From contig JAJDTF010000099.1 in the NCBI GenBank assembly GCA_022827265.1, positions 71,105-135,104 on the forward strand: a DNA stretch of 64,000 nt, given 5' to 3'. This document shows, one piece after another, positions 1 through 64,000 of this stretch (positions are counted from its first letter, which is position 1; each line of letters opens with the position of its first letter). The DNA comes from Acidimicrobiia bacterium (GTDB lineage Bacteria; Actinomycetota; Acidimicrobiia; Acidimicrobiales; Poriferisodalaceae). Both the position numbers and the translations under genes were made by a program. The notes beneath the pieces were generated by a model that was given only the letters and a program-made list of their open reading frames with translations, made no database searches and had not been told where the DNA came from.

Positions 1-5
1 CGCCC

Positions 6-209
6 GTGGGTCATTGTCAAGTTCGTCATAGCGGCAATCTGCCTCGCGGCAGTTTCGCCCTTTGTTTTGGCCTTTTTTTCGTTGGGCTGATGTCCGTCGG
101 CCAAGGTAGCTACTGGTCTTTTGCATTCGGGTTCTCGGCGTTTGCCTTGCTGATGGCAGTGGTACTGGCCATCGTCCTCGCGGTGCGCCGGGCCCGCCGG
201 TCAGGTTGA
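6..209 (+). CDS. small hydrophobic protein, possibly truncated by the left window edge
   Basis: The frame is open to the left edge. Two hydrophobic stretches (FALCFGLFFVGLM, FAFGFSAFALLMAVVLAIVLAV) are followed by RRARR. No family recognised. Confidence 0.3.
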   Translation: MGHCQVRHSGNLPRGSFALCFGLFFVGLMSVGQGSYWSFAFGFSAFALLMAVVLAIVLAVRRARRSG

Positions 210-245
210 CCAACCGGCGTTACGGGTTCTGATCGAAGCGAAGCT

Positions 246-467
246 TCACGCAGGCGCGACGAGCCGGCGTTCACGTACGGCTGCGAATTCGAGCGCCGCT
301 TGGATGTGCTGTTCGGTGAGCTCCGGAAAATCGCCGATGATCTCTTGGTGGGACGTTCCGGATGCCAGATATTCCAGAACGTCGTAGACGGTGATGCGCG
401 TGCCGATGAAGCACGGCTTCCCGTTCCGTACGCCGGCCCGAGTGTCGATCAGCGAGGTGGCATCCAT
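246..467 (-). CDS. DUF433 domain protein (antitoxin-like small HTH)
   Basis: 73-aa ORF. GKPCFIGTRITVYDVLEYLASG...IIGDFPELTEQHIQAALEF matches the DUF433 pattern as I know it. No PIN/DUF5615 partner ORF is visible downstream. Confidence 0.8.
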   Translation of the reverse strand: MDATSLIDTRAGVRNGKPCFIGTRITVYDVLEYLASGTSHQEIIGDFPELTEQHIQAALEFAAVRERRLVAPA

Positions 468-777
468 CGACTTCCACCGTAGTGATGGAAATCTGGGTAG
501 CTGAAGCGGATGATCTCCACTCGACGCGCAACCCGTCGGGCTCCTACAGACACCGCTTCGAAACAGTCGGTTGGGAAATCCTGAAACTGTCGGTTCAAAC
601 TTCCAAGAGCTGTCGACTTAGGATCGGCAGGCGACCCACTGGACTTGTAGCTCCCACGCTCTTCACTCGCGTGCTAGCCGTTTCGCCGCTGTGACCCGCC
701 GCAGGCCGCGTGCCGCCGACGAAGGTTCGTAAACAGTCGAATCGCCGCTTCGCCGTCGATCTCTGGCGGTTTCTTGA

Positions 778-1209
778 CTATTCGGTGGTTGGTGTCGGCG
801 ATGTTGGCTCGTCTGACTCGGTGCCAACCAAGAGGTGGACCGGTTCTGCGTCGGGAAACGTTGCGATCAAGTGGAGATCGCCGCCTGTAGCCCGGACGAA
901 CGAACGCAGCGTCGACAGCAGCATGTTGCTTCGGTGTTCCAGCCGAGAGACCTCAGATTGGTCCATTTGGAGCTGTTCGGCGATGTGCTGCTGGGTCAGC
1001 GTTCGGGCCTTTCGCACCTGCGCCAGCGTGGCCTGGTGCTGCTCAATCTGCTCCCGTACTGCTTCGTAATGCGCCCGGGCTTCCGGGTGGGATCGGATTC
1101 GTTCGAGCACCGGTCCCATCGAGAGGTCCCGTTGCCATGCATCCGGCGGTACATCATCGACGCTTGCCGTGTCCACAGGAACCTGTTCAAGTCGTTCGCT
1201 GTCGTTCAT
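778..1209 (-). CDS. XRE-family HTH protein, antitoxin-like (HigA-type partner of the upstream toxin)
   Basis: HTH segment LTQQHIAEQLQMDQSEVSRLE with C-terminal LSTLRSFVRATGGDLHLIATF. It lies 53 nt downstream of a RelE/HigB-like ORF on the same strand. Confidence 0.75.
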   Translation of the reverse strand: MNDSERLEQVPVDTASVDDVPPDAWQRDLSMGPVLERIRSHPEARAHYEAVREQIEQHQATLAQVRKARTLTQQHIAEQLQMDQSEVSRLEHRSNMLLSTLRSFVRATGGDLHLIATFPDAEPVHLLVGTESDEPTSPTPTTE

Positions 1210-1262
1210 CGTGTCCTTTCTTGCTCTCCTTCTGAAGAAGACGCGCTGCGCACAATCGGCGC

Positions 1263-1703
1263 CTAGTTGCCTCCTCTTCTGACAATCGGGGTGAAACCGG
1301 GATTCCGACTACACCATTGATCGAGTCGCTGCTGCGCACGCTCGACGTTTGCCGGGTACCAGCGATTGCCGAGCGACGTCTTGTCACCGCCTACCAGCGC
1401 TACTGCGATAGTGTTCGCCTGCTCGCTGCGGGCGAATCCGACGAGCACCCGAATCACCGGTGGTCCGACGGCGTAGGGCGTGGTCCCGGTCGGCGGTGTT
1501 CGTCTCAGCGCCCGGATGTCGTACCGTGCCGAGACCACCTCGTGGCACTCGGGATCGCCGAGATTCCTGCCGTGTCTCTCCAGCGCCCCCAGCAACGCAG
1601 TGATCTCTGCCGCGACCTCCCACCAATCTGTGCCTCCCGCGAGGGAGCCGTCGGTCAGGCTTGTGAGCCAGGCCTCAAAGAGCGGGTGGAGGACAACCTC
1701 CAT
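1263..1703 (-). CDS. RelE/HigB-like (Gp49-type) toxin
   Basis: IRVLVGFARSEQANTIAVALVGGDKTSLGNRWYPANVERAQQRL resembles the conserved core of Gp49/HigB-type toxins. The toxin-first gene order is as in higBA. I chose the ATG at 1703; a GTG at 1712 is also possible. Confidence 0.65.
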   Translation of the reverse strand: MEVVLHPLFEAWLTSLTDGSLAGGTDWWEVAAEITALLGALERHGRNLGDPECHEVVSARYDIRALRRTPPTGTTPYAVGPPVIRVLVGFARSEQANTIAVALVGGDKTSLGNRWYPANVERAQQRLDQWCSRNPGFTPIVRRGGN

Positions 1704-1803
1704 GTAATGCACTATAGCACATATGTATTCAAACTCATACCGCCGACGAGTAGAGGATTCGTTGGCGGTGGATCAGCGTGATGCGCAAGCGGCGAGCCAG
1801 CAA

Positions 1804-3606
1804 TCAGGCGAGGGGGATCACGGTGGCGGAGATGGCGGGGCGGCGGCGAGTTCGGTTGCCGACGAAACGACCGGTAGCGCGGCGGATGACACGCTCGATG
1901 TCGTCTGGGTCGGGACTGGGCCGCGACCCCTTGACGGCCTGTTCGACTGCTTGGGCAATCTCGCCGGAGAGGGCCTCGACGACGTCGGCGTGCTTGGTCA
2001 CGTCGAGCCAGCCCCGCGAGGCGATGTCGGGTGCTGCCGCCAGACGACCCTTGCGGTCGAACACGACGGTCACGTGCACGAAACCTGCCGTCAGGGCCAG
2101 GCGCTCGCCGATGACCCCGGTGTCGAGGTCGTCCAGCGCCCCGTCCACGTAGTGGTACGGCGCCGCAACGCCGGCGCGGACCTGGAGTTCGTTGCCCTTG
2201 AGCGTGATCTGGGCGCCGTCGGTCAGGGTCAGCACGCGCTTGGCCTTCATCCCCATCTCGCGGGCAAGCCCGGCATGACTGGCCAGCATGTGGAATTCGC
2301 CCTCGATCGGCACGAACCAGCGCGGGCGGCACGCCTGGTGCAGCTCGCGCAGCTCGTCACGCTGGGCGTGCCCCGACGTGTGGACCTGCTCGTGCCCGTC
2401 GTGGATCACCTCGGCGCCTTTTTGGGCCAGCCGCGACACCATGCGGAACACAGCGCGCTCGTTGCCAGGGATGGGGTGGCTCGACAGCACCACCGTGTCG
2501 GACGGCCCGGCATGAATCTCGGGGTGGTTGCCCTGCGCGATCAGTGCGAGCGCTGCATTGGGCTCGCCCTGGCTGCCCGTGCACACGATGCAAACCTCGC
2601 CGGGTTCGAAGCGATCGAGCTGCTCCACGCCGAACAGCACACGCTCAGGAACGTCGAGCACACCCAGCTGGCGTGCGATGCGCACGTTGTTCACCATGGA
2701 GCGGCCCACCGGGACGACCACGCGGCCCTCGTTGATGGCGGCGTCGCAGATCTGCTGCACGCGGTGCAGGTGACTGGCGAAGCAGCTCACGATCAAGCGC
2801 TGGTCCGGGCGCTCACCGAACAGTCGCCGGAGCGTGGCGCCGATCTCGGTCTCCGACGCGCTGCGCCCTGGGCGGTCGGCATTGGTCGAATCGGCCATCA
2901 GCAGTGCGATGCCCTCGTCGCCCAGCGCCCGGAGCCGCTCCAGGTCGGTGAGCCTTCCGTCCACCGGCGCCTCGTCGATCTTGAAGTCGCCGGTGTGCAC
3001 GAGCGCACCGGCCGGCGTGTGCAGCACGATGCACAGGCTCTGGGGAACCGAGTGGGTGATCGGCAATGCCTCCACGTCGAACGGGCCGATCTTGCGGCGT
3101 TCGCCGTCTCCGATGAGGTGAAAGGACGTGCGGTCTCCGAGGCGTGCCTCGGTCACCTTGTGCTCGGCGAGGGCCATGGACAGGGCCGACCCGTAGAGGG
3201 GCACCTCGATGCTGCGCAGGAAGTGGGGGACGCCGCCGAGGTGGTCTTCGTGGCCGTGGGTGACCACCAGTCCGACGATGTCGCGGGCACGCGAGTTGAG
3301 CCAGCCCATATCGGGCAGCACCTGCTGTACTCCCGGCATGATCGCCGGATCGGGGAACATGACCCCGAAGTCGATGACGAGCAGCTTGCCGCTCTGCTCC
3401 ACGACGGTGCAGTTGCGCCCGACGTCGCCGAGCCCGCCCAAGAACGTGACAGTGACGCCTTGGTTGTTGTTGCTTGTGCCCTTCCCGCCGTGACTGCGTC
3501 CAGTTGGCTTCCGCGTACGCCTTGTGGAACCGCCGTCTTGTACGGCGGGATCGGCGGATTGGGCTGGCGCGCCGTCGGCGGGGGCGCGGCGCTGACGGCG
3601 GCTCAA
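1804..3606 (-). CDS. rnj: ribonuclease J
   Basis: Metallo-beta-lactamase motif VVTHGHEDHLGG, a beta-CASP-like region and a C-terminal domain, with the basic N-terminal extension typical of actinobacteria. The TTG start overlaps the dapA stop. Confidence 0.93.
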   Translation of the reverse strand: MSRRQRRAPADGAPAQSADPAVQDGGSTRRTRKPTGRSHGGKGTSNNNQGVTVTFLGGLGDVGRNCTVVEQSGKLLVIDFGVMFPDPAIMPGVQQVLPDMGWLNSRARDIVGLVVTHGHEDHLGGVPHFLRSIEVPLYGSALSMALAEHKVTEARLGDRTSFHLIGDGERRKIGPFDVEALPITHSVPQSLCIVLHTPAGALVHTGDFKIDEAPVDGRLTDLERLRALGDEGIALLMADSTNADRPGRSASETEIGATLRRLFGERPDQRLIVSCFASHLHRVQQICDAAINEGRVVVPVGRSMVNNVRIARQLGVLDVPERVLFGVEQLDRFEPGEVCIVCTGSQGEPNAALALIAQGNHPEIHAGPSDTVVLSSHPIPGNERAVFRMVSRLAQKGAEVIHDGHEQVHTSGHAQRDELRELHQACRPRWFVPIEGEFHMLASHAGLAREMGMKAKRVLTLTDGAQITLKGNELQVRAGVAAPYHYVDGALDDLDTGVIGERLALTAGFVHVTVVFDRKGRLAAAPDIASRGWLDVTKHADVVEALSGEIAQAVEQAVKGSRPSPDPDDIERVIRRATGRFVGNRTRRRPAISATVIPLA

Positions 3607-4487
3607 GTCTGCTTCAGACGGGCGTAGACCTCGCGGGCGCGGTCTTCCAGACCCTCGGGCGTCGGGCCCATGGGCAGGCGGGGTTCGCCCACCGGCAGCC
3701 CCAGCGTGCGCAGCATGGCCTTGGTCGGCACAGGGTTGGGTGCTTCGTCGCCGGTCTCGAAGTCGTAGCTCTCCAGCAGGGTGGCGTTGATCTCACGGGC
3801 CTTGGTGGCGTCGCCTGCGTCCCATGCGTCGAACATGGCGACGTGCTCGGGGATGGACCAGTGCGCTGCGACGCTGATCACGCCCACCGCGCCGACGGCC
3901 AGCAGCGGCAGCGTGAAGGTGTCGTCGCCGCTGTACACCTCGAAGCCCTCTGGTGCCTCGGCGATGACCTTCGCGGTCTCACCCGGGTTTCCCGCAGCGT
4001 CCTTCACCCCGACGATGTTGGGGATGTGTGCCAGCTCCAGCAGCGTCGGCGTGTTGATCTTGCGTCCGGTACGCACCGGGATGTCGTACAAGATGATTGG
4101 CAGCTCGGTGCACTCGGCCACGGCGGCGAAATGCGCTGCGATACCCGCCTGCGACGGCCGGTTGTAGTAGGGGGTGACGGCCAGGATGCCGTCGACGCCC
4201 AGCTCGGCGGCCTTGCGGGTCTGACTCACCGAATGCGCCGTGTCGTTGGTGGTGGTGCCGGCCACGACCGGCACCGTCGCGGCTTCCGACACGGCGCGCC
4301 AGAGCTCCCAGTCCTCCTCGTCGGTGATGGTGGGTGCCTCACCGGTCGTGCCGGTGATCACGAGGCCCTCGGCGCCTTCGCCTACGAGCCAGCGGGCCAG
4401 CGTCACCCCAGCGTCCACGTCCAGCGATCCATCTGCCGCGAAGGGCGTGATCATCGCCGGCACCACTCGTCCGAATCGCGCGCTCAT
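3603..4487 (-). CDS. dapA: 4-hydroxy-tetrahydrodipicolinate synthase
   Basis: 294 aa. AMITPF...GLVITGTTGEAPTITDEE and ILAVTPYYNRPSQ are classic DapA motifs. The dapA-rnj adjacency is typical of actinobacteria. Confidence 0.93.
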   Translation of the reverse strand: MSARFGRVVPAMITPFAADGSLDVDAGVTLARWLVGEGAEGLVITGTTGEAPTITDEEDWELWRAVSEAATVPVVAGTTTNDTAHSVSQTRKAAELGVDGILAVTPYYNRPSQAGIAAHFAAVAECTELPIILYDIPVRTGRKINTPTLLELAHIPNIVGVKDAAGNPGETAKVIAEAPEGFEVYSGDDTFTLPLLAVGAVGVISVAAHWSIPEHVAMFDAWDAGDATKAREINATLLESYDFETGDEAPNPVPTKAMLRTLGLPVGEPRLPMGPTPEGLEDRAREVYARLKQT

Positions 4488-4595
4488 GTCCCCGAGACTA
4501 CTGCCGCGCCCTCGAGGGCCTGCAATTGTTTTCCCGTTGTCAGCGTCGGAAGATCGTTGGGTGCCTGCAGACGTGAGTGCCTAGGTTCGCGAGCA

Positions 4596-4654
4596 GGCGG
4601 ATCGCCTTGGAGCTGATCCAAAAAACCTGACTCGGCCGCTCCGGGCGATCCGCC
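4596..4654. repeat. 11-bp perfect inverted repeat (ggcggatcgcc / ggcgatccgcc) with a 37-nt spacer; possible terminator or regulatory stem between the hypothetical gene and dapA
   Basis: Arms at 4596-4606 and 4644-4654 are exact reverse complements. The element sits in the 289-nt intergenic gap. Confidence 0.3.
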
Positions 4655-4776
4655 ACTCGATGCCGCCGTAGCGACTTCCGCAGTTGAAGCTAACACTGGT
4701 GGCGAGCGAGATTCAACGCGGTTTCGGCGGTCGGCTCTCGGACGAAACTGTCGGCTGGTTCGCAGGCAGTTATGCG

Positions 4777-5511
4777 TCAGACGCTGCCTTCGTCGGCGCG
4801 GTTGATGCCGAGCGTGGCCAGCAGATCCTCGTGTAGCTCGAACCACACCGTGTGATAGCTGGGGATCATCGGCTTGGTGAGGTAGTCGAGGTCGCCGGCT
4901 TGCAGCTTGCCCAGGGCTTCGGCGAACCGGGGCGAGTAGTTCTCGTAGCGGGCCATCACTGAGTTGAGGGCTTCGAGCACCCCGCCGAGCTCGCCGTGCA
5001 GGCCTTCGAGCCGGCTGATGATCGCGGCGTCGTAGTCAGGGTCGCTGTGGTCGTTCAGCCGGCCGCCGTCGCCGGGTCCCGCATCGGCTGCCGCCGGGTG
5101 ATCTTCGGGCAGCACCTGCCAGTCGGTGCACAGATGCAGCATCTTGGGGTTCAGCGCCAGGAATTCCCGGTAGGCCGCCGTCACGGCGTCGCGGGCACCG
5201 GCTGCATCCAGCTCAGCGGCGAGCGCGGCCTCGCCGTCGTCGCGCCCGGTCGGCGTCAGGATGAACTTCGGCACCCCGCCGACCTCGCGGGACATGCAGT
5301 GCCCAGCAGTGTCCAGCTCCGCCAGCAGCCATTCGGTGTCGTCAGGCTCGAGCCCGTGAATCGCCGCGACGTCGTCGATCTCGCCGAGTCCCTTCAGCCG
5401 CAGCGCCAGCCACACGAGCAGGCGCGGCTCGGAGCGGTATGGACAGCTCGCATCAGGCTCGGAGCGGTATGGGCCGCTCGCATCAGGCTGGGATTGGAAT
5501 GGACCGTTCAT
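4777..5511 (-). CDS. hypothetical protein with N-terminal tandem decapeptide
   Basis: 244-aa ORF with an ATG start, 7 nt downstream of the acyl-CoA ligase stop. Codon usage looks host-like. No family recognised. Confidence 0.6.
   Translation of the reverse strand: MNGPFQSQPDASGPYRSEPDASCPYRSEPRLLVWLALRLKGLGEIDDVAAIHGLEPDDTEWLLAELDTAGHCMSREVGGVPKFILTPTGRDDGEAALAAELDAAGARDAVTAAYREFLALNPKMLHLCTDWQVLPEDHPAAADAGPGDGGRLNDHSDPDYDAAIISRLEGLHGELGGVLEALNSVMARYENYSPRFAEALGKLQAGDLDYLTKPMIPSYHTVWFELHEDLLATLGINRADEGSV
5426..5485. repeat. 30-bp x2 in-frame tandem repeat
   Basis: ggctcggagcggtatggacagctcgcatca / ggctcggagcggtatgggccgctcgcatca, with 2 mismatches. It encodes PDASGPYRSE / PDASCPYRSE at the N-terminus of the 4777..5511 ORF. 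Confidence 0.9.
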
Positions 5512-5518
5512 GTCGACG

Positions 5519-7147
<1,629 letters not shown>

Positions 7148-7180
7148 GACGCCGCAGGCTAGAGGCCATCGGAAGCTGCC

Positions 7181-8023
7181 TTGAAGGGCGTGCCGGGCAG
7201 CCGCAGGTCGGTGCGATCGCTGTGCGGGTGCGTAGCCTCGGCGGCGGTGGCGCACACGGACTCGGACGACAATGCTGCGGCCGACGCCGCCGAATCCGAG
7301 GAGATCGTGGACGGGATTGCTGAGTCGTCGCACCGGTCCGCCGATGAGACCTCGGCGGGTCCAGTGATCACCGACGCCGACCGTCGCCGGATGCAGCTGC
7401 TGGCTGCGGTGCCCGTGGGCTTCGCTCTGGCGGCCTATGCCGGGCAGATCTTCTTCGCTGCCCTCATTGCGCGCGCACCGCTGCTGCTGCTGTCGCTCAA
7501 CGCCACGGACCCCGTCCTGCTCGGCGTGGCCCATCAGGCCCCGCTGTGGGCGTTCATGGCGATCGGGCTGACCCGGCTGTTCATCACCGACCCGTTCCTG
7601 TACCGGCTCGGCTACGACTACGGCCCCAATGCCAAGGCCTATCTGGCAGCAGAGCTTGGGCCCCGCAGCCGTGTCATCCGCACCATGGACTGGCTGGAGC
7701 GCTGGTTCCCGCGGGCAGGCTGGCTGCTGCTGTTCGCCATTCCCGGCTACCCGATGTGCTTGCTGTCGGGGATTGCGCGCATGCGCCAGCTTCCCTTCGT
7801 CGTGGTGAATCTGGCGGGCACGTTCACCCGGCTGGCGCTGGTGTGGTGGGTCGCCGGCTTGTTCGACGGTCCCCTTGGAGCAGTCATCGACTTCATCAAC
7901 CGCTACTCGATCCCCTTCACCGTGGCGATGTTCGTGCTGGTCGTGGTTCAGACCGCCCGCAACCAGCGCCGGAACGCGGCTGCGGAGCCACCGTCGTCTG
8001 AGGCAGGAACAGACGACGTCTGA
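7181..8023 (+). CDS. multi-pass membrane protein, tentatively DedA/VTT-like
   Basis: Four to five hydrophobic helices follow an acidic N-terminal tail. The gene is divergent from the acyl-CoA ligase. The start is uncertain (TTG at 7181; an ATG at 7391 is also possible). Confidence 0.55.
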   Translation: MKGVPGSRRSVRSLCGCVASAAVAHTDSDDNAAADAAESEEIVDGIAESSHRSADETSAGPVITDADRRRMQLLAAVPVGFALAAYAGQIFFAALIARAPLLLLSLNATDPVLLGVAHQAPLWAFMAIGLTRLFITDPFLYRLGYDYGPNAKAYLAAELGPRSRVIRTMDWLERWFPRAGWLLLFAIPGYPMCLLSGIARMRQLPFVVVNLAGTFTRLALVWWVAGLFDGPLGAVIDFINRYSIPFTVAMFVLVVVQTARNQRRNAAAEPPSSEAGTDDV

Positions 8024-8070
8024 GCGGCGGGTCTCCAAAGGTCCGGCCCCGCCTCGGTACTCTCGCTGAG

Positions 8071-10437
8071 GTGAGTGCGAGCGGCGCTGCCGGGGCCAAT
8101 GGCTCAAAGGACACGTCCAATTCGTTGTCCGCACACGACGGTCGCAGCGGGCTCTCGCGGGTGGTTCGCAATGCCCTGAGCGGCCGATCCCGCGAGATCG
8201 TGGCGCTGTCGCTGTTCGCGCTCGCCGTGATCTGCGCGCTGGGGCTGCTGGGCGACCGCGCGGGCGTCGTGGGCCGAGTTTTGGAGAGCGCGCTCGCAAT
8301 TCTGCTGGGCGTGTTCCGGTACGCCGTGCCGATCCTGCTCGTCTGGATCGGCGTCGCACTCGCCCGTATGACCGCTTCGGAGCGGAGCGGCCGTGCCGCC
8401 TTCGGGCTGAGCATGCTCACGGTTGCCTTCGCCGCCGCCGCACACCTGTCGGGACCAGCCGACGGCTTCGGGTCGCTGGAGGACCTGCGAGGCAGCGGGG
8501 GAGTGCTGGGTGCCGTGGTCGCCGAGCCGCTGCGTCGCTTGATCGACGACCCCGCGACCTGGGTGCTGCTGCTGCTGGTCATGCTGTTCGCGGTCATGAT
8601 CGTTGCCAACGTTGGCCTCGGTCAGGTCCTGCGATGGATATGGGCTGGTCTGTCTGCGCTGGGCCGGACGCTGAGCGGCTCGCTGTCGAAGGGTGCCCGG
8701 AGCCTGCAGCGCGTCGGCGAGGATCCCGAACCCCCGTCGTTCGGGGAAGAGCAGTACGACCTAGAGGCTGAGTCAGCAGGCCAGACTCCGGGTCTGGACC
8801 TGGGCGCCTCGGGTACCAGCGAGGCGGCATCCGACGAGGCTGTCTTCGAGCCATCGCCGCCCGAATTCGTGGAGCCGCCCAGCGACGATCCCGTCCCGAC
8901 ACCTGTGCCGGCGGCCCTCGCCTCCAGCAAGGGCACGGGAACTGGCAGCCAGCGTCCTCGCTGGAAGCTCCCAAAGAAATCGGTGCTGAAGCGCAGCGGC
9001 GCCCAGCAGTTCGACCGAGCCCAGCTGTCGGCGGGCGCTGCAGCACTGGTGGCGGCGCTGGCCAGTCACGGTGTGGAGACTCAGGTCACCGGCTGGGAGC
9101 CCGGGCCCACGGTCACGCGCTACGAGCTGAAGCTGGGCCCAGGCGTGAAGGTGTCGCGCGTCACTGCGCTTCACAAGGACATCGCCTACGCCATGGCCGC
9201 AGCCGACGTCCGGATCCTCGCGCCGATCCCAGGCCGATCGGCGATCGGCATCGAGGTCCCCAACTCCGATCGTCACTTGGTCGCGCTGGGCGACATCCTG
9301 TCCTCCAAGGCCGCCACCGAGGCCATGCACCCGCTCGAAGTGGCGATGGGCAAGGACATCTCGGGTCGTGAGGTCATGGTCAATCTGGCCACGATGCCCC
9401 ACGTGCTCATTGCCGGCGCGACCGGCGCGGGCAAGTCGTCGTGCATCAACTCGATCATCACGTCGCTGCTGATGAGGTCCAGGCCCGATGAGGTGCGGAT
9501 GATCCTCGTCGATCCCAAGCGGGTGGAGCTCGGCCAGTACGACGGGCTGCCGCATCTGCTGACTGCGGTGGTCACCGATCCGCGGAAAGCGGCCAATGCT
9601 CTCTCCTGGGCGGTGAAGGAGATGGAGCGCCGCTACGACGTGCTTTCCGAGGCGGGCTTCCGTGACATCACCGGCTACAACGCGGCCGTGCTCGACGGGG
9701 CGCTGCACAGCGACGAGGCCGAGCTGCTGGGCAACGACCAGCCCCACGAATCGATGCCCTTCATCGTGGTGGTGGTCGACGAGCTGAACGACCTCATGAT
9801 GGTGGCGGCCCGCGACGTCGAGGAGTCCATCACCCGCTTGGCCCAGATGGCCCGGGCCGTCGGCGTGCACCTTGTCGTCGCGACCCAGCGCCCGAGCGTG
9901 AACGTCATCACCGGGGTGATCAAGGCCAACATCCCCAGCCGGCTGGCATTTGCCGTGTCGAGCCTGGCAGACAGCCGGGTCATCCTCGACCAGCCCGGCG
10001 CTGAGCGGTTGGTGGGCCAGGGCGACATGCTGCTGCTGTCCGCGAACTCCAGCACGCCGCGCCGCATCCAAGGTGCGTGGGTGAGCGAATCGGAGGTCGC
10101 CCACGTAGTGGCTCACTGGCGCCGCCAAGCACCCGATGTCGAATACGTGGAAGGCGTGGAGGGCACTGACGATTCGGATGGCAGCAGCATCCTGCCGGGC
10201 GGCACCACCGGCGATGCCGATGACGACGAGCTGCTGCGCCAGGCAATGGCCATCGTGGTGGAGACCCAGCTCGGCTCGACATCCATGCTGCAGCGCAAGC
10301 TGAAAGTCGGCTTCGCCCGCGCCGGACGGCTGATGGACTTGCTCGAGCAGCGAGGCGTCGTGGGCCCCTCGCAGGGCTCCAAGGCCCGCGATGTGCTCAT
10401 GACGCCCGAGGAACTGTCGAACGCGCTGGGAGAGTGA
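8071..10437 (+). CDS. ftsK: DNA translocase FtsK
   Basis: N-terminal TM helices, a Pro/Ala-rich linker, Walker A GATGAGKSSCINS, Walker B VVVVDELNDLMM and a C-terminal gamma wHTH (STSMLQRKLKVGFARAGRLMD). Confidence 0.95.
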   Translation: MSASGAAGANGSKDTSNSLSAHDGRSGLSRVVRNALSGRSREIVALSLFALAVICALGLLGDRAGVVGRVLESALAILLGVFRYAVPILLVWIGVALARMTASERSGRAAFGLSMLTVAFAAAAHLSGPADGFGSLEDLRGSGGVLGAVVAEPLRRLIDDPATWVLLLLVMLFAVMIVANVGLGQVLRWIWAGLSALGRTLSGSLSKGARSLQRVGEDPEPPSFGEEQYDLEAESAGQTPGLDLGASGTSEAASDEAVFEPSPPEFVEPPSDDPVPTPVPAALASSKGTGTGSQRPRWKLPKKSVLKRSGAQQFDRAQLSAGAAALVAALASHGVETQVTGWEPGPTVTRYELKLGPGVKVSRVTALHKDIAYAMAAADVRILAPIPGRSAIGIEVPNSDRHLVALGDILSSKAATEAMHPLEVAMGKDISGREVMVNLATMPHVLIAGATGAGKSSCINSIITSLLMRSRPDEVRMILVDPKRVELGQYDGLPHLLTAVVTDPRKAANALSWAVKEMERRYDVLSEAGFRDITGYNAAVLDGALHSDEAELLGNDQPHESMPFIVVVVDELNDLMMVAARDVEESITRLAQMARAVGVHLVVATQRPSVNVITGVIKANIPSRLAFAVSSLADSRVILDQPGAERLVGQGDMLLLSANSSTPRRIQGAWVSESEVAHVVAHWRRQAPDVEYVEGVEGTDDSDGSSILPGGTTGDADDDELLRQAMAIVVETQLGSTSMLQRKLKVGFARAGRLMDLLEQRGVVGPSQGSKARDVLMTPEELSNALGE

Positions 10438-10460
10438 CGGCGAGCGGCTCCGCTCGCCGC
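10408..10460. repeat. direct repeat copy 1 (ftsK 3' end plus terminator hairpin)
   Basis: 53 bp, 49/53 identical to 12283..12335. It covers the last 9 ftsK codons, the stop codon and the hairpin. Confidence 0.9.
10439..10458. terminator. GC-rich hairpin immediately after the ftsK stop (8-bp stem ggcgagcg/cgctcgcc, loop gctc)
   Basis: Perfect 8-bp stem starting 2 nt after the TGA. There is no U-tract, which is common in high-GC actinobacteria. Confidence 0.5.
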
Positions 10461-10470
10461 GCTTAAGGGC

Positions 10471-10641
10471 TCAGCGCTCGCGGCGGATGTGCTTGAACGA
10501 CCCGCCGGCCTCCTTGGTCGCCTTGAAGCGGCCGGTGGAAGGGTCTCGCTTGACCCACTTGCCGGGCATGGGATTCGGCATCTGCCTCAGGCCGTAGGCA
10601 GAGTCAAATTGGCCGTCACTATGTGCGCCGTTCTTTGCCAT
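10471..10641 (-). CDS. small basic hypothetical protein (56 aa)
   Basis: ATG preceded by gggagcagg (SD-like). Sequence: MAKNGAHSDGQFDSAYGLRQMPNPMPGKWVKRDPSTGRFKATKEAGGSFKHIRRER. The upstream part of the 138-aa track ORF is probably not coding. Confidence 0.45.
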   Translation of the reverse strand: MAKNGAHSDGQFDSAYGLRQMPNPMPGKWVKRDPSTGRFKATKEAGGSFKHIRRER

Positions 10642-10781
10642 GACCTGCTCCCTTGAGCGACTGAACTCAAAGATAGCCGGGCCATGTGACACGAAGTCGG
10701 AGTCTGAGGCGGCACCCACATCGCTCCGAGCCCTCGACGTGCCGGTCGGTCGATCGAGTCGCGCTGATGGGTCAACCGAAA

Positions 10782-12173
10782 TCACCCCCAGATCGAGCCG
10801 AACGGCCACCTCCCGGTCAGATCGACAAGCCGGACGAGTGTCACGGCCCACAATGCGGCAATCGCACCTACCAAGCCGATCCGCCATCGCTGCAACAATC
10901 GCTCGGCTAATGGCGTCGGTTCTCGCGAGAGCACGACGACCCCAGCCAGTGTGAGAGGAAAGGTCAAGAGCGAGAGGCTCTCGACGAGATTCTCGTCTTC
11001 GGGGAGCACCAGTGCGACGGCGAACGCGGCACCGATCAGCGTCAACACACCGCCGATGATCAGTCGGTGGGCAGTTCGAACACGCGCCCGAACGTTGACG
11101 TTCGCGAAGTACGGCCGAGCCGGATCGGACGCGTAGATCGCCACGGCGTCAGCGGTATCGCGTATCGCGTCGCAGACGGCGAGATCACACCGCTCCTCGA
11201 GAATGTCCGCGACCGAGGGCTCCTCAATGACGACGCCGTGATCCGCTGAGCGAATCTCGATGTGTGTGCTCCTGGCATCGCCAAAGACCACGGCCTGGGT
11301 CATTGTTGCCGAGGGAGCGTCGATCCATGGACGCTGCTCGAACACCTTCAAGGTGCAGGCTTGACCGGCCGGAACGACGGTGTCGACGAATACCTCCCAT
11401 CGCCTCCCATACTCCGCCAGCGCAATCTGGGCCTCCGGCCTCATGTCGGGCACCGCAGCGCAGAACTCGTGAACGAGAAGATCGATGTGCGAGGAATCCG
11501 TCGGTCGATTCGACATGAATGGGATGGCGAGCAGGACACACTCAGATGCGGAGGCTGGATCTTCGCCTTCTTTGAGAGCACTAATGAGCGCTTGTCGGGT
11601 TGGCTCGATCTGCTGACACCAGTCGGCGACCTCGGATTCTCGAACATCGAATCCGAGGTCCGAATTGAGGTAGGCCGTGAGCGCTCTGATGCGGGTTGTG
11701 GCATCGGGCTCACTGCGTTGTCGCCACCGCCGCTGAGGAACTGCCGCGTCCAGTTGCCGCCACCACTCGAACGTCGTCATCGCGGAGATGCCGAACCAGA
11801 GGTCGCTGAGCGGTTCCGCCTGAGCTGGTTCGCCTCGGACATGGTCGATGTACTGGGCTTGGAGTGCCGCGATATCTCGTCGTGGCAGCAACGTGACTGG
11901 GTTCGCGCCCGTGCCTCGGAAGTCAACGTTGAGCAGCAGTTCCTTGGGTCTCACGGTGAACGGAAGCACGAGGCGAACCGCATCGCCGGTCGCCGCACCG
12001 CGCCTGAAGCGCTGCACGAGCCCAAGAGGGATTCGGATCTGATAGGCCACCGACGCCTCGACGTGGTCGCTGTCCCGCAGCACAAACTCGTGAACGGCTC
12101 GCTCCCGCCAGGCCCGCGTGTTGTCCAACAGCGCAAACGTCAGGCGCTGTTCGTTCGACAGATCGATATCCAC
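10782..12173 (-). CDS. hypothetical protein, about 370-aa soluble region plus three C-terminal TM helices
   Basis: 463-aa ORF with a GTG start preceded by gagg. C-terminal hydrophobic stretches are LIIGGVLTLIGAAFAVALVL, LSLLTFPLTLAGVVVL and IGLVGAIAALWAVTLVRLV. No family recognised. Confidence 0.65.
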   Translation of the reverse strand: MDIDLSNEQRLTFALLDNTRAWRERAVHEFVLRDSDHVEASVAYQIRIPLGLVQRFRRGAATGDAVRLVLPFTVRPKELLLNVDFRGTGANPVTLLPRRDIAALQAQYIDHVRGEPAQAEPLSDLWFGISAMTTFEWWRQLDAAVPQRRWRQRSEPDATTRIRALTAYLNSDLGFDVRESEVADWCQQIEPTRQALISALKEGEDPASASECVLLAIPFMSNRPTDSSHIDLLVHEFCAAVPDMRPEAQIALAEYGRRWEVFVDTVVPAGQACTLKVFEQRPWIDAPSATMTQAVVFGDARSTHIEIRSADHGVVIEEPSVADILEERCDLAVCDAIRDTADAVAIYASDPARPYFANVNVRARVRTAHRLIIGGVLTLIGAAFAVALVLPEDENLVESLSLLTFPLTLAGVVVLSREPTPLAERLLQRWRIGLVGAIAALWAVTLVRLVDLTGRWPFGSIWG

Positions 12174-12282
12174 AGCACCTCAGATAGCCCACACCGACAC
12201 GCACGAGTGTGCATTCAGTCCATGCTGTCCGGCGCGGATCGGGAATGCCACTGGATTAATCGCAGCCATCCGTCCGCGGGCT

Positions 12283-12335
12283 GAGGAACTGTCGGCCGCC
12301 CTGGGAGAGTGACGGCAAGCGGCTCCGCTCGCCGC
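12283..12335. repeat. direct repeat copy 2 (displaced relic of the ftsK 3' end)
   Basis: It reads EELSAALGE-stop, versus EELSNALGE-stop in the live ftsK end. The hairpin carries one mismatch (ggcaagcg). Confidence 0.9.
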
Positions 12336-12339
12336 TGGC

Positions 12340-13578
12340 TCAGAGGCCGACGCGGATCTGCAGATTGCGGGGGCCGCGCACCTGCACGCCGCCCCATTCC
12401 ACGCCGCCGCGGCCGACATCGGTGGCGAGCTCGAAGTTCGGGAACCGGGCCAGCCATTCCTCGATGGCAACCTTCAGCTCCATGCGGGCCAGGTTCGAGC
12501 CCAAGCAGCGGTGGATCCCCAGCCCGAACGCGAAGTGGCGGTTCTCGGCGCGGTCGATGATGACTTCATCGGGTCGGTCGAACTTGGCGGGGTCGCGGTT
12601 GCCTGCGCCGAACGGCAGCAGCACCTTGTCGCCGTGAGCGACCGGGCAGCCGCCGATCTGCGCGTCGTCGGTGGCCGTGACCCGCGCCATGGTGACCGGG
12701 GAGTAGGCACGCAGGAATTCCTCGATGGCGGTGGGGATGAGCTCTGGCTCGGCCACGAGCCGCTCGCGGTCGGCAGGGTTCATGGCCAGGTGCATCAAGC
12801 TGGCCGAGATCGAGCTCCACGTGGTGTCGATGCCCGCCAGCAGCAACAGGAAGCTGGCACCGGTGATGTGGTGGTTGGCCAGCGGGTCGCCGTTGGGCAG
12901 CTGCATGTCGAGCAGCTTCGACGGCAGGTCGTCGGCCCGTTCCTGGCGCCGCTGGTCGGTGAGCTCGCCGAAGTAGTGGAGCACCTCACGGGTCGCATTT
13001 GCCCGCCGGTCGAACTCGTCGCCCTTGGACTGCAGAACGTCGACCGCCCAGCGGGTGAACTTGGGCTCGTCCGACTCGGGCAGTCCCAGGATGCGGGCGA
13101 TGACCCGCACGGGAATGTGCTTCGAATAGGTGTCGGCGGCATCGGTCACGCCGCTGCGGCCCTCGTCTGCACCGGTTTCGGCTGCGATCGCGTCGATGCG
13201 CTCGCGGGCGATGCTGCGAGTGACTTCGACCATTTCCTCCACGGCCGTTGGACCGAAGAACGGCAGCAGCAACCGGCGCGCGTCGGTGTGGAACGGCGGG
13301 TCCGAGGTGATCGGCGGGGCGGTGAGCAGCCCGACGCCTTCGGGCGTGGGCGCCACAGCGATGTCGCGGGAGCTGAAGTTCTCGGTGTCGTAGGCGACTG
13401 CTGCGATGTCGTCCCACGTCGTGGGCATCCAGTGCCCGTCATTGTGGGGGCTGTGGGCGACGGGGCACTCGGCGCGCAGATCGTCCCACACGTCTGCGGC
13501 GCCCTGGATGTACTCGTCGCTGTAGACGTCGAAGTCCCGCTCCGCAGAAGCGCTGTCGGTGTCAGCAGTCGTGCTCAT
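12340..13578 (-). CDS. cytochrome P450
   Basis: Heme-binding loop FAFGLGIHRCLGSNLA, ExxR (EEFLR) and I-helix LLLAGIDTT. Confidence 0.95.
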   Translation of the reverse strand: MSTTADTDSASAERDFDVYSDEYIQGAADVWDDLRAECPVAHSPHNDGHWMPTTWDDIAAVAYDTENFSSRDIAVAPTPEGVGLLTAPPITSDPPFHTDARRLLLPFFGPTAVEEMVEVTRSIARERIDAIAAETGADEGRSGVTDAADTYSKHIPVRVIARILGLPESDEPKFTRWAVDVLQSKGDEFDRRANATREVLHYFGELTDQRRQERADDLPSKLLDMQLPNGDPLANHHITGASFLLLLAGIDTTWSSISASLMHLAMNPADRERLVAEPELIPTAIEEFLRAYSPVTMARVTATDDAQIGGCPVAHGDKVLLPFGAGNRDPAKFDRPDEVIIDRAENRHFAFGLGIHRCLGSNLARMELKVAIEEWLARFPNFELATDVGRGGVEWGGVQVRGPRNLQIRVGL

Positions 13579-13703
13579 GGCGGCTCCCTTTGAGTCCCCG
13601 CGGGCGCGGTCCGTGGCGCTTCCCAGCGTAGGCGACGGGTTCTACGCTGCGCCGTAGTACTGAGCAGTCACGAGCGGCAGCTTCGCTGGCTCGAGGGGGG
13701 CAC

Positions 13704-14666
13704 ATGCCAGCACACACAGCACACGCAGGTCATGAGACGCACACGTCAGTCGAGGCGGCGCAGCTCAACGAGGTGGCCCCGGGCGTGTACAGCTACGTGC
13801 AGCCCGACGGCACGTGGTTCATCAACAACATGGGGTTCGTCGCCGGCTCCAGCGCCGTGGTGTCGATCGACACCACCTCCACGGAGCGCCGCAACCGGGC
13901 CTATCTCGACGCCATCGCCTCGGTGACGTCGAACCCGGTGAGGGTTGTGGTCAACACGCACCATCACGCCGATCACACCCACGGCAACTACCAGTTCGCC
14001 GACGCCACGATCATCTCTCACGCCAAGTGCCGTGACGTGATGGTGGCCGCCGGCATCCCCGACTACAGCGCAGTCTTTCCCGGCGTCGAGTGGGGCGACC
14101 TGCAATTCCGGGCGCCAGACGTGACCTTCGAGGGCTCGATGGTGCTGCACCTCGACGATCGTCGCATCGAGCTGTCGGACCTGGGCTTCGTGGCCCACAC
14201 CGACGGCGACATCGTGGCGTGGCTGCCGGACTGCCGGGTGCTGTTCTGCGGCGACCTGATCTTCCACGGCGGCACGCCGTTCGCGCTGTTCGGATCGGTC
14301 GCGGGGACCATCCGGGCCATGGACGTCATCGAGAGCTTCGGCGCAGAGGTGATCGTGCCGGGCCACGGTCCGCACTTCGGCGGCGACGACATCGCTCGCG
14401 TGCTCGACGAGCAGCGCTCCTACCTGCGCTTCGTGCAGGAAGCGGCCGCCGAAGGCCTCGCAGCAGGCAGGACGCCGCTCGAGCAGGCCCAGGCCACCGA
14501 TCTCGGCCCGCACGGCCGCTACACCGACCCTGAGCGTCTCGCCGGCAACCTGCACGTCGCCTACCGCGAGGCAGCCTCGGGCGGCTACGAATTCCCCGGC
14601 GTCCCCCAAGCGATCATGGACATGGTCGCCTACAACGGCGGCGCCCTGCCGCGCTGTCTGGCCTGA
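13704..14666 (+). CDS. MBL-fold metallo-hydrolase
   Basis: VNTHHHADHTHGN (HxHxDH), with downstream His/Asp ligand contexts (AHTDGD, VPGHG). SD-like gagggggg lies upstream of the ATG. Confidence 0.9.
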   Translation: MPAHTAHAGHETHTSVEAAQLNEVAPGVYSYVQPDGTWFINNMGFVAGSSAVVSIDTTSTERRNRAYLDAIASVTSNPVRVVVNTHHHADHTHGNYQFADATIISHAKCRDVMVAAGIPDYSAVFPGVEWGDLQFRAPDVTFEGSMVLHLDDRRIELSDLGFVAHTDGDIVAWLPDCRVLFCGDLIFHGGTPFALFGSVAGTIRAMDVIESFGAEVIVPGHGPHFGGDDIARVLDEQRSYLRFVQEAAAEGLAAGRTPLEQAQATDLGPHGRYTDPERLAGNLHVAYREAASGGYEFPGVPQAIMDMVAYNGGALPRCLA

Positions 14667-14790
14667 GTTCGGGCGCCGGCGGCAGGAGGCGACCCATCCG
14701 AGGCTGCGCCTTCAACGGCGGCGCCCTGCCGCGCTGCTTGGCGTAGCCATCGCCGGCGGCACGAGGCGAGAGCATCGGGGTTGATTCGGC
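14631..14790. repeat. about 80-bp tandem duplication of the MBL-hydrolase 3' end
   Basis: caacggcggcgccctgccgcgctg occurs at 14633 and 14713. cgccggcggca(g/c)gaggcga occurs at 14674 and 14751. The second copy encodes FNGGALPRCLA-stop versus the live YNGGALPRCLA-stop. Confidence 0.85.
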
Positions 14791-14801
14791 ATGCCGTTTC
14801 G

Positions 14802-14840
14802 TGGAACGGTTGACGAAAACTGGCTATAGTCGGCCAGTTT
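14802..14840 (+). promoter_or_regulatory. candidate promoter (-10 TATAGT at 14825-14830) embedded in a perfect inverted repeat aaactggc-N8-gccagttt (14817-14840); likely operator of the iol/ABC operon
   Basis: The IR arms are exact reverse complements and straddle the -10-like hexamer. ggagg (14844-14848) and the ATG at 14853 follow directly. Confidence 0.4.
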
Positions 14841-14852
14841 CTGGAGGCGTAC

Positions 14853-15746
14853 ATGACAAGATCACTGCGCGAGCGTCTGGCTGCGGCTCCGATCACGTGG
14901 GGCGTATGCGAGGTCCCGGGATGGGGACACCAGCTCAGCCCCGATGAAGTGCTGTCGGACATGGCCGCGCTGGGCTTCACGCACACGGAATTCGGCTCCG
15001 TGGGCTTCCTGCCGACCGATGGACACGAGCTCGCTGCACTGCTGCAGCGTTACGGATTGTCGCTGCTCGGGGGCTTCGTTGCTGTGGTGCTCCATGATCC
15101 CGAGCGTCTTGAGATCGAGATGGCGCGTGTCGCCGCGGTCGTCGCCCAGATGGCTTCAGCGAGCGGGATGTGGTTCGTCAGCTGCCCGGTGTTCGACCAT
15201 GACGACTGGCAGCGCCCCCAGCTTGACAGCGCCCAGTGGAGCCACGTGTTTCACGGGCTTGCGGCCATCGACGACATCGCCGCTCAATCAGGCATGAAGC
15301 ATGCATTCCACCCTCATGTGGGCTCGCTGATCCAGGACGATGTCGAGACGCGCGCGGTTCTCGAGCACACCGATACACAACTCGTGCTCGATACGGCACA
15401 CCTCACATTGGGCGGAACCGATCCCGCGGCGTTGGTTGGCAGCCACCGCGATCGCATTGGGCTGGTGCACCTGAAGGATGTCGATGCCGGGGTGGCGAAG
15501 CGGCTTCGCAACGGCGAGATCAGCCTGATGAGTGCCGTTCAGCTGGGGCTTTTCCCCCCCTTGGGGCGGGGCGCAGTTCCGTTGACTGACATCATCCGCT
15601 CGTTGGAGCAAGCACCGTCTGACCTCTGGTACGTGCTGGAGCAGGATGCGGCGCTCAGCGGTCCGGATACCGCCGATGTGGAACGGTTGCGGCGCGGCGT
15701 CGTCCAGAGCCTGCAGTTTGTGCAAGACTTCGACGCGGTGCGCTAG
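14853..15746 (+). CDS. sugar phosphate isomerase/epimerase (xylose-isomerase-like TIM barrel), inosose dehydratase IolE-like
   Basis: 297 aa. APITWGVCEVPGWG at the N-terminus and HPHVGS...LDTAHL...HLKD metal-site contexts. Genomic context with iolD and iolG. Confidence 0.75.
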   Translation: MTRSLRERLAAAPITWGVCEVPGWGHQLSPDEVLSDMAALGFTHTEFGSVGFLPTDGHELAALLQRYGLSLLGGFVAVVLHDPERLEIEMARVAAVVAQMASASGMWFVSCPVFDHDDWQRPQLDSAQWSHVFHGLAAIDDIAAQSGMKHAFHPHVGSLIQDDVETRAVLEHTDTQLVLDTAHLTLGGTDPAALVGSHRDRIGLVHLKDVDAGVAKRLRNGEISLMSAVQLGLFPPLGRGAVPLTDIIRSLEQAPSDLWYVLEQDAALSGPDTADVERLRRGVVQSLQFVQDFDAVR

Positions 15747-15808
15747 CACTCCAGGGGAAACGGGCGCTGGCGTTCGTGCCGTTCACGTCTTCAGGAGGAA
15801 GAACAGAC

Positions 15809-16843
15809 ATGAGGCGTATTACTCGACTGCTTGCACTGCTTGCGGCAATGACATTGTTCGCAGCAGCGTGCAGCGGCGACAGCTCCGACGAGACCACCGA
15901 CGAGCCGGACGCACCGGCGCCTGCGGAGACCACTGAGGCCGCATCGGATGCGGCCGAAGTCACGCTCACGCAGAGCGACTGCGACAAGACGTACCACGTG
16001 ATCACCCACGGCGACTCGGGAACCTTCTGGTCGGTCGTAGAGGTGGCAGTAGCGGATGCGTCCGATGCCATCGGCTGCGATGTCGTCTACTTCGGCGCCA
16101 ACAACGACGCGCAGGCGCAGTCACAGGCCATCGAGGGTGCGATCGCCGACGGTTCCGATGGCATCGCCATCTCACTGGCGGATCCCGCAGGTCTCGAAGC
16201 CGCCGCCCGTGCGGTCGTGGCAGCAGGCATCCCCCTGTACACGCTGAACTCCGGCGTCAACAACTACGAGGACCTCGGCGCCGTCACCCACATCGGTCAG
16301 ACCGAGATCGTGGCCGGCCAAGGCGCCGGAAAGCGGTTCAACGCCTTGGGCGCCACCCATGTGCTGTGCGCACGCCAGGAGCAGGCCAACATCGGTCTTG
16401 AGGAGCGCTGCCAGGGTCTCGCGGAGACATTCAACGGACAGGTGACTTCCGAATTCGTCGGCCTCGACGCGAACCCCGATGAGCAGGAGCAGACCATCGC
16501 CTCGATCCTCACTGCGGATTCCAGCATCGATGCGGTGCTGGGCGTCGGGCCGAACCTGCCGCTGCGGGCGCTCGACGCTGCCGAGTCGGCTGGGCGCACG
16601 CTGCACATCGGCGGCTTCGACCTGTCCTCGGACCTCATCTCTGCAATCGAAGCGGGCGACATCGCTTTCACCGTCGACCAGCAGCAGTACCTGCAGGGCT
16701 ACATCCCCGTGATCTTGATGCACCTGCAGGCAACGAACCAGAACACTGCCGGCGGCGGCCTGCCGATCCTGACCGGTCCAGGTTTCGTCACGCCTGACAA
16801 CGCTGCGGAGGTCGCAGCGCTCGTCAGCGCCGGCACGAGGTAG
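15809..16843 (+). CDS. sugar ABC transporter substrate-binding lipoprotein
   Basis: aggagg 10 nt upstream of the ATG. Lipobox LFAAAC-SGD. Periplasmic-binding-protein type I fold signature along its length. Confidence 0.9.
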   Translation: MRRITRLLALLAAMTLFAAACSGDSSDETTDEPDAPAPAETTEAASDAAEVTLTQSDCDKTYHVITHGDSGTFWSVVEVAVADASDAIGCDVVYFGANNDAQAQSQAIEGAIADGSDGIAISLADPAGLEAAARAVVAAGIPLYTLNSGVNNYEDLGAVTHIGQTEIVAGQGAGKRFNALGATHVLCARQEQANIGLEERCQGLAETFNGQVTSEFVGLDANPDEQEQTIASILTADSSIDAVLGVGPNLPLRALDAAESAGRTLHIGGFDLSSDLISAIEAGDIAFTVDQQQYLQGYIPVILMHLQATNQNTAGGGLPILTGPGFVTPDNAAEVAALVSAGTR

Positions 16844-16851
16844 CCCTCCCA

Positions 16852-19134
16852 ATGGCGGCCGCCACCGCCGACGGGGCCGACGAACGGCTCGCATATCGCG
16901 GGCCGATCCAACAGCTGCTCACCCGTCCTGAGATTGGTGCGCTGCTCGGCCTCGCCGGCGTGTGGCTGCTGTTCTGGCTGACATCTGAAGCATTCGGCAC
17001 CGCAGGGGGAACAGCCAACTTCCTCGACGTGGCGGCGCTGCTCGGCATCATGGCGGTGCCGGTGGCGCTGCTGATGATCGGCGGCGAGTTCGACCTGTCG
17101 TCGGGCGCCATGACAGGCGCCACCGCCGTCTTCGTCATCCTGATGAGCCGCGAGGTGGGCGAGCTGGGAGGCGCCGGGTTCAGCCTGCACCTCGCTGTGC
17201 CGCTGTCGCTGTGCTTCGCACTGGCGATCGGCTGGTTCAACGGCACGCTCGTCGAGCGCACGTCGCTGCCCAGTTTCATCGTCACGCTGGGCACGTTCTT
17301 CATCCTCATCGGCGCCAAGCTCGGCTTCGGCAAGCTGTTCACCAACAAGGTCATCGTCGAGGGGCTCGACGAGGCGCAGGGCTACGCGTTCTGGGACGAC
17401 ATCTTCGGTGCCGAGTGGATCCGCAACCAGCACATCTGGGACGGCCGCGACTGGGCATGGGCAGGGCTGCTCGTGCTCGCGGGCGTTGCCCTGCTGTTGG
17501 GGCTGCTGGAGATGAGCTACACCCGGCGGCCCGACCCGCCGTCATGGGCTGCGCCCGGCGCGTTCGCCGGGGCCGTCGCGGTGCCGCTGTTCGGCTTCGT
17601 GATGCTCCTGAGGTCCGACGGCACTGCCTCGAACTGGCTGTGGGGGGCTGTCATCGCCGCAGGAACCCTGGCGGGTGTCGCTAGCTGGTGCAGATCCCGC
17701 TACGAGCCGGTGCAGCGGCGCCGACCGGCGCCCGACAACCGCACGATGCGGATGATCGCCATCGGCGTCGGCGCTGTCGTGGTCGCCGTGGTGTTGGCAC
17801 TCGTCATGGATGCGACGAACACCGACCAGCTCGGCTTCCTCGGGGGCGGTCTCGGGCGTGCGGTATTCGCCATCGGCATCGCTGCTACCGGTGTGTTGGC
17901 CGCGCTGGCCGCGACCGGCCATGTCCGCTCGAGCGCACCGGTCATCGGCGTAGTCGTGGCGCTGTTGCCCGCGATCAGCTTCATGATGACCGTCCAGGCC
18001 GCCCGGGCGCTGCTGTTCGGCGGCCTCGCTGTGGCCGGCGTGGTGGCGCTGATGCTGGTGGCGGCGCGGACCGACCTCTCGCTATGGCTGCCGATGGCGA
18101 CCGCAGCCATCGTGGCTGTCGCCGCGTTCGTAGTGCAGGCCGAGTCCGAATCGCGCAAACTGCGCGTCGAGCTGTTCTCGGTGCTGCTCCTGATCGCGCT
18201 CGCGCTCGCGGCCACCGCAGCGGCCCGGGCTCTCGCACAGCGTCGCAGCACGGCGGTGCCCGTGCCGCAGATGGGGCTATGGCCGCGCGTCGCCATGGCG
18301 GTCGGCGGCGCTGCGGCCATCGTGTTCGCCGTGATCGAGCTGACCGACGGCGACGGCCTGCTCTACGCCCTGTCGACCGGAGCCGCCAAGGGCGGCGCGA
18401 TAGCGCTCGGCATCTTCGCCGTCGGCACGTTCTACCGGTTGCTGTTCAGTCGTGACGAAGGCATGGGCCGGCCTCTCGTGAGGGTCGGGCTGGCGGCTGC
18501 GGGCCTGGCGCTTGCGGTCAAGCTGATGTTCATCACTACCTTGGAGGAAGAGGCGACCCAGGCGGTGACCCGGTTCCGCGTCTCGGTGCTCTTCTACCTG
18601 CTGTTCGCCGCGATCGGCGCATGGGTCCTGGCCAAGACGCGCTTCGGCAGCTGGACCTTCGCCGTGGGCGGCAACAAGGACGCCGCCCGGTCGGTGGGCG
18701 TCCCGGCTGCCCGCACCAAGACGACGCTGTTCATGCTGGTGTCGGTCTGCGCCTGGGTCGCGGGCATGCTCATCGCCTTCCGCCTCAATTCGGTGCAGGC
18801 CAATGTCGGCGACGGCAACGAGTTCCGCTACATCATCGTGGCCGTCGTGGGCGGCAACCTGCTGACCGGCGGCTATGGCTCCGCTATCGGCGCGGCGATC
18901 GGAGCGCTCATCTGGGGGATGATCAGTCAGGGCATCGGTTTCGCGCGCTGGAATACCGACTGGCGCTTTCTCGTGCTCGGCGGGCTGTTGGTGGTGGCGG
19001 TGATCGTCAACAACTACGTACGCCAGCGAGCAGAGCGGTCGCAGGCGGCGCGCGGTGATCCCGACGATGACGGTCCGCCGGGCGACGATGCCGGCGCGGC
19101 CGACGAATCTGTCTCTGCAGGAGCTGAGCCATGA
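16852..19134 (+). CDS. ABC transporter permease (RbsC/FrcC type) with a very large internal hydrophobic insertion
   Basis: The N-terminal about 175 aa and the C-terminal about 190 aa ([23 protein letters not shown]...) look like a normal BPD_transp_2 permease. About 400 aa of extra TM helices lie between them. The stop overlaps the ATPase start (ATGA). Confidence 0.85.
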
Positions 19135-19907
19135 GCGACTCGCTGATCGAACTGCGGAACATCTCGAAGTTCTACGGCAACATCATCGCCCTGACCGGGG
19201 TGTCCACCACGGTCAACCCCGGTGAGGTGACGTGTGTGCTCGGCGACAACGGCGCCGGCAAGTCCACATTCATCAAGATCCTCGCGGGCGTGCACCAGCA
19301 CGACGAGGGGGAACTGCTGCTGGAGGGGGAGGAGGTCAAATTCTCTTCGCCTCGGGCAGCTCTCGCTGCCGGCATCGCCACCGTGTACCAGGACTTGGCC
19401 ATGGTGCCGCTCATGTCGGTCTGGCGGAACTTCTTCCTCGGCGCAGAGCCCACAAGGGGATTCGGGCCGTTCCGCCTGATCGATATCGAGAAGGCCAAGC
19501 AGATCGCCAAGGCACAGCTCGCGGAGATGGGCATCGACATCCGTGACACCGAGCAACCGGTGGGCACGCTGTCGGGCGGCGAGCGTCAGTCGGTAGCGAT
19601 CGCGCGGGCCAGCTACTTCGGCGCCCGCGTGTTGATCCTCGACGAGCCCACTTCGGCGCTCGGCGTCAAGCAGTCCGGCGTTGTGCTGCGGCGCATCGTG
19701 GAAGCGCGTGATCGAGGGCTCGCAGTGATCTTCATCACGCACAACCCCAATCATGCGTACCCGGTCGGCGACCGCTTCGTGATCCTCAATCGCGGTCACT
19801 CCATGGGCAATTTTGCCAAGGAAGACATCAGCCAGGCCGAGCTGACGCAGATGATGGCCGGCGGTGCCGAGCTCGAAGCGCTGCAGCACGAGCTGGCAAC
19901 GCACTGA
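19131..19907 (+). CDS. sugar ABC transporter ATP-binding protein (single-cassette, FrcA-like)
   Basis: Walker [10 protein letters not shown], signature LSGGERQ, Walker [10 protein letters not shown]-loop ITHN. Confidence 0.95.
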
Positions 19908-19915
19908 ACCGATCA

Positions 19916-21145
19916 ATGCGTCAGCGCTTGGGCATTGCCGTGATCGGCTTCGGCTGGATGGGCCAAGCGCATGCGCGCTCGGTCATGCGCATCCCGAGCT
20001 TGTTCAGCGAGCGCAGCTACGCGCCTGAACTCGTGGTGTGTGCCGACACGGTCGACGAGCGCCGCGCGGTCGCCCGTGAGGGTTTCGGCTTCAGCCATGC
20101 AACCGACGACTGGCGGTCGGCCGTGGATCGTCCCGATGTGGACGTGGTGTATGTCACGACACCGAACATGCTGCACTCCGAGATCGTCACTGCGGCTGTG
20201 GCCGCCGGCAAGCACGTGTTCTGCGAGAAGCCGGTCGGCGGCACGCCGGCGCAGACGGTGCGCTGCTTCGAAGCCGCCAGCGCCGCTGGCAGCATCACCG
20301 GGGTCGGCTACAACTACCGCTACGCGCCGCTCGTGCAGCACGCCAAGACGCTCATCGACGGCGGGGTGCTCGGGGCGATCACCAACTACCGCGGGCGCTT
20401 CTTCTCCATGTTCGGCGCCGATCCGCTGGGCCTGCTGTCGTGGCGCTTCGAGCTGGATCAAGCGGGCCACGGAGTCACCAGCGACATTCTCAGTCACGCC
20501 GTCGACCTGGCGATGATGCTGAACGGCCCGATCAGCCGCGTGATCGGCAGCGGCACCACCTTCATTGACAAGCGGCCCATCGCCCAGCCAGGCGCGAGCC
20601 ATTACGCCCGCGGCCTTCCTGACGATCCTATGGGCTCGGTCACCAACGAGGATTACTTCGGTGCCCTGGTCGAGTTCGCCAACGGTTCACGGGGCACGTT
20701 CGAGGTCAGCCGCACGATGGTGGGGCCCGAGAGCCAGATGGCCTTCGACGTCTACGGCACCGAGGGCGCGGTGGGTTGGAATCTGGAGACCATGAATGAG
20801 CTCCAGCTGTACGTGGCGCCGGCGGCCTCGAACACGTCCGAGCGTGGCTACATGACGGTACGCGCCGGCGAGCGGCACCCCGGCCACAGCGCCTTTGTTC
20901 CTGGCGACGCCAACGCCATCGGGTTCGAGGATCTTGTCGCTCTAGAAGATCACCAGTACCTCTCCGCTGTCAGCGACGATCGCCCGCACTCAGCCGGCTT
21001 CGCCGAGGCTGTGGCGTACGTCAGCGTGCAAGCTGCCTTGCTGCGCAGCTGGATGAGCGGCACTTGGGAAGACGTCGTCCTGCTGACAGCCGACAATGTC
21101 GCCGAGCTCGCGCCGCACGACCCCGCCGGTGTGACAGGCAGGTGA
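19916..21145 (+). CDS. Gfo/Idh/MocA family oxidoreductase
   Basis: Rossmann IAVIGFGWMGQAH, EKP motif (FCEKPV) and a C-terminal alpha/beta domain. Confidence 0.9.
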   Translation: MRQRLGIAVIGFGWMGQAHARSVMRIPSLFSERSYAPELVVCADTVDERRAVAREGFGFSHATDDWRSAVDRPDVDVVYVTTPNMLHSEIVTAAVAAGKHVFCEKPVGGTPAQTVRCFEAASAAGSITGVGYNYRYAPLVQHAKTLIDGGVLGAITNYRGRFFSMFGADPLGLLSWRFELDQAGHGVTSDILSHAVDLAMMLNGPISRVIGSGTTFIDKRPIAQPGASHYARGLPDDPMGSVTNEDYFGALVEFANGSRGTFEVSRTMVGPESQMAFDVYGTEGAVGWNLETMNELQLYVAPAASNTSERGYMTVRAGERHPGHSAFVPGDANAIGFEDLVALEDHQYLSAVSDDRPHSAGFAEAVAYVSVQAALLRSWMSGTWEDVVLLTADNVAELAPHDPAGVTGR

Positions 21146-21188
21146 ATCAGGCGCGCATTATCCGTGGCGCCGCCCCGAAGGGAGTCTC

Positions 21189-23129
21189 GTGATGGCAGAT
21201 ATCGAGCTGACCACCGCCGGAGCCATCGTCCGCTACCTGGCAGCGCAGCGGATAGCGCTCGACGATCTCGATCCGGCGGCCGCGAGCCAGCTCGGGGCCG
21301 GCGATGTCTCCGACGGCGAGTCGGTGCCGCTGTTCGGCGGCGTGTACGCAATTTTCGGACACGGCAATGTGACGTGTCTCGGGCCTGAGCTGCGCAGCGC
21401 GCGTCACGCGCTGCCGACGTGGCGCGGGCAGAACGAGCAGGGCATGGCGTTGGCTGGCGTCGGCTATGCACGGGCGATGCGTCGTCGCCGGATCATGGCG
21501 GCGACCAGCTCCATCGGCCCGGGTGCCACCAACATGGTGACCGCCGCAGCGGTGGCTCACGCGAACCGCATGCCGCTGCTGCTGCTGTCGGGAGATACCT
21601 TCAGCCATCGACTGCCAGACCCGGTGCTGCAGCAAGTTGAGCACTTCGGCGATCCGTCGATGACGGTGAACGACGCCTTTCGATCCGTGGTCCGCTACTG
21701 GGACAGGCTCACTACACCCGAACAGGTGCTGGGGAGCCTGCCGAACGCGGTGGCGACGATGCTCGACCCGGCCGACTGCGGCCCGGCCTTCATCGGCTTG
21801 CCTCAGGACACCCAAGCCCAGGCGTACGCCTTTCCCGAGCGCTTCTTCGAACCCGTGGTGCATCGTGTGCGACGCCCACGTCCTGATCGGCGCGAGCTCG
21901 CCGCCGCGGCGGCAGCGCTGGCTGCTGCGAAGCGTCCGCTGCTCATCAGCGGCGGCGGCGTGCGCTGGTCGATGGCTGAGGCCGAGCTGCGTGCGTTCGC
22001 CGAGCGTCATGGCATCCCGGTTGTCGAGACGGTGGCCGGCCGCACCAGCTTCCCGTCCAGCCACCCCCTTGCCTGCGGGCCGATCGGCGTCACGGGCTGT
22101 GTCTCTGCGAACGCGATGGCCGCTGCTGCCGACGTGATCGTGGCAGTGGGCACCCGGCTAGGCGACTTCGCCACCGGCTCGTGGACCGTGTTCGATCAAG
22201 GCTCGACGTTTATCGGGCTGAATACGGCACGGTTCGACGCGACCAAGCACGCCAACTGCCCCTTGGTCGCCGACGCGCGAGAGGGACTTGCCGAGCTGGG
22301 CGCCGCGATCGTGGACTACCGCGCACCAGCCGACTGGACGGCGCGTGCCGAGACCGAGACCGCGCAGTACCACGCGTACATCGACAAGCTCGCCGCCCCG
22401 GAGGCCATCAGCTCGCAGGCAGAACTGCCGACATACGCACAGGTGGTGGGTGCCGTGTCGAGAGCGGCCGATGAGCGCACCTACGTGGTGACTGCAGCCG
22501 GCGGTCTGCCTGGGGAGACGGTGAACGGCTGGCGCAGTGATGTGGAGCACTCCTTCGACTGCGAGTACGGCTACTCGACGATGGGGTATGAGATCTCGGG
22601 TGCGTGGGGCGCGAAGCAGGCGCTGCCCGATCGCGATGTCGTTGCACTCGTCGGCGACGGCTCGTACCTGATGATGAACGCCGACTTGTACAGCTCGGTG
22701 CTGAGCGGCCACCCGATCACCCTGGTGGTATGCGACAACGGGGGTTTTGCCGTCATCAACCGGCTGCAGCAGGCCCAAGGCGGCGAGTCGTTCAACAACT
22801 TCCTGGCTGACACCATGACCCTGACACCATCGGGGACTGCCGATCGATCGGGACCGGAGCCTCCCCATGTCGACTTCGCCGCGCACGCGGCATCCATGGG
22901 ATGCACAGCGGAGACCGTTGTCACCATCGCCGAGCTGGAGGCTGCGCTGGGGCGGGCAAAGGCCTCCGAGCGCACGTATGTGATCGTTCTCGCCACACAC
23001 CCCACATCGTGGACCGAAGGCGGCGTGGCCTGGCAGGTGGGCGTGCCCGAAGCCAGCGACCGGCCCGAGATCGCCGCCGCAGCTGCGGGCATGGCCGAGG
23101 CAATGGCTGCCCAGCGGCGCGGCTCGTGA
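21189..23129 (+). CDS. iolD: 3D-(3,5/4)-trihydroxycyclohexane-1,2-dione acylhydrolase (ThDP-dependent)
   Basis: Near-colinear with IolD as I remember it: FGHGNV, GQNEQGMA, TSSIGPGATNMVTAAA, LLLLSGDTF..R.PDPVLQQ, NDAF..V.RYWDR...PEQ. Confidence 0.88.
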   Translation: MMADIELTTAGAIVRYLAAQRIALDDLDPAAASQLGAGDVSDGESVPLFGGVYAIFGHGNVTCLGPELRSARHALPTWRGQNEQGMALAGVGYARAMRRRRIMAATSSIGPGATNMVTAAAVAHANRMPLLLLSGDTFSHRLPDPVLQQVEHFGDPSMTVNDAFRSVVRYWDRLTTPEQVLGSLPNAVATMLDPADCGPAFIGLPQDTQAQAYAFPERFFEPVVHRVRRPRPDRRELAAAAAALAAAKRPLLISGGGVRWSMAEAELRAFAERHGIPVVETVAGRTSFPSSHPLACGPIGVTGCVSANAMAAAADVIVAVGTRLGDFATGSWTVFDQGSTFIGLNTARFDATKHANCPLVADAREGLAELGAAIVDYRAPADWTARAETETAQYHAYIDKLAAPEAISSQAELPTYAQVVGAVSRAADERTYVVTAAGGLPGETVNGWRSDVEHSFDCEYGYSTMGYEISGAWGAKQALPDRDVVALVGDGSYLMMNADLYSSVLSGHPITLVVCDNGGFAVINRLQQAQGGESFNNFLADTMTLTPSGTADRSGPEPPHVDFAAHAASMGCTAETVVTIAELEAALGRAKASERTYVIVLATHPTSWTEGGVAWQVGVPEASDRPEIAAAAAGMAEAMAAQRRGS

Positions 23130-23157
23130 TCTCGGCCGGTTCTGGGTTGCAGCGGCC

Positions 23158-24165
23158 ATGAGCACTGCGGGCATCGGTCTTATCGGCTGCGGCCGGATCG
23201 GCCAGATGCACGCGCGCCATCTGGCCGGCATCGACGGCCTCCGGTTGGCGGCCGTGTGCGATGCCGTTCCGGCTGCATCGGCGTCGCTCGCAGCAGAGCT
23301 GGATGTGCCCGTTGCCGACAGCCCGGCAGCGCTGATGAACCGATCCGACGTCGACGCCGTGGCCATCTGCTCACCGACGGAGACGCACGTCGACCTGATC
23401 GTGGCGGCGGCGGAAGCCGGGTTGCCTGCGTTCTGTGAGAAACCCGTGTCGCTGGACCTGGCCGAGGCGGAGCGCGCTGTGTCTGCGGTCGCCGCTGCAG
23501 GCACGGCTGTTCAGCAGGGTTTCAACCGTCGCTTCGACCCTTCGCATCGGGCTGTGGCCACCGCTGCCCGCAGCGGTGAACTCGGCGACGTGCACGTCGT
23601 GAGGATCACGAGCCGTGACCCCGAACCGCCGCCCCACGACTACGTCGCCGGCTCGGGGGGCATCTTCGCCGACATGATGATCCACGACTTCGACATGGCA
23701 CGCTTCGTGGTCGGCGCCGAGGTCACCGAGGTGTACGCGGCAGGCGCAGTGCGGATCGATCCCGTGATCGGCGAGCTGGGTGACTGGGACACCGCGGTGG
23801 CAGTGCTTACTCACACCGACGGGACCATCACCACCATCGACAACAGCCGGCGGGCGATCTACGGCTACGACCAGCGGGTCGAGGCGTTCGGCAGCGCCGG
23901 GGCGATGGCATCACAGAACCCCGCCGTCCACAGTGCGGTGCGGTCTGGGCCGGCGGGCGCGGCGTCTGCGCCGATCCCGTGGTTTTTCACCGAGCGGTAT
24001 GCCGAGTCGTACCGTGCCGAGTGGGCTGCGTTCGTCGACGTGCTCGCAGGCGAACCGCCGCCCGTGACGCTGGAAGACGGCCGTGCATGCTTGGTGATTG
24101 CACTGGCGGCAACTCGCTCGGCACGCGAGGGGCGTGCCGTCAGCGTGGCGGAGATCTTGTCCTAG
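23158..24165 (+). CDS. iolG: inositol 2-dehydrogenase (Gfo/Idh/MocA)
   Basis: IGLIGCGRIGQMHA, FCEKPV, GFNRRFDP, RITSRDPEPPP..Y...SGGIFADMMIHDFDMARF are typical of IolG. Confidence 0.82.
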   Translation: MSTAGIGLIGCGRIGQMHARHLAGIDGLRLAAVCDAVPAASASLAAELDVPVADSPAALMNRSDVDAVAICSPTETHVDLIVAAAEAGLPAFCEKPVSLDLAEAERAVSAVAAAGTAVQQGFNRRFDPSHRAVATAARSGELGDVHVVRITSRDPEPPPHDYVAGSGGIFADMMIHDFDMARFVVGAEVTEVYAAGAVRIDPVIGELGDWDTAVAVLTHTDGTITTIDNSRRAIYGYDQRVEAFGSAGAMASQNPAVHSAVRSGPAGAASAPIPWFFTERYAESYRAEWAAFVDVLAGEPPPVTLEDGRACLVIALAATRSAREGRAVSVAEILS

Positions 24166-24177
24166 GCGGTCAGTCTG

Positions 24178-25194
24178 CTAGCTGGCCGGGCCGGTCGAGT
24201 CTCGCACCACCAACTCGGCGTTCAGCACCGACACGAGTGCGGTGTCCCGGCCGTTCAAACGATCGCTCAGCATGCTGACCGCTGTCTGCCCGATATCGGA
24301 ACGGGGCAGCCTCACTGTGGTCAAACGGGGCACCCCTGCAACGGCATACAGCGAGTCGTCGAAGCCCGTGATGCTGATGTCGCCGGGCACGTTGAGGCCG
24401 GCGTCGACCGCGGCGAGGACGGCACCGCGGGCTTGGGCGTCGTTGACGCAGGCAATGGCCGTCGGTCGCCGCGAACGGCGCAGCAGCTTGTCGGTCGCTT
24501 CGTAACCGTCTGATTGCAGGAAACCGGCCGGTTCGAATGAGATGTGCCCCGAGCATCCCAACCGCTCCATCTCGCTGGTGTAGCCGCGGGTCCGTGCTGC
24601 GACGTTGGGCATCTCGGCATCGCCGATGAGGGCGATATCGCTGTGGCCCAGATCGGCCAAGTGACGAACCACGGACGCCATTGCCGCCTCGTCGTCAGTG
24701 ACGAGCGTGTCGTATCGATCGGATCGAAGGTCGTACATCAACGCCAGGACCGGCAGGACATCCGCGTACTCCTCGAGTTCGGCCGCGTCACGTCGACCGA
24801 GCAGCCCGAGTGCGAGGCCGTCCACGCGGTACTCGAGCATCCGCTCGATCACCTCGCGCTCGCCGCTCACCTCAGGCGGGCTCGACAGGTACAGCGTGCG
24901 CATGCCGCGACGGCTGACTTCTTGGTCGACGGCGAACATGACTTCGCCCCAGAACGCATCGAAGAGCCCGGTGATGACAAAACCGACGGTGCCGCTGCTC
25001 AGGCCCGCGAGCGACCGAGCACCGGCGTGCGCCCGGTAGCCCAGTTCGGCGGCCGACTCCAGAATGCGCTGGCGGGTGCTGTCCCGAACGTGACCCTCGC
25101 CGCGCAAGGCGCGTGACACCAGCGATTTCGAGACACCGGCGTGCTGCGAGATGTCCTTGATGGTCGGGTAGCCACCCTGTCGTTTGGCCGGCAT
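24178..25194 (-). CDS. LacI family transcriptional regulator
   Basis: N-terminal HTH TIKDISQHAGVSKSLVSRALRGEGHV plus a periplasmic-binding-like effector domain. Convergent with iolG. Confidence 0.95.
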   Translation of the reverse strand: MPAKRQGGYPTIKDISQHAGVSKSLVSRALRGEGHVRDSTRQRILESAAELGYRAHAGARSLAGLSSGTVGFVITGLFDAFWGEVMFAVDQEVSRRGMRTLYLSSPPEVSGEREVIERMLEYRVDGLALGLLGRRDAAELEEYADVLPVLALMYDLRSDRYDTLVTDDEAAMASVVRHLADLGHSDIALIGDAEMPNVAARTRGYTSEMERLGCSGHISFEPAGFLQSDGYEATDKLLRRSRRPTAIACVNDAQARGAVLAAVDAGLNVPGDISITGFDDSLYAVAGVPRLTTVRLPRSDIGQTAVSMLSDRLNGRDTALVSVLNAELVVRDSTGPAS

Positions 25195-25274
25195 GAGTCC
25201 CTTCGAGGGCTGTGGCGAAGGCCGCAGCTTCGATGGTACCGAACCGCGGATTCCGGTCGATCAGCGAGCCGGCG

Positions 25275-26198
25275 TCAGAACGGGAGCTTGAGCCCTGGGC
25301 GGGGCCAGTCGCCGACGGCGAGGCGGCCGGTGCCAGACAGGGTGACGTACGCCGTGCGCATGTCGTCGCCGCCGAAGCAGATGTTGGTGGTGGCCGAATC
25401 GTCGGTGGGGGCGAACTCGAGCTCGTCGCCATCGCGGGTGAAGGTGCTGATGCCGCCGGTGAGGATCGTGGCCACGCTCACGTTGCCTTCGGCGTCCATG
25501 GCCAGCGAGTCGAAGTACTTGCGGCCGGCCGGCCGGGCCAGGAACCAGCCCCGTGCGGGCACCCCAGCGGCGACCTTGCCCGGGCCCTCGAGGTCGAAGG
25601 CGAACATGGCGCCCTGAAACGTCTCGGCCACATAGACCCGGTCTTCTTCGGGCGAGATGCCCACGCCGTTCGGCCCGTCCATCGGGAACGCGATCTCTTC
25701 GATGTGGCTGCCGTCGGCCTTGGCGTAGTAGAGCCCGCCGCGGTCCCGGTCGCGGGTGCGGGTCTTGCCGTGGTCGGTGAACCAGAAGCCGCCGGTGGAG
25801 TCGAACATGATGTCGTTGGGGCCCTTGAGCGACACGCCGTTCACATCGGCATACAGGATGTCCACCTCGCCGGTCTCGAGGTCGATGCGCTCGATCCGTC
25901 CCGTCGTGTAGTCGGAAGCCACCTCGCCGGGCACCGTGCGGCCCCGCACGGTGATCCACTCGAAGCCGCCGTTATTGCACACGTACAGCGCCCCGTCGGG
26001 ACCCAGAGCTGCGCCGTTCGGCCCTCCGCCCGGCGTTGCCAGGATGTCCTTGCGGCCGTCGGTCACGTCGACGCGGGTGATGGTGCCGCGCCCGATCTCG
26101 ACAACGGCGACCGAGCCGTCTGCCAGCACCACCGGTCCTTCGGGAAAGATCAGGCCGTCGGTGATGGTCTCGAAATGGTCAGGTCCGAAAAAGCTCAT
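25275..26198 (-). CDS. SMP-30/gluconolactonase/LRE family protein
   Basis: FPEGPVVL, GGPNGAALGPDG, NDIMFDSTGGFWFTD, PNGVGISPEED and TNICFGG are beta-propeller repeats. The start is set at MSFFGPDHFE (26198). Confidence 0.85.
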   Translation of the reverse strand: MSFFGPDHFETITDGLIFPEGPVVLADGSVAVVEIGRGTITRVDVTDGRKDILATPGGGPNGAALGPDGALYVCNNGGFEWITVRGRTVPGEVASDYTTGRIERIDLETGEVDILYADVNGVSLKGPNDIMFDSTGGFWFTDHGKTRTRDRDRGGLYYAKADGSHIEEIAFPMDGPNGVGISPEEDRVYVAETFQGAMFAFDLEGPGKVAAGVPARGWFLARPAGRKYFDSLAMDAEGNVSVATILTGGISTFTRDGDELEFAPTDDSATTNICFGGDDMRTAYVTLSGTGRLAVGDWPRPGLKLPF

Positions 26199-26259
26199 GG
26201 CCGCCGACGCTACTGCGCGACCGTGGCTGGCTTCCTGCCAAACCAGTGCTGCAGCGCTG

Positions 26260-27261
26260 TCAGCTGAGAGCGTCGCGCCAGGGTGAGGCGTCGATGCCGC
26301 GGTAGCGGTCTTCGAGCGCGTCGACCAGTTCGGGTGTCCAGTACGGGTGGCCAGGCGACGGGGCGCCGAACAAGGACAGCTCGTCGGGTGTGCAGGAGGC
26401 GGCGAACTTGGACCACAGGGGTCCATTCGAGACTGGCTGCACGTTGTCGTAGCCGATCCAGTCGGCGCCGCCGGGCTTGAACGAGGCGCTCATCAGGAAG
26501 CGGCTGCCGCCGGGACGGGTGAGGTCGACGCCGCGGTGCCACACGTCTGGCCGGTACGCCAAGAACGAGCCGCGCACTCCTGCGGCAGAGATCCGATCGC
26601 CGTCAGGCGGGCCGTCGTAGGGCCGGGTGGCGTCGGCAGGGCCTCCGGCCAACTCGGTGGGTGCCACGCCGTCGTCCACGTCGCTGAGATACAAGAAGCC
26701 CTCCAGGTTCCACCAGCCGGCTTCGAGCCGGTCGGGCACGACGTTGTGGTTGCGGTCTTGGTGGAAGGGCTGCTCGTAGTTGGCGACGCCGGTGTACTTG
26801 CCCCAGATGCGGGCCTGGTAGATGCGGATGTCGTCGATGCCCATGGCCATGCGGACGAACCGCAGCACATCGGCGTGGACCTGCAGCCGGTTCAGCCGGG
26901 GCGAGGTGTAGGGAAACAGGATGTGGCCCAGGAACTGCTCGGGCCGGAATGCCGCGCCCTCGGAGTCGGCCCTGGGGAACTTGTGGCCCTGGTTGTGGCT
27001 GCGTCCGATGAAGCGTTCCCGAAGTGCCGGGTCACCCGAATGGAACTCCTCGGGGCGCGGGTACAGGTCCCAGAGCTCCTCGACGGCATGATCGATGTCG
27101 GCCGCCGGCACGAGGCCGTCCACGAGCACCCAGCCGTGCTCGCGCCAGTGCTGCGCCGCCTCGTCGAGATCGGCAATGCCGACGCTCGTGGCGTCGGCAT
27201 CGGTGCGATCGTCGACGCTCGTGGCGTCGGCATCGGTGTGATCGTCGACGGGCGCGGTCAC
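26260..27261 (-). CDS. phytanoyl-CoA dioxygenase-like Fe(II)/2-oxoglutarate oxygenase (tentative)
   Basis: FHQDRNH (HxD) with a distal WHRG context. 333 aa, GTG start. The N-terminus carries an 11-aa tandem duplication. Confidence 0.65.
   Translation of the reverse strand: MTAPVDDHTDADATSVDDRTDADATSVGIADLDEAAQHWREHGWVLVDGLVPAADIDHAVEELWDLYPRPEEFHSGDPALRERFIGRSHNQGHKFPRADSEGAAFRPEQFLGHILFPYTSPRLNRLQVHADVLRFVRMAMGIDDIRIYQARIWGKYTGVANYEQPFHQDRNHNVVPDRLEAGWWNLEGFLYLSDVDDGVAPTELAGGPADATRPYDGPPDGDRISAAGVRGSFLAYRPDVWHRGVDLTRPGGSRFLMSASFKPGGADWIGYDNVQPVSNGPLWSKFAASCTPDELSLFGAPSPGHPYWTPELVDALEDRYRGIDASPWRDALS
27181..27246. repeat. 33-bp x2 in-frame tandem repeat
   Basis: gacgctcgtggcgtcggcatcggtg(c/t)gatcgtc twice, with 1 mismatch. 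It encodes DDHTDADATSV / DDRTDADATSV. Confidence 0.9.
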
Positions 27262-27265
27262 AGCC

Positions 27266-28072
27266 TCAGCCGGCGCCTTGGGCGTCGTCCACCGAGATGC
27301 AGGCGCCCGAGACGAAGTCCGACAGCGGCGACACCAGGTACAGCAGCGTCGAGTCGAGCTGTGATGCCTTGCCCAGACGCCGCCGCGGGAACATCTTGGT
27401 GATGTCGCCCATGCGCTCGAGCATGCCGTCCATCATCTCGCTCTCAAAGGCGCCCGGCGCGATCACGTTGACGTTCACGTTGTAGCGGGCAAATTCCTGG
27501 GCCAGCACCTCGGTCATCCGCACGACGGCGCTCTTGGTGATGGCGTACATCGAGGTGCCCATGGGCGCTCTGAATGCTGCGCCTGAGGAGATGTTCACGA
27601 TGCGCCCGGGCAGCTCGGCCGCAGCCAGCCGCCGGGTGACCTCGCACGACAGGTGGAACAGCGAGGTGAGGTTGGTGGCGATCATCTCGTCGACGAACGC
27701 CGGGTCCATCTTGAGCGCCAGGCGAGCATCTGGCTTGCCGGCGTTGTTCACCAGGATCTGTACGGTCCCGAGCTGCTCCTCGGCGGTGGCCACCGCCCCG
27801 AACAGCGCCTCGGTGTCGGTCACGTCCAGCGGGATCGGCAGCACCGTGGCGCCGTCGGCCTTCAGCTCTGCAGCCAGCGCATTCAACCGCTCCACACGCC
27901 GCCCGCAGATGGCCACACTGGCGCCGCAGGCAGCGAGCACGGCGGCGAAGCGGCGGCCCAGTCCCGACGTGGTGCCAGTGACCAGTGCCGTCTGCCCGCT
28001 CAGGTCGGCTGACCACTGCGGCGCGAGGCTGCTTCCGGCTCCGGGGCTGTGCGTGCTGGCGTCGTCGTTCAT
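27266..28072 (-). CDS. SDR family oxidoreductase
   Basis: TGTTSGLGRRFA (TGxxxGxG), NNAG and YAITKSAV (YxxxK). Confidence 0.9.
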   Translation of the reverse strand: MNDDASTHSPGAGSSLAPQWSADLSGQTALVTGTTSGLGRRFAAVLAACGASVAICGRRVERLNALAAELKADGATVLPIPLDVTDTEALFGAVATAEEQLGTVQILVNNAGKPDARLALKMDPAFVDEMIATNLTSLFHLSCEVTRRLAAAELPGRIVNISSGAAFRAPMGTSMYAITKSAVVRMTEVLAQEFARYNVNVNVIAPGAFESEMMDGMLERMGDITKMFPRRRLGKASQLDSTLLYLVSPLSDFVSGACISVDDAQGAG

Positions 28073-28407
28073 GTTGGCCTCCTCGGCCGCCGCACAGGCA
28101 GCCTCACTTTGCCCACGCTGCTGGTGGGTTCAGCACCGCAGCGTATTGGGCCGTCGCGATGCGGCTCGCAGCTTTGGCTGGTCCCGGGCTCACAGTGCCC
28201 GGCGGCCGTAGCCTCGCTCCAGTGAGGGGTGCGGGCCAGCCGGCTGCGGCGAGCAACAGCGGACCGGCTGCGCCGTCCGGCACCGGAATTGTCTTCCATG
28301 TTGCCCCGGCCATTGGTCGAGCAGGCGGCGTCGATGCTTCGCTCAACGGCGCTGCGGCGGTTGCGCGGCGCGCACCGGCTGAGGGCTCGGCGGTCGGCGG
28401 CTCGACG

Positions 28408-29355
28408 GTGCAGACCGCCGCCGGCGGGCTGCCACTGCTGGTCATGGGTCTCGTGGTCATCTCGTGGGGCCTCGGGCCGCCGATCTCCAAGCTGCTCACC
28501 GCGCCGGCGATGGTGAGCGCCTTCATCCGTTTCGGCATGTCCACGCCGTTCCTGCTCGTGGTGCTGGCGCTGCGAGGCCGCTGGCTGTCGCGCCGGGTGT
28601 TCTGGCAGACGGCACTGCCGGGTCTGTCCTTCGGCATCAACATGGTCTTTGTCTTCGCTGCGGTGCAGGAAGTCACGATCTCGGTGATGTCGGTGATGAT
28701 GGCCTTGCAGCCGGCGATGCTGCTTGCGTTGGTGGGCCCGATCTTCGGTGACCGGGTGAGCGTTCGTCAGATCGTCTTCACGCTGATCGGAGTCGGCGGC
28801 GCCGCCGGCGTGATCATGGGTGCCGGCGGCGAGTTCCGCGCCAGCGGGTTCGGGCTGTTCCTGACGGCGATGTCGGTGCTGACGTTCACCGTTTACTTCG
28901 TGCTGACCCGGATGGCCAGATCGACGAGCGCAGTCGATCCGATCGAGTGGATGGCCGGCATCAACTTCTGGTCTTTTGTCGCTGCAGTGCCGCCCACAGT
29001 GCTGATGGTGACGCCGAACCAGTTCTTCGAATTCGGCGGGCTGGACTGGCTGTGGATCGTGATCGTGGCCTTCGTGACCGGGGTGTTCGGCCACGTGCTG
29101 ATGACGTGGTGCCACGGCCACATCGAGGTGGCCCGTTCCTCGCTGTACGTGCTCGCCATGCACATCGTGGCCGTGGGCGCGGCGTGGCTCATCCACGGCG
29201 AGCCGGTGACTCCCATGCAGTTCGGGGGCGGCGCCGTCGTGCTGTTCTCGGTGGCCATGGTGATCCGCACGCCGGCCGGATCGCGCGCTGTGCCCGAACC
29301 GGCGGAACCGGCTGCCGAGCCCGAACCGCCTGCCACCGCGCGCCCAGAAAACTGA
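28408..29355 (+). CDS. DMT (EamA) family transporter
   Basis: Ten hydrophobic helices in two EamA-like halves. The start is uncertain (GTG at 28408 or ATG at 28444). The upstream part of the 456-aa track ORF is an Arg/Ala-rich run-on. Confidence 0.8.
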   Translation: MQTAAGGLPLLVMGLVVISWGLGPPISKLLTAPAMVSAFIRFGMSTPFLLVVLALRGRWLSRRVFWQTALPGLSFGINMVFVFAAVQEVTISVMSVMMALQPAMLLALVGPIFGDRVSVRQIVFTLIGVGGAAGVIMGAGGEFRASGFGLFLTAMSVLTFTVYFVLTRMARSTSAVDPIEWMAGINFWSFVAAVPPTVLMVTPNQFFEFGGLDWLWIVIVAFVTGVFGHVLMTWCHGHIEVARSSLYVLAMHIVAVGAAWLIHGEPVTPMQFGGGAVVLFSVAMVIRTPAGSRAVPEPAEPAAEPEPPATARPEN

Positions 29356-29468
29356 CGATCCGGAGTCGGGCGGGCTGGGTACGCTCGGTTGGGCACGATG
29401 CGTCAGCCGCGCCGCAGGGGGTCGTCATCGGTCCGCTTGCGGGGGCTGAGCAGGCAAGGAGCATCTCC

Positions 29469-30299
29469 ATGGGCCGATTCGCCAACACCTGGCGGCTGAC
29501 CAAGAACTCGTGGTCGCTGCTGAAGCAGGACCGTGAACTGCTGTGGCTGCCGGTCCTCAGCATGCTGACCATCCTGGCCATCGCCGTCGCGGCGGCAGTG
29601 GTCGGCTTCGTCACCGGCAGCTTCGATACAAGCGGGGACGCCGAGAGCGTCCAGGGCAGCGCGGTCGTGCTCGGGCTCGTGTTCGCCTTCGTGGCAACGG
29701 CCACAGTGGTGTACTTCGAAGGCGCACTCGTGGCCGGCGCGCACGAGCGCATGACCGGCGGCGATCCCACCGTGCGCAGCGCGATGGGCAAGGCAGCGTC
29801 GCGGCTGCCGAGCCTGCTCGGCTGGGCGCTCATCACGTTGACTGTCGGGCTGGTGCTGCGCTTCCTGCGAGAGCGCCTGGGCTGGCTGGGGCAGATGCTG
29901 ACGTTCCTGGCCGAGGCGGCGTGGGGCGTGGCCACCTACCTGGTCGTTCCCGCCATCATCATCGACGACTACCGGTCGTTCGCCAGCGTCAAGCACTCCA
30001 TGTCGCTGGTGCGCCGCACCTGGGGCGAGAACCTCATCGCCCAGGCGGGGTTCGGCCTGCTGGGCTTCGTGATCGCCCTGCCGATCATTCTGATCGCAGT
30101 GCTGATCGCCAGCCTGGTCCCGGGGATCGGCGTATTCGTCGGCATCGCCGTCGGCGTGATCGGGGTGCTCGCCGTGAGCGTTGTCGTGAGCGCGTTGAGC
30201 CTCTACTTCAAGACGGCGCTGTACGAGTACGCCACCGACGGCGTGGCGCACGGCGGCTTCGACATCGACGAGATGGAGGCCTCGTTCCGCTCGAAGTAG
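29469..30299 (+). CDS. multi-pass membrane protein (resembles DUF6159-type)
   Basis: aaggag 7 nt upstream of the ATG. MGRFANTWRLTKNSWSLLKQDRELLWLPVLS is followed by 5-6 TM helices. Confidence 0.7.
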   Translation: MGRFANTWRLTKNSWSLLKQDRELLWLPVLSMLTILAIAVAAAVVGFVTGSFDTSGDAESVQGSAVVLGLVFAFVATATVVYFEGALVAGAHERMTGGDPTVRSAMGKAASRLPSLLGWALITLTVGLVLRFLRERLGWLGQMLTFLAEAAWGVATYLVVPAIIIDDYRSFASVKHSMSLVRRTWGENLIAQAGFGLLGFVIALPIILIAVLIASLVPGIGVFVGIAVGVIGVLAVSVVVSALSLYFKTALYEYATDGVAHGGFDIDEMEASFRSK

Positions 30300-30321
30300 C
30301 CAGACCGGACAGCCCGGCGGT

Positions 30322-31158
30322 TCAGCCGCCGACGCCGTGCTCGGAGGCGAAGGCGGCAAGGCCCTCGCTGATCTCGGCGACGTCGCCGGTGTTCCAGGAG
30401 ACCACGAGCTCGGTCACCCCGACAGCTGCATAGCTGGCAGCCAGCTCTGGCGTCACGTCGCTGGCGGTCCGGCGCACGGATACCTCGGCGGGGATGCCGG
30501 CACGGCCTGCTGCCTCGGCGGCCTCTCTGATCACTGGCAGGCGCTTCGCGACGCTCTCGGGCGACAGCATCATCGGGTGCCAACCGTCTCCCAGCCGTCC
30601 GACGCGCCGCAGCGCCGGGGGGCGGTTGCCGCCGAAGAGGATCGGGGGTCGGGGCTGCTGCAGCGGCTTGGGCGAGCTAACGGCGCCCTCGAACGAGTAG
30701 TAGTGCCCGTCGTAGCTGGCGCTCGGCTGTGTCCACAGCAGGTCAAGGACCTCGACGAACTCGTTGCTGAGCCTGCCGCGGTCGTCGTACTCCACGCCCA
30801 GCAGGGCGTTCTCCTCGGGAAGGCTGCCCACGCCCAGCCCGACCACCAGGCGACCGCCGCTCAGCCGGTCCAGCGTGGCGAGTTCCTTGGCCAGCACCAT
30901 CGGGTGCAGGTACGGCATCACCAGCACGCTGGTTCCCAGACGCACCCGTGACGTGTGTGCTGCCATCCAGGTCAGCGTCACCAGCGCATCGTGGTAGGGC
31001 CGCTCGCCCAGCCGGTCCCACACGTAGCCGACGTTGAGGACGTGATGGTTCACCCACACCGAGTCGAAGCCGAGCTGTTCGGCCTCGACGGCCAGAGCGA
31101 CCACCTCGGCGGGGTCGTCGACCCCGAAGTTGTTGGGCACGGTGAAGCCGTATTTCAT
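30322..31158 (-). CDS. LLM-class (luciferase-like) F420-dependent oxidoreductase
   Basis: MKYGFTVPN...AEQLGFDSVWVNHH... and GRLVVGLGVG are typical of LLM family proteins. Confidence 0.85.
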   Translation of the reverse strand: MKYGFTVPNNFGVDDPAEVVALAVEAEQLGFDSVWVNHHVLNVGYVWDRLGERPYHDALVTLTWMAAHTSRVRLGTSVLVMPYLHPMVLAKELATLDRLSGGRLVVGLGVGSLPEENALLGVEYDDRGRLSNEFVEVLDLLWTQPSASYDGHYYSFEGAVSSPKPLQQPRPPILFGGNRPPALRRVGRLGDGWHPMMLSPESVAKRLPVIREAAEAAGRAGIPAEVSVRRTASDVTPELAASYAAVGVTELVVSWNTGDVAEISEGLAAFASEHGVGG

Positions 31159-31386
31159 GTCGATGTGCTCCTTACGTTTCGCTGGCTCCGCACATCGGCG
31201 GGCGGGGCAGCAGCGTTCTCGATCATTGCGGGCGGACCGCCTGCGAAAGAAGCTTGCAGTTCGCCAGTCCGGCCGCAGGCCCGCACGGCCGCACGTGATC
31301 TGGCCACCTGAGCCCGCGCCGTCGCGGTCGCAGCACGTGTGGAAGACGGCACAGCGAGATTGTGGGGCGACGGCGTGCGGCGGACG

Positions 31387-32610
31387 TCAGTCGAGTGCGG
31401 CGAAGGCCGAGTCTGCGATGTCGCAGGTGCGCTTGATGTCGTCGGGGGTGTGGGCAGTGCACACGAAGTTGTTGTGGTAGCTGAGCAGGTAAGCGCCCCG
31501 GCGGATGCACTCGGCAACCCATCGTGCGTGGAAGTGTCCGCCGCCGGGGCCGATGATGCGGAAGTACGGCATGGCTGGCACGCCGGTCACACGCAGCTCG
31601 TGCCCGTGAGCCGCTGCTACGTCGGTCAGGGCCTCTCCCAGCGCGATGCCAGTCTCGGTGGCTACCGCAGCTGCATCGCATGCGCGCAGCTCCCGCAGCG
31701 TCGCGAGGGCTGCCGCCATGGGAGCGGCGTTGAAGAACTGCGTTCCGGTGAAGAACGTCTCGCCGGCGGCTTCCTTCAGTACATCGCTGCCGGCCAACGC
31801 CGCTATGGGGTGCCCGTTCCCGATCGCCTTGCCGAAGCACATCAAGTCGGGCGTGAAGCCGTAGGCCATGTGCGCGCCTGCCAAGTCGATCCTGAACCCG
31901 CTGCGTACCTCGTCCACGATCACGACAATCCCTGCTGACCGGCAGGCGTTCTCGACTGCAGCCCAGTAGCCCTCGGCGGGCAGTTGGTTGTCGGCGAACA
32001 CGGGGTGGTGATATGGCGACGAGATGAAGCACGCGATGTCGCCCGGATGCGCATCGATGGCCGCCTGCACGGCGCCTGCGTCATTCCATGGCACTTCGAT
32101 GACGAAGGCCTGATCCTCCGCGATCGTGCCCTTGTTGCCCGGCGCCTGCATCCACGGTGTCGAGCCGTGATAGCCGCCCTCGATCTTGATGATGTACCGA
32201 CGGCCGGTTGCCGCGCGCGCAACCATCACCGCCAGTCCGGTGGCATCGGCGCCGTTCTTGCCGAACAGCGCCCAGTCGGCGCCCTCGACCATGTCGACCA
32301 GCTCTTCGGCCAGCTCCACCATGACGGGCGCTGCGAGGCTGACCGTGCTGCCGTCGGCGGCCTGCTTCTCTGCAGCCTCCTCGACTGCGGGATGGTTGTA
32401 GCCCAAGATGTTCGGGCCGTAGGCGCACATCCAGTCGATGTAGGAGTTCCCGTCCACATCGGTGAACCGTGCGCCCTCTGCCGACGAGAAGAAGACGGGG
32501 CCGTCCTCGATGACTGCGGGTCCGTAGTGGCCGTACACGCCTTTGGGAACCACGGCCTTCGCCCGCTCGTACAGCTCCTGAGACTTCGAAGTTGGCATCG
32601 GCTCGCTCAT
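31387..32610 (-). CDS. class III (PLP-dependent) aminotransferase, glutamate-1-semialdehyde aminomutase-like
   Basis: GSTVSLAAP, VIVDEVRSGFR and the FGKAIGNG PLP-lysine context. Confidence 0.9.
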   Translation of the reverse strand: MSEPMPTSKSQELYERAKAVVPKGVYGHYGPAVIEDGPVFFSSAEGARFTDVDGNSYIDWMCAYGPNILGYNHPAVEEAAEKQAADGSTVSLAAPVMVELAEELVDMVEGADWALFGKNGADATGLAVMVARAATGRRYIIKIEGGYHGSTPWMQAPGNKGTIAEDQAFVIEVPWNDAGAVQAAIDAHPGDIACFISSPYHHPVFADNQLPAEGYWAAVENACRSAGIVVIVDEVRSGFRIDLAGAHMAYGFTPDLMCFGKAIGNGHPIAALAGSDVLKEAAGETFFTGTQFFNAAPMAAALATLRELRACDAAAVATETGIALGEALTDVAAAHGHELRVTGVPAMPYFRIIGPGGGHFHARWVAECIRRGAYLLSYHNNFVCTAHTPDDIKRTCDIADSAFAALD

Positions 32611-32742
32611 GACCTACCCCCTGTGAACACAGCTAGAGCCTGACATACCGCATGCGGGATCGCAGCAGCCGCGCCCCGGCAGACCGGGTTGGGGGGACGT
32701 GCCCGCGAGGCGATGAGCGAGTGCCCCGTCGGGTCGTGGCGA

Positions 32743-33426
32743 TCAGCCCGTCCAGGCCTTGCCGAACGTGTCTCGGTAGGCCATCTCGGCCGGCGGCTGC
32801 CGGGTGATCGGGCCGTTGCCCCTGCCCACCGGGTATCCGATGGGCACCATCGCGACGGTGGCCCATCCGTCGGGCACGCCGAGCAACGACTTCACCTCGT
32901 TCTCCCGCAGGCAGTGCAGTGTCGTGAGCGTGCTGCCCAGCCCTTCGGCTACGCAGGCCAGCATCGAGTTCTGCACTGCGGTGTACACCGAGCCGCCGCC
33001 GACCATGCTGACCCGATCCAGATTCGCGTCGGTGATCGCCATCTTCTCCGGGTTGGCGCAGAACACCAGGATGGCCGGGGCCTCTCCCAGGTGATCGGCG
33101 AGGTAATCGCCCGCAGCCACGACTCGCTCCCATTTGGCGACTTCGTCGGCAGGAAGGCCTTCGAATCGCTTGAGGAACCCGCTGGCGAACTTCGCCCACT
33201 CGGGTGCGTAGACATCGGCCAAGCCCTGCTTGATTGCCGGATCGGTGGCGACGACCACTCGCCATGGCTGCTGGTTGCCGCCGGTCGGCGCCCAGCATGC
33301 CGCCTGCAGCACCCGTTCGAGGACGTCGGCGGGAATCGGGTCGGTGCGCAGGCGGCGCACGGCGCGCAGGGTGCTCATCGTCTCGTAGAGATCTGCAGAA
33401 GGTCTTTGCAGGGTCGCGGCTGACAT
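32743..33426 (-). CDS. nitroreductase family protein
   Basis: RAVRRLRTDPIPADVLERVLQAACWAPTGGNQQPWR. Only the C-terminal 227 aa of the 634-aa track ORF is credible. Confidence 0.85.
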   Translation of the reverse strand: MSAATLQRPSADLYETMSTLRAVRRLRTDPIPADVLERVLQAACWAPTGGNQQPWRVVVATDPAIKQGLADVYAPEWAKFASGFLKRFEGLPADEVAKWERVVAAGDYLADHLGEAPAILVFCANPEKMAITDANLDRVSMVGGGSVYTAVQNSMLACVAEGLGSTLTTLHCLRENEVKSLLGVPDGWATVAMVPIGYPVGRGNGPITRQPPAEMAYRDTFGKAWTG

Positions 33427-33513
33427 GGTCACCGTCCTGTGAGGTGTGGTCTGCGCAGTCTGGCAAACCCCGATCGGAAGTGCCGCGCGAACGGCGGGGG
33501 TTACGATCCGGCG

Positions 33514-34701
33514 ATGGGAGCGCTTGACGATTACAGCGTGCTCGACCTGTCGATCTTGGTGCAGGGTCCCCAAGCGGCGGCGACCTTGCATGACATGGGA
33601 GCGTCGGTCATCAAGATCGAGTTGCCGGGCATGGGCGACCTCGCCCGGGTGATCCCCGTGTCGCCCGACGATCCACGAAATCCGTACTACGAAGCGTGCA
33701 ACCGGGGGAAGCGCTCGGTCACCCTCGACCTGCGCACCCCGGGCGGCAAGCGAGCGCTCGAACGTTTCGTCGAGACCACTGATGTCCTGATCCACAACTT
33801 CGTGCCCGGGACCATGGAGGCCTGGGGCCTGTCCTATGAGCACCTCTCTGCCATCAATCCCCGGCTCGTGTACGCCACCGGTTCGACCTTCGGGCCGGTC
33901 GGCCCCAAGTCGATTCGCGAGGGAGCCGACTCGTCCGGTCAGGCAGAGGGCGGACTCATGTGGGCCACCCGCATCGACGGCGGCCCACCGGTCATGAATG
34001 GGGCGGTCATCTCCGACCATGTCGGCTGCCAGAACATGGTCACCGGCATTCTCGCTGCGCTGCTCCATCGCACCGAAACCGGGCTTGGGCAACGGGTCGA
34101 CGTGTCGCTCGTGGGCGGCATGATCTACGCCCAGGCATCGGAGATGACCTACACGCTGCTGACCGGTCGCAACCCCGAACGGATCGATTCGGGTCACGCC
34201 TTCGTGCCCACCCTGCTCCACACCGTCGAGGCGGCCGACGGCTGGATCCACCTGCTCAGCGGCACCGGTCCGGGATGGCCTGAATTCGCCAAGCTGCTCG
34301 ACCGGCCCGATCTTGCCGACGACGAACGGTTCCTGGCACTGATCCTGAGCTCGGAAGCCAGGGCCGAATTGGTCGCCATCATCGACGACGTATTCCCCAG
34401 CAGGACCCTCGACGAGTGGGAGGCCGTGCTCACCGGCGCCGGCGTCCGCTACGGGCTGGTCCGCGACTACGAGACGATCGCGGCCGACGAGACGATGTAC
34501 GACAACGGCTACCTGCAACGGGTGGAGCACACCGACGGCGAACGTGCAGTGATCGGCACCCCGATCCGCATGTCGGCAACGCCGCTGCAGCCCGGCGCCG
34601 TTGCGCCCGAACTCGGCCAGCACACCGAGGAAGTGCTGCTCGAGCACGGCTACACGTGGGACGACATCACCGCCCTGCGGGAAGAGGGCGTCTTCGGCTG
34701 A
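33514..34701 (+). CDS. CaiB/BaiF family (type III) CoA-transferase
   Basis: LDDYSVLDLSILVQGPQAAATLHDMGASVIKIE, NRGKRSVTLDL and the GGLMWAT...D active-site context. Confidence 0.9.
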   Translation: MGALDDYSVLDLSILVQGPQAAATLHDMGASVIKIELPGMGDLARVIPVSPDDPRNPYYEACNRGKRSVTLDLRTPGGKRALERFVETTDVLIHNFVPGTMEAWGLSYEHLSAINPRLVYATGSTFGPVGPKSIREGADSSGQAEGGLMWATRIDGGPPVMNGAVISDHVGCQNMVTGILAALLHRTETGLGQRVDVSLVGGMIYAQASEMTYTLLTGRNPERIDSGHAFVPTLLHTVEAADGWIHLLSGTGPGWPEFAKLLDRPDLADDERFLALILSSEARAELVAIIDDVFPSRTLDEWEAVLTGAGVRYGLVRDYETIAADETMYDNGYLQRVEHTDGERAVIGTPIRMSATPLQPGAVAPELGQHTEEVLLEHGYTWDDITALREEGVFG

Positions 34702-34740
34702 GATTGTCGACGCAGCCTGTGCCTTGCCGACGGCGGGGAG

Positions 34741-34884
34741 CGCGTACTGCGGCGGGATCAGCCTGCCGAGTGCGCTGCAGTGGGGGTGCGGGTGCTGCGG
34801 CGGGATCAGCCTGCCGAGTGGGCTGCGGCGGAAGAGCGCGTGCTGCGGCGGGATCAGCTTGCCGCGTACGTGGCAGCGAGCGAG
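34741..34884. repeat. 48-bp x3 tandem repeat overlapping the acyl-CoA dehydrogenase stop
   Basis: ctgcggcgggatcagc recurs at 34747, 34795 and 34843. Copies A and B are about 30/33 identical over the first 33 nt. Copy C contains the live stop codon (34854-34856). Confidence 0.85.
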
Positions 34885-36080
34885 CGGGCGATGCGGTCGG
34901 TCTGGATCTCGGTGCTGCCGTCCACATAGTTAGCGATGCGCGCGCCTGCGAGGTGGTGACCCCCCGGGTGGTCGCTGCGAAGGCCCTCGGCGCCCATGGC
35001 TTGGATGCAGGCGGCGATGTCGGCCTCGGCCGTCTCGGTGGCGAACTTCTTGGCATGCGCAGCCGGCAGGATCGCTCCGCTCGCATCACCCGTGCGCAGC
35101 GAGGCGGTGACCGCTTCGATGGCGCGGGCGGTGAGCAGCTGGGCGGCTTCGAGGCGGTTCTGCACTCCGGCCAACTTCCATGCCAGTCCTTGATGGGCGA
35201 TGACGGGCTTGCCGAACGCTTCGCGCTGGGTGCCGTAGCGGACTGCGCTCGCCAGCGTGGCCTCCACCATGGCGCAGCACATGGCGGCGACGTAGGTGCG
35301 GGCACCGTTCACGCTCGACAGGGCTGCGATGAAGGCTTCCCCCGCAGGGCTGAGAAGGTCCTCGGCGGCGGCGATGTAGCCATCCAGCCGGAACCCGCCG
35401 GTGCCGATGAGGTGACCTCCGGCCAGCTCGTACGGCGGCAGCCGCTCGAAGCCGGGCTGGGTGCCGTCGATCAGGAACAACGCAATGCCTCGACCCCGGG
35501 AGCCCGGCTGCGTCTGCGCGTAGCAGAAGATGACGTCGGAGTGCGCGGCGTTGGTGATCCAGGCCTTGGCGCCGTCGAGCCGCCAGCCGCCATCGACAGG
35601 CGTCGCGGTCGTAGCGATGTTGGCGAAGTCGCTGCCGGCGCCCGGTTCGGTCAGTGCCGTGGAGCCGAACCGGCGTCCGGCCATCAGATCGGCCAGGTAC
35701 CGCTCGCGGTGGGTGTCGCTGCCCAGCCGAGCCACTCGCGCTGCGACGTTGCCGGTGTTCACCAGGCTGAAGGCGAACGGCATCGACACGGCGCTCAGCA
35801 CCTCGACGATGCGGCACTTCTGGGCGAAGCTCATCCCCAGCCCACCCAACTCGGCAGGCACCTCCATGGCGAGCAGCCCGATCGCTGAAGCGTCCTGCAG
35901 GGCCTCGGGTGCCATGCGCTTCTCGCTCTCCCAGCGGTTCACGTTCGGCGCCACGACCGTGTCGCGGAATTGGGCGACCTCGCCGACGAACGCCTCGAAT
36001 GACGCTGCGTCCATGCCTTGGGTGGATTCGCCAAGGCTCCCTGATCCAGTGTCGGCAGCGTGAGGATCGGCGGCGCTCAT
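34854..36080 (-). CDS. acyl-CoA dehydrogenase
   Basis: STALTEPGAGSDFANI, WITNA, and C-terminal GGH..AR.ANYVDGSTEIQ (catalytic Glu context). The start is set at MSAADPH (36080). Confidence 0.9.
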   Translation of the reverse strand: MSAADPHAADTGSGSLGESTQGMDAASFEAFVGEVAQFRDTVVAPNVNRWESEKRMAPEALQDASAIGLLAMEVPAELGGLGMSFAQKCRIVEVLSAVSMPFAFSLVNTGNVAARVARLGSDTHRERYLADLMAGRRFGSTALTEPGAGSDFANIATTATPVDGGWRLDGAKAWITNAAHSDVIFCYAQTQPGSRGRGIALFLIDGTQPGFERLPPYELAGGHLIGTGGFRLDGYIAAAEDLLSPAGEAFIAALSSVNGARTYVAAMCCAMVEATLASAVRYGTQREAFGKPVIAHQGLAWKLAGVQNRLEAAQLLTARAIEAVTASLRTGDASGAILPAAHAKKFATETAEADIAACIQAMGAEGLRSDHPGGHHLAGARIANYVDGSTEIQTDRIARSLAATYAAS

Positions 36081-36165
36081 CGCGGCGACGGTAGCAGCGG
36101 CTCTTGCGCCGCAGCCCGGTCTGAGTGCAGGCGGGATCGCATCACGGATTCGCGTCGACGGCCAT

Positions 36166-36918
36166 GTGCATGCGTCAGAGCTCGGTTCCAGTGCGGGCGG
36201 GATCGAACCGCTGCGAACGAGGCTCGTGAGGTTCGAGCGCAGCCCGGAGCCAGCGGTGCTCGGCCACCTACGCTGCGAGGTCGTGGTCGGTCTGCGCTCT
36301 GTCGCTGAGGCGTTCGAAGCGGAACCCCTGTCGGCGGTGCTCAGCCAGGAGCTCGACACTCCGCATCACGGCCCGACAGCCGCCGTCGCCGCAGTGGCGC
36401 GCTCGGGAGACAGCGGCCCCGAGATGCTCTTCATCGAACGAGCCACCCGCGACGGCGACCCGTGGTCGGGCCACATGGCGTTTCCGGGCGGGCGCACCGA
36501 GCCCGACGACGACGACACGTTCGACACGGCAGTGCGCGAGAGCCGCGAAGAGATTGGCTTCGACATCACCGCGCACGCCGGCGTGCGCTGGCTCGGCCGG
36601 CTCAATGACCTCGAAGGCAACCCGCGCTGGCGCGGCGCGGCATTGCGGGTGACGCCGCACGTGTGCTGGCTCGACGGTGCACGCCCGGCACTGACGCTGA
36701 ACTACGAAGTGGCCGATGCGTTCTGGGTGCGGGTGGCAGAACTGGCCGACCCCCGACACCACATCGACTATCACTACCCGCCTCGACCCGACGAGCGCTT
36801 CCCCGGCATCGAAGTCGGCCACGGGCGGGTGATCTGGGGCATGACACTGCGGATGCTGCAAGACCTGTTCACCCGCACCGGCCACCCCCTCCCGATCCAG
36901 TTCAGCCCATCCAGCTAA
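36166..36918 (+). CDS. NUDIX hydrolase (CoA pyrophosphatase-like)
   Basis: Nudix box GGRTEPDDDDTFDTAVRESREEIGF. The start is uncertain (GTG at 36166 or later). Confidence 0.8.
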   Translation: MHASELGSSAGGIEPLRTRLVRFERSPEPAVLGHLRCEVVVGLRSVAEAFEAEPLSAVLSQELDTPHHGPTAAVAAVARSGDSGPEMLFIERATRDGDPWSGHMAFPGGRTEPDDDDTFDTAVRESREEIGFDITAHAGVRWLGRLNDLEGNPRWRGAALRVTPHVCWLDGARPALTLNYEVADAFWVRVAELADPRHHIDYHYPPRPDERFPGIEVGHGRVIWGMTLRMLQDLFTRTGHPLPIQFSPSS

Positions 36919-36935
36919 GCAAGCCCCGTCGCTGC
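36844..36935. repeat. direct repeat copy 1 (live NUDIX 3' end plus 17 nt downstream)
   Basis: About 92 bp matching 43340..43431 at a constant offset of 6496 nt, with 3-4 mismatches (including the stop, TAA vs TGA). Confidence 0.92.
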
Positions 36936-37147
36936 GGTCGTGCGTTCGGCAGTGGTGAACGGCTTGATGGCCTCGGCGCAGGCACAGCGTATGAATGCGA
37001 GTGACCTGTGGTGAGCGACGGCTGCGAGCTCATATTGGAAAACACTGAAAAATAATTCTCAGCCATGAGACCAAATGTCACATAACCGCAATCTATCTTG
37101 TAGCGTATAAACGTTCGTTTGTCACACCGGGCCGCTAGGGTGAACGC

Positions 37148-38746
37148 ATGTTCTCTCAGGTGCGGCAGGCGCTCGACTCGCTCGCAGCGGCCATCGGTGG
37201 TGTCGAGGGTGCGCCCACCGCCGATCTGCGCGAAGCGCTCGCTCTGACCAAACCGCTGCGCGTCCGGCTCGAGACGCTTGAGACCGCCGTTGCGTCGCAG
37301 ATCGCGCGGCGCGAGTGCCACGGCGATGGCGGCGCGGGTGTACTGCACCAGATCGCCGCGGTCCCGCGCTCGGACGCGGCTCGTAACGTGCGGACCGCCG
37401 CCGAGCTCGAACAGGTGCCCGAGGCCCGGTCCGCGCTGGCTGATGGCGAGATGTGCATGGCCAACGCCGCCCGTCTGGCCCGTGCCGCACGCCAGACGAG
37501 CCCCGAAGCAGTGCAGAGCGATCCCGAGCTGGTGGACTTGGCCAAGACGTTGCCGCCCGATGAGTTCGCCCAAGCATCGGCGCGCTGGGCTGCGAAACAC
37601 CAGAGCGGAGCGAGCCTCGCCGAGCAGCATCGCCGCAACCGGCGCAATCGCAACGTGCGCTTTTGGAATGGCGAGGACGGCACCGTGCAGATGCGCGGCG
37701 CGTTCGATGCCGAGATGGGCGCCCGGATCCAAACCCGCATCCGCGACGAAGCCGAACGCCTCCGCAAAACCGACCGCCGCCTGCAGCGCGCTGCCAAAGA
37801 GGCGAGCTTCGACAACTCAGACGCCCCCGCTGCAGGGCCGCACGGCACAGACGGCCCCGACGCTGAGCACATCGGCGCGGCAGGTGACGGCCCGGCAGCC
37901 GGCGCCGCGGTGCGCACTCGCGACCAGCGCATGGCTGACGCCCTCGACCGCATCCTCACCCACGCCGGCTCCGCGCCCACGGCCGCTCATGATCTTGTTT
38001 GCGGTGACACTGCTGCTGGCGAGAAGACGGGCGGCTGCACACCCACGACCAGCACAGTCCCGAACGGCATACCGCCAAGAGCTGCCGCCGCTGGCGACAA
38101 CGCGGCCGGCGACGAAGAGAAGGCGAGCGAGGCCAACTTCACGGTCACCGGCTGCGAGCACGCGGCCGGCGACAGCACGGGCTCTGTGGGTCACAAAGCC
38201 CACTCGACCCAGATCATCGTGCGAGCCGATCTCGCAGACCTGCTCGACGGCCACGGCGGCATCGGAGAGATCGCTGGCACCGGCCCGGTGCCCGCCAGCG
38301 TCATCGACCGGCTCTGCTGCAACGCCGACATCTCCGTCGTGCTGTTCGGCAAGGAACTCACACCCCTCTACGAGGCAGTCGCTGCACGAGCGCCCACCGC
38401 AGCCCAGCGCCGCGCCCTGATCGCCCGTGACGGCGCCTGCATCGGCTGCGGCGCCCCGCCCGGCGACTGCGAAGCGCACCACATCATCCCCTGGCTCTGC
38501 GGTGGCCCCACCAAGATCGACAACCTCGTGCTGGTGTGCTGGTCCTGCCACGACAAGATCCACGACCACAACTGGCAAGTCATCAAACGCAACAACCGCT
38601 ACCGGCTCATGCCGCCCGACGCGGATTCAGCGCCCAACCCCGCCAGATCCAAGAAGTCCACCCCGCGCCGCAACCCTGCGCCATCGCGCGAGGCTGCGCC
38701 GACCCGCACACTCAACCTGGCGCGCGAACCTGCCCTATTCCCATAG
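37148..38746 (+). CDS. DUF222 domain HNH endonuclease (13E12-repeat-family type)
   Basis: C-terminal HNH: CIGCGAPPGDCEAHHIIPWLCGGPTKIDNLVLVCWSCHDKIHDHNW. The N-terminal DUF222-like helical region is as in actinobacterial REP13E12 proteins. Confidence 0.9.
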   Translation: MFSQVRQALDSLAAAIGGVEGAPTADLREALALTKPLRVRLETLETAVASQIARRECHGDGGAGVLHQIAAVPRSDAARNVRTAAELEQVPEARSALADGEMCMANAARLARAARQTSPEAVQSDPELVDLAKTLPPDEFAQASARWAAKHQSGASLAEQHRRNRRNRNVRFWNGEDGTVQMRGAFDAEMGARIQTRIRDEAERLRKTDRRLQRAAKEASFDNSDAPAAGPHGTDGPDAEHIGAAGDGPAAGAAVRTRDQRMADALDRILTHAGSAPTAAHDLVCGDTAAGEKTGGCTPTTSTVPNGIPPRAAAAGDNAAGDEEKASEANFTVTGCEHAAGDSTGSVGHKAHSTQIIVRADLADLLDGHGGIGEIAGTGPVPASVIDRLCCNADISVVLFGKELTPLYEAVAARAPTAAQRRALIARDGACIGCGAPPGDCEAHHIIPWLCGGPTKIDNLVLVCWSCHDKIHDHNWQVIKRNNRYRLMPPDADSAPNPARSKKSTPRRNPAPSREAAPTRTLNLAREPALFP

Positions 38747-38813
38747 AAGCCACAGCGCCATCACGGCGGGGTGCTTCGAGACGTGGCGAGCGTGAACCGC
38801 GCGGACTTGGAAG

Positions 38814-41800
38814 TCACAGCTCGGAGATTGCACCGACACTGATTGCCGATCCCTTGTCCGTTGGGTGGACCTGAATGCCAGTGCGGATGCGTTCGCGCAA
38901 CTCTGACACGTGGCTGATGAGGCCGACGGCACGACCGCCCTCGCGCAATCGGTCCAGTTCGTCCATCGCGAGTTGCAGAGCTTCGCTGTCGAGTGTCCCG
39001 AAGCCTTCATCGACGAAGAGAACGTCGAGATGCACACCGCCCCTGCGCTGAGTAACCACATCTGCGACGCCTAGCGCCAGTGACAGCGACGCTTGAAAGG
39101 TCTCGCCACCGGAGAGCGTTGACACTTCCCGCTCTGCTCCGGTGAAAGTGTCGTGGACACGCAAACCGAGGCCGGCCTGGGCGCCACGCCGTTCGCTCTC
39201 GCGGTGCGCGATGAGCCGGTATCGGCCACCAGTCATCGAGCTGAGCCGCCGGTTGGCGAACTCGCAGATCTGCTCCAGATAAGCCGACAGCACCCACCGC
39301 TGCAGCGACACCTTCGGTGGCAGCCGTCCGCTGCAACGGTCTGCGATGGCGGACCAGCTATTGGCGTCCGCGATGGCGTCGTTGTGCTTCGCGGTCGTGT
39401 TCCGATGCTTGTCAGCCCAATCGCTGATCGCCTTATGGGCATCCGCGGCGCGAGTGTGTTGTTCCCGTGCCGAGTTGGCCCGCTGTTCGGCGCCGTCGAC
39501 TGCGGCCTGCGCCGCTTCGGTGTCCGGACGCTCGTCGGGAAGGTCCTGCATCTCCTCGGCGCCGAGATCACGCTCGGTGTCGTAGGCCTCTTGTTTGTGG
39601 CGGTCCACTCTGTCGCGAAGCGCCGCTCGCTCGGACTCGCCGCGTAGCGCTGAACGAGCCTCCGCGACCGTCGCAAAGCAGGAGTCCTCGAGCTGCGCGG
39701 CGAGCGAGTCGGCCCAGGCGCCAAGCGCAGCGTGAGCCTCGTCACGATCATGGGCAACTTGTTGCACTTGGCCGAGAGACGCCTCGACGGCCTCGACATC
39801 GGCGACAGCGACATGCGGGTCGATCTCGCCGATCTCCTCGTGGATGGCGGCCCGCAATCTGGCCGCCTCGCGATCGGCAGCGCTAGCACGCTCTACCGCA
39901 GCATTCGCAGCAGTCTCAGCCTGCTTGGCAACCTTCTTGGCTTCGGAGGCAGCGCTCTTGTGGGCCGCAACTTCTTGCTGAAGTTCCTCGACGCGCTCGC
40001 CTTGCGAAAGGGCATCCTCCAGTTCAGTGGCGGCGTTCGCTGCTTGTTCGGCTGCAGCATCTGGGCTGTCAGCTATGTCGCCGGCTCGTCCTCGTGCTTC
40101 GTCACGCAGGGACTCAATCTTCCGGAGCGCTTTTTGTGCTTGGGCCTCCGAGTCGGCGGCCGAACGGGTCTCGGCCTCTGCTGCTTCGACTTCCTCGATC
40201 CGCACGGCATCAGCGGCCGCTTCAGCTGGATTCGGGTGGTCTGTAGAACCACACACCGGGCAGGGCGTCGCCGCTTCAAGCTCGCTCGCGAGGACGGCAG
40301 CGATGCCTTCGAGATATTGCGCTCGTAGATCGAGTTCTTGCTCCCGACGATCGAGTGCTGCTCGCTTGGCGTCCCGCGCCGCTTCATCCGCATTGCGAAG
40401 TTGAGGTTCCAACGACCGAAGTTCGACCGCCGCTTCAGAACGTGCTCGCGCATGGTCGGCGGCCGCTCTCAGTGCTGGAATCTGCTCGACGGCTGACACG
40501 GCTCTACGGAGTTCCTCGTCGGCGTCGGCGCACTGCTGCTCGTGCTCGCCGGCGGCCTCCTCTTGTTCGTTCTGTATCGCGCGCTGGCGGGCCGCCAGTG
40601 TCCCTTCGGTTGCCGAGTCTGACTCGTAATCGCTAGCTCGCGTGGCGTCCTTGCCCAGCTTGTCGAGCTGGGTCCGATGGGCAGCCAGGGACCTGCTCAT
40701 CGAGGCGAGTCGATCCTGCAGCGCCGGGTCGTCGCTGCCCGGCACGGCGATCCCTTCGGGAGTGCTCAGCGCGCCGGCCCACTTCTCGTGCAGTTCGGCG
40801 TGCCGTTCCGAGAGTTTGGCGGCTTGTTGTTGCAGTTGTGTCTGGCTGCTTTGCTCGCCATCAAGCAAGGGCCGCATGACCTCGGCAGTGTTCGCGAGCT
40901 CCAATACCGCCTCATCGTTGGCGATACTGGCTGCGGCTGCGTTGAGTTCCTCACGGCGCTCAACGAGTGCCCTTCGCTGATCCCAAAGCTCGGCAATTCG
41001 CCTGGCAACCTCGTCGGCAACGCGAGCAGTCCTGAGTTGGTCTTCGGCGGATACCTCGACGGTGGCAGCTTGGCCGACGAGTGCACGGGCTTGTTCCGTG
41101 AGATCATCGAACTGAGCTTGATCGGCAGGCCAGGATTCGTCGGCCAGGTCATCTGCGACTGCGTCGACGGGTGCTTGCTGGTCCGCCTCGTCGGCCGTCG
41201 CGGCTGGTTTGCCGAGCAGATCGTCGTCCTCGGCCGTCGGGCGCAGTTCCCTCCATCTGTCAGCGGCCCGGCTGCGAAGGTCGAGGAGTTCCTGTTCGAG
41301 GTTCGCTGCCTTCTCGCGACGTTGCTTGGCTTCTTCGTCCAGCCAGTTGACGGCCGACGCGAAGATCGACGTGTCGAACAGCGTGCGCAGCAGCTTCTCG
41401 CGGTCTTCGGACTTCGACCGAAGCACCTTCTCGAATCTCCCTTGTGGAAGGAGAACGACCTGCTGGAACTGCGAAGCGGTCAGGCCGAGCAGTCGAGCGA
41501 TTTCGTCGTTGACTTCGGTCAGATTTTGAGCCACCGGCCGCCAGCCGTCGCCTGCCTGCCGTTCGAGCGTGGCCCTGGGCTGGACCTTGGTGGTGCCCTC
41601 TCCGATCCTCTTGGCGCGTTCGTGCAACGGGCTGCGACTGATGCGCCAGCGTGCTTCGTGCGCCGTGAACTCGAGTTCGACACAGGGCGACGCTTCGGGC
41701 GCTGCGTGGTCTGACCGGAGGGAGTCATGGCGACGCTCTCCGGGCACCTCGCCGAACAATGCGAAGCACAGCGCGTCGAGCAGGAAGGTCTTGCCGGCGC

Positions 41801-41912
41801 CTGTGGGACCCCAGATCAAGAAGAGTCCGTCGACGACGAGCCGGTCGAAGTCGACTTCCACATCGCCGGGGTAGGGACCCAAGGCGGAGAACGCGAGCCG
41901 GTGCGGCCTCAC
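38814..41912 (-). CDS. sbcC: exonuclease SbcC (SMC-like ATPase)
   Basis: Walker A GPTGAGKTFLLDALCFALFG, a long coiled coil with zinc hook CPVCGS, signature LSGGETF and Walker B LFVDEGFG. The GTG start overlaps the sbcD stop (GTGA). Confidence 0.92.
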   Translation of the reverse strand: MRPHRLAFSALGPYPGDVEVDFDRLVVDGLFLIWGPTGAGKTFLLDALCFALFGEVPGERRHDSLRSDHAAPEASPCVELEFTAHEARWRISRSPLHERAKRIGEGTTKVQPRATLERQAGDGWRPVAQNLTEVNDEIARLLGLTASQFQQVVLLPQGRFEKVLRSKSEDREKLLRTLFDTSIFASAVNWLDEEAKQRREKAANLEQELLDLRSRAADRWRELRPTAEDDDLLGKPAATADEADQQAPVDAVADDLADESWPADQAQFDDLTEQARALVGQAATVEVSAEDQLRTARVADEVARRIAELWDQRRALVERREELNAAAASIANDEAVLELANTAEVMRPLLDGEQSSQTQLQQQAAKLSERHAELHEKWAGALSTPEGIAVPGSDDPALQDRLASMSRSLAAHRTQLDKLGKDATRASDYESDSATEGTLAARQRAIQNEQEEAAGEHEQQCADADEELRRAVSAVEQIPALRAAADHARARSEAAVELRSLEPQLRNADEAARDAKRAALDRREQELDLRAQYLEGIAAVLASELEAATPCPVCGSTDHPNPAEAAADAVRIEEVEAAEAETRSAADSEAQAQKALRKIESLRDEARGRAGDIADSPDAAAEQAANAATELEDALSQGERVEELQQEVAAHKSAASEAKKVAKQAETAANAAVERASAADREAARLRAAIHEEIGEIDPHVAVADVEAVEASLGQVQQVAHDRDEAHAALGAWADSLAAQLEDSCFATVAEARSALRGESERAALRDRVDRHKQEAYDTERDLGAEEMQDLPDERPDTEAAQAAVDGAEQRANSAREQHTRAADAHKAISDWADKHRNTTAKHNDAIADANSWSAIADRCSGRLPPKVSLQRWVLSAYLEQICEFANRRLSSMTGGRYRLIAHRESERRGAQAGLGLRVHDTFTGAEREVSTLSGGETFQASLSLALGVADVVTQRRGGVHLDVLFVDEGFGTLDSEALQLAMDELDRLREGGRAVGLISHVSELRERIRTGIQVHPTDKGSAISVGAISEL

Positions 41913-43246
41913 GCGTCGTTCTCGCCGGTTGCCGCTTGGAGCGCGGATGCCAGCACGTCTCGCTGCGCCACCGAGGCCTTGTCCCCGTGCTGGTCTTCCC
42001 AGAATCGCAGCGCGAGTTCGAGCGGGTGTTTCGAGTTCTCCACTGCTTCAGCCACGTCACCACCGCCGGGCGCCCTGCGACCGTCGGGAACGTGCTCGAG
42101 CACGGCGGCGTGCGGGAAGCGCCGTTGGATCTGCGCCATCGCCTGCAGGGGCAATTCGGAATCGGTGAGCCGCACCCGGACCCGGGCCCCCTCGGCGCCG
42201 GCGAACTCGGCGCTGTTGAGCAGGCTCTCGAGCCGGCCCCGCAACGTACGCAGCGGGCGGCCGACGTCCAGCGGGACAACCTCAGTGCTGCACTGGCCCT
42301 CGGCGTCCATCTCGATGATGCGCACCGACTTCGTGTCGTTCTCCTCGGAGAACGAGTAGGGGAGCGGGCTGCCGGAGTACGCGACGCGGCCATCGTCGAA
42401 GGCTTGGCTGCGGTGCAGGTGGCCCAGTGCCACATAGTCGAACCCGCCGAACACGTCTAGGCCCACCCTGTCGATGTTGCCGATGCTGAGATCGCGTTCG
42501 GAATCCGACGGCGTTGCCCCGTCGACGAAGGTGTGCGCCACCACGACGGTGCGAGTCGGACCACCGGCGGCCGCCGCCCGGCGGATCAGCGTTGTGGCGA
42601 GTTCCGTGACGTCGTGGTGGCTGGCGCGTCGAGGGCTGGCGCGTCGGGTTGTCTCGGCCTCGGGAGACTGCCGCCCGGCTAGCAGGGCGATGGCCGGGTG
42701 GTGGCGATCGGCTCGGCGAGACCCTGCTGTCCCTGCTCTTTCTGCCGCCTTTGCCTCTGTTTCCGCAGCCTCTGCTTGCGCGGCGTCTGCCGCCTCAGCG
42801 TCTCCGCCGAGTTGGTCGAGGTGCTGGCGGGCCAGCAACGGCTCGAGGTAGGGCACCGGAAAGACGCTGACGGATGGCCCGCCGTCGTCGGGATCGAGTT
42901 TCAGCGGTTCGACGCACCGGGAGATATCGCCGCGCACGACGACACCGGCCTGTTCGAGCACCCGATCTGCGACGGCGACGCGAGACGGTGAATCGTGATT
43001 GCCGACGATCGCGACAACCTGCGCGCCGGTCCCGTGCAGCCGCACCAGCGCCTCATCGAAGAGTTGTACGGCATCGGTTGGCGGGATCGCCCGGTCGTAC
43101 AAATCGCCCGCGATCACGACTAGGTCGATTCTCTCGCTATTGGCCAGTTCGACAACCCGGCCGATCACCTCTTCCTGCTCGCGCATGAGCGACGCGCCGT
43201 GGAAGCTGCGACCCAGGTGCCAATCGGACGTGTGCAGGATGCGCAC
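41909..43246 (-). CDS. sbcD: exonuclease SbcD (Mre11-type phosphoesterase)
   Basis: VRILHTSDWHLG (GTG start at 43246), VIAGDLYDR and GNHDS. The track ORF's 45-aa N-terminal extension is antisense read-through of the NUDIX relic. Confidence 0.9.
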   Translation of the reverse strand: MRILHTSDWHLGRSFHGASLMREQEEVIGRVVELANSERIDLVVIAGDLYDRAIPPTDAVQLFDEALVRLHGTGAQVVAIVGNHDSPSRVAVADRVLEQAGVVVRGDISRCVEPLKLDPDDGGPSVSVFPVPYLEPLLARQHLDQLGGDAEAADAAQAEAAETEAKAAERAGTAGSRRADRHHPAIALLAGRQSPEAETTRRASPRRASHHDVTELATTLIRRAAAAGGPTRTVVVAHTFVDGATPSDSERDLSIGNIDRVGLDVFGGFDYVALGHLHRSQAFDDGRVAYSGSPLPYSFSEENDTKSVRIIEMDAEGQCSTEVVPLDVGRPLRTLRGRLESLLNSAEFAGAEGARVRVRLTDSELPLQAMAQIQRRFPHAAVLEHVPDGRRAPGGGDVAEAVENSKHPLELALRFWEDQHGDKASVAQRDVLASALQAATGENDA

Positions 43247-43339
43247 GGCCGCAGAGTACCGAGGGGCTGTGACGGGGAACCCGGAGATTTGAGACTCTTC
43301 GGCGTCGAGATGATGCACGACCCGATGTTCCGAGGTACG

Positions 43340-43431
43340 ACGCTGCGGATGCTGCAAGACCTGTTCACCCGCGCCGGCCACCCCCTCCCGATCCAGTTCA
43401 GCCCATCCAGCTGAGCAAGCCCCGTCGCTGC
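43340..43431. repeat. direct repeat copy 2 (displaced relic of the NUDIX 3' end)
   Basis: It encodes TLRMLQDLFTRAGHPLPIQFSPSS-stop with no upstream NUDIX body. The 71-aa track ORF 43199..43414 is this relic. Confidence 0.92.
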
Positions 43432-43508
43432 AGCCATGCGTTCGTTATGGTCCCCACACTGCGGCTGGCGCGACCCATGCCTGCCCGTTGGTGTCAAGGG
43501 GATGAGAC

Positions 43509-44363
43509 ATGAGCGCTGATTTCGAGTTGGAGCTGCTGAGTTCGGGGTGGGGCCTGATCGAGGGTCCTCGGGTGGATGAGCACGACAACCTCTATTTCTC
43601 CGATGTGCCCAACGGTGGCGTGCGTCGGCGCAAGCCTGATGGCGAGATCGAAGTGGTGGTGCCGAAGCGGCGCGGCGTGGGCGGCATGGTGCTGCACGCC
43701 GACGGCGGCGTGGTGGTGAGCGGTCGCAACATCCAGCACGTCACCGACGCCGGCTCGGAAGTGCTGTTCGCTCCCGATGTTGCCGGATTCAACGACATGC
43801 ACACCGACTCGCTGGGACGCGTGTACGTCGGCTCGCTGCGGCGTAACCCGTTCGACCTGTCGTCACCGGATGAGGCTGGCGAGCTGTATCGCATCAACCT
43901 CGACGGCACTGCCGACGAGGTGTATGGCGACGTGCAGCTCACAAACGGCATCGGCTTCTCGCCCGACGGATCGCGGCTGTATCACTCCGACAGCATCCCG
44001 GGCCGGGTGTGGGTGTCTGATGTCGACGGCGATTCGGTGACCAACCGCCGGGAGTTCGTGCGAGAAGGCAAGGTGCCTGACGGCCTTGCCGTGGATGTCG
44101 AAGGCGGCGTGTGGGTCGCGCTGGCCGAAGGCGCACGCGTGCAGCGCTACACGCCCGACGGCGAACCCGATCTCGCCGTGCCGGTTCCCGACCAGTTCGT
44201 CACCAGCGTCTGCTTCGGCGGCGCCGACATGCGCGACCTCTACATCGTGACTGCCGGGGCGTCGGACGGCGGCGGCACGTCGGGCGGCGGGTGCATCTTC
44301 CGCACTCGTGCTCCCGTTGCCGGCGTCCCGACCCCGCTGGCTCGGGTGCGCCTCGGCGGATGA
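43509..44363 (+). CDS. SMP-30/gluconolactonase/LRE family protein
   Basis: EGPRVDEHDNLYFSD, FNDMHTDSLGRVYVG, TNGIGFSPDGSRLYHSD, PDGLAVDVEGGVWVA and TSVCFGG. Confidence 0.85.
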   Translation: MSADFELELLSSGWGLIEGPRVDEHDNLYFSDVPNGGVRRRKPDGEIEVVVPKRRGVGGMVLHADGGVVVSGRNIQHVTDAGSEVLFAPDVAGFNDMHTDSLGRVYVGSLRRNPFDLSSPDEAGELYRINLDGTADEVYGDVQLTNGIGFSPDGSRLYHSDSIPGRVWVSDVDGDSVTNRREFVREGKVPDGLAVDVEGGVWVALAEGARVQRYTPDGEPDLAVPVPDQFVTSVCFGGADMRDLYIVTAGASDGGGTSGGGCIFRTRAPVAGVPTPLARVRLGG

Positions 44364-44493
44364 CGAGTTGTCCCGCGACACCCGCAGTGCGCCTGCGACT
44401 GCCTGACCGGCCGATACTTGAGGCACAGGGCGAGCCGCATGGCGTTCATCCGGTGCACGCTGACGCCGAGACGTGACCGGTCAGACTGAGAGC

Positions 44494-45273
44494 ATGAGCA
44501 ACATCTTCCGCTGGTCCTACGGCGCGCATGATGCGCCGGTGCTGCTGTGCCTGCACGGCATCGGTTCGTGTGCGGATGCGTTCTTGGGTCAGCGCCCGCT
44601 CGCCGAACGCCTGGGCATGCGGCTCGTGGCGTGGGACGCTCCCGGCTACCGCTATTCGGCCGATCCTGCCGATGCCCCCGGCATCGACGGCTGGGCTGAT
44701 GCGGCAGCGTCACTGATCTCTGCCGAATCAGACGGCCCGGTCGCGGTGCTGGGCGTCTCGTGGGGCGGCGTGACCGCGACGCGGTTGGTGCTGCGGCACC
44801 CCGATCTGGTCTCGGCGCTGATTCTGGCCGATTCCAGCGCCGGTGCCGGCACGAAACCCGAGCAGGCCGAAACCATGCGCGCACGGGCGATCGACTTCGT
44901 CGACCTCGGCCCCGAGGGTTTCGCCGCGGCCCGGGCGCAGCGGCTGGTCAGCCCTGACGCCTCCGACGAGCTGCGGTCTCACGTGGCCGACATGATGATT
45001 CCGTCCATCCGCATGCCCTGCTACCAGTGGGCCTGCGACTCGATGGCAGAGTCGAACCACTACCCAGACCTCGAGCGCATCGCTGCGCCGACGCTGGTGG
45101 TAGTCGGCGAGCACGACGAGGTCACCCCGCCCCGCACGTCACAGCGGCTCGCCGAGGGAATACCGGGCGCCCGCTACAGGGAGATCGCCGACGCAGGCCA
45201 CCTCGCCAACCAAGAACAGCCCGACGCATTCAACGACGTCATCGCCGACTTCCTGGCACGCGTGACCGGATAG
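44494..45273 (+). CDS. alpha/beta hydrolase
   Basis: LLCLHGIG, nucleophile elbow GVSWGG, and a distal D...H (IADAGHL). ATG at 44494 preferred over GTG at 44473. Confidence 0.85.
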   Translation: MSNIFRWSYGAHDAPVLLCLHGIGSCADAFLGQRPLAERLGMRLVAWDAPGYRYSADPADAPGIDGWADAAASLISAESDGPVAVLGVSWGGVTATRLVLRHPDLVSALILADSSAGAGTKPEQAETMRARAIDFVDLGPEGFAAARAQRLVSPDASDELRSHVADMMIPSIRMPCYQWACDSMAESNHYPDLERIAAPTLVVVGEHDEVTPPRTSQRLAEGIPGARYREIADAGHLANQEQPDAFNDVIADFLARVTG

Positions 45274-45295
45274 GCACAGGCGCAGTAGCAGCGGA

Positions 45296-45358
45296 GCCGG
45301 CAGGACCCTCTGCCACGTTGCGACCTGCCGGATCGTGGGAGCAGAGAGTCCTGCCGGC
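45296..45358. terminator. inverted repeat between convergent genes (gccggcaggac / gtcctgccggc; also an internal cctgccgg at 45324-45331)
   Basis: 11-bp arms at 45296-45306 and 45348-45358. An alternative 8-bp hairpin can form with the internal copy. Confidence 0.35.
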
Positions 45359-45377
45359 CCTGCTGCGGTCTCGCGAA

Positions 45378-46157
45378 CTAGCGGGGAGGAAGCCGGATGC
45401 CGCCGTCGACGCGGATCACCTCGCCGTTCATGTACGGGTTGGTGATGCACTCCATCACCATGAAGGCCAGCTCCTCGCCGTGGCCCAGACGCTTGGGAAA
45501 CAGCACGCTCTGGCCCAAGTGCGCCTTGAACTGATCTGACTGCTCGCCTTCGCCGTAGATCGGCGTGTCGATGAGGCCCGGCGCGATCGTGTTGACGCGG
45601 ATGCCGGTGGCGGACAGGTCACGGGCGATCGGCAGGGTCATTCCCACCACGCCGCCCTTGGACGCAGAGTAGGCGGCTTGGCCGATCTGGCCGTCGAAGG
45701 CCGCGACGGAAGCCATGTTGACCACGGCCCCACGGGATCCGTCTTCGTCGGCAGGCTCGGTCTTGGCCATCGCCGACGCCGCCTGCGCCAGCATGTTGAA
45801 CGAGCCGATCAGGTTCACGTTGATCACGAAGCGGAACTGCTCGAGGTCCATCGGCACGTTGTTGCGATCGATGGTGCGACCGGCACGGCCCAGCCCGGCC
45901 GAGTTGACCAGCGCCCGCAGCGGGCCCATCTCCGAGGCCGCATCCACTGCGGCACTCGCGTCATCGATGTCGGTGACGTTGCATCGGACGAACAGACCGC
46001 CGACCGATGAGGCCACCTCGGCGCCGAGGTCGTCTTGCAGGTCGGCAATGACGACATGGGCTCCGGCATCGGCAAGCTGGCGGGCGCTGGCCTCGCCGAT
46101 GCCCGACGCTCCGCCGGTGACGATGGCTGATGCTCCGCTGAGATCAAGTCGCGGCAT
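45378..46157 (-). CDS. SDR family oxidoreductase (3-hydroxyacyl-CoA dehydrogenase type II-like)
   Basis: VTGGASGIGEA, NSAG and YSASKGGVVGMT. Confidence 0.9.
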   Translation of the reverse strand: MPRLDLSGASAIVTGGASGIGEASARQLADAGAHVVIADLQDDLGAEVASSVGGLFVRCNVTDIDDASAAVDAASEMGPLRALVNSAGLGRAGRTIDRNNVPMDLEQFRFVINVNLIGSFNMLAQAASAMAKTEPADEDGSRGAVVNMASVAAFDGQIGQAAYSASKGGVVGMTLPIARDLSATGIRVNTIAPGLIDTPIYGEGEQSDQFKAHLGQSVLFPKRLGHGEELAFMVMECITNPYMNGEVIRVDGGIRLPPR

Positions 46158-46404
46158 GTGGACAACCTCCTGGTTGGACTGCGCTGGCTTGGTTTGCTTC
46201 GGCCGCAGGCGAAGGACAGGCGCAGCCGCCAGCGCTACACCTGAGTCGGATTGACGCTAGCGCTGCATCTGCGCCCGTTCGCGGCGTCGCACGTCTCGGC
46301 GGAGCAACGTCGCTGAAGGCGGTCTCAACAGCCTGAACACACCCGTTTGCCCGCGCGGCCGAACCGCTAGCGTCGGCAGTCGGCTGTCCGAAGGGGCCAG
46401 AGGG

Positions 46405-47718
46405 ATGACGGAATCACGGGCGACGACGGCGCCCGATGGGCAGGCCCGGCCCGCTGAAGGCAGCAATGACCGCAGCGGGGTGATCTCGAAGTCCGAGCCC
46501 CGCAAACGCGTCACGACCTTCGCCGCGCTGAGCGTCCCGGCCTTTCGGGCGTTGTGGCTCAGCGGCGTGTTCTCGTTCATGAGCATCCAGATGCAATTCC
46601 TGCTGCGCGGCTGGCTGGCGTGGGAGCTCACCGAGAGCGAGAGCGCACTGGGCATCGTCATGTTCACCTTCGGTGTGACATTGCTGGTGTCCACGCCGCT
46701 GGGGGGCGTGGCGGCTGATCGGCTCCCGAAACGCCCCTTGCTGCTGGTCGGCCAACTGATCCTGCTGCTGACGGCGGTCGGCATGGGCACCGCGCTCGCA
46801 ACCGGCGTCGTCGCATTCTGGATGCTCGCACTGTCGAGTTCGCTGCAAGGGCTGATGTTCGGCCTGATCGGTCCGGCGCGCATTTCGATGACCGGCGATC
46901 TCGTCGGGCGGGACCGCATGGGCAACGCGATCACGCTCTCGTCGCTGTCGCTGAGCGGCAGCCGAGTGTTTGCGCCGTCGATAGCCGGCCTGCTGGCCGG
47001 CTGGGCACTTGTGGGACTTGCCGGCACGTATTTCGTGTCCTCGGTCTTGGCAACGCTGAGCCTTCTGCTGTTGCTTCCTCTGCCACGCTCGGCTGGCGGC
47101 GGCGACAACGGGGCGCTTGCCCCGTCCGTTCGCCCCAATCCGCTTGTGGAGATCCGCCAAGGCGTGCGCTACGCCATGGCGCGCCGCAAACTGCGCAGAA
47201 CCATCCTCGTCTCGCTCATCGTCATGATGTTCGGCTTCAACTACGTCGCGTTCATGCCTGCGTTCGTCGAGGGCGAGTTCGATCTCGGCGTGCTGCATGT
47301 CGGGCTGATTTCGAGCGTCGGAGCGCTGGGTGCAGTCGCCGCCGCCGTGCTGCTGGCCAGCCGTGCCGACGGACCCCACGCTGGCGTCTTGCTCGTCGCT
47401 TTCGGCTTCGGCTTCGGCGCAACCGTCGTCGTGCTTGCCGTCATGCCCAGTTTCTGGCTCGCGGCCGTGGTGTCGCTGGGCGTCGGCGCCGCTTCGACCG
47501 GATTCATGTCGCTGACCCAGACGCTTGCCATGCGTGCAAGCGATGACGAACATCAAGGCCGAGTGCAGTCGCTTGTGCAGTTGCCGTTTGCAGGGTTCGC
47601 GATTGTGGCCTGGCCTCTGGGCGGTCTCGCAGAGGCGATCAATGTCCGCACGGCGCTGGCCATCATGGGCATTCTGGTGATTGTCGCGATGGCCGTGTTT
47701 CTCGTGACCGACGAGTAG
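46405..47718 (+). CDS. MFS transporter
   Basis: About 12 TM helices. GGVAADRLPKRPLL (MFS motif A-like). Confidence 0.9.
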   Translation: MTESRATTAPDGQARPAEGSNDRSGVISKSEPRKRVTTFAALSVPAFRALWLSGVFSFMSIQMQFLLRGWLAWELTESESALGIVMFTFGVTLLVSTPLGGVAADRLPKRPLLLVGQLILLLTAVGMGTALATGVVAFWMLALSSSLQGLMFGLIGPARISMTGDLVGRDRMGNAITLSSLSLSGSRVFAPSIAGLLAGWALVGLAGTYFVSSVLATLSLLLLLPLPRSAGGGDNGALAPSVRPNPLVEIRQGVRYAMARRKLRRTILVSLIVMMFGFNYVAFMPAFVEGEFDLGVLHVGLISSVGALGAVAAAVLLASRADGPHAGVLLVAFGFGFGATVVVLAVMPSFWLAAVVSLGVGAASTGFMSLTQTLAMRASDDEHQGRVQSLVQLPFAGFAIVAWPLGGLAEAINVRTALAIMGILVIVAMAVFLVTDE

Positions 47719-47805
47719 GTCGACCGTCGCGCTAATGCTGCGCGATGACGCCGTGACGACCGGTGCCGCTCTCCTGACGCGACGCTCATCTGCGTACTTG
47801 TCGTG

Positions 47806-47825
47806 CTCGGGCCGATCTGCCCGAG
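47806..47825. terminator. hairpin ctcgggc-cgatct-gcccgag between the convergent MFS and polymerase genes
   Basis: Perfect 7-bp GC-rich stem, 4 nt from the polymerase stop codon. Confidence 0.5.
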
Positions 47826-47829
47826 AAGC

Positions 47830-50376
47830 TCACTCGATCTGTTCGATGATGGCGGTCTCCGACAGGCTTGTGCGGATGTCGGTATCGGCCACGGTGGGGA
47901 CGTCGGGGCACCAGCGTGACATTGCGGCTTCCAGCGCTGCTTTGACATCGGCGGCAATTGCCGGAGCGTCGGCTTCGTCGCACTCGATGACGACGCTGTC
48001 GTGGACGGTCTGCACCGCGTCGGCCGTGGGGTAGCGCGCCAGCACCTCGCTCAGCCGGCCGTAGGCGTCGAGCATCACATCGGCGACGCCGCCTTGGATC
48101 GGGGCGTTGCGGTAGGCATTGGCCATCTGGCCGACCCGGGTGTGCAACGCGCGCTGCAGCAGGAACTGCTGGTCGGCGTCGCCCATGGCAACGCCCACCT
48201 CATCGATGACGGCCCGCCGCAGGTGCCGCTGCTCCAGCACTTTGTCCACCGCCGGCCGCAGCGCGCTCCCGGGCGCTGCCGACGGCGGCGCGAGATCGAA
48301 GCGGGCCAGCACCCGTTGCCACACTTCGGCCGGCCGAGGCTTGGTCGAGCAGCCGACCACAGCAGCGGCTTCGCCGAGCACCCAGTCGACCGAGAACGTG
48401 AACTGCTGACGCCGCCCGGCCGGCGTGTGTGAGCTGAACGACAGCGGCGAGCCATCGGAACACACGACGACCGGCGCGGCGAACGACAGCGCCCACGCCA
48501 CCTCGGCAACATCGATCTCGCTCAGGCCGATCGCCGGGCCGCCGGCGAAGCGGCCCGGGTCCATCGCGCCGGCCCGTTCGGCCGCGAGCAGGGCCTCGTG
48601 GACCTCCTCGGCGCTGTGATGCCGGCGCTGCTGGCTGCGCAGCGTCCGGCGAGCGTCGTCGGTGCGGGGCCACAGTGCCCCCAACCGCAGCGTGAGCGGC
48701 CAGTCGGCATCGAGCTCGGTCGCTGCGAAACGCCCGATGAAGCGATCCCGCTCGTCCACCCAGTGGGCGATACCGGGGTATGCGTTCAGGTAGGCATCGA
48801 TGAGGGCGTCGGCCTCGCCACGGCTGGTCGGCACGCCGGCGTCGGTGAGGCCGCGCGACAGCCCCGCACCGCGCTGCCCGTACAGGATTCCGAAGTTGAT
48901 GCGCTTGGCCTTGGTGCGGAACTCCTCGTAGCGGGGCCGGTCGAGTGCTGCCAGCCCCGCCGGTCCGTCGAGGCGCACGTCGAACATCCGCTCGGCGGTG
49001 GCGGTGTGGATGTCGAGACCCTGTTCGAATGCTGTCCGCAGGCCCTCGTCGCCCGCGAGCTGGGTGGCGAAGCGCAGTTCGGCCTGGCTCAAGTCGGAAT
49101 AGACGAAGACCCGCCCGGGCGAGGGCTTCATGTAGGGCTTCAGCCGAGGCGTGAAGTTCTGCGCATTCGGGTTGCGGCTGGCCAGCCGACCCGTGTTGGT
49201 GCCCACCACCTGCAGGTACTCCGGGTGCAGCCGGCCGTCGGCCCACAAGTGCTCGGCCATCGTGTGCCCATACGTGCTCAACGTCTTGGACAGGTCGCGG
49301 TAGGCCAGCAGCGCACTGCAGAGTTCGCCGCCGATGCCTGCCAGCACCGATGCGCCGAGCGAGTCAGTCGGCACTAGCGATCGGGCTCGGCCGTCGGTCT
49401 TGGTCGTCCATGCCTTCACCTCGTCGGACGCGAAGCGGTTCAGCACGTCACGCGCCTGCTGCTCGCTGTCGGGGTTCCAGCTGGGCTCGAGGCCGCCGCC
49501 GAAGAGATCGCCTTGACCGCCGCCAGTCAGCTCGGCCAAATGGGTGAGCACCTCGACGCGCCGGGACGCCAGCTCTGCCAGCTCGGCTTCCCAACCCTGC
49601 ACGTCGAAGGGCAGACCGGCGCGCTCCATGCGGTCGAGAAACGGACGGGCCGCCTGCTCCAGACGGCAGACCTCCTCCAAGCCGGCGTCTCGCAGCCCAT
49701 CACGCAGCACCTCCGACACCCACAGCGTCTCGACAGCGTCGGCGGCGGCATAAGCAACCTGGCGGTCACTCAGCGGCCCATTGGCGCCGAACGAGAACTG
49801 CGTTGTGGCTTTGCCCTCGACGCTCAGGCCCAGGTAGCGCTCGGCCGCCCAGGCCAGCCCGTGAAAGAAGCTGAAGCCGGTGAGCCCTTGATGCAGGAGG
49901 GCATCGGCCAGCTGCGCGTCCCACCAGCGCAACGACCCCACCGTCGCACCTGCAGCAGCGGCCGGCTCCATCAGATGGGTGTCGATGACCCGATCGTCAA
50001 ACGTCGCGTTCCAGGCGTCCGATGCCAGATCCGGCACCCGGAGACCCTCGTGCAGGGCGGTCGCCAGATCCACCAGATCGTGCCCGCCGACGTCGACGAC
50101 CCAAGCGCGTTCGGTGCCATCGGGAGCACGGGTCGCGGCGGAGATCACCCGCAGTTTCGGCACGCGGCCGCGCGTCTCCGCATCGCGCGGTTCGAAGTCT
50201 GTCTCGGTATCCATTGCACGGGCTGCGGATACGCTGAGCGCGTCGACGAAGTCGCCGAGCCCGTCGCGGCCTACGACTGTGATGGGAACCTGAGCAGGGT
50301 CACGCGAAGCGTCAGGACGAGGATCGAGCCGCCGGAGGTCCGCTGGAGCACGGGCAGCATCAGCGGCGGCGTCCAC
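47830..50376 (-). CDS. family A DNA polymerase with 3'-5' exonuclease domain, no 5' nuclease domain, and a large insertion
   Basis: Exo motifs: AMDTETD (I), NATFDDRV (II), YAAADAVE (III). Pol motifs: YSDLSQAELR (A), RTKAKRINFGILYG (B), RNAPIQGGVAD, TVHDSVVIE (C). The GTG start at 50376 is needed to include Exo I. Confidence 0.85.
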   Translation of the reverse strand: MDAAADAARAPADLRRLDPRPDASRDPAQVPITVVGRDGLGDFVDALSVSAARAMDTETDFEPRDAETRGRVPKLRVISAATRAPDGTERAWVVDVGGHDLVDLATALHEGLRVPDLASDAWNATFDDRVIDTHLMEPAAAAGATVGSLRWWDAQLADALLHQGLTGFSFFHGLAWAAERYLGLSVEGKATTQFSFGANGPLSDRQVAYAAADAVETLWVSEVLRDGLRDAGLEEVCRLEQAARPFLDRMERAGLPFDVQGWEAELAELASRRVEVLTHLAELTGGGQGDLFGGGLEPSWNPDSEQQARDVLNRFASDEVKAWTTKTDGRARSLVPTDSLGASVLAGIGGELCSALLAYRDLSKTLSTYGHTMAEHLWADGRLHPEYLQVVGTNTGRLASRNPNAQNFTPRLKPYMKPSPGRVFVYSDLSQAELRFATQLAGDEGLRTAFEQGLDIHTATAERMFDVRLDGPAGLAALDRPRYEEFRTKAKRINFGILYGQRGAGLSRGLTDAGVPTSRGEADALIDAYLNAYPGIAHWVDERDRFIGRFAATELDADWPLTLRLGALWPRTDDARRTLRSQQRRHHSAEEVHEALLAAERAGAMDPGRFAGGPAIGLSEIDVAEVAWALSFAAPVVVCSDGSPLSFSSHTPAGRRQQFTFSVDWVLGEAAAVVGCSTKPRPAEVWQRVLARFDLAPPSAAPGSALRPAVDKVLEQRHLRRAVIDEVGVAMGDADQQFLLQRALHTRVGQMANAYRNAPIQGGVADVMLDAYGRLSEVLARYPTADAVQTVHDSVVIECDEADAPAIAADVKAALEAAMSRWCPDVPTVADTDIRTSLSETAIIEQIE

Positions 50377-50497
50377 GAGCGCACCCTAGGACGGCCCTGC
50401 GACAGCGACCGGACCGCAGTTGACATGCGCACACTGCGAAACTGGTAGCCGCACTCGGCCGATGTGAACTGAGTTGGCCATCACCGGAGCGTCAGTC

Positions 50498-50809
50498 ATG
50501 TCGTTGCACAGCCCACCCCACCCCGGCGAGATCGTCAAGCGGGAGTGCTTGGTACCGCTCGGGCTTACGGTGAATCAGGCGGCGCGAGGCTTGGGCGTGA
50601 CCAGACGGGCGCTGTCGAGTCTGGTGAACGGCAGTAGAGGTGTGTCAGCCGAGATGGCCATCCGGTTGTCCGCGGCGTTCGGCTCGACCCCCGAGGTGTG
50701 GCTGCAGATGCAGATGTCGTTCGATCTCTGGGAGGCGCGCAAGCGGTTCGCGTCGTTGCGCGTGGAACGCTTTCCCGGCGCGCTCGCGCCAGTAACTTCC
50801 GCAGAGTGA
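50498..50809 (+). CDS. HigA-family HTH (XRE) antitoxin-like protein, orphan
   Basis: HPGEIVKRECLVPLGLTVNQAARGLGVTRRALSSLVNGSRGVSAEMAIRLSAAFGSTPEVWLQMQ is the canonical HigA pattern. Only 121 nt lie upstream, too short for a HigB gene. Confidence 0.85.
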   Translation: MSLHSPPHPGEIVKRECLVPLGLTVNQAARGLGVTRRALSSLVNGSRGVSAEMAIRLSAAFGSTPEVWLQMQMSFDLWEARKRFASLRVERFPGALAPVTSAE

Positions 50810-50843
50810 CGGCCAGACCAAACCACGGCTCAACTGGAGGGAC

Positions 50844-52862
50844 ATGACCAGCGATGCGGTGAACAACTACGCAGGCTTCATCTGGTCGGTGGCCGACCTT
50901 CTGCGTGGCGTGTACAAGCAGTCGGAGTATGGACGGGTGATCCTGCCGCTGACGGTGCTGCGTCGTCTCGACTGCGTGCTGGAGCCCACCAAGGCCGCTG
51001 TGCTGGAGGCTGATGAGACGCTGCCGGTGACGCTGCAGAACCGCGACCCGGTGTTGTACCAAGCATCAGGCCAGTCGTTCTACAACACGTCCCATCAAAC
51101 GTTCGCCACGCTGCTCAGCGACCACGACCACGTCGCCGGCCACCTGCGCAACTACATCGCCGGCTTCTCAGACTCGGCCCGCGACATCGTCGACAAGTTC
51201 AACTTCGAGGCTCAGATCGAGCGGCTCGACAGCCACAACCTGCTTTACCTGGTGGTGTCGAAGTTCGCCGAGATCGATCTGAGCCCCGATGCGGTGTCCA
51301 ACCTAGAGATGGGTTACCTCTACGAAGAGTTGATCCGCAAGTTCTCCGAGCTGTCGAACGAAACCGCAGGCGAGCACTTCACGCCCCGCGAGGTAATCCG
51401 CCTCATGGTGAACTTGCTGTTCCGTGAAGACGACGAACTGCTGACCCGCCGCGGCGTTGTGAAGACCCTGCTCGACCCGGCGTGCGGCACCGGCGGGATG
51501 CTGTCAATTGCCGAGGACTACTTGCGCGACCTCAACCCCGACGGCGAACTGCGAGTGTTCGGCCAGGAGCTGAACGCCGAGACCTACGCCACCTGCCGCG
51601 CCGACATGCTCATCAAGGGCCTCGAAGCCGAGAACATCCGCTTCGGCAACAGCTTCGACAACGACCAGCACGTCGGACAGCGGTTCGACTACCTGCTGGC
51701 CAACCCGCCGTTCGGGGTGGAGTGGAAGATGGTGGCCGATGCCGTGCGCGACGAGCATGCCGAGAGGGGTTTCGCCGGGCGCTTCGGCGCAGGGCTGCCC
51801 CGCATCAACGACGGCAGCTTCCTATTCCTGCAACACATGATCTCGAAGATGAAGCGCCCCGAAGAGGGCGGCGCCCGACTGGCGATCGTGTTCAACGGCT
51901 CCCCGCTGTTCACCGGAGGCGCCGGCTCAGGCGAATCGGAGATCCGCCGGTGGATCATCGAGAGCGACATGCTCGAGGCCGTCGTCGCCCTGCCCGACCA
52001 GCTGTTCTACAACACCGGCATCTCCACCTACTTCTGGGTGGTCACCAACCGCAAGGCGCCCCGACGGCGCGGCAAGGTACAGCTCATCGACGCCCGCGAG
52101 AGCTTCACCAAGATGCGCAAGAGCCTCGGCCAGAAGCGCAAGGAGATTGCCACCGAGCAGATCGACGACATCACCCGCCTCTACGGCGCCTTCGAGGAAG
52201 GCCCGCGCTCGAAGATCTTCCCCAACGAGTCCTTCGGGTTCCTGCGCATCACCGTGGAGCGCCCGCTGCAACTGCGTTGGGAGATCACCGAAGAAACGCT
52301 CGCAATTGTCGAGTCTCACAAGGCGCTGGCCAAGCTCGACCCCGAAGTCCGTGAAGCGTTGCTCGTCGCGCTGCGGGAACATCTCGACGAAGAGTTCGAA
52401 TCGGACGACACAGTGCAGGCGCTGGTGCGCGCGGCAGTGCTTCCAGCGACCGGCACGAAGGCCGCGGCGGTAGGCAAGGCCGTCGCGGGTGCACTCGCCA
52501 TCCGTGATCCATCCACACCAGTACAGGTCGACCGGCGGGACAACCCTAAGCCCGACCCGGAGCTTCGCGACCACGAGCACGTGCCGCTACCCCTGACCCC
52601 GGTCGCATACGAGTCCGACCCGAGCGCTCGCATCGACACTATCGAGTACCGCTCCGCAATCAAGCATTATCTGCACGGCGAAGTGGTCCCGTATGTCCCA
52701 GATGCTTGGCACGACGAAAACAAGACCAAAATCGGCTACGAGATTCCGCTCACCCGCTACTTCTATACCTACAACTCACCCCGCCCAATAGAAGAGATAG
52801 ATATAGAGATAATGGACCTTGAAGATGAGATTCGGACCCTACTGATTGAAGTTACCGGGTGA
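50844..52862 (+). CDS. hsdM: type I restriction-modification system methyltransferase subunit
   Basis: N-terminal HsdM_N (IWSVADLLRG), SAM motif LDPACGTGGML, catalytic LANPPFG. ggaggg precedes the ATG. Confidence 0.95.
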   Translation: MTSDAVNNYAGFIWSVADLLRGVYKQSEYGRVILPLTVLRRLDCVLEPTKAAVLEADETLPVTLQNRDPVLYQASGQSFYNTSHQTFATLLSDHDHVAGHLRNYIAGFSDSARDIVDKFNFEAQIERLDSHNLLYLVVSKFAEIDLSPDAVSNLEMGYLYEELIRKFSELSNETAGEHFTPREVIRLMVNLLFREDDELLTRRGVVKTLLDPACGTGGMLSIAEDYLRDLNPDGELRVFGQELNAETYATCRADMLIKGLEAENIRFGNSFDNDQHVGQRFDYLLANPPFGVEWKMVADAVRDEHAERGFAGRFGAGLPRINDGSFLFLQHMISKMKRPEEGGARLAIVFNGSPLFTGGAGSGESEIRRWIIESDMLEAVVALPDQLFYNTGISTYFWVVTNRKAPRRRGKVQLIDARESFTKMRKSLGQKRKEIATEQIDDITRLYGAFEEGPRSKIFPNESFGFLRITVERPLQLRWEITEETLAIVESHKALAKLDPEVREALLVALREHLDEEFESDDTVQALVRAAVLPATGTKAAAVGKAVAGALAIRDPSTPVQVDRRDNPKPDPELRDHEHVPLPLTPVAYESDPSARIDTIEYRSAIKHYLHGEVVPYVPDAWHDENKTKIGYEIPLTRYFYTYNSPRPIEEIDIEIMDLEDEIRTLLIEVTG

Positions 52863-54049
52863 ATCACAGCGCTTCGCATAGTGGCGTCCAATTGGGTCAT
52901 GTGTGCGATATCACGCTCGGGAAGATGCTTCAGTTATCGCCCAATGGGCCTCACGACTGTGAAGTCCCGTATTTGCGTTCTGGTTCCCTTGACTGCCTCG
53001 GACAAACTGATGCTTGGCGAACGATGTACTGCAGCCCGAATGAACTCAGGGCATACGGTCTGAAAGCGGGCGACCTCCTCGTGGCTGAAGGCGGTGATGT
53101 AGGTCGTGCCGAGTTTGTCCCTGAACTGCCGACAGATGCCATCTTTCAGAATTCCCTTCACCGAGTGCGCCTGCGCACTGAAGGCGACCTGCGATTCGTC
53201 CGTTACGCGCTCGAATCCATACGCCTCGCCGGGTGGTTAGATGTACTCTGCAACAAGACGACTTTTGGCCATTTGACTGTCGAAAAACTACGCCGGCTCC
53301 GCATACCGTGGCCATCACCCAGGGAGCAGACGGCAATGGTCGAGCATCTGCAGATCGAACAAGCTCGTATCGGCGCTTTGCTCGACAGCAAGCGCCGGGT
53401 AATGGAGCTACTTGGCGAACGACGTTTATTGCTCGCAGAGCAGGCTCTGAGGGACATGCTGCTGCAGGAACGAGTTGTGCCCTTGAAGCGCTTGGTTATG
53501 GAGAGCAATGAACGCCACGGCTCTGACCGACAGCCAACAATCTTGTCAGTATCGATTCATCAGGGTGTGGTTCCACGCAGCAGTGTTTCCGCTACTGAAT
53601 CTAGGGCGAGCGAATTTGCTAGCTACAAGACTTGCCGGCCCGGTGACATTGTCATCAACAGGATGCGAGCTTTCCAAGGCGGAGTGGGTGCCGTGCGCCA
53701 AGAGGGAGTCGTGAGTCCCGACTATACCGTGCTTAGAGTAGGTGATCAGGTTGCCAGCGATTACCTGCATTTTGCTATGCGCTCGCCTTGGTTCATATCC
53801 GAAATGACTCGGCGCGTGCGCGGGATCGGTGCCACCAATCAGGCACAAGTCCGGACACCCCGCATCAATTTCTCGGAGCTTGGCGAGATCCGTATCCCCG
53901 TTCCGTCCATGAGATCTCAGAAAGATCTGGTGTCTGACTTGGCTTCGAGGGAGGCGGCTATCGCTAATGTGCTCGATTGCCAAAGTAAGCAAGTGGCACT
54001 CTTGATGGAACGCTGGAGTGCACTTGTCACGACAACGATTACTAGCTGA
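52859..54049 (+). CDS. hsdS: type I restriction-modification system specificity subunit
   Basis: The GTG start overlaps the hsdM stop. Two TRD-like halves are separated by a conserved helical spacer (EQTAMVEHLQIEQARIGALLD...). Visibly AT-richer than the flanks. Confidence 0.9.
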   Translation: MNHSASHSGVQLGHVCDITLGKMLQLSPNGPHDCEVPYLRSGSLDCLGQTDAWRTMYCSPNELRAYGLKAGDLLVAEGGDVGRAEFVPELPTDAIFQNSLHRVRLRTEGDLRFVRYALESIRLAGWLDVLCNKTTFGHLTVEKLRRLRIPWPSPREQTAMVEHLQIEQARIGALLDSKRRVMELLGERRLLLAEQALRDMLLQERVVPLKRLVMESNERHGSDRQPTILSVSIHQGVVPRSSVSATESRASEFASYKTCRPGDIVINRMRAFQGGVGAVRQEGVVSPDYTVLRVGDQVASDYLHFAMRSPWFISEMTRRVRGIGATNQAQVRTPRINFSELGEIRIPVPSMRSQKDLVSDLASREAAIANVLDCQSKQVALLMERWSALVTTTITS

Positions 54050-54161
54050 ATGTTGCCGCGCGATATGTTCGAGTTTCGGGGATGGCAACCAATGGTAACC
54101 CCCGGGTGGTTCAATAGCCTGCTGCGGTGAATCCGCACAACCCAATCAGATTGCAGCGATA

Positions 54162-54518
54162 TCAGTACATCGTGACTAGGCGAACGTAATACCGAGCAAA
54201 GGTACCATGTTGCCAGAGATTACGTAACTCCGTCATCTGATACTCATGTTCGTCGATGAAGATGCAATTGCGCCGGTCAGCGCTCGATGGCATGACATCG
54301 TTCAACAAAACCGTGTTGCTGCTCCTCCACACTGTGAATCGCAGCTCCCTTGTGCGCGTGTCTATGCTCACATAACGTCGCATAAGGTCGCCCAGATTCG
54401 CATAGCCATACAACGCGGTTGAAGTATGGTTCGCAAAGATGATCAACCCATCTTCTTCTGTAGTGAACAAACGCTCGTGTTCTGACTTGGACCCGAAAGA
54501 CAACCTGAGCTTGCTCAT
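54162..54518 (-). CDS. hypothetical protein (118 aa)
   Basis: The ATG overlaps the stop of the upstream 224-aa ORF (ATGA). About 45% GC in the hand-counted line 54181-54240. No family recognised. Confidence 0.55.
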   Translation of the reverse strand: MSKLRLSFGSKSEHERLFTTEEDGLIIFANHTSTALYGYANLGDLMRRYVSIDTRTRELRFTVWRSSNTVLLNDVMPSSADRRNCIFIDEHEYQMTELRNLWQHGTFARYYVRLVTMY

Positions 54519-55189
54519 GGACCGCTCCTGATTCTATTGGGGATGGAAGCAAGGAAAGAGATACAGTCTCCTATTCGTCGTTTTAGCGCAGCAACACGGT
54601 ATTGCCTTCGGTCAAATCTACGAATGCCGAGCTGCAGGACATCCTGAATACTGCGATTGAGGCGCTGGACTTCATCAACCAGTTTGTTCGGCGGCTCAAG
54701 ACTGACTAAAGCATGTCTGTAGCCGCGCAAATCGATTGTGAAACTACGCGTGATGCGTATGTGAAGCCATCCTAAGAGCCAGAGTCGATGGCTGGTTGTA
54801 ACGACGTAAGGATCGGACTCGATCACGTCATGACCAGCTCCCACAAAGTACTCGACTTCTTGTCTAGCATGAAACTCTGGCAGCTTAACGTCGAGTGTCT
54901 GGTCGTTGGATTCCCGGTCGACGATAAGTGCTGGACATTCGATACGAAGTCCTCGTGCAGTTGAACGACCATCATTTCGCACGCGAAACGTAACCAACGT
55001 GCTGTCGAAGCTTGGGCGAACAATGATGTTGGGCCTGTTGGCGATGTACCAATATGTTGCCGGCAAGACAACGCCACTGAAGCCCAATATGCCGATCGTA
55101 AGCCAGCCCAAGAATGTTGTGGCCCAGAATGCAGTTGTGTCAACCGTCTCAGAAACAGATGAGAGTGTCTGAATCATGCCCCATGTCAC
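54515..55189 (-). CDS. hypothetical membrane-anchored protein (224 aa)
   Basis: N-terminal hydrophobic segment AFWATTFLGWLTIGILGFSGVVLPATYWYI, then a beta-rich soluble region. GTG at 55189 or ATG at 55177. No family recognised. Confidence 0.6.
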   Translation of the reverse strand: MTWGMIQTLSSVSETVDTTAFWATTFLGWLTIGILGFSGVVLPATYWYIANRPNIIVRPSFDSTLVTFRVRNDGRSTARGLRIECPALIVDRESNDQTLDVKLPEFHARQEVEYFVGAGHDVIESDPYVVTTSHRLWLLGWLHIRITRSFTIDLRGYRHALVSLEPPNKLVDEVQRLNRSIQDVLQLGIRRFDRRQYRVAALKRRIGDCISFLASIPNRIRSGP

Positions 55190-55526
55190 AGTGTGTCGCT
55201 CTGAATCGTGTGGGTTCTCGGCCGTTTACGAGTCCGGCTTAGTGATCTAGGTTGGGAAATTACTGGCGGATCAGCCAAATAGGCTCTGTAGGTTAGCGCT
55301 GAAATTGCCGATACGAGATCCAAAGGCGAGGTCCGGCCATTTTTTGCGAACTCAATCTGTTGATCTGGCCATCTCTCGGTGCATGAAGGGCCTGCTGCTG
55401 CCCGCTAGCAGGTGTTGACGAGCGGAAAGCGCTCGGCCCCCATCGACATGCTTGTGCGTGCCGCGTTAGGTAGCTGCGTGATGCATGGCCTGTTGAGACC
55501 GTAGATCTGCTTGGTAGGCAGAGGCG

Positions 55527-56825
55527 GTGAATGGGGCTGTCGACGAGGTTGCTTCCATCTGCCGCGGAGCGAGCTCGGTGTGGCTGGCGACTTGTGAGCT
55601 GCTGGAGCAGGCAGATTCGCTAGGTGTGCAGCGGGATCCATGGGCTGACGGCGATGCGCGCCAGCAGGCGGAGCGGGTTCGGGAACGTCTGGAGCGTGCC
55701 CTGAGTTGGCCGGCGGACGTGCCCCTGCACGTGGGCACAGCTGACGATGCCTCGGACGCTGGAGACGCTGTGGCGATGATGACGACGTCGTTGACCACGG
55801 GCGAGCTGTCGTACGTGGTCGCTTCGGTACTCGATGAGCAGTACTGGCGGAGCTTCACCCGGGACTGGTTGACGGAGCGGGGTCCTGTCTTCGACTTGCG
55901 TCCTGGGGACCGTTACCCAGTCGACGACATGCGCCTGAGGGGCGACGTGGGGTACAGCGCACGGCCTGAGCGACGGGGCCTGCGCGCGGGCGATCTGGCT
56001 CATGTTCGCCGCTTCCGCGTCGGCCGCATCCGCGTGATCGTTAACGGCAAGTATCCGCGCATCGTCGACCGGCTGGCTTCGTCGCTTCCCTTGGAGGCGG
56101 CGGTGCTGCTGCCGAATGAGTCATGGAGCGAACTCACCAAGCCACCAGGGCGCATAGGTCCGGTTGACTCGGAGGCGCAGCAGTCGGTTCTCTCTGAGAT
56201 GCTGCAGCAAGCCCGCGAGCGTGGCGTCGGCATGGTGGTGTTGCCCGAGCTGAGCGTGGACGGGAACATCGCCGAGTCCTTGGCGTCGGAATGGGAGCAG
56301 TCGACGGATTATCCGATGCTCTTCGCGGGGAGCGCGCACTTGCTCGATGGCGGTCGGCGTGTCAATCGGACGACAGTGCTCCTGCCAGGGGTGGGTGCTG
56401 CGTGGCACCACGACAAGACAGTCGCATTCGAGGACCGCGAGGGCAACCGTGAACCCATCGATCCGGGTGAACCGTGCATCACGCTCGGCTGCGGATATCA
56501 GGTACGCGTGGCCACGCTGATCTGCAAGGACGCCCTCGATGCCGACACTTACCGACTGGTTGCTGACCTCGGCGTACACGTGCTGGCAGTGCCGGCCATG
56601 TCAGACCGATTGGGGGACTTCGCTGCCGCCGCCAACGAGCTGATTGCTCAAGCACAAGGGGCCACAGTGGTTGCGAACAACCCGCGTCTGTGGAACGAGA
56701 GCGATGTGGAGCATGCGTTGCTCGGGCAGCCGGTGCGGGACGCCGAGCCGCGGGTGCGCGAGCACCGAAGCGAGGGTGCGCCGGATCTCGCCATTGCCCG
56801 CCTCGGCAGTGGATGGCTGCCGTGA
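55527..56825 (+). CDS. carbon-nitrogen hydrolase (nitrilase superfamily) domain protein with an unassigned N-terminal region
   Basis: Glu-Lys-Cys pattern in typical contexts: MVVLPELS (E241), WHHDKTVAF (K297), VATLICKDAL (C333). The first about 160-200 aa match no family I know. GTG start. Confidence 0.75.
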   Translation: MNGAVDEVASICRGASSVWLATCELLEQADSLGVQRDPWADGDARQQAERVRERLERALSWPADVPLHVGTADDASDAGDAVAMMTTSLTTGELSYVVASVLDEQYWRSFTRDWLTERGPVFDLRPGDRYPVDDMRLRGDVGYSARPERRGLRAGDLAHVRRFRVGRIRVIVNGKYPRIVDRLASSLPLEAAVLLPNESWSELTKPPGRIGPVDSEAQQSVLSEMLQQARERGVGMVVLPELSVDGNIAESLASEWEQSTDYPMLFAGSAHLLDGGRRVNRTTVLLPGVGAAWHHDKTVAFEDREGNREPIDPGEPCITLGCGYQVRVATLICKDALDADTYRLVADLGVHVLAVPAMSDRLGDFAAAANELIAQAQGATVVANNPRLWNESDVEHALLGQPVRDAEPRVREHRSEGAPDLAIARLGSGWLP

Positions 56826-56868
56826 TGACTGGCGGTGCCGAGGCAGCTAGTTGACATATGCTTGACGC

Positions 56869-58977
56869 ATGAGCGAAGCGGCGCTCAGCGCATTTCGGGA
56901 CAGCGTGCAGGTAGTGCTGCAGCGCAGCGCGGCGGGCGTCGACACCGACGCAGTGCAGGCTGGTGTCGACGAAGCCGTCGTCAGCGGTCGCGCTCTGCTA
57001 GTCGACTCGGCCATCCAGGAGGTCACAGCTGCAGCGGCGGAGTTGGACAGCGCCGTTCGGATCCTGCGCCGCCGCGGGGTAGCTGCCGAGGCGCTGGTGG
57101 CGCTCGGTGATGAGTTCGACGCATCACTGCTCGTCGCGCTCACGGCAGAGGCGCGGCGAGATGCCCGCGAATTTGCCCACAGCATCGGCGAGCGCATCTT
57201 GGACGCGGTGCGGGTGCAGCCGGCGTCCCCCAGCGAGCTGGCCGACCGGCTCGGCGTCGAGATCAGCCAGGTCAGCAGGGCCGCTCGGGGGTTGCGAGAC
57301 TCCGGCGAACTCGCCGTGGATCAGGTGCCCGGCGATGGTCGCCGAAGGCTGTACCGAGCTGTGCACCACGAAGCTGGGGCGAGACGTCGCCAAGGCTGGC
57401 GAGCTTTTGTGGAGCGGCTATCGGCGCTGCGCGCCGACGACGTGAGCAGTGACTTGCTGCCGGGGCGCGCAGGTGACGACCTCTCTCGGCAGGGGATGGA
57501 CACCGTCTGTGCGGCGTTCCGGCAGGATCTCGAATGGAGCCGCTACGAACCGACGCCTGTGTACGAGGTGGATATTCCCAAGACGAGCGGCGGAGTGCGT
57601 CCTGCCGCGGCGCTGCGGTTGGCTGACCGGCTGGCGTATGCCGCACTGGTCGAACGCTGTCGGGCCGAGATCGAGGCCAGCCTGACCTCTCGCCGGGCCG
57701 TGCTGTGGCCGAGGGGGTTCAAGAGCGACAAGCAATGGGTGCAGTTGGAGGGGTTCGTCAGCGAGAGCGCTGAGACGCATGTGCTGTCCCTCGACATTCA
57801 ATCGTTCTACGACTCGATTCGGCACGATGTGCTCGCCGAAGCGTTGGAGCGAGCGGGATGCGACCGTGCTGTGGTCGTCGCCCTGCAGGAGTGGCTCGGC
57901 GAAATCACCTGTGGCCGCAAGCGGGGCCTGCCCCAAGGACTTGCCGCGTCCGACCCGCTCGCCACTTTGGTGTTGGCACCGCTCGATCAGGCGTTGGCCG
58001 CGACTGGGGCCCGCTACGTGCGCCACGGCGACGACCTGAGAATCCTTGGCACCTATGACGAAGTCGAGGACGCAGAGCGACTGGCGCGAGCGCAGCTGAG
58101 GACACTGGAACTGACGGTCAATGACGACAAGACACGAGTGCTCTGTCACGACACCTACATGGACCGTCGCACGGAGGTCGACAGCGCTGTTCGCCAGTAC
58201 CTCGCAGCACCGGACCGCGTCGAGCGCAGCGCGGCCGTGATCACTCTGCTCGACGCGCTGGGTGCCGAAGAGGAATTGTCGTGGAGCTGGTACCACGACA
58301 CGCTCAGAGTCCAGGAAGTCTTGTCGTCTGTGGGCTCGACGCTGCAGCCGAGCGACACCGAGGCTCTGATGTACGTACTGCAGGAAGTAGCCGAGGCAGA
58401 GGAGACTTCCGCGCGATTCCACCAGCGATGGGCCGCCCGCCGTCGGAGGCAGCCCGAGACGTTCCTGATGCAAGCGGGGCTTTCATTGCTCGCAGCTGCC
58501 GGCGATGCGGCCCCCGCTGAGGAGTTCAAGGCATCGGTGGTTGCGCGGCCCGAGTACGCCGATTTCCTGTCCACCTACGTCGAAGAAACTGCGCCGACGA
58601 ACCCGGCCGCCGTTGCGGGGCTGCTGCAGCGCATCGAGGAGACCGGGATCACTTACGACGCGCAATGGCTGCGCCTGTATTCGGTACTCGGTGATGCGGG
58701 CGCGACCGGGGCATTCGACGACCTCGCGCAGATTCATACGGCCTCCACCGAACAGGGCTGGATGCGGCGCCTGCCAGCCGCCCGCTTCTTGGCAAGCCGA
58801 GGCCGGCTCGATACTGCGTATCTGCCGGAAATTGTCGAGAACGCGCCTGAAGCCCTGCGCGATGACGTCCTGCAAATCGTGAAGCACTCGTCGCCACTTC
58901 ATTCCAAGCAATCGGTCCACAAACTCATCCGCAAAGAGGGCGCGACGGCTGCCGCTCTGATTGCAGCCACAGCATGA
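56869..58977 (+). CDS. reverse transcriptase, UG/Abi-like (wHTH - RT - helical-repeat C-terminus)
   Basis: RT motifs: IPKTSGGVRP, LSLDIQSFYDSI, GLPQGLAASDPLA, YVRHGDDLRI (D388-D389 at 58030-58035), LTVNDDKT. The C-terminal about 270 aa are helical. The N-terminal wHTH-like segment is aa 105-165. Confidence 0.9.
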   Translation: MSEAALSAFRDSVQVVLQRSAAGVDTDAVQAGVDEAVVSGRALLVDSAIQEVTAAAAELDSAVRILRRRGVAAEALVALGDEFDASLLVALTAEARRDAREFAHSIGERILDAVRVQPASPSELADRLGVEISQVSRAARGLRDSGELAVDQVPGDGRRRLYRAVHHEAGARRRQGWRAFVERLSALRADDVSSDLLPGRAGDDLSRQGMDTVCAAFRQDLEWSRYEPTPVYEVDIPKTSGGVRPAAALRLADRLAYAALVERCRAEIEASLTSRRAVLWPRGFKSDKQWVQLEGFVSESAETHVLSLDIQSFYDSIRHDVLAEALERAGCDRAVVVALQEWLGEITCGRKRGLPQGLAASDPLATLVLAPLDQALAATGARYVRHGDDLRILGTYDEVEDAERLARAQLRTLELTVNDDKTRVLCHDTYMDRRTEVDSAVRQYLAAPDRVERSAAVITLLDALGAEEELSWSWYHDTLRVQEVLSSVGSTLQPSDTEALMYVLQEVAEAEETSARFHQRWAARRRRQPETFLMQAGLSLLAAAGDAAPAEEFKASVVARPEYADFLSTYVEETAPTNPAAVAGLLQRIEETGITYDAQWLRLYSVLGDAGATGAFDDLAQIHTASTEQGWMRRLPAARFLASRGRLDTAYLPEIVENAPEALRDDVLQIVKHSSPLHSKQSVHKLIRKEGATAAALIAATA

Positions 58978-59008
58978 TGCTGACGTCAGAACGGAAGAGG
59001 CTGTCAGC

Positions 59009-62000
59009 ATGAGTTCTGCCACAGAGGCCGCGTTCGAGGCGCATATTGCCGACTGGTTGGTGGCACATGGTGGTTATCTGCGGGTCAAGATCGGCAATGC
59101 GGCAGACGAGCCGCAGGACTTCGATGCTGCGGCCGGGGTCGATACGGCTGATCTATTCGAGTTCATCGGAAAGACACAGGGTGCTGATTGGGAACGCTTG
59201 GTCACGACTGCCTACGGCGGCGACCGTGACAAGGCGCAGACCGGATTCGCGCTGCGGTTGGCGGCCGAGTTGGACAAGCGGGGCACCGTTGACGTGTTGC
59301 GGCGGGGTGTGGTGGATCGCAACGTCACGATCCAGCTCGCCTACTTTCGGCCTGCTCATGGCTTGACGCCCGAGTTGGCTGAGCGCTACGACGCGAACGT
59401 GCTGTCGGTCACCCGGCAGTTGCCCTTCGAACCGGGCAGCAACCAGACCGTCGATCTGGGCCTGTTCGTGAACGGCGTTCCCGTGGCCACGGCTGAGCTC
59501 AAGAACCCGCTCACGGGTCAAGGCGTCGAGGATGCCGTCGCTCAGTACCGCAAGCGTCCGCAGGGGAACCGAACCTTGGGTCGGCTCGGCATGGTGCATT
59601 TCGCCGTTGATCCGTTCTCGGTGGCGATGACCACCCGGCTGGCCGGAGCGAGCACTCGGTTCCTGCCATTCAACCAAGGTCATGAACTCGGCAAGGGCAA
59701 CCCTCCGAACGCCAACGGGCACAGCACCTCGTACCTGTGGGAGCAGGTGTGGCACCGTGACGCCTGGCTGGACATCTTGGGCCGCTTCATTCATGTCGAC
59801 AAGCCGTCGAAGGGTTCCAAGGCTCGTCCCGAGGTCATCTTTCCGAGGTTCCACCAGTGGGATGCCGTGCGGCGACTCGAGGCCGACGCCCGGCAGCACG
59901 GGCCGGGTCGCAGCTACCTGGTGCAGCACTCTGCGGGTTCGGGCAAGTCCAACTCGATCGCATGGCTGGCGCACCGGCTGTCCTCGCTGCATGCCGCAGA
60001 CGACGGCAGGGTCTTCGACAAGGTCGTAGTGATCACCGACCGGCTCGTGCTTGACCGCCAACTGCAAGACACGATCAGCCAATTCGAACATGCAGTGGGC
60101 GTGGTGCAGCGCATCGAGGAGTCCTCCGCGCAGCTCGCTGAGGCGTTGGCTGGCGAGCAGGCGCGCATCATCGTCACGACGCTGCAGAAGTTCCCGCACG
60201 TCTTCGACAAGATCGGATCGCTGCCCGAACGCAGCTATGCGGTCATCGTCGATGAGGCCCACTCGTCACAGACCGGCGAGGCCGCCAAGGAACTGCGGCG
60301 AGCGCTTGGCTCGGCCGAGCCTGAGATCGACGACGGCGCAGACGTGGAGCCCGGCGAGGCCGAGGTGCTGCTGGCCGAGGCCGTGGCGGCGCGGGGACCA
60401 CAGCCCAATCTGTCGTTCTTCGCGTTCACCGCGACCCCCAAGGGCCGAACCTTGGAGCTCTTCGGCGAGCCCGACGACAACGGCAAGCATCAGCCGTTCC
60501 ATCTGTACCCGATGCGCCAAGCCATCGAAGAGGGTTTCATCATGGACGTGCTGGCCGGGTACACGACCTACACGCAGTACTCCCATCTGGAAAAGGCGAT
60601 CCTCGAGGATCCCTCCTATGAGACCGGCAAGGCCCGCAGCGCGCTGGCCCGGTTCGTCACTCTGCACCCCGACAACCTGGCGCAGAAGGCCGAGATCGTC
60701 GTGGAGCATTTCCGCTCGAAGATCGCCCGCCAAGTCGGGAAAAAGGCGAAGGCGATGGTGGTGTGCTCGTCGAGACCCCATGCGGTGCGGATGTGGGAGG
60801 CGCTGCGCGGCTACGCAGCGAACAACGGCTACGAGCTCGGGGTGCTGGTGGCGTTCTCGGGCGAGGTCGACGGGCTGACAGAGACGAAGGCGAACGGCTT
60901 CGGCGAGTCGCAGACCGCGGCGCAGTTCGACACCGACCAGTGGCAGATCATGGTGGTGGCGGAGAAGTTCCAAACCGGGTTCGACCAGCCGAAACTGGCC
61001 GCCATGTACGTCGACAAGACGCTGACGGGGCTGGCCGCTGTGCAGACGCTGTCGAGGCTCAACCGCATCCATCCCGACAAGTCGGGAACCTTCGTCGTGG
61101 ACTTCGTGAACGACGCCGATGAGATCGGCGAGGCGTTCGCGGTGTACCACGGCAAGACTGTCGCGCCGCCGACCGACCCGAACCTGCTGTTCGACACCCG
61201 GCACGACCTCGACGGATTCGGCGTGCTCGACACGGGCGAGATGCAGAGGGCCGCTGCGCTGCTGCTGAGCGAGAACGCACACGCTCAGGTGCATGCTGCG
61301 CTTCAGCCGGCGGTTGAACGTTTCGGCGGGCTGTCCGACGAGGATCAGGAAGCCTTTCGGGATGCGCTCGGGCGATTCGTGCGCGTCTATGGCTTCCTGT
61401 CGCTCGTGGTGCCGTTCCGCAACCCTGAGCTCGAAAGGGACTGCCTGTTTTGCCGTGCGCTGGCCGCGATCATCCGAGATTCTTCGGCAGGCGAGACCAT
61501 CAACCTGGGCTCGGAGGTGGAGCTGACCCACCTGCGGCACGAACTGGCCTTCGAAGGACCGATCGAACTGCCCGGCGGCGAAGCCGAGGTGACGACCATC
61601 TACTCCGGAACCGGTCCGATGGTGGACCCCGAAGAGGAACGCCTGTCGGAGATCATCGCCCGCATGAATGAGCGCTTCGGCACCACTTGGACCGACGAGG
61701 ACCGCTTGGTGTTCGAGGCAGCCGCCAGCGACCTGATCGCCGACGTTCACGTGCAGAACCAGGCCGCCAGCAACGACGAGGCCACATTCCGTGACCACGT
61801 GTTCCCCGACCGGTACGAGAAGGCGTTGCTGGCACGAATCGACCGCAACAGCGGACTGATCTACGAGTACCTCGACGACGAGAACCTGCAAGCGGCGGTG
61901 CGCGACATCTATGCCGTGGAAGTCCATCGGCGTGCCACGGTGGCTCGCCAGCGAACCTGTCCCATCGGCGAACTGCTCGGCGCTGACCGGGAGTCGCAGT

Positions 62001-62491
62001 TCTTGGAGTACAGGTCCACATTGCGCTGGGACATCCGTGAACAGCGCAAGGGCGGCCACCCTGAGGATGCAGCGATCAAGACCATCGCCGGGTTCGCAAA
62101 CTCGGCCGTCGGCGGCACGCTGCTGGTGGGCATTGCCGACGACGGCACGGTGCTCGGCCTAGAGGATGACTTCGCCACGTTCTCCAAGCGAGGCGAACGT
62201 GGCGACCACGACCTGTGGGGGCAACACCTCGACAACCTGATCCGCAACCGCCTCGGGGACTCTGTGCTGCCGCTGCTGGCGACGGAGTTCCACGTGATCA
62301 ACGGCAACCACGTTGCCCGAGTCAGCATCGACCCATCGGGCTTCCCGATCTACGAACGCAAGGGCGACAGCCAGGTTTTCTGGCTCCGCACCCCCACCTC
62401 CACCGTCGAGGTCCGCGACGCCGAAGAACGCGACCGCATCATCGCCCGCCGCTGGCCCCCAGCACCCCAGGCAACGGCTATCCGTTCGTAG
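59009..62491 (+). CDS. hsdR: type I restriction endonuclease subunit R fused to a C-terminal AlbA_2 (Schlafen-like) domain
   Basis: Nuclease DLGLFVNGVPVATAELKN; helicase motifs HSAGSGKS, VIVDEAHSSQ, FAFTATP, QTGFDQP. C-terminal ESQFLEYRS...IKTIAGFANSAVGGTLLVGIADDGTVLGL. The ATG at 59009 with an upstream gagg is preferred over the TTG at 58961. Confidence 0.9.
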   Translation: MSSATEAAFEAHIADWLVAHGGYLRVKIGNAADEPQDFDAAAGVDTADLFEFIGKTQGADWERLVTTAYGGDRDKAQTGFALRLAAELDKRGTVDVLRRGVVDRNVTIQLAYFRPAHGLTPELAERYDANVLSVTRQLPFEPGSNQTVDLGLFVNGVPVATAELKNPLTGQGVEDAVAQYRKRPQGNRTLGRLGMVHFAVDPFSVAMTTRLAGASTRFLPFNQGHELGKGNPPNANGHSTSYLWEQVWHRDAWLDILGRFIHVDKPSKGSKARPEVIFPRFHQWDAVRRLEADARQHGPGRSYLVQHSAGSGKSNSIAWLAHRLSSLHAADDGRVFDKVVVITDRLVLDRQLQDTISQFEHAVGVVQRIEESSAQLAEALAGEQARIIVTTLQKFPHVFDKIGSLPERSYAVIVDEAHSSQTGEAAKELRRALGSAEPEIDDGADVEPGEAEVLLAEAVAARGPQPNLSFFAFTATPKGRTLELFGEPDDNGKHQPFHLYPMRQAIEEGFIMDVLAGYTTYTQYSHLEKAILEDPSYETGKARSALARFVTLHPDNLAQKAEIVVEHFRSKIARQVGKKAKAMVVCSSRPHAVRMWEALRGYAANNGYELGVLVAFSGEVDGLTETKANGFGESQTAAQFDTDQWQIMVVAEKFQTGFDQPKLAAMYVDKTLTGLAAVQTLSRLNRIHPDKSGTFVVDFVNDADEIGEAFAVYHGKTVAPPTDPNLLFDTRHDLDGFGVLDTGEMQRAAALLLSENAHAQVHAALQPAVERFGGLSDEDQEAFRDALGRFVRVYGFLSLVVPFRNPELERDCLFCRALAAIIRDSSAGETINLGSEVELTHLRHELAFEGPIELPGGEAEVTTIYSGTGPMVDPEEERLSEIIARMNERFGTTWTDEDRLVFEAAASDLIADVHVQNQAASNDEATFRDHVFPDRYEKALLARIDRNSGLIYEYLDDENLQAAVRDIYAVEVHRRATVARQRTCPIGELLGADRESQFLEYRSTLRWDIREQRKGGHPEDAAIKTIAGFANSAVGGTLLVGIADDGTVLGLEDDFATFSKRGERGDHDLWGQHLDNLIRNRLGDSVLPLLATEFHVINGNHVARVSIDPSGFPIYERKGDSQVFWLRTPTSTVEVRDAEERDRIIARRWPPAPQATAIRS

Positions 62492-63146
62492 CAACCCGAT
62501 CGCAGCATTCGGAAACCGAGTCGCGGAAGCGGTCGAACGAAGGGCTCCGACCTGTCGGTTGGGCACCCGCCTCGAGGGCGGCGGCGACACGGCCGGCGAC
62601 GCGTGGCGAGTCGGCGGCACTGTAGGCGTCGCGCCGGTTGGTTCGACCGGTTCTTCGGCTCAGATCTTCCTTCGGGTTCTGCACCGCGTCTCGATCTGCT
62701 GGAGACCGGTCGAGTTGGCCTCGCCACGAATTGCGCACTTCCTCCGCTGCGTCGGGAAAGAGCATCCACCACGACTCGATTTCTTGAACAGGCACGACGG
62801 CATGGGCATCGGTCAGGCCAACTGCCCGAAGCGCATCTTCGGTTTGGGCTTGGAGTCGACCCGTGGCGTCGGGCGCGTCGGAGTCTCTATGAACGAAGAC
62901 ACAGGCGACGGGTCGCCGGTTTGCACGTACGACATCGGCGACACGTTCTGTCCATGCGTGAACGGCCTCAGGCGAAGCAGACCGCTGCAGCGAGGGAGGT
63001 GCGTTCCGGGCCTTGACACGTCCTTGGAGTTCGGGGCAGAGCGCCTCGATCAAGCGCGCAACAGAGCGAGCATCGTTGGTGTTCTCACCGAAGACGAGCA
63101 CGACTGAGGCGCGTGCGTTCGGTGTTCGACGGGCCACCGTTGCCAT
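62478..63146 (-). CDS. DUF4276-like (Toprim-like) protein
   Basis: 222 aa, 8 nt downstream of an ABC-type ATPase gene. VLVFGENTND..., VFVHRDSD and VVPVQEIESWWML resemble the E / DxD / E.EAW pattern I associate with DUF4276. The 3' end overlaps hsdR by 14 nt (convergent). Confidence 0.55.
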   Translation of the reverse strand: MATVARRTPNARASVVLVFGENTNDARSVARLIEALCPELQGRVKARNAPPSLQRSASPEAVHAWTERVADVVRANRRPVACVFVHRDSDAPDATGRLQAQTEDALRAVGLTDAHAVVPVQEIESWWMLFPDAAEEVRNSWRGQLDRSPADRDAVQNPKEDLSRRTGRTNRRDAYSAADSPRVAGRVAAALEAGAQPTGRSPSFDRFRDSVSECCDRVATNG

Positions 63147-63154
63147 CTGTCGGC

Positions 63155-64000
63155 TCAGTCGGGAACGCCGCCGAGGGCACCGCCAAACCAGAGTTCACCG
63201 AGGCCCAGCTTGGACTTGAGCGCCACCCGTCGCAACTTGCCGCTCGGGATACAGGGAATGAGCGAAGCACCCGTTTCGGCGTCTCGGTCACACACAACTA
63301 GTTCGTCTGGTTGAAGGCGGTTGACGAAGGTGGGGGCGTGTGTCGTGACGAGCAGTTGTGTGTGCTGAGAAGCAGCCCTCATGCGCTCGACGAGTAGGTC
63401 GAGTGCGTAGGGATGCAGCCCGTGATCGGCTTCCTCGATCGCCGTGAACGGGGGCGGGTCTGGTTCATGCAACGCAGCCAGTAATGCAAGCAGCCGAACG
63501 GTGCCGAATGATGCGTCGGCCAAGTCGATCGGTGCGCGGACACCCCGCTCGCGCAACATTACGGCCACGCCGCGACTGGAGCCGCCGACTGGTTCGAACT
63601 CAATGCCCTTGAGACCCGGCAGGCAGTCGCGCACCTCGTCTACGAGGATCGAGAACGTGTCAGGTGCCTCCTGCGACAGATGGTGCAGTACCGAGGCCAG
63701 ATTGCTGGCATCGTCCGCGAGAGTTTCTCGGATGATTCGGAAGGGCCTCCGAGCGGCGATCATGTCCGGTTCGAGCACACGGATATCCGTGAGGAATCGT
63801 GCCAAGGAACGGATGCCCTCGCCGCCTTCTTCGTCGGACCAGTCGGGAAGCGTCGCTAGGCCTGTGGTTTGCGGGTCTGCAAGGCGGCGAGTGGTCGGCT
63901 CATGGTCACCCGGATCGTCTCGAACGATCTCGACCTTCTGACCCGAAACGGTGATGCGACGACCCTGGCCCTTGACACGCTTGAACGAGAATGTCTCTCT
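63155..64000 (-). CDS. AAA_15/AAA_21-type (ABC-like) ATPase, 5'-truncated by the window edge
   Basis: I translated the frame beyond the track's TTG start (63805) and found it stays open to position 64000. Features include FGTVRLLALLAAL, Walker B/D-loop FTAIEEADHGLHP and H-loop LLVTTHAP. Walker A must lie outside the window. Confidence 0.8.
   Translation of the reverse strand, partial: RETFSFKRVKGQGRRITVSGQKVEIVRDDPGDHEPTTRRLADPQTTGLATLPDWSDEEGGEGIRSLARFLTDIRVLEPDMIAARRPFRIIRETLADDASNLASVLHHLSQEAPDTFSILVDEVRDCLPGLKGIEFEPVGGSSRGVAVMLRERGVRAPIDLADASFGTVRLLALLAALHEPDPPPFTAIEEADHGLHPYALDLLVERMRAASQHTQLLVTTHAPTFVNRLQPDELVVCDRDAETGASLIPCIPSGKLRRVALKSKLGLGELWFGGALGGVPD

Follow-up and report, generated by a model that had tools for sequence, protein, structure and literature searches.

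Gene content of the NUDIX–SMP30 locus

The window analysed here is a stretch of 64,000 nt (contig JAJDTF010000099.1, positions 71,105–135,104; assembly GCA_022827265.1), and all coordinates refer to it. The genome, G000, is a Candidatus Poriferisodalis MAG from the sponge-associated Acidimicrobiia, assembled from short reads into 163 contigs (3.8 Mb). A NUDIX hydrolase gene, CoA-pyrophosphatase-like, occupies 36166–36918 on the forward strand as the longest ORF and ends with TAA (Pfam NUDIX, 5.7e-13; the NCBIfam CoA pyrophosphatase match was weak). Its homologues align from about residue 26, which puts the probable true start some 75 nt into this ORF. Its neighbours, ACAD and an SMP30/gluconolactonase-family gene (43509–44363, forward strand; Pfam SGL, 3e-54), are conserved beside it in the genus and in outgroups.

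Between NUDIX and SMP30 lies a 6.4-kb block. Its first gene (37148–38746, forward strand; 532 aa) encodes a DUF222 + HNH endonuclease of the 13E12/REP13E12 type, with Pfam matches to HNH (1.9e-10) and DUF222 (5.5e-10) that both exceed the curated cut-offs, and with an intact HNH motif (CEAHHIIPW...DNLVLVC..CHDKIHDH). On the reverse strand follow sbcC (38814–41912; 1032 aa), a Rad50-like ATPase with Pfam AAA_23 and SbcC_Walker_B domains and a full-length NCBIfam sbcC match, and sbcD (41909–43246; 445 aa), a Mre11-like nuclease with Metallophos and SbcD_C domains and a TIGR00619 score of 186.5 bits against a cut-off of 77.65. The true start of sbcD is the GTG at 43246, giving the N-terminus MRILHTSDWHLG, and the gene overlaps sbcC by 4 nt. 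These three genes fill the block, leaving no room for an integrase, and none was found among the ORFs of the block or by Pfam. The originally predicted content, DUF222-HNH plus sbcCD and no integrase, was thus borne out by Pfam/NCBIfam and the ORF layout. The block also has no terminal inverted repeats, and its GC content is 66.3%, compared with 66.2% for the window.

Upstream of the HNH gene is an AT-rich leader (37010–37113; 43% GC against a 66% background), and comparable stretches precede its paralogue on contig C119 and the HNH orthologues of relatives. A putative RecA-NDp-like promoter follows at 37120–37147 on the forward strand (TGTCACACC-N7-TAGGGT-N6-ATG), for which a leaderless mRNA is predicted. 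A second putative one, likewise leaderless, precedes sbcD at 43253–43274 on the reverse strand (cGTCACAGC-N7-TACTCT-N6-GTG). The sbcD motif is kept in every genome with sbcDC at this site and, most clearly in G010, where clade 4 carries sbcD at another locus. In G000, the motif lies directly 5' of recA, a recQ-like helicase gene, ligA, and at least 4 HNH-family genes. Judged from the motif, HNH and sbcDC are predicted to be DNA-damage-induced host genes. HNH, sbcD, recA, recQ and ligA appear to have one RecA-NDp-like leaderless promoter type in common.

A two-tiered direct repeat borders the block

The original prediction described a direct repeat at an offset of 6496 nt, and this repeat is real, with a core longer than had been claimed. 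Positions 36846–36948 and 43342–43444 align at this constant offset with 97 of 103 nt identical, the six mismatches lying at 36846, 36877, 36917, 36936, 36938, and 36940 of copy 1. A weaker match continues in register 5' of the core, where 36804–36845 and 43300–43341 are identical at 26 of 42 positions; when the 42-mer was slid over about 20,000 other offsets, the mean was 11.4 (sd 2.9) and the maximum 25. Outside both ends, identity falls to background (21–28%). A repeat search grouped both tiers as a single 145-nt family.

Copy 1 (36804–36948, forward strand) is the live 3' end of the NUDIX gene, comprising codons about 213–250, the stop, and 30 nt up to GCGTTCG. Copy 2 (43300–43444, forward strand) is flanked by the sbcD promoter and SMP30 and reads ...TLRMLQDLFTRAGHPLPIQFSPSS-TGA, with its stop at 43412–43414. 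The ORFs confirmed that only copy 1 belongs to a gene and that copy 2 lacks a gene body, as had been proposed; copy 2 is a relic of the NUDIX 3' end and codes for nothing. Its 5' tier (43300–43341) has decayed to 62% identity to copy 1, whereas its 3' tier (43342–43444) retains 94%. At the changes of copy 1 that are private to G000 (36846 A, TAA stop), copy 2 keeps the ancestral base, indicating that it is not a recent conversion from copy 1. The repeat sequence occurs just twice in the whole 3.8-Mb assembly and so is not a dispersed multi-copy element, the alternative that had also been named. The repeat thus marks both borders of the block.

Empty and filled sites in the genus

The locus was compared across genomes of the genus Ca. 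Poriferisodalis, representing four clades, and outgroups. Three states were found at the NUDIX|SMP30 site: empty, DUF222-HNH only, and HNH with sbcDC. The empty site that had been expected in relatives was found in close ones. The empty alleles L062, L063, and L065 are nested within the otherwise sbcDC-bearing clade of the window, and empties occur in all four clades (L107 in clade 2) and in one outgroup (L108). In each empty allele there is a single repeat copy with SMP30 directly downstream of NUDIX, and copy 2 and the DNA downstream of it are collinear with these sites. No sbcD match and no sign of the gene were found in 9 of 24 genus genomes, a count that leaves out a tenth genome (G005) whose contig ends inside sbcC; in 3 genus genomes, sbcDC lies at a different locus. 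Hence sbcDC is accessory in the genus, and the block is a genuine insertion/deletion polymorphism among Ca. Poriferisodalis species.

The left border of the block is at 36948|36949. The breakpoint (GTTCG|TTA) falls inside the motif GTTCGTTAKKGTCCSCACAC, which stands at 43440–43459 on the forward strand, upstream of SMP30, and has one match in the genome. Empty alleles read …GCGTTCG|TTATGGTCC…, continuing after GCGTTCG with TTATGG... or TTAGTG..., while all filled alleles continue with G(C)AGTG.... All filled genomes, whatever their clade, agree at the left junction and in the DNA just inside it, and HNH orthologues occupy the site in all four clades. This common junction and gene indicate a single old insertion and do not support the recent site-specific (attL/attR) event that had been suggested.

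An older event of that kind would be a degenerate integrative element, with a lost or trans-acting recombinase, an attP resembling the NUDIX 3' end, and the repeats as attL/attR. Like integrase-type genomic islands and actinomycete integrative elements that use gene 3' ends, the block has gene 3'-end direct repeats at both borders, the gene end being restored at one and displaced at the other, and relatives have single-copy empty sites. Two more G000 loci have displaced core-gene 3' ends beside accessory genes, and ftsK offers a 53-nt version. Unlike such elements, the block carries no integrase, excisionase, conjugation or replication genes, and no recombinase was found in or next to it in about 20 filled genomes. 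Its composition is host-like, its cargo consists of DNA-repair genes of a host damage regulon with the recA promoter type, the insertion is older than the radiation of the genus, and the relic has two identity tiers rather than a uniform att core. We regard this origin as rather unlikely. A later-lost site-specific integrase would leave an identical structure, the founding event itself not being observable.

The relic and recombination between alleles

Local alignment detected a significant second copy only in G000 (z = 71) and in G024 (z = 40), a closed genome with a 3.4-Mb chromosome; in all others z was below 3. The G024 relic has the same left boundary and 84% identity to G000 copy 1, with a graded profile compared with the two-tiered one of G000. 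The decayed 5' tier is common to both and is found in no empty allele. In other sbcDC-bearing genomes, the 57 nt upstream of sbcD matched NUDIX at 25/57 and 27/57 positions (roughly 17 expected) in a register set by flanking anchors, a marginal homology (z about 2.5–3) that weakly suggests an ancient relic in all genomes with sbcDC at the site. In the lineages that lack a significant relic, sbcD and SMP30 are about 71 nt closer together (about 81 alignment columns).

The intergenic DNA to the right of copy 2, type I, is found in G000, G024, and six empty alleles, three of which are only type-I-like; among the filled alleles whose junction could be read, the remaining 14 have a type II spacer. 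The well-preserved part of the relic is continuous with a haplotype that is otherwise mostly one of empty alleles, a pattern suggesting that filled alleles have recombined with empty ones. Alleles at this site do recombine between species. In G016, the left flank groups with clade 2 and the right flank with clade 4. SbcC, whose central coiled-coil part is hypervariable among species, has 53% aa identity between G000 and G007/G020, whereas ACAD has 97% aa identity and the flanking genes 88–93% at the DNA level. General allele recombination fits the two-tier identity and the link to an empty-type haplotype better than homing does.

G000 was assembled from short reads, and the near-perfect match of the 3' tier could therefore partly stem from co-assembled strains. 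In the full form of this explanation, a co-occurring empty strain supplied both the type I spacer and the 3' tier of copy 2, which metagenome assembly then joined to the contig of the filled strain. The 163 contigs, the presence of both empty and filled alleles among very close relatives, and the small difference between copy 2 plus spacer and the empty allele L063 (by visual count, about 7 of 172 positions) would agree with it. However, the closed chromosome of G024 has the same architecture, left boundary and type I spacer, the decayed 5' tier shared with G024 is absent from any empty allele, and the six differences between the copies let an assembler tell them apart. An artefact is accordingly extremely unlikely.

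It is also conceivable that the repeat arose in place, by a tandem duplication over the NUDIX stop with the block entering later between the copies, or that the relic was selected for SMP30 signals. Tandem duplications spanning stop codons are frequent here: ACAD has a 48-nt unit three times, 17-nt repeats cover the stop of NUDIX, and in clade 4 the 3' end of HNH is duplicated over 88 nt. The end of the repeat also overlaps the conserved motif upstream of SMP30. Nevertheless, insertion exactly at a tandem duplication joint requires a coincidence, type II filled genomes keep SMP30 without most of the relic, and the G024 relic is decaying. A search for promoter-like or terminator-like sites in the relic found none. 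We consider this pair of explanations distinctly improbable.

HNH-family genes and repeat pairs genome-wide

The original prediction also raised homing or duplication mediated by the HNH protein. Under such a mechanism, the damage-induced nuclease would cut or nick near GTTCG|TTA, repair off a filled allele would copy HNH and its neighbours, and staggered nicks or faulty synthesis-dependent repair would double 100–150 nt of target. The gene has an intact HNH motif and is conserved at the site, and every clade has alleles with and without it. The conserved 20-nt motif that contains the breakpoint resembles part of the promoter of the HNH gene itself, GTTCGTT-TGTCACAC. The family is multi-copy (4 to 22 matches per genome), and its M. 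tuberculosis members carry a RecA-NDp-like promoter, are damage-induced (PMC3381160), and are hotspots of gene conversion and inversion (PMC13061034, PMC13157036). Three of ten HNH loci in G000 (C76, C15, C119) are part of relic-bracketed inserts or adjoin them, compared with roughly 0.5 estimated by chance.

However, when the HNH-family loci were checked for flanking repeats, only 2/10 in G000 were bracketed by direct repeats and 8/10 had no flanking repeat. In three closed relatives (G001, G004, G015), 40 HNH-centred regions showed no enrichment over 40 shifted control regions, either for any repeat pair (9/40 vs 8/40) or for bracketing pairs (1 vs 2). G000 has 27 comparable repeat pairs genome-wide, among them a 53-nt pair at ftsK that brackets an insert without any HNH. 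Repeat pairs are thus common and not enriched at HNH genes, leaving the HNH-driven mechanism unsupported. The paralogues share promoter and coding sequence alone, at 70–74% identity or less, with no common ends. The locus resembles free-standing homing endonuclease genes (phage T4 seg/mob) in that the HNH gene is present in some alleles and absent from others at one fixed position flanked by conserved genes, and in that the adjoining DNA differs between alleles. Unlike at this site, classical homing leaves the target unduplicated; moreover, HNH here stems from one old insertion rather than repeated invasions, its distribution is explained by that insertion with recombination and loss, and cleavage by HNH is putative. 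Overall, an HNH-driven origin seems quite doubtful.

The DUF222 + HNH architecture, the variable number of multiple copies, the RecA-NDp-like promoter, and the clear allele recombination in the region recall REP13E12 (the 13E12 repeat) of Mycobacterium tuberculosis. Differently from REP13E12, the host belongs to another class (Acidimicrobiia), the genes lack the 1.3-kb DNA-level repeat unit, and the locus shows no sign of a prophage attachment site and is linked to sbcDC.

Proposed history of the block

We have moderate confidence that an old accessory block [DUF222-HNH -> <- sbcC-sbcD] between NUDIX and SMP30 was shaped by ordinary recombination and is not a new kind of mobile element. Long ago, entry of the block would have duplicated about 150 nt of target, from NUDIX codon ~210 to 30 nt past the stop, through single-crossover integration of a circularised fragment or through one-sided homology with an illegitimate join; neither an integrase nor action of the HNH protein would be required. 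Campbell-type (single-crossover) or homology-facilitated illegitimate integration of foreign DNA, and repeat-mediated deletion, are known mainly from laboratory transformation work. As in those processes, a shared segment is duplicated around the insert with no dedicated enzyme, and the state is reversible by recombination between the copies, which also fits the 27 repeat pairs of G000; in contrast to them, the case here is drawn from comparative sequence alone, and its founding event lies too far back to be reconstructed.

The relic would then have decayed, so that most lineages now lack a significant one. In the G000/G024 lineage, its right part may have been overwritten by homologous recombination with an empty NUDIX–SMP30 allele, the right crossover falling in or beyond SMP30 and the left one inside the relic, which would explain the sharp step from 62% to 94% identity at 43342. 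A left crossover within an already diverged relic is, as a counterpoint, inefficient for RecA. Present-day sequences are compatible with either direction of events, with empties that are ancestral or that are derived. At present, the two copies would allow the 6.5-kb block to be deleted by RecA or by annealing, and such a deletion would recreate exactly the empty alleles of the closest relatives.

Direct repeats of the NUDIX 3′ end

The original prediction held that direct repeats of the NUDIX gene 3′ end bracket a DUF222-HNH and sbcCD block, and the alignment confirmed it. The core repeat, 36846–36948 against 43342–43444, was identical at 97 of 103 positions with an offset of 6496 nt throughout, and the repeat search extended the family to 145 nt (36804–36948 and 43300–43444). 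Of the added 42 nt, 26 were identical in register; when the 42-mer was slid over about 20,000 other offsets, the mean was 11.4 (sd 2.9) and the maximum 25. Outside the repeat, identity on both sides was at background (21–32%). A search of the whole 3.8-Mb assembly of G000, the MAG that holds the window, recovered these two copies and no more.

The NUDIX ORF ends in copy 1, with a TAA stop codon; copy 2 has no gene body and still reads ...TLRMLQDLFTRAGHPLPIQFSPSS-TGA. As sbcD starts with the GTG at 43246, the spacer that separates it from the divergently oriented SMP30 (43509–44363, to the right of copy 2) measures 262 nt and contains copy 2. Copy 2 retains the ancestral base at two positions changed privately in copy 1 of G000 (36846 A and the TAA stop), which counts against recent conversion from copy 1. 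Neither a sigma-70 promoter nor an intrinsic terminator was found in either copy. The 5′ tier of copy 2 (43300–43341) is probably the product of plain decay. A distant donor for this tier was considered and rejected: the FPGIEVGHGRVIWG protein segment is invariant in clades 1–3 of the flanking-gene trees, and the LFGVEMMHDPMFRG of the relic was unlike any outgroup. A ‘CTG’ sequence shared at the relic boundaries was likewise dropped, because the NUDIX ‘boundary’ is an identity shift within unbroken homology and not a joint.

Gene content of the block

Three genes lie between the copies: the DUF222-HNH gene (37148–38746, plus strand), sbcC (38814–41912, minus strand), and sbcD (41909–43246, minus strand), the GTG start of which gives MRILHTSDWHLG. 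The HNH protein matched PF02720 (DUF222) at 39.5 bits (cut-off 24.4), also passing the cut-off in the genome scan, with the match covering only the C-terminal part of the model (positions 225–306). It matched PF01844 at 1.9e-10 over residues 431–473, and its translation contains the motif CEAHHIIPW...DNLVLVCWSCHDKIHDH with the catalytic His-Asn-His and the Cys pairs. SbcD scored above the TIGR00619 cut-off, and the sbcC models covered SbcC end to end (residues 1–1016) at scores below the equivalog cut-offs. The Pfam domains of both proteins were found, and the two genes overlap by 4 nt (41909–41912); this operon of a phosphoesterase and an ABC-type ATPase is predicted to encode an SbcCD (Mre11–Rad50-type) nuclease.

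HNH, SbcC and SbcD occupy the block fully, with no tyrosine or serine recombinase in it or at its border, which bears out the earlier observation that the enclosed DNA lacks an integrase. No transposase domain was found in the block, no inverted match was found between its ends, and the domain search of the window placed no prophage or integrase near the HNH gene. The GC content of the block (66.3%) was close to that of the window (66.2%). GC3 of the HNH gene and sbcD resembled that of the flanking genes, and that of sbcC was somewhat lower (0.70), leaving a 104-nt AT-rich leader ahead of HNH as the sole compositional outlier. Anti-phage defence was also considered as a role for the block and rejected on the PADLOC result, which gave no match for HNH and only generic SMC/ABC-type matches for SbcC.

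Empty and filled alleles across the genus

NUDIX homologues placed the window in Candidatus Poriferisodalis, Acidimicrobiia that live with sponges and are mostly known as MAGs. The gene order of ACAD (acyl-CoA dehydrogenase, pointing left) and NUDIX, SMP30, and ABH (all pointing right) was kept across the genus and beyond. In an outgroup (L108), 52 nt separate NUDIX from SMP30, and in more distant marine relatives a monooxygenase gene sits between them. Within the genus, the site occurs in three states: empty (A), with HNH only (B), or with HNH, sbcC, and sbcD (C). Each of the four clades in the flanking-gene trees included empty alleles, and a clade-2 metagenome contig, L107, carried another; L107 was the one genus contig recovered by a metagenome scan with SMP30 (the others were distant and usable only as outgroups). 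Relative to the window, the empty alleles join 36191–36948 directly to 43326–44356 and hold a single repeat copy, which is the empty site sought by the comparison of related genomes that had been proposed with the original prediction.

Matches to sbcD were absent in 10 of the 24 genus genomes, but since the contig of G005 stops inside sbcC, nine genomes show no sign of the gene. Three clade-4 genomes carry sbcD at another locus with no HNH gene near it. The block of the relatives holds the same genes, with at most an AlkB-like gene and one unannotated ORF in addition. This addition was seen in the state-C genome G009, in which an insert between HNH and sbcC (L042 4025–6082) carries a 471-aa gene and a gene whose sequence motifs read as those of a putative AlkB-like 2OG-Fe(II) dioxygenase, a further DNA-repair-type gene in the block. 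The native locus of G011 is wrecked (L096 9930–11160; L078): fragments of a CoA-transferase gene and of ACAD are fused to about 130 nt of the NUDIX 3′ end, followed by a HicB-like gene, a repeat protein with DARFEAQNRQI units, and then SMP30, while an intact NUDIX of the clade-4 type lies 2.7 Mb distant.

SbcC protein identity between species ranged from 53% to 90%, suggesting allele replacement or diversifying selection. The DNA of its coiled-coil part (window 39583–41328) could not be aligned between species with flanking genes 88–93% identical (ACAD 97% at the amino acid level).

Junctions, haplotypes, and proposed history of the insertion

The left junction was identical in every filled genome, running from the NUDIX stop through about 30 nt to GCGTTCG and then G(C)AGTG..., whereas in empty alleles GCGTTCG continues into TTAKKGTCCSCACAC. 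The DNA immediately inside this junction could be aligned between clades 1 and 4, indicating that the HNH insertion was one old event and not a repeated invasion.

At the right border, a second NUDIX end was significant only in G000 (z = 71) and G024 (z = 40). Local alignment against shuffled sequences found no significant NUDIX relic in the other filled genomes (all z < 3), and short post-stop similarities seen by eye in clades 2 and 4 fail the shuffle test and are hints only. Strain mixing in the G000 MAG possibly contributed to the near-perfect 3′ tier of copy 2 (43342–43444), but the architecture itself is real, as G024, a closed 3.4-Mb chromosome, shows the same structure, and its relic has the left boundary and the decayed 5′ tier of the G000 relic. 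By our own count, the relic of G024 is graded: identity rises from about 71% in the first 48 nt of the core to about 91% in its last 55. In the other state-C genomes the spacer is about 71 nt shorter (about 81 gapped alignment columns). The 57 nt upstream of sbcD in these genomes, placed in a register anchored at one end by the conserved sbcD promoter and at the opposite end by the G000 repeat, were identical to NUDIX at 25/57 and 27/57 positions, against an estimated expectation of about 17. This weakly suggests that all state-C genomes may share one founding duplication of about 150 nt.

The DNA from GTTCG to the SMP30 start fell into two haplotypes. Type I (TTATGGTCCCCACACTGCGGC...GGGGATGAGACATG) was found in the clade-1 empty alleles L062, L063, and L065 and in the relic-bearing filled genomes G000 and G024, and a type-I-like form in empty alleles of clades 3 and 4 (L073, L076, L082). 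Where the junction could be read, all eight other state-C and all six state-B genomes had type II, as did three empty alleles. Thus, G000 resembles an empty allele from 43342 rightwards and a filled allele leftwards. Recombination between species is directly visible at the NUDIX–SMP30 locus: G016 groups with clade 2 in its left flank and with clade 4 in its right flank, and G000 and G007 share only 53% identity in SbcC against 97% in ACAD proteins.

This evidence fits an old insertion that duplicated about 150 nt of target and left a relic that would then have decayed, becoming mostly undetectable in most lineages. In the lineage of G000 and G024, the SMP30-proximal part of the relic would have been renewed by homologous recombination with empty alleles, and the two copies could mediate precise deletion of the block, which would yield the empty alleles found nested among the closest relatives of the window. 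We classify the block as an accessory block between target-derived direct repeats, shaped by general recombination. The original prediction had read the repeats as the signature of site-specific insertion; a real insertion/deletion polymorphism with empty sites stood up, whereas the site-specific mechanism gained no support.

Integrase-type elements and genomic islands likewise have repeats of the target 3′ end at both borders and empty sites. The recombinase, mobility genes, and atypical composition of such elements are all missing from the block. An integrase, long lost, may have been the founding agent of the insertion. Insertion sequences and transposons carry a transposase and terminal inverted repeats and duplicate 2–15 nt of target, whereas the duplication here is 103–145 nt and both of the former are lacking. 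A free-standing homing endonuclease gene inserts without target duplication and spreads sporadically by repeated invasion; here, the target is duplicated, and one left junction is common to all clades, which argues for a single old insertion. Under a homing reading, the predicted cleavage target would be GCGTTCG / TTAKKGTCCSCACAC, also given as …GCGTTCG / TTATGGTCCCCACAC…. Upstream of SMP30, a 20-nt motif, GTTCGTTAKKGTCCSCACAC (window 43440–43459), within which the insertion breakpoint falls, is conserved genus-wide and unique in G000. The HNH promoter contains a similar stretch, GTTCGTT-TGTCACAC.

A putative damage-type promoter shared with DNA repair genes

The HNH gene is preceded by the motif TGTCACACC-N7-TAGGGT-N6-ATG, predicted to be a leaderless promoter. 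The same motif in G000 precedes recA, a recQ-like helicase gene, ligA, and at least four HNH-family genes, as well as two genes read from sequence as DNA methylases and a McrB-like ATPase gene, with the general form TGTCACACC-N7-TAnnnT-N6/7-start (also given with TAcgGT). Sites include window 37120–37147 and 43253–43274 and, on other contigs of G000, C76:144663, C107:2121, and C141:31091. A variant, cGTCACAGC-N7-TACTCT-N6-GTG, precedes sbcD and is clear too at the alternative sbcD locus of G010. In mycobacteria, the RecA-NDp motif is bound by PafBC, and the 13E12 genes of M. tuberculosis bear the motif and are induced by damage (PMC3381160, PMC6789036). The motif found here looks like the Acidimicrobiia version of this promoter. 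With the motif shared, the block would consist of two transcription units that converge on each other, both predicted to respond to DNA damage and to form part of the host regulon. A reading of the HNH promoter as an SOS (LexA) box was dropped, as it contains only a GTTCG half-site. The leaderless promoter appears to define an Acidimicrobiia regulon of recA, recQ, ligA, sbcDC, and the HNH family, which takes the tie between 13E12 genes and the damage response across classes of actinobacteria.

HNH genes and repeat pairs genome-wide

The HNH gene belongs to a dispersed multi-copy family, with 10 loci in G000 and 4–22 matches per relative genome, and the family is rare outside the genus. DUF222 with a C-terminal HNH and multi-copy dispersal are also features of the 13E12-repeat family. 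That family, however, has a DNA repeat unit of about 1.3 kb with a phiRv1-type prophage attachment site, whereas the paralogues here, the closest about 74% identical, align over promoter and coding sequence only and have unrelated flanks.

The original prediction had also raised the possibility that the HNH protein mediates a homing or duplication mechanism. Direct repeats bracketed 2 of the 10 HNH loci in G000, the studied locus and one on contig C15. In the C15 repeat (5516–5665 and 9350–9498; 150 nt, 79% identical, copies 3.7 kb apart), the left copy is where a membrane ORF of 192 aa ends and the right copy is a frameshifted relic. Enclosed by the pair are an HNH gene and a coiled-coil membrane ORF, along with a partial tandem duplicate of the two, and a Cas_GSU0053 CRISPR-associated gene follows directly downstream. 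Because this neighbouring gene is rare (two relatives only), an empty site could not be defined. At a second variable hotspot, on contig C119 (L104 1647–8574), the genes up468 and dn272 are about 40–50 nt apart in eight relatives, and 4.7 kb is inserted in G000. The insert holds two minus-strand ORFs, a 174-aa ORF, and an HNH paralogue, together with a 92-nt relic of the up468 3′ end at 95.7% identity (L104 5028–5119); a PIN (VapC-like) gene occupies the spot in G002, and other relatives hold different subsets.

As C15 and C119 were suggestive, the base rate of repeat pairs was measured. G000 contains 27 pairs (≥80 nt, ≥85% identity, 0.4–10 kb apart, in 3.8 Mb), and automatic classification assigned 6 of them as displaced 3′-end relics, a rough lower bound. 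The classification was noisy because of the many long spurious ORFs expected at 66% GC, and the NUDIX case itself was missed. In three closed relatives, about 20% of 14.5-kb regions contain such a pair. In these relatives, 40 HNH-centred regions were set against 40 control regions displaced by 75 kb or more, and there was no enrichment at HNH genes: any pair was found in 9 versus 8 regions, a pair next to the centre in 6 versus 4, and a bracketing pair in 1 versus 2. In another of the pairs counted in G000, the ftsK 3′ end and hairpin (window 10408–10460) are repeated 1875 nt downstream (12283–12335, confirmed by alignment) around a 1.8-kb insert with no recognisable domain and no HNH gene, next to a P450 gene. 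With 2 of 10 loci bracketed, pairs in 9/40 versus 8/40 regions, and the ftsK insert lacking HNH, an HNH-driven mechanism found no support. Gene ends displaced in this way occur generally in these genomes, and HNH genes are frequent residents of accessory-gene hotspots.

A bolder reading, which we regard as very unlikely, is that DUF222-HNH (13E12-type) nucleases are selfish or semi-domesticated enzymes, induced by damage, that cut next to their own gene, immediately after a conserved neighbour's stop codon. The breaks would cause nearby cargo (sbcDC, AlkB-like, toxin–antitoxin genes) to be gained, exchanged, and lost and would leave 90–150-nt duplications of the neighbour's 3′ end. If true, it would be a homing-like mode of mobility that needs neither integrase nor transposase, and the REP13E12 family, long unexplained, would have a function.

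As a direct finding, the locus is modest: a well-resolved case of an accessory DNA-repair block kept, exchanged, and lost at one site, with a displaced gene end recording its history in uncultured sponge symbionts. In this genus, sbcDC is an accessory, movable unit with hypervariable alleles beside a 13E12-type HNH gene. The empty site offers a defined candidate target for asking whether DNA cleavage by these HNH proteins is specific.

Duplications across stop codons seem common in the lineage. Three tandem 48-nt units span the ACAD stop (window 34738–34896), the NUDIX stop of clade 4 is covered by tandem units of 17 nt, the HNH 3′ end of that clade is present in two or three tandem copies of about 88 nt, and G023 carries a short tandem array.

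Follow-up and report, generated by a model that had tools for sequence, protein, structure and literature searches.

Membrane-effector defence modules include RexAB, Cap15 of CBASS, PycTM of Pycsar and ThsA(TM) of Thoeris type II. Rst_2TM_1TM_TIR has also been listed as a defence module (10.1101/2024.10.26.620412), and prrC is embedded in the EcoprrI type Ic restriction-modification (R-M) locus, where it is silenced by R-M (PMC1484252, PMC2610378). The cassette examined here consists of gene A, which codes for a 224-aa membrane protein (P0001, protein A), and gene B, which codes for a 118-aa partner (P0002, protein B). It resembles PrrC and RloC in that it is an accessory unit inside or beside hsd genes, is linked to R-M in some genomes and unlinked in others, like rloC, and could plausibly serve as a second line of defence. 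However, it has neither their ABC-ATPase N-domain nor their anticodon-nuclease C-domain nor any sequence similarity to them, and it is made of two genes, one coding for a membrane-anchored protein, that are antisense to hsdMS in the window, i.e., the whole 64-kb stretch of DNA that was analysed. With the membrane-effector modules it shares the location in a defence island and the combination of a small membrane protein with a cytoplasmic component; the layout of protein A, a transmembrane (TM) helix plus a beta-rich domain, is like that of Cap15, and a ThsB-like TIR gene lies directly downstream of the pair in some relatives. In contrast to these modules, none of whose PADLOC models matches protein A or protein B, protein A has one TM helix and not two to four, and the pair has no identifiable ligand-binding domain. 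Unlike in CBASS and Pycsar, no cyclase is found at any pair locus, the neighbours in the window being hsdS and a nitrilase-like gene, and unlike in Thoeris there is no TIR ThsB gene in the operon in the window and P0001 and P0002 have no SIR2/SLOG or Macro domain by Pfam and PADLOC.

The gene pair and its reading frames

The features of the locus are as follows.

50844-52862, plus strand: hsdM of a type I R-M system (Pfam N6_Mtase and HsdM_N)
52859-54049, plus strand: hsdS of a type I R-M system (Pfam Methylase_S)
54050-54161: convergent spacer of 112 nt between the stop codons of hsdS and gene B, where the cassette ends downstream
54162-54518, minus strand: gene B, ATG start, 118-aa soluble partner P0002 (ORF and translation)
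54515-54518, minus strand: ATGA stop/start overlap, read from the sequence as translational coupling
54515-55189, minus strand: gene A, GTG start, 224-aa single-pass membrane protein P0001 (ORF and translation)
54548-54694, minus strand: codons of a predicted amphipathic, highly basic C-terminal helix of protein A (residues ~166-214; AlphaFold2 helix 169-214)
54725-55027, minus strand: codons of residues ~55-155, predicted to form a beta-sandwich of seven strands in the cytoplasm and containing an N-x-G-R-x-x-A motif
55028-55054, minus strand: codons of residues 46-54, the juxtamembrane motif YWYIANRPN, where conservation in protein A is highest
55055-55114, minus strand: codons of the predicted TM helix (residues 26-45), sole hydrophobic 19-mer (Kyte-Doolittle 1.8)
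55190-55526: divergent intergenic region of 337 nt without an ORF, shared with the nitrilase-like gene
55527-56825, plus strand: nitrilase-like gene
56869-58977, plus strand: UG22-type reverse transcriptase (RT; PADLOC RT_UG22 at 3e-63)
58961-62491, plus strand: hsdR with a C-terminal SLFN/AlbA_2 domain (Pfam HSDR_N, ResIII, T1R_D3, SLFN_AlbA_2)

The first-pass annotation had described 224-aa and 118-aa ORFs with an ATGA overlap, placed antisense between hsdS and the RT module, the larger protein having an N-terminal membrane anchor and the second being soluble, and this description holds: both ORFs are present, they lie between hsdS and the nitrilase-like/RT pair (55527-58977), protein A has one hydrophobic segment at residues 26-44 and protein B has none. 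The plus strand reads TCAT at 54515-54518, which is ATGA on the minus strand, and therefore the stop codon of gene A overlaps the start codon of gene B. The stop/start overlap was found in 11 of the 12 pair loci, the exception being L022 with a 23-nt gap. The automatic gene call of gene A (P0008, 220 aa) begins at Met5; in favour of the GTG start at 55189 is the homologue at L007 (82% identical), which has ATG at that codon. Homology to L007 stops near 54123, about 40 nt beyond the gene B stop, and the region 55190-55526 can be aligned with L007 throughout, the nucleotide identity over 54123-55615 being 79.5%. The promoter of the cassette presumably lies inside 55190-55526, where neither a sigma-70-type consensus nor an Rfam match was found, and a terminator-like hairpin was sought in the 54050-54161 spacer and not found.

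Many long spurious ORFs arise in high-GC genomes, and the scan of the cassette for promoter and terminator consensus sequences found none, both of which would suit the view that the two frames are chance ORFs of an AT-rich spacer and not genes. However, long spurious ORFs are rare in low-GC DNA and the cassette region is low-GC, and in 12 loci the reading frames of both genes have been kept, with amino-acid identities of 23-82% and a dN/dS of 0.13-0.19 for gene A, whose homologues are P0009-P0013 and P0018-P0029, and 0.07-0.27 for gene B. The conservation and selection analysis refutes the chance-ORF view, to which we attach practically no weight. Gene A was followed by a partner of the 118-aa type in all 12 loci found and proteins A and B co-diverge (Mantel r 0.92, p 2e-4). 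Genes A and B are real genes under purifying selection and they are always paired.

Composition, distribution and the search for relatives

The G+C content of the cassette is 50.5% compared to 67.1% for the genome (sd 2.9% in 1028-nt windows), and a value as low as that of the cassette occurs in only 0.035% of the 14,197 genome windows. GC3 of the pair is 0.52 and 0.63 versus 0.75-0.83 in the adjoining genes, and at all 10 pair loci that were compared the pair is below its flanks in G+C. The pair was found in 2 of 31 species genomes of the same genus and in 1 of 401 genomes of the same class. A foreign origin had been proposed earlier from the G+C of two 60-nt lines, of which the count of 42/60 at 8401-8460 was right and that at 54181-54240 had to be corrected from 27/60 to 28/60; the proposal itself was borne out by the extreme G+C, by the patchy distribution and by the sister genome G017, and the foreign origin of the cassette is well supported. 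In G017 the hsdR, RT and nitrilase genes are 89%, 81% and 76% identical, respectively, to those of the block in the window and the slot before hsdS holds about 6 kb of different antisense cargo instead of the pair. It follows that in this sponge-symbiont genus defence cargo is exchanged at the position between hsdS and the nitrilase-RT-hsdR block. A search of the flanks for direct or inverted repeats as signs of an insertion found none.

That neither protein belongs to a recognisable family, as the first-pass annotation had stated, was confirmed by searches of libraries, profiles and the PDB. P0001 and P0002 had no match in Pfam, PADLOC, NCBIfam and PHROGs (E<=0.1 to 1), the system models of PADLOC-DB 2.0 contained zero families for them at E<=0.1, and profile searches against PDB sequences gave no match, the best E values being 0.037 and 1.4. 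When all family members were scanned against Pfam, NCBIfam, PADLOC and PHROGs only sub-threshold matches to TRAP_beta, PAS_8 and similar were seen, and neither protein has a motif that can be recognised as enzymatic, pore-forming or nucleotide-binding. Of the 1.84 billion representative proteins covered by a profile search only 18 were relatives, and tblastn against 72,556 plasmids and 50,697 phage records returned none. The scan of public genome contigs found carriers in Ca. Poriferisodalis multihospitum only, the pattern scan of public metagenome contigs found no carrier, and the literature search found no paper naming Poriferisodalis. Judged by these searches, the cassette is a previously undescribed family pair. 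The known carriers are all uncultured and are mostly sponge-associated Acidimicrobiia-like genomes, in a few marine or sponge-associated assemblies, and the evidence from context therefore spans few lineages, several of them in one genus.

The composition, the distribution and the searches together bear on whether the pair is a toxin-antitoxin or addiction pair, with one protein, most plausibly A, being toxic and the other neutralising it, that stabilises the island or mobile DNA and has no direct role in phage defence. The two genes are short, overlapping and always co-inherited (the pair being kept in all 12 loci) as in type II toxin-antitoxin systems, they are in mobile DNA of foreign, low G+C with a patchy distribution, and they lie between inverted IS copies in L022 and adjoin IS481 in L003. 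However, no HTH, RHH, AbrB or other DNA-binding antitoxin domain and no known toxin domain was found in the pair with Pfam, NCBIfam and PADLOC, the plasmid and phage records hold no relatives, and the product of the upstream gene, at 224 aa and with a folded domain, is a membrane protein unlike the typical small membrane toxins. We consider an addiction pair unlikely on this balance.

Predicted architecture of the two proteins

The TM segment was found in all 15 full-length members of the protein A family, and within it conservation reaches 90% or more at Thr31 and Leu42. Its N-terminal flank is acidic or neutral and its C-terminal flank carries a charge of +1 to +3, and because this bias fits the positive-inside rule the topology would be N-out/C-in, by which almost the entire protein A is predicted to be cytoplasmic. 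One TM helix by itself gives little ground for assuming a pore. Immediately inside the membrane on this topology is the juxtamembrane segment, with the almost invariant family motif YWYxAN[RK]PN, in which W47, N51, P53 and N54 do not vary among the 18 sequences; the mean majority frequency over residues 46-56 is 0.81 versus about 0.5 elsewhere. The cytoplasmic part is probably a beta-sandwich, with strands at 55-152 in the AlphaFold2 model (pLDDT 58) and with N72 and G74 invariant in the 18 sequences. In the C-terminal part the hydrophobic moment over residues 166-190 is 0.6-0.74, residues 165-224 have a pI of 11.4 and a D-R pair at residues 193-194 is conserved. The peak of conservation next to the membrane, the conserved TM positions and the strongly amphipathic C-terminal helix suggest that protein A acts at the membrane.

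Protein B is soluble and probably all-beta, as in its AlphaFold2 model (pLDDT 50). The models of A and B were built from 6-sequence alignments, smaller than the wider family alignments of 18 (A) and 11 (B) sequences, and since the pLDDT was only 58 and 50 the statements on both folds are tentative. Protein B was also considered as a duplicated beta-domain of protein A and this was rejected, as hhalign of the two families shows no relationship. Foldseek comparison of the two low-confidence models against the PDB gave no match at E<=1e-3; the best matches of protein A were TRAP-beta and other Ig-like sandwiches, which were non-significant. A likeness of protein A to CARDB/TRAP-beta-like Ig folds is also seen in its N-x-G-[RK]-x-x-A strand motif and in the weak match of 5 of the 18 family members to TRAP_beta (E 0.03, sub-threshold), but all of these scores are below thresholds, the model is of low confidence and the domain of protein A is predicted to be cytoplasmic and to be followed by a long basic helix.

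The same models bear on the view that the pair is cargo of a mobile element or of the envelope unrelated to immunity, for example a superinfection- or entry-exclusion factor or a membrane protein for the niche of a sponge symbiont that simply collects in variable islands. The best matches of protein A in the viral library were uncharacterised phage membrane/beta proteins, as this view would have it, at a TM-score of 0.3-0.4 that is not interpretable, and the occurrence of the family in only a few Acidimicrobiia-like assemblies of marine or sponge-associated origin also agrees with it. It is, however, at odds with the predicted topology, which keeps almost all of protein A in the cytoplasm, with the phage and plasmid collections, which are without sequence relatives, and with the surroundings of the pair, where prophage, conjugation and integrase genes are not consistently near and the neighbours are overwhelmingly defence genes. 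Such cargo is therefore an improbable explanation, in our judgement to the same degree as an addiction pair.

Genomic neighbourhoods and a possible role in defence

In the survey of homologue neighbourhoods the pair abuts type I R-M genes in 4 of the 10 informative loci, the others having defence or mobile-element genes. In the window it sits between hsdS and hsdR, and here as in L020 hsdS is convergent with the pair, which is antisense to the hsd genes in both. In L019 hsdR is directly upstream of the pair, in L003/L009 the order is hsdS-hsdR-IS481-pair-TIR, so that the pair is one IS away from hsdR, and in G024 a distant family member comes directly after hsdR-hsdS. Thus the adjacency to type I R-M that is characteristic of PrrC is found in the window, L019, L020 and L003 and not in L001, L021, L022 and L041, whose available flanks have no type I R-M gene. 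With a density of hsdS in the genus of about 5 per 3.8 Mb, direct contact at 4 loci out of 10 is by a rough estimate far above chance.

The neighbours elsewhere are a dGTPase and a ZorE-like HNH gene in L001, a ThsB-like TIR and a DUF4062/PIN-TPR gene in L002, nSTAND/ATPase, DUF4062/PIN-TPR and PycTM-like genes in L021, which alone has the PycTM-like gene (3.6 kb off), a KAP NTPase, Abi_C and IS copies, inverted about the pair, in L022, and IS21 and a NaeI fragment in L041. The pair is repeatedly lodged beside type I R-M or among other defence and mobile-element genes. The earlier proposal of an accessory defence or toxin-antitoxin module within R-M genes is in agreement with this context, and it is the context that supports it. 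Location in a defence island is also typical of toxin-antitoxin and other selfish cargo.

A conserved third gene was looked for and rejected on three counts: the small upstream ORFs of L021, L041 and L008 are mutually unrelated, a 379-aa protein is common to L002 and L022 only, and the ThsB-like TIR gene, 135 nt downstream of the pair, is found only in the two related lineages of L002 and L003/L009. In some Poriferisodalis contigs the TIR is truncated and the pair is intact. There is no TIR in the window, and tblastn of the L002 TIR protein against the whole host genome found nothing.

The frequent contact with hsd genes raises the question whether the pair is an accessory of the adjoining systems, either as a PrrC-like guard that is held latent by R-M and fired by phage anti-restriction proteins or as a membrane tether or regulator for R-M or the nitrilase-RT pair. 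The precedent of prrC within the EcoprrI type Ic locus (PMC1484252, PMC2610378) speaks for this, as do the type I R-M genes that directly adjoin the pair in L019, L020 and the window and are separated from it by a single IS in L003, the distant member after hsdS in G024, and L007, which retains the cassette, the intergenic region and the start of the nitrilase-like gene at 79.5% nucleotide identity. It is countered by the four loci whose flanks are without type I R-M genes, by the transcription of the pair against the direction of the hsd genes in both the window and L020 and by the HsdR proteins of the adjacent systems, which are only 35-45% identical, so that no specific R-M partner is conserved. 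It is also countered by six other nitrilase-RT loci that are without the pair, namely G017, G026, G003, G011, a second copy in the host genome and G019, the absence having been checked in the flanks for the first five and by whole-genome survey for G019. A dependent accessory is thus quite unlikely, and we rate it below both the addiction pair and the unrelated cargo.

The reading we prefer, though we would put it somewhat short of an even chance, is that the pair is a mobile, restriction-linked defence module of the abortive-infection type, with protein A as effector in the membrane and soluble protein B as sensor or regulator. As such it is a reasonable candidate for a new anti-phage module. 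The cassette would be an autonomous, horizontally mobile two-gene operon. Protein A would have its short acidic N-terminus outside, followed by the TM helix, the YWYxAN[RK]PN motif at the inner face of the membrane, the beta-sandwich and the basic helix, and protein B, having co-evolved with A, would bind the cytoplasmic part of A as its sensor or regulator. Upon a phage cue protein A may oligomerise through its C-terminal helix and the conserved TM helix, and the oligomerised A would then perturb the membrane and thereby stop the infection. The ThsB-like TIR gene would be an addition in some lineages and dispensable. The fuller version of this proposal is a new anti-phage system in which A, gated by its dedicated B, acts at the membrane to kill the infected cell or to arrest it, serves as a back-up layer to R-M that has been recruited to type I loci, possibly by sensing the loss of restriction, and is wired to a TIR in some lineages; this version is possible but doubtful.

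The impact of such a module is limited by the extreme rarity of the family, with about 18 representative relatives and uncultured organisms throughout. If the pair is a defence module, two protein families that have no known relatives would be added to the immune effectors that act at membranes. Type I R-M operons would then also have, after PrrC, a second and unrelated unit that settles in them time and again, and therefore the idea of a back-up layer to restriction would become testable in a new system.

A low-G+C gene pair beside hsdS

The cassette consists of gene A, encoding protein A (P0001), and gene B, encoding protein B (P0002). The ORF listing and the sequence agree with both open reading frames of the first-pass annotation and with the ATGA overlap it described: forward-strand positions 54515-54518 read TCAT, that is, ATGA on the coding strand, where the stop codon of gene A overlaps the start codon of gene B. 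The antisense placement between hsdS and the reverse transcriptase (RT) module also held, the cassette being on the strand opposite to its flanking genes.

Genes of the cassette and its surroundings in the window
50844-52862, strand opposite to the cassette, hsdM
52859-54049, strand opposite to the cassette, hsdS
54162..54518, minus strand, gene B, 118 aa, ATG start
54515..55189, minus strand, gene A, 224 aa, GTG start
55527-56825, strand opposite to the cassette, nitrilase-like gene
56869-58977, strand opposite to the cassette, UG22-type RT (PADLOC, 3e-63)
58961-62491, strand opposite to the cassette, hsdR with a C-terminal SLFN/AlbA_2 domain

The GTG start of gene A is supported by L007, the closest relative (82% identical), in which the corresponding codon is ATG; an automatic gene call elsewhere (P0008) starts at Met5. 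The G+C content of the cassette is 50.5% compared to 67.1% for the genome, and when overlapping 1028-nt windows across the 3.8-Mb assembly were compared, only 0.035% of the 14,197 were as low, the cassette being 5.7 sd below the mean. GC3 is 0.52 and 0.63 in the cassette genes whereas it is 0.75-0.83 in hsdM, hsdR, the RT and the nitrilase-like gene. Of the two line counts in the first-pass annotation, 42/60 G+C was correct whereas 27/60 should have been 28/60.

Neither protein matched Pfam, NCBIfam, PADLOC, PHROGs, PDB sequences, or phage or plasmid records, just as no family had been recognised for either one before. A word-index search gave five clusters related to A and one to B, and a profile of B gave three further clusters. 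When 1.84 billion representative proteins were searched with a HMMER profile of A, only 18 were found at E<=1e-3, 14 of them at E<=1e-10. The 12 non-redundant family loci comprise the window and L001-L008, L019-L022, L040 and L041; L009-L016 repeat the L003 locus in other samples. A homologue of B (118-137 aa) is downstream of gene A in all 12 loci, and in two of them, L022 and L041, it had been overlooked by the gene caller. The stop/start overlap is present in 11 of the 12, the exception being L022 with a 23-nt gap. The dN/dS values of 0.07-0.27 indicate purifying selection on both genes, and the pairwise identities of A and B are tightly correlated across the 12 loci (Mantel r 0.92, permutation p 2e-4). 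Chance ORFs are excluded by the constant pairing, the dN/dS values and this correlation; conservation of the ORFs, on which the first-pass reading depended, is thus present across the 12 loci. By these sequence comparisons, A and B constitute a conserved two-gene unit.

Predicted features of the two proteins

The sole hydrophobic segment of protein A, residues 26-44, was found in all 15 full-length members, in keeping with the N-terminal anchor proposed earlier. Ahead of it are 17-49 poorly conserved residues, acidic or neutral in charge; the next 15 residues on its C-terminal side have a charge of +1 to +3, and the remainder of the protein is basic (pI 9.7). Because of this charge distribution, the positive-inside rule predicts that the N-terminus is outside and the bulk is cytoplasmic. 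Conservation is by far the highest in the juxtamembrane YWYxAN[RK]PN, where W47, N51, P53 and N54 do not vary among 18 sequences; the mean majority frequency is 0.81 for residues 46-56 compared to about 0.5 elsewhere. Within the TM helix Thr31, a Ser-Gly pair and Leu42 are conserved. The AlphaFold2 model of A (pLDDT only 58), built like that of B from early, shallow alignments, has a seven-strand beta-sandwich (55-152) with an invariant N-x-G motif inside it, followed by a long, very basic helix (169-214; pI 11.4) of strong amphipathic character (hydrophobic moment 0.6-0.74). The beta-sandwich is only a tentative fold class because the matches to Pfam TRAP_beta, from 5 of the 18 members, are weak, and in Foldseek TRAP-beta and other Ig-like sandwiches ranked top but none was significant.

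Protein B has no hydrophobic segment, as expected of the soluble partner described earlier. Its AlphaFold2 prediction is all-beta with very low confidence (pLDDT 50), and hhalign found no relationship between B and the beta-domain of A. L4, T19, G24, L25 and F61 are invariant and F8, G9, D23, L59, T62, V63, R109 and L114 nearly so; the alignments contain no catalytic-looking motif. On these predictions A crosses the membrane once and has its conserved core at the cytoplasmic face, and B is its soluble partner.

Genomic neighbours, mobility and the swap site

The location of the pair in R-M and defence loci is recurrent. Type I R-M genes adjoin it in three lineages and are one IS apart in a fourth, the carriers all being uncultured and several contexts being drawn from one genus. 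In the window hsdS is convergent with gene B, and so it is in L020, where these proteins share only 32% and 27% identity with those of the window; in L019 hsdR is directly upstream on the same strand, and in L003/L009 the order is hsdS-hsdR-IS481-pair. Since the genus has only about five hsdS per 3.8 Mb, the chance of a random gene abutting one is, by a rough estimate, well under 1%, and R-M linkage in 4 of 10 informative loci is, equally roughly, far above chance with defence-island clustering allowed for. The survey for defence islands suggested in the first-pass annotation gave R-M linkage at these four and defence or mobile-element genes at others.

Neighbours of the pair at the remaining loci with enough flank
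L001: dGTPase, ZorE-like HNH
L002: ThsB-like TIR, DUF4062/PIN-TPR giant
L021: ATPase_2, nSTAND, PycTM-like, DUF4062/PIN-TPR
L022: KAP NTPase, DUF7380, Abi_C; pair between inverted IS copies
L041: IS21, NaeI fragment

In L022 (5416-15110) the inverted IS copies (109-aa and 350-aa rve ORFs) flank a composite-transposon-like block of roughly 7 kb with defence cargo, namely the pair, a 379-aa membrane-like protein and an Abi_C protein. The 379-aa protein (9078-10217, minus strand), with no Pfam match on record, is 68% identical to one in L002 (7487-8626, minus strand) and has a 35% homologue in the window's genome (G000 C144:5967-7079), on a contig with an hsdS as well. In genome G024 a distant member is directly after hsdR-hsdS and its partner is an unrelated 314-aa gene. 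This island (L038, G024:C1:1509000-1527000, 5738-16720) has an EcoEI-type hsdR, hsdS, the distant TM/beta-sandwich protein (225 aa) and the 314-aa unknown, and on the opposite strand a 575-aa unknown, a 647-aa HATPase_c_3 (MORC-like) protein and a C5 DNA methylase.

In two related lineages a TIR gene accompanies the pair at a conserved spacing of 135 nt. The closely related L001 does not have it, and neither does the window; a tblastn search with the TIR protein of L002 gave no match in the rest of the window's genome. In L009-L016 (Ca. Poriferisodalis) a ThsB-like TIR about 135 nt downstream is 228 aa or truncated to 124 aa, depending on the sample, and seems to be either decaying or polymorphic in this population; where it is truncated the pair is intact. 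Because of these absences and truncations, the TIR is best regarded as an optional add-on.

The pair is foreign, mobile and tightly coupled. The window's genome is congeneric with Candidatus Poriferisodalis multihospitum (Acidimicrobiia), as the genome with the P. multihospitum locus is labelled same-genus. Of the 31 species genomes of the genus, only 2 had a strong match to A, with one additional distant member, and of 401 genomes drawn from across the class 1 did, with one additional marginal match; the G+C of the pair is below that of its flanks in 10 of 10 pair loci compared. Together with the low cassette G+C, this upholds the foreign origin proposed at first. In the sister genome G017, hsdR (89% identity), the RT (81%) and the nitrilase-like gene (76%) are in the same order as in the window, and about 6 kb of different antisense cargo is in place of the cassette between the nitrilase gene and hsdS. 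Because the same gene block holds other cargo there, the slot is a swap site, with the cassette as one interchangeable cargo. That cargo (L034, G017:C1:3114000-3132000, 9442-17922) may be a DNA-hypermodification or defence block: it has a 688-aa 5-hmdU-DNA-kinase-like protein (helical domain, E 1e-95), an ACPS-like protein (433 aa), an XRE HTH and Peptidase_M78/chagasin-like pair, a dCTP-deaminase-like protein (251 aa) and an IS (rve). The hsdS of the window is also low in G+C (55.5%; GC3 0.59) compared with hsdM and hsdR, and only its first target-recognition domain has a Pfam score; as the hsdS in this position in G017 shares only 46% identity with it, specificity-subunit swapping is suggested.

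Window positions 54123-55615 align at 79.5% identity with L007, a short contig. They take in the cassette, all 337 nt of the intergenic region and roughly 90 nt at the start of the nitrilase gene, and thus the upstream junction is common to a close relative; the homology ends about 40 nt beyond the gene B stop. Over the divergent intergenic region (55190-55526) L007 identity is about equal to that of the coding parts. Neither an Rfam match nor a sigma-70 consensus was found in this region, which may hold the promoters of both the cassette and the nitrilase-RT module.

Named systems and probable role

The pair resembles PrrC/RloC, which are restriction-linked genes, in its genomic location (PMC1484252, PMC2610378), and RexAB, Cap15, PycTM, TM-type ThsA and Rst_2TM_1TM_TIR in its layout of a membrane protein plus a cytoplasmic component. 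The domains of these systems are in neither A nor B, PADLOC models of known systems matched neither, and no cyclase gene, the CBASS/Pycsar hallmark, accompanies the pair; it differs from Thoeris in that no TIR was found in the window's genome. It is quite improbable that the pair is a PrrC-like guard or other accessory dependent on the neighbouring R-M or nitrilase-RT module: the location fits, the PrrC/RloC domains are missing, and the pair is absent from another four nitrilase-RT loci whose flanking sequence was checked, one of them a second copy in the window's genome, and, in the genus survey, from the G019 locus (short contig only). This second copy (contig C160, L039 1616-5028) has a nitrilase-like protein and a UG22-type RT that are 57% and 62% identical to those of the window.

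That the pair is a plain toxin-antitoxin or addiction pair is unlikely; its gene organisation is that of type II TA pairs, but A and B have no toxin, antitoxin or DNA-binding domain. Cargo of a mobile element or of the envelope with no immune role, which the recurrence of the pair in defence loci would not suit, is likewise a doubtful reading. We tentatively favour an abortive-infection-type module, in which B would be the sensor or regulator, binding the cytoplasmic part of A, and A would be the executor, oligomerising via its amphipathic helix and conserved TM helix and thereby perturbing the membrane. Because its domain content, the missing cyclase and TIR, the PADLOC results and a TA-like organisation without TA domains all place it outside every named system, the pair is best classed as a family pair that is new but of a general kind already known, the defence-island accessory gene pair.

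Follow-up and report, generated by a model that had tools for sequence, protein, structure and literature searches.

RT and nitrilase activities together underlie abortive infection in DRT1 and UG5/DRT11, where the nitrilase cysteine is essential and protection of this type requires both activities (PMC13275509, PMC13436386). In DRT1 the C1116A mutation abolishes defence (PMC13275509). DRT1/UG1, UG5-large (DRT11) and UG29 are all fusions of a reverse transcriptase (RT) of class 3, a clade of large RTs exceeding 1000 aa in the fused form, to a nitrilase-superfamily domain, while in UG5-small (nitrilase cluster 249) and UG6 (cluster 285) the nitrilase is a separate gene beside a class 3 RT, in UG6 on the downstream side and together with a DnaG-type primase; these free-standing nitrilases share one clade with those of UG1 and UG5. 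A second point of reference is UG22, which has been catalogued but is uncharacterised, which was published with the HEPN-like “cluster 79” as its partner, and whose association with defence was scored inconclusive in the published version of Mestre et al. (PMC9226505). The same classification takes an alpha-repeat domain as the defining feature of class 1 UG/Abi RTs (PMC9226505).

We analysed a 64-kb stretch of DNA (the window) in which two co-oriented ORFs 43 nt apart had been singled out as a nitrilase-like gene followed by an RT gene. The ORF listing confirmed both exactly as described: ORF1 (55527..56825, + strand) starts with GTG and codes for a 432-aa nitrilase-like protein, the proposed effector, and ORF2 (56869..58977, + strand) starts with ATG and codes for a 702-aa protein combining a proposed adaptor module, a UG22-type RT and an alpha-repeat domain. 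The motifs quoted for the two proteins in the original prediction were all recovered, and every one of them coincides with invariant positions when the homologues are aligned. ORF1 has homologues in 47 clusters at at least 49% identity and ORF2 in about 65 clusters at at least 46%, and the conserved gene pair that had been anticipated is indeed found in synteny at seven further distinct loci of Acidimicrobiales type, with a spacer of 42-56 nt; accordingly, both are real genes and not reading frames left open by chance in GC-rich DNA. Across the seven loci the identities of ORF1 and the RT drop in step (76/81, 67/71, 61/65, 55/61, 53/56, 51/61 and 40/50%). The long start of ORF1 is backed by conservation from about residue 8 onwards, with C12 and W19 nearly invariant; some databases give the protein as 415 aa.

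The C-terminal part of ORF1 (residues ~195-432; 56109..56825, + strand) is a domain of the nitrilase (C-N hydrolase) superfamily, an assignment that rests on profile, fold and catalytic tetrad rather than on a single-sequence score. ORF1 alone reaches 11.9 bits (E 0.14) against Pfam CN_hydrolase (PF00795), below the gathering threshold of 23.2 bits, so that of the two Pfam domains that had been expected RVT_1 was found in ORF2 and CN_hydrolase in ORF1 fell short; 14 of the 46 family members match the latter at E <= 0.01, and one NUDIX-fused relative (P0145) exceeds the threshold with 26.3 bits. The AF2 model (pLDDT 78, pTM 0.80) predicts the alpha-beta-beta-alpha sandwich of the nitrilases, and its top 50 Foldseek matches in the PDB are all nitrilase-superfamily proteins (E 1e-9 to 1e-7; ~260 aligned columns; target-normalised TM 0.5-0.65). 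The family profile matches mouse Nit2 (2w1v) with E 9e-4 and DRT1 (9yfd) with E 7e-3. The profile alignment places E241 (56247-56249), K297 (56415-56417), E309 (56451-56453) and C333 (56523-56525, all on the + strand) on Nit2 E43, K112, E128 and C153, and C333 on DRT1 C1116, so the proposed triad of E241, K297 and C333 coincides with catalytic positions throughout. No substitution in the tetrad occurs among 28 close or 46 distant relatives, the distant alignment reaching 21% identity. ORF1 is thus, as judged from its sequence and modelled fold, a nitrilase-superfamily enzyme with intact catalytic residues, for which we predict hydrolytic activity. We consider it very improbable that it is instead a catalytically dead pseudo-nitrilase acting as a scaffold for the RT: such a role would fit the very weak sequence similarity to canonical nitrilases and the low confidence with which the loop 304-313, beside E309, is modelled, but P240, G268, H271 and N280 are as invariant as the four catalytic positions down to the most distant relatives, which would be unexpected in a dead enzyme.

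The nitrilase domain sits, as originally described, behind an N-terminal region of about 190 residues with no assignable family. Residues 1-194 (55527..56108, + strand) returned zero matches in Pfam, NCBIfam, PADLOC and PHROG, and AF2 secondary structure suggests a helical bundle, with helices to about residue 118, followed by a small beta region. A search of ORF1 for a conserved HEPN motif (R-x4-6-H) found a single R-x5-H string (R153-H159), in which R153 is not conserved. As to relatives among the RT-linked nitrilases, ORF1 gave nothing at E <= 0.01 against the PADLOC models RTasNitrilase and RT_UG5-nitrilase, its distant relatives match the PADLOC RT-nitrilase models weakly (E 1e-4 to 2e-5), and the family profile scores 18.5 bits with DRT1 against 21.4 bits with Nit2, which brings it no nearer to the former. 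The wider nitrilase-like family comprises 1093 clusters at 50% identity and includes fusions to NUDIX domains.

In ORF2 the RT fingers, palm and thumb occupy residues ~175-446 (57391..58206, + strand), with Pfam RVT_1 matching residues 236-426 (E 3.6e-15). When the protein was compared with the UG/Abi models, the best match was PADLOC RT_UG22, which it covers nearly full length (212 bits, E 3.4e-63, model positions 20-472 of 476), ahead of UG21 (132 bits), with UG32, UG20, UG19 and UG23 also among the top models. Among 46 ORF2 relatives P237/K238, D309, the block G353-S361, H386-G387-D388-D389 and N418/K421/T422 are invariant, the catalytic D388-D389 being encoded at 58030-58035 (+ strand). 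Residues 450-702 (58216..58977, + strand) form an all-helical, HEAT-like alpha-repeat domain in the AF2 model (pLDDT 78.6, pTM 0.68), whose closest folds over 550-620 columns are DRT6, DRT4/UG15, AbiK, AbiA and Abi-P2, with the matches running through the helical tail. ORF2 is therefore a class 1 UG/Abi RT nearest to UG22, in keeping with the defence-type RT and alpha-repeat tail first proposed, and its 212 bits against the 332-347 bits of canonical members mark it as a divergent branch of UG22. The idea of a split DRT1/UG1-like system did not survive this comparison: membership of class 3 is rejected, none of the models UG1, UG5, UG6, UG24 and UG29 being among the best 25 matches of ORF2.

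With the domains in hand, the locus can be set against the described systems. It shares with DRT1, UG5-large and UG29 the association of an RT with a nitrilase-superfamily domain, but here the RT is of class 1, the proteins are separate, the nitrilase gene comes first, and ORF1 bears its own N-terminal domain. A separate nitrilase polypeptide, offered in the original prediction as one of the novelties, is already known from UG5-small and UG6; those RTs belong to class 3, the UG6 nitrilase lies downstream rather than upstream, and a winged-helix adaptor such as that of ORF2 (see below) is not described for either. The likeness to UG22 extends to the best full-length RT model, the order of RT core and alpha-repeat domain, and the two-gene arrangement. 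Canonical UG22 RTs, by contrast, are ~550-570 aa long and lack the N-terminal winged-helix module, and in the canonical member P0265 a 231-aa protein is encoded by an overlapping gene downstream, where we find an upstream 432-aa nitrilase-superfamily partner; cluster 79 is described as HEPN-like, ORF1 is nitrilase-like. AbiK, Abi-P2, DRT4 (UG15) and DRT6, UG/Abi polymerases of solved structure that include several protein-primed, template-independent DNA polymerases, are the best fold matches including the helical domain, at 11-15% identity, but each is encoded by one gene, and they have neither a nitrilase partner nor a winged helix at the N-terminus.

The DNA-binding-like module that had been suspected at the N-terminus of the RT corresponds to a predicted winged-helix region. 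Residues 1-165 (56869..57363, + strand) consist, according to the AF2 model, of four long helices (2-103) followed by a winged helix (106-164; helices 106-116, 121-128 and 132-144, then strands 148-153 and 156-164), and Pfam MarR_2 matches residues 109-159 with 24.3 bits, under its 27-bit cut-off. An HMM of this module, run over 3137 ORF segments, gave E <= 4e-7 only in genes that follow nitrilase-like genes. Behind distant nitrilase-like genes (25-34% identity) the module occurs alone, as a protein of ~180 aa matched nearly end to end with 27-37 bits (L011-14, L026), or joined to a complete RecA (TIGR02012, 543 bits; L015-17), whose N-terminus is matched nearly end to end with 81 bits; the contexts of these non-RT members come from about six distinct loci, picked haphazardly. 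Conversely, P0260, a UG22-type RT at 46% identity, differs at its N-terminus and is paired with an unrelated 242-aa protein upstream, and the canonical UG22 RTs P0264 and P0265 have neither the winged-helix module nor a nitrilase. The module thus goes with the nitrilase-like gene and not with the RT, and we propose that it is the conserved cognate partner of the ORF1 family.

A further element shared by these loci lies in the non-coding DNA. The original prediction had drawn attention to a flanking leader; that leader, upstream of ORF1, shows no conservation, and the conserved non-coding element sits instead in the ORF1-ORF2 spacer. It has the form TTGAC-N6-TTGAC (TTGACATATGCTTGAC, 56851..56866, + strand), stops 2 nt short of the ATG of ORF2, shares bases with a -10-like hexamer (TAnnnT) that lies 6-7 nt ahead of that start codon, and is found once in the window against 0.04 expected occurrences; the remainder of the spacer is not conserved. 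Each RT-partner locus has it once, always at the same place, and it also precedes winged-helix-only (L011-13) and RecA-fused (L015-17) partners; it lies just 5' of the partner gene in most of these loci and is absent upstream of ORF1. From its position and sequence it is probably a promoter or operator of the partner gene. An operator-like direct repeat at the partner gene is also what one would look for in a toxin-antitoxin-like or addiction pair, with the nitrilase-like protein as toxin and the winged-helix module as antitoxin and autorepressor, serving to stabilise mobile DNA or to respond to stress, the RT or RecA fusion only adding regulation. To this could be added that the simplest and apparently commonest form of the system is a nitrilase-like protein with a ~180-aa winged-helix protein, that transposases adjoin some loci, and that the pair shifts among genomic contexts. 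We nevertheless hold this reading to be rather unlikely, given that the element lies between the genes and not 5' of the first, which would not allow classical autoregulation of the whole operon, and that in this lineage the partner exceeds the “toxin” in size and retains a fully conserved polymerase active site. A toxin-antitoxin and an abortive-infection reading can both hold.

The genomic surroundings bear on two further alternatives. In the window the pair lies between hsdS (52859-54049), itself preceded by hsdM (50844-52862), and hsdR (58961-62491, all on the + strand), which lie outside the module; the longest hsdR ORF overlaps the end of ORF2 by 17 nt and codes for a C-terminal Schlafen/AlbA_2 domain (residues 1011-1149). 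Between hsdS and ORF1 are two unannotatable ORFs on the - strand (54162-55189) of ~51-53% GC, against ~65% around them. The placement of the pair between hsdS and hsdR is thus true of this genome but is no property of the module: of the other seven distinct loci, just one (L001, on the same contig as L004) has hsdR after the pair, and the remaining six have no hsdR, hsdM or hsdS within flanks of 4-6 kb on each side. The embedding in the restriction-modification (R-M) operon is therefore incidental, and an obligate type I R-M component can be rejected. A looser partnership, in which the pair is an accessory or back-up of HsdMSR, much as R-M operons may house defence cargo that depends on Hsd proteins for its activity, could draw on the gene overlap and on the same RT-to-hsdR junction in L001, with an hsdR 89% identical; we regard it as most unlikely, both from the lack of hsd genes at those six loci and because the window and L001 carry different cargo between hsdS and ORF1.

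The other alternative is an operon for metabolism or the DNA-damage response, in which a MarR-like regulator governs a C-N hydrolase acting on a small molecule and fusion to an RT or to RecA provides a link to DNA repair. The MarR-like matches in the partner, the bona fide RecA fusion (L015) and the NUDIX fusions, which suggest nucleotide housekeeping, are all compatible with this, as are the genes for TetR, dehydrogenases and an acyl-CoA dehydrogenase around a distant member (L011). Such metabolic neighbours, together with NUDIX-fused forms that stand alone on plasmids, also mean that the wider nitrilase-like family need not be defensive. For the pair under study we consider this explanation improbable, since ORF2 belongs to the defence-associated UG/Abi radiation and is no housekeeping RT, the pair stands inside an R-M operon beside HEC-01 in the window and in L001, it is co-inherited as a unit with patchy distribution and variable flanks, and MarR dimers do not usually have 100 helical residues ahead of a C-terminal winged helix.

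The window places the pair in a defence context, where type I R-M genes flank it and a HEC-01A/B candidate pair follows downstream, and GmrSD_N, Fic, DUF4062 and transposases are close by in other loci. The pair probably functions in defence, and we favour as the best overall explanation, with about even confidence, that the two genes make up a self-contained module of the abortive-infection anti-phage type. Under this model the RT would act as sensor and regulator, making DNA by protein-primed, template-independent synthesis by analogy with AbiK, Abi-P2 and DRT4, a class 1 mechanism extrapolated from relatives at 11-15% identity. ORF1 would be the effector and may hydrolyse an essential metabolite bearing an amide or amine, perhaps a nucleotide or NAD-type molecule, as the NUDIX-fused relatives suggest. 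The ~165-residue helical and winged-helix module at the RT N-terminus would couple the two, presumably through physical interaction, and probably binds the TTGAC-N6-TTGAC element, by which a leaderless transcript would be autoregulated. More broadly, the pairing of RT and nitrilase through a module that elsewhere stands alone or is fused to RecA probably represents an undescribed modular anti-phage system.

The arrangement also invites comparison with retrons. The ORF2 RT lies outside the retron clade and no ncRNA was detectable at the locus, the upstream leader lacking conservation and Rfam giving no match; what the two have in common is the logic of an RT encoded beside a potentially toxic effector, and DRT1 has been described as a “minimal retron”.

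The two co-oriented genes of the window lie where the original prediction had placed them, with a 43-nt spacer between them, and all of the motifs that it had quoted from their products fall on invariant columns of the homologue alignments. The first gene (ORF1; 55527-56825, plus strand, GTG start, 432 aa) had been taken to code for a nitrilase. As a single sequence its product returned zero matches in Pfam, PADLOC, NCBIfam and PHROG, scoring 11.9 bits against the Pfam CN_hydrolase model, for which the cut-off is 23.2. Its homologues form 47 clusters at 49% identity or above, and an exhaustive profile search recovered a family of 1093 clusters (50% identity level; E <= 1e-3), mostly of about 440 aa; a word-indexed database profile search with an alignment of 46 distant members returned almost solely close relatives. 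Across these 46 members, which reach down to 21% identity, the sole invariant residues are P240, E241, G268, H271, N280, K297, E309 and C333. The corresponding profile matches mouse Nit2 (2w1v; E 9e-4) and the DRT1 nitrilase domain (9yfd; E 7e-3), besides NAD synthetase glutaminase domains and a Pyrococcus nitrilase, aligning E241/K297/E309/C333 with Nit2 E43/K112/E128/C153, and C333 with C1116 of DRT1, a residue whose mutation abolishes defence (PMC13275509). The top 50 PDB matches of the AlphaFold2 model of ORF1 (pLDDT 78, pTM 0.80), which like that of ORF2 is of moderate confidence, belong to the nitrilase superfamily only (E ~1e-9; TM to target 0.5-0.65). Family profile, predicted fold and catalytic positions thus agree despite the sub-threshold Pfam score, and ORF1 is predicted from them to be an enzyme of the nitrilase superfamily that carries an additional domain at its N-terminus. 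It is at these invariant positions that the alternative of a dead scaffold has to be weighed, and we consider it very improbable. In the model, the N-terminal region comprises a helical bundle (residues 1-118) and a small beta region (residues 121-194), neither of which could be placed in any family. We also considered a HEPN identity, the published partner type of UG22 reverse transcriptases (RTs), and rejected it: ORF1 has no HEPN family match and no conserved R-x4-6-H, as R153 of its lone R-x5-H string (R153-H159) is not conserved.

The second gene (ORF2; 56869-58977, plus strand, ATG start, 702 aa), with homologues in about 65 clusters at 46% identity or above, codes for an RT in which Pfam RVT_1 spans residues 236-426. 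The DRT1-like (class 3) frame into which it had originally been set fails, as ORF2 has a class 1 architecture and its top PADLOC model is RT_UG22, which reaches 212 bits (E 3e-63) over model positions 20-472 of 476; UG21 comes second with 132 bits, ahead of UG32, UG20, UG19 and UG23; none of the class 3 models UG1, UG5, UG6, UG24 and UG29 is among the best 25 listed. In its structure model (pLDDT 78.6) four long helices (2-103) and a winged helix (106-164) precede the RT proper (~175-446) and an all-helical tail (450-702), and the closest structures, over 550-620 columns, are DRT6, DRT4/UG15, AbiK, AbiA and Abi-P2. Class 1 is defined by an RT combined with this kind of alpha-repeat architecture (Mestre et al. 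[quoted passage not shown] Two canonical UG22 proteins (P0264 and P0265; 552-569 aa) score 332-347 bits against the 212 bits of ORF2 and lack the module, which places the window RT on a divergent branch. Small proteins without a family assignment accompany other UG22-type RTs that have no winged-helix module: a 242-aa protein (L024:4276-5004) upstream of an RT of the P0260 clade, its stop overlapping the RT start, and a 231-aa protein (L021:6656-7351) downstream of P0265, which matches two PHROGs of unknown function. Either could be the "cluster 79" of Mestre, which may also overlap with the ORF1 family. Homology of ORF1 to the 242-aa partner was considered and discarded, BLASTP giving nothing.

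Our main new finding is that, as far as sequence comparison can tell, this module at the RT's N-terminus is associated with the nitrilase-like protein. Where the ORF1 homologue is distant (25-34% identity), the next gene does not code for an RT. P0064 (L011-13), P0189 (L014) and the member in L026 are followed by a protein of about 180-200 aa with a C-terminal winged helix. Behind P0053, found in three independent metagenomes (L015-17), the next gene starts after 44 nt and codes for a 539-aa protein that joins an N-terminal module of the same kind to a complete RecA (Pfam RecA 454 bits; TIGR02012 543 bits, cut-off 325). An adaptor HMM built from ORF2 residues 1-185 aligns nearly end-to-end with these partners, scoring 81 bits on the RecA N-terminus and 27-37 bits on the stand-alone proteins. 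Run on the stop-to-stop segments of the window and of all loci, 3137 in number, it recovered at E <= 4e-7 only genes following nitrilase-like genes; the remaining HTH proteins of these loci went unmatched. Conversely, P0260 is a UG22-type RT 46% identical to ORF2 over the RT and tail, yet its 120-residue N-terminus is unrelated and an unrelated 242-aa protein precedes it; the adaptor therefore tracks the nitrilase partner rather than the RT. Few non-RT contexts of the family were sampled, and a metagenome scan for further loci gave two. The occurrence of RecA in this position bears on a second alternative, a metabolic or DNA-damage operon, which we regard as rather improbable. The RecA-fusion gene (L015:2985-4604; also in L016 and L017), whose N-terminal extension of about 190 residues is homologous to the RT N-terminus, is itself followed by a gene for a tubulin-tyrosine-ligase-like ATP-grasp protein.

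The partner loci also share a DNA element. Immediately ahead of ORF2, ending 2 nt before its ATG, lies the direct repeat TTGACATATGCTTGAC (56851-56866), of the form TTGAC-N6-TTGAC, apart from which the ORF1-ORF2 spacer is unconserved. This form occurs once in the 64-kb window, with 0.04 occurrences expected, and exactly once, in the same place, in every RT-partner locus. It appears again ahead of the partner gene once in each of L011-13 and twice in each of L015-17, and is thus common to loci with RT-fused, RecA-fused and stand-alone partners; L026 and L027 have ATGAC-N6-TTGAC and L071 a related repeat with an 11-bp period. The repeat was not found upstream of ORF1, even with two mismatches allowed, and is absent from loci where the neighbor is not the winged-helix module. 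Between the two TTGAC copies stands a hexamer of the form TAnnnT (TATGCT, TATAAT, TATAGT or TATACT), positioned 6-7 nt before the start codon with no Shine-Dalgarno sequence in between. Given the general features of actinobacterial promoters, we take this arrangement to fit a leaderless transcript whose -10 box lies between direct-repeat half-sites spaced by one helical turn. It is plausible from the sequence that the repeats constitute an operator for the winged helix. A further alternative is a toxin-antitoxin-like addiction pair, which we hold to be unlikely, if less so than a metabolic or DNA-damage role. No classical sigma-70 promoter was found in 54000-59200, and Rfam gave nothing relevant in 50000-64000. 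A non-coding RNA in the 337-nt leader upstream of ORF1 was considered and dropped, as an alignment of eight loci is unconserved beyond the ribosome-binding/start region. The exact 16-mer of the spacer element has 40 matches in viral contigs, which we attribute to chance because these contigs are AT-rich and without related genes.

We then examined the surroundings of the pair. Across all fetched loci, tblastn with the window proteins recovered the ORF1-RT order, with a spacer of 42-56 nt, in seven other distinct loci from Acidimicrobiales-type MAGs, including the sponge-associated Candidatus Poriferisodalis; the identities of ORF1 and the RT drop in parallel across them, from 76/81% to 40/50%. 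In the window the pair does sit between hsdS (52859-54049, plus strand), itself preceded by hsdM (50844-52862, plus strand), and hsdR (58961-62491, plus strand; 1176 aa, with a C-terminal Schlafen/AlbA_2 domain at residues 1011-1149), as first described, but hsdR follows in only one of the seven other loci (L001, on the same contig as L004), where the genes between hsdS and ORF1 are wholly different. Hence ORF1-ORF2 is a unit for which the R-M context is incidental, and the alternative that the module depends on the R-M system has very little to commend it. In the window the hsdS-ORF1 slot holds two overlapping minus-strand ORFs (54162-54518 and 54515-55189; 118 and 224 aa) that match nothing in Pfam, PADLOC, NCBIfam or PHROGs and, with a GC content of ~51-53% where the surrounding DNA has ~65%, resemble cargo that was acquired separately; the L001 slot is filled by six other genes (HMUDK_hel, ACPS, HTH, Peptidase_M78, DCD and others). 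The genomic setting is a defence island. Directly after hsdR come candidates for HEC-01B (62478-63146, minus strand; E 7e-32) and HEC-01A (63155 to beyond 63805, minus strand; E 3e-81), a candidate defence pair of an AAA ATPase plus partner, and in other loci genes for transposases, GmrSD_N, Fic or DUF4062 occur close to the pair. After hsdR, L001 has the same layout of a 222-aa protein and an AAA_15/AAA_21 ATPase. The window HsdR is unusually long, with an N-terminal extension of about 140 residues, and is 89% identical to the L001 copy, exceeding the adjoining RT pair (76-81%). Just upstream of the R-M operon, an 848-aa ORF (47830-50376, minus strand) matches bifunctional 3'-5' exonuclease/DNA polymerase I-type models (NF011539, E 1e-66). 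Carriage of the pair by phages or plasmids was considered and rejected: IMG/VR and INPHARED contain no ORF1 relatives, and a plasmid search with the RT gave only generic group II intron RT matches.

The combination of an RT with a nitrilase is an already known kind of system. In UG1/DRT1, UG5-large/DRT11 and UG29 the nitrilase is fused to the RT, whereas in the window the two are separate polypeptides, as in UG5-small and UG6, where the nitrilase is a separate gene. UG22 is a catalogued group, uncharacterized experimentally (Mestre et al. 2022, PMC9226505), and the one thing that PADLOC-type tools would report here is the RT, as UG22. In the literature searched we found no description of RT-nitrilase defence outside class 3 UG enzymes, of a class 1 RT partnered by a nitrilase, of the nitrilase-like family of ORF1 with its N-terminal domain, of an adaptor shared by RecA-fused and stand-alone partners, or of the conserved spacer element before the partner gene. 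The locus would represent, on sequence grounds, a class 1 RT recruited via a dedicated adaptor to a different nitrilase-like enzyme, predicted to be catalytically intact. We favor, with moderate confidence, a two-gene module of the abortive-infection type as the best-supported reading. By analogy with its class 1 relatives, which carry out protein-primed, template-independent DNA synthesis, the RT would act as sensor and regulator and the nitrilase-like enzyme as effector, while the adaptor would couple the two and autoregulate the partner gene. In DRT1 the nitrilase is activated as well as held in check by DNA synthesis, and neither active site is dispensable (PMC13275509); UG5/DRT11 is a further precedent for a module of RT and nitrilase (PMC13436386). 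More tentatively, the nitrilase-like protein and the ~170-residue adaptor might form an unrecognized, widespread and mainly actinobacterial effector-adaptor chassis with its own TTGAC-N6-TTGAC operator, onto which nucleic-acid enzymes (UG22 RT, full RecA) were independently grafted as infection sensors, constituting a new modular family. Were this so, the window pair would be a member of that immune family and not a DRT variant, and would offer a genetically separable system for finding what defence nitrilases hydrolyze. As enzyme and polymerase are separate here, and members of the putative effector family are elsewhere paired with a RecA sensor, lack a sensor or are fused to NUDIX, such variants are natural "domain-swap" controls for effector restraint and targets. 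A likely fold and active site can now be given to more than 1000 currently unannotated protein clusters, and the conserved candidate cis element is directly testable for binding.

The NUDIX fusions hint at a nucleotide or NAD-type substrate, as also suspected for DRT1 (PMC13275509). Marine metagenome contigs (L018, also L019 and L020) stop right after the gene for the nitrilase-like P0049, which shares 35% identity with ORF1. Ahead of it they encode a 1451-aa protein (L018:1252-5607) whose N-terminus bears a weak NACHT/AAA_16 ATPase signature. Family members of greater length (578-725 aa) are nitrilase-like::NUDIX fusions. Examples of 650-725 aa are P0111, P0120, P0145, P0156, P0186, L029:5386-7509 and L030:5272-7452, which seem to have no winged-helix partner. 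Plasmids of Rhodococcus, Mycolicibacterium and Streptomyces are among the places where such fusions occur, labelled only as "NUDIX domain-containing protein".
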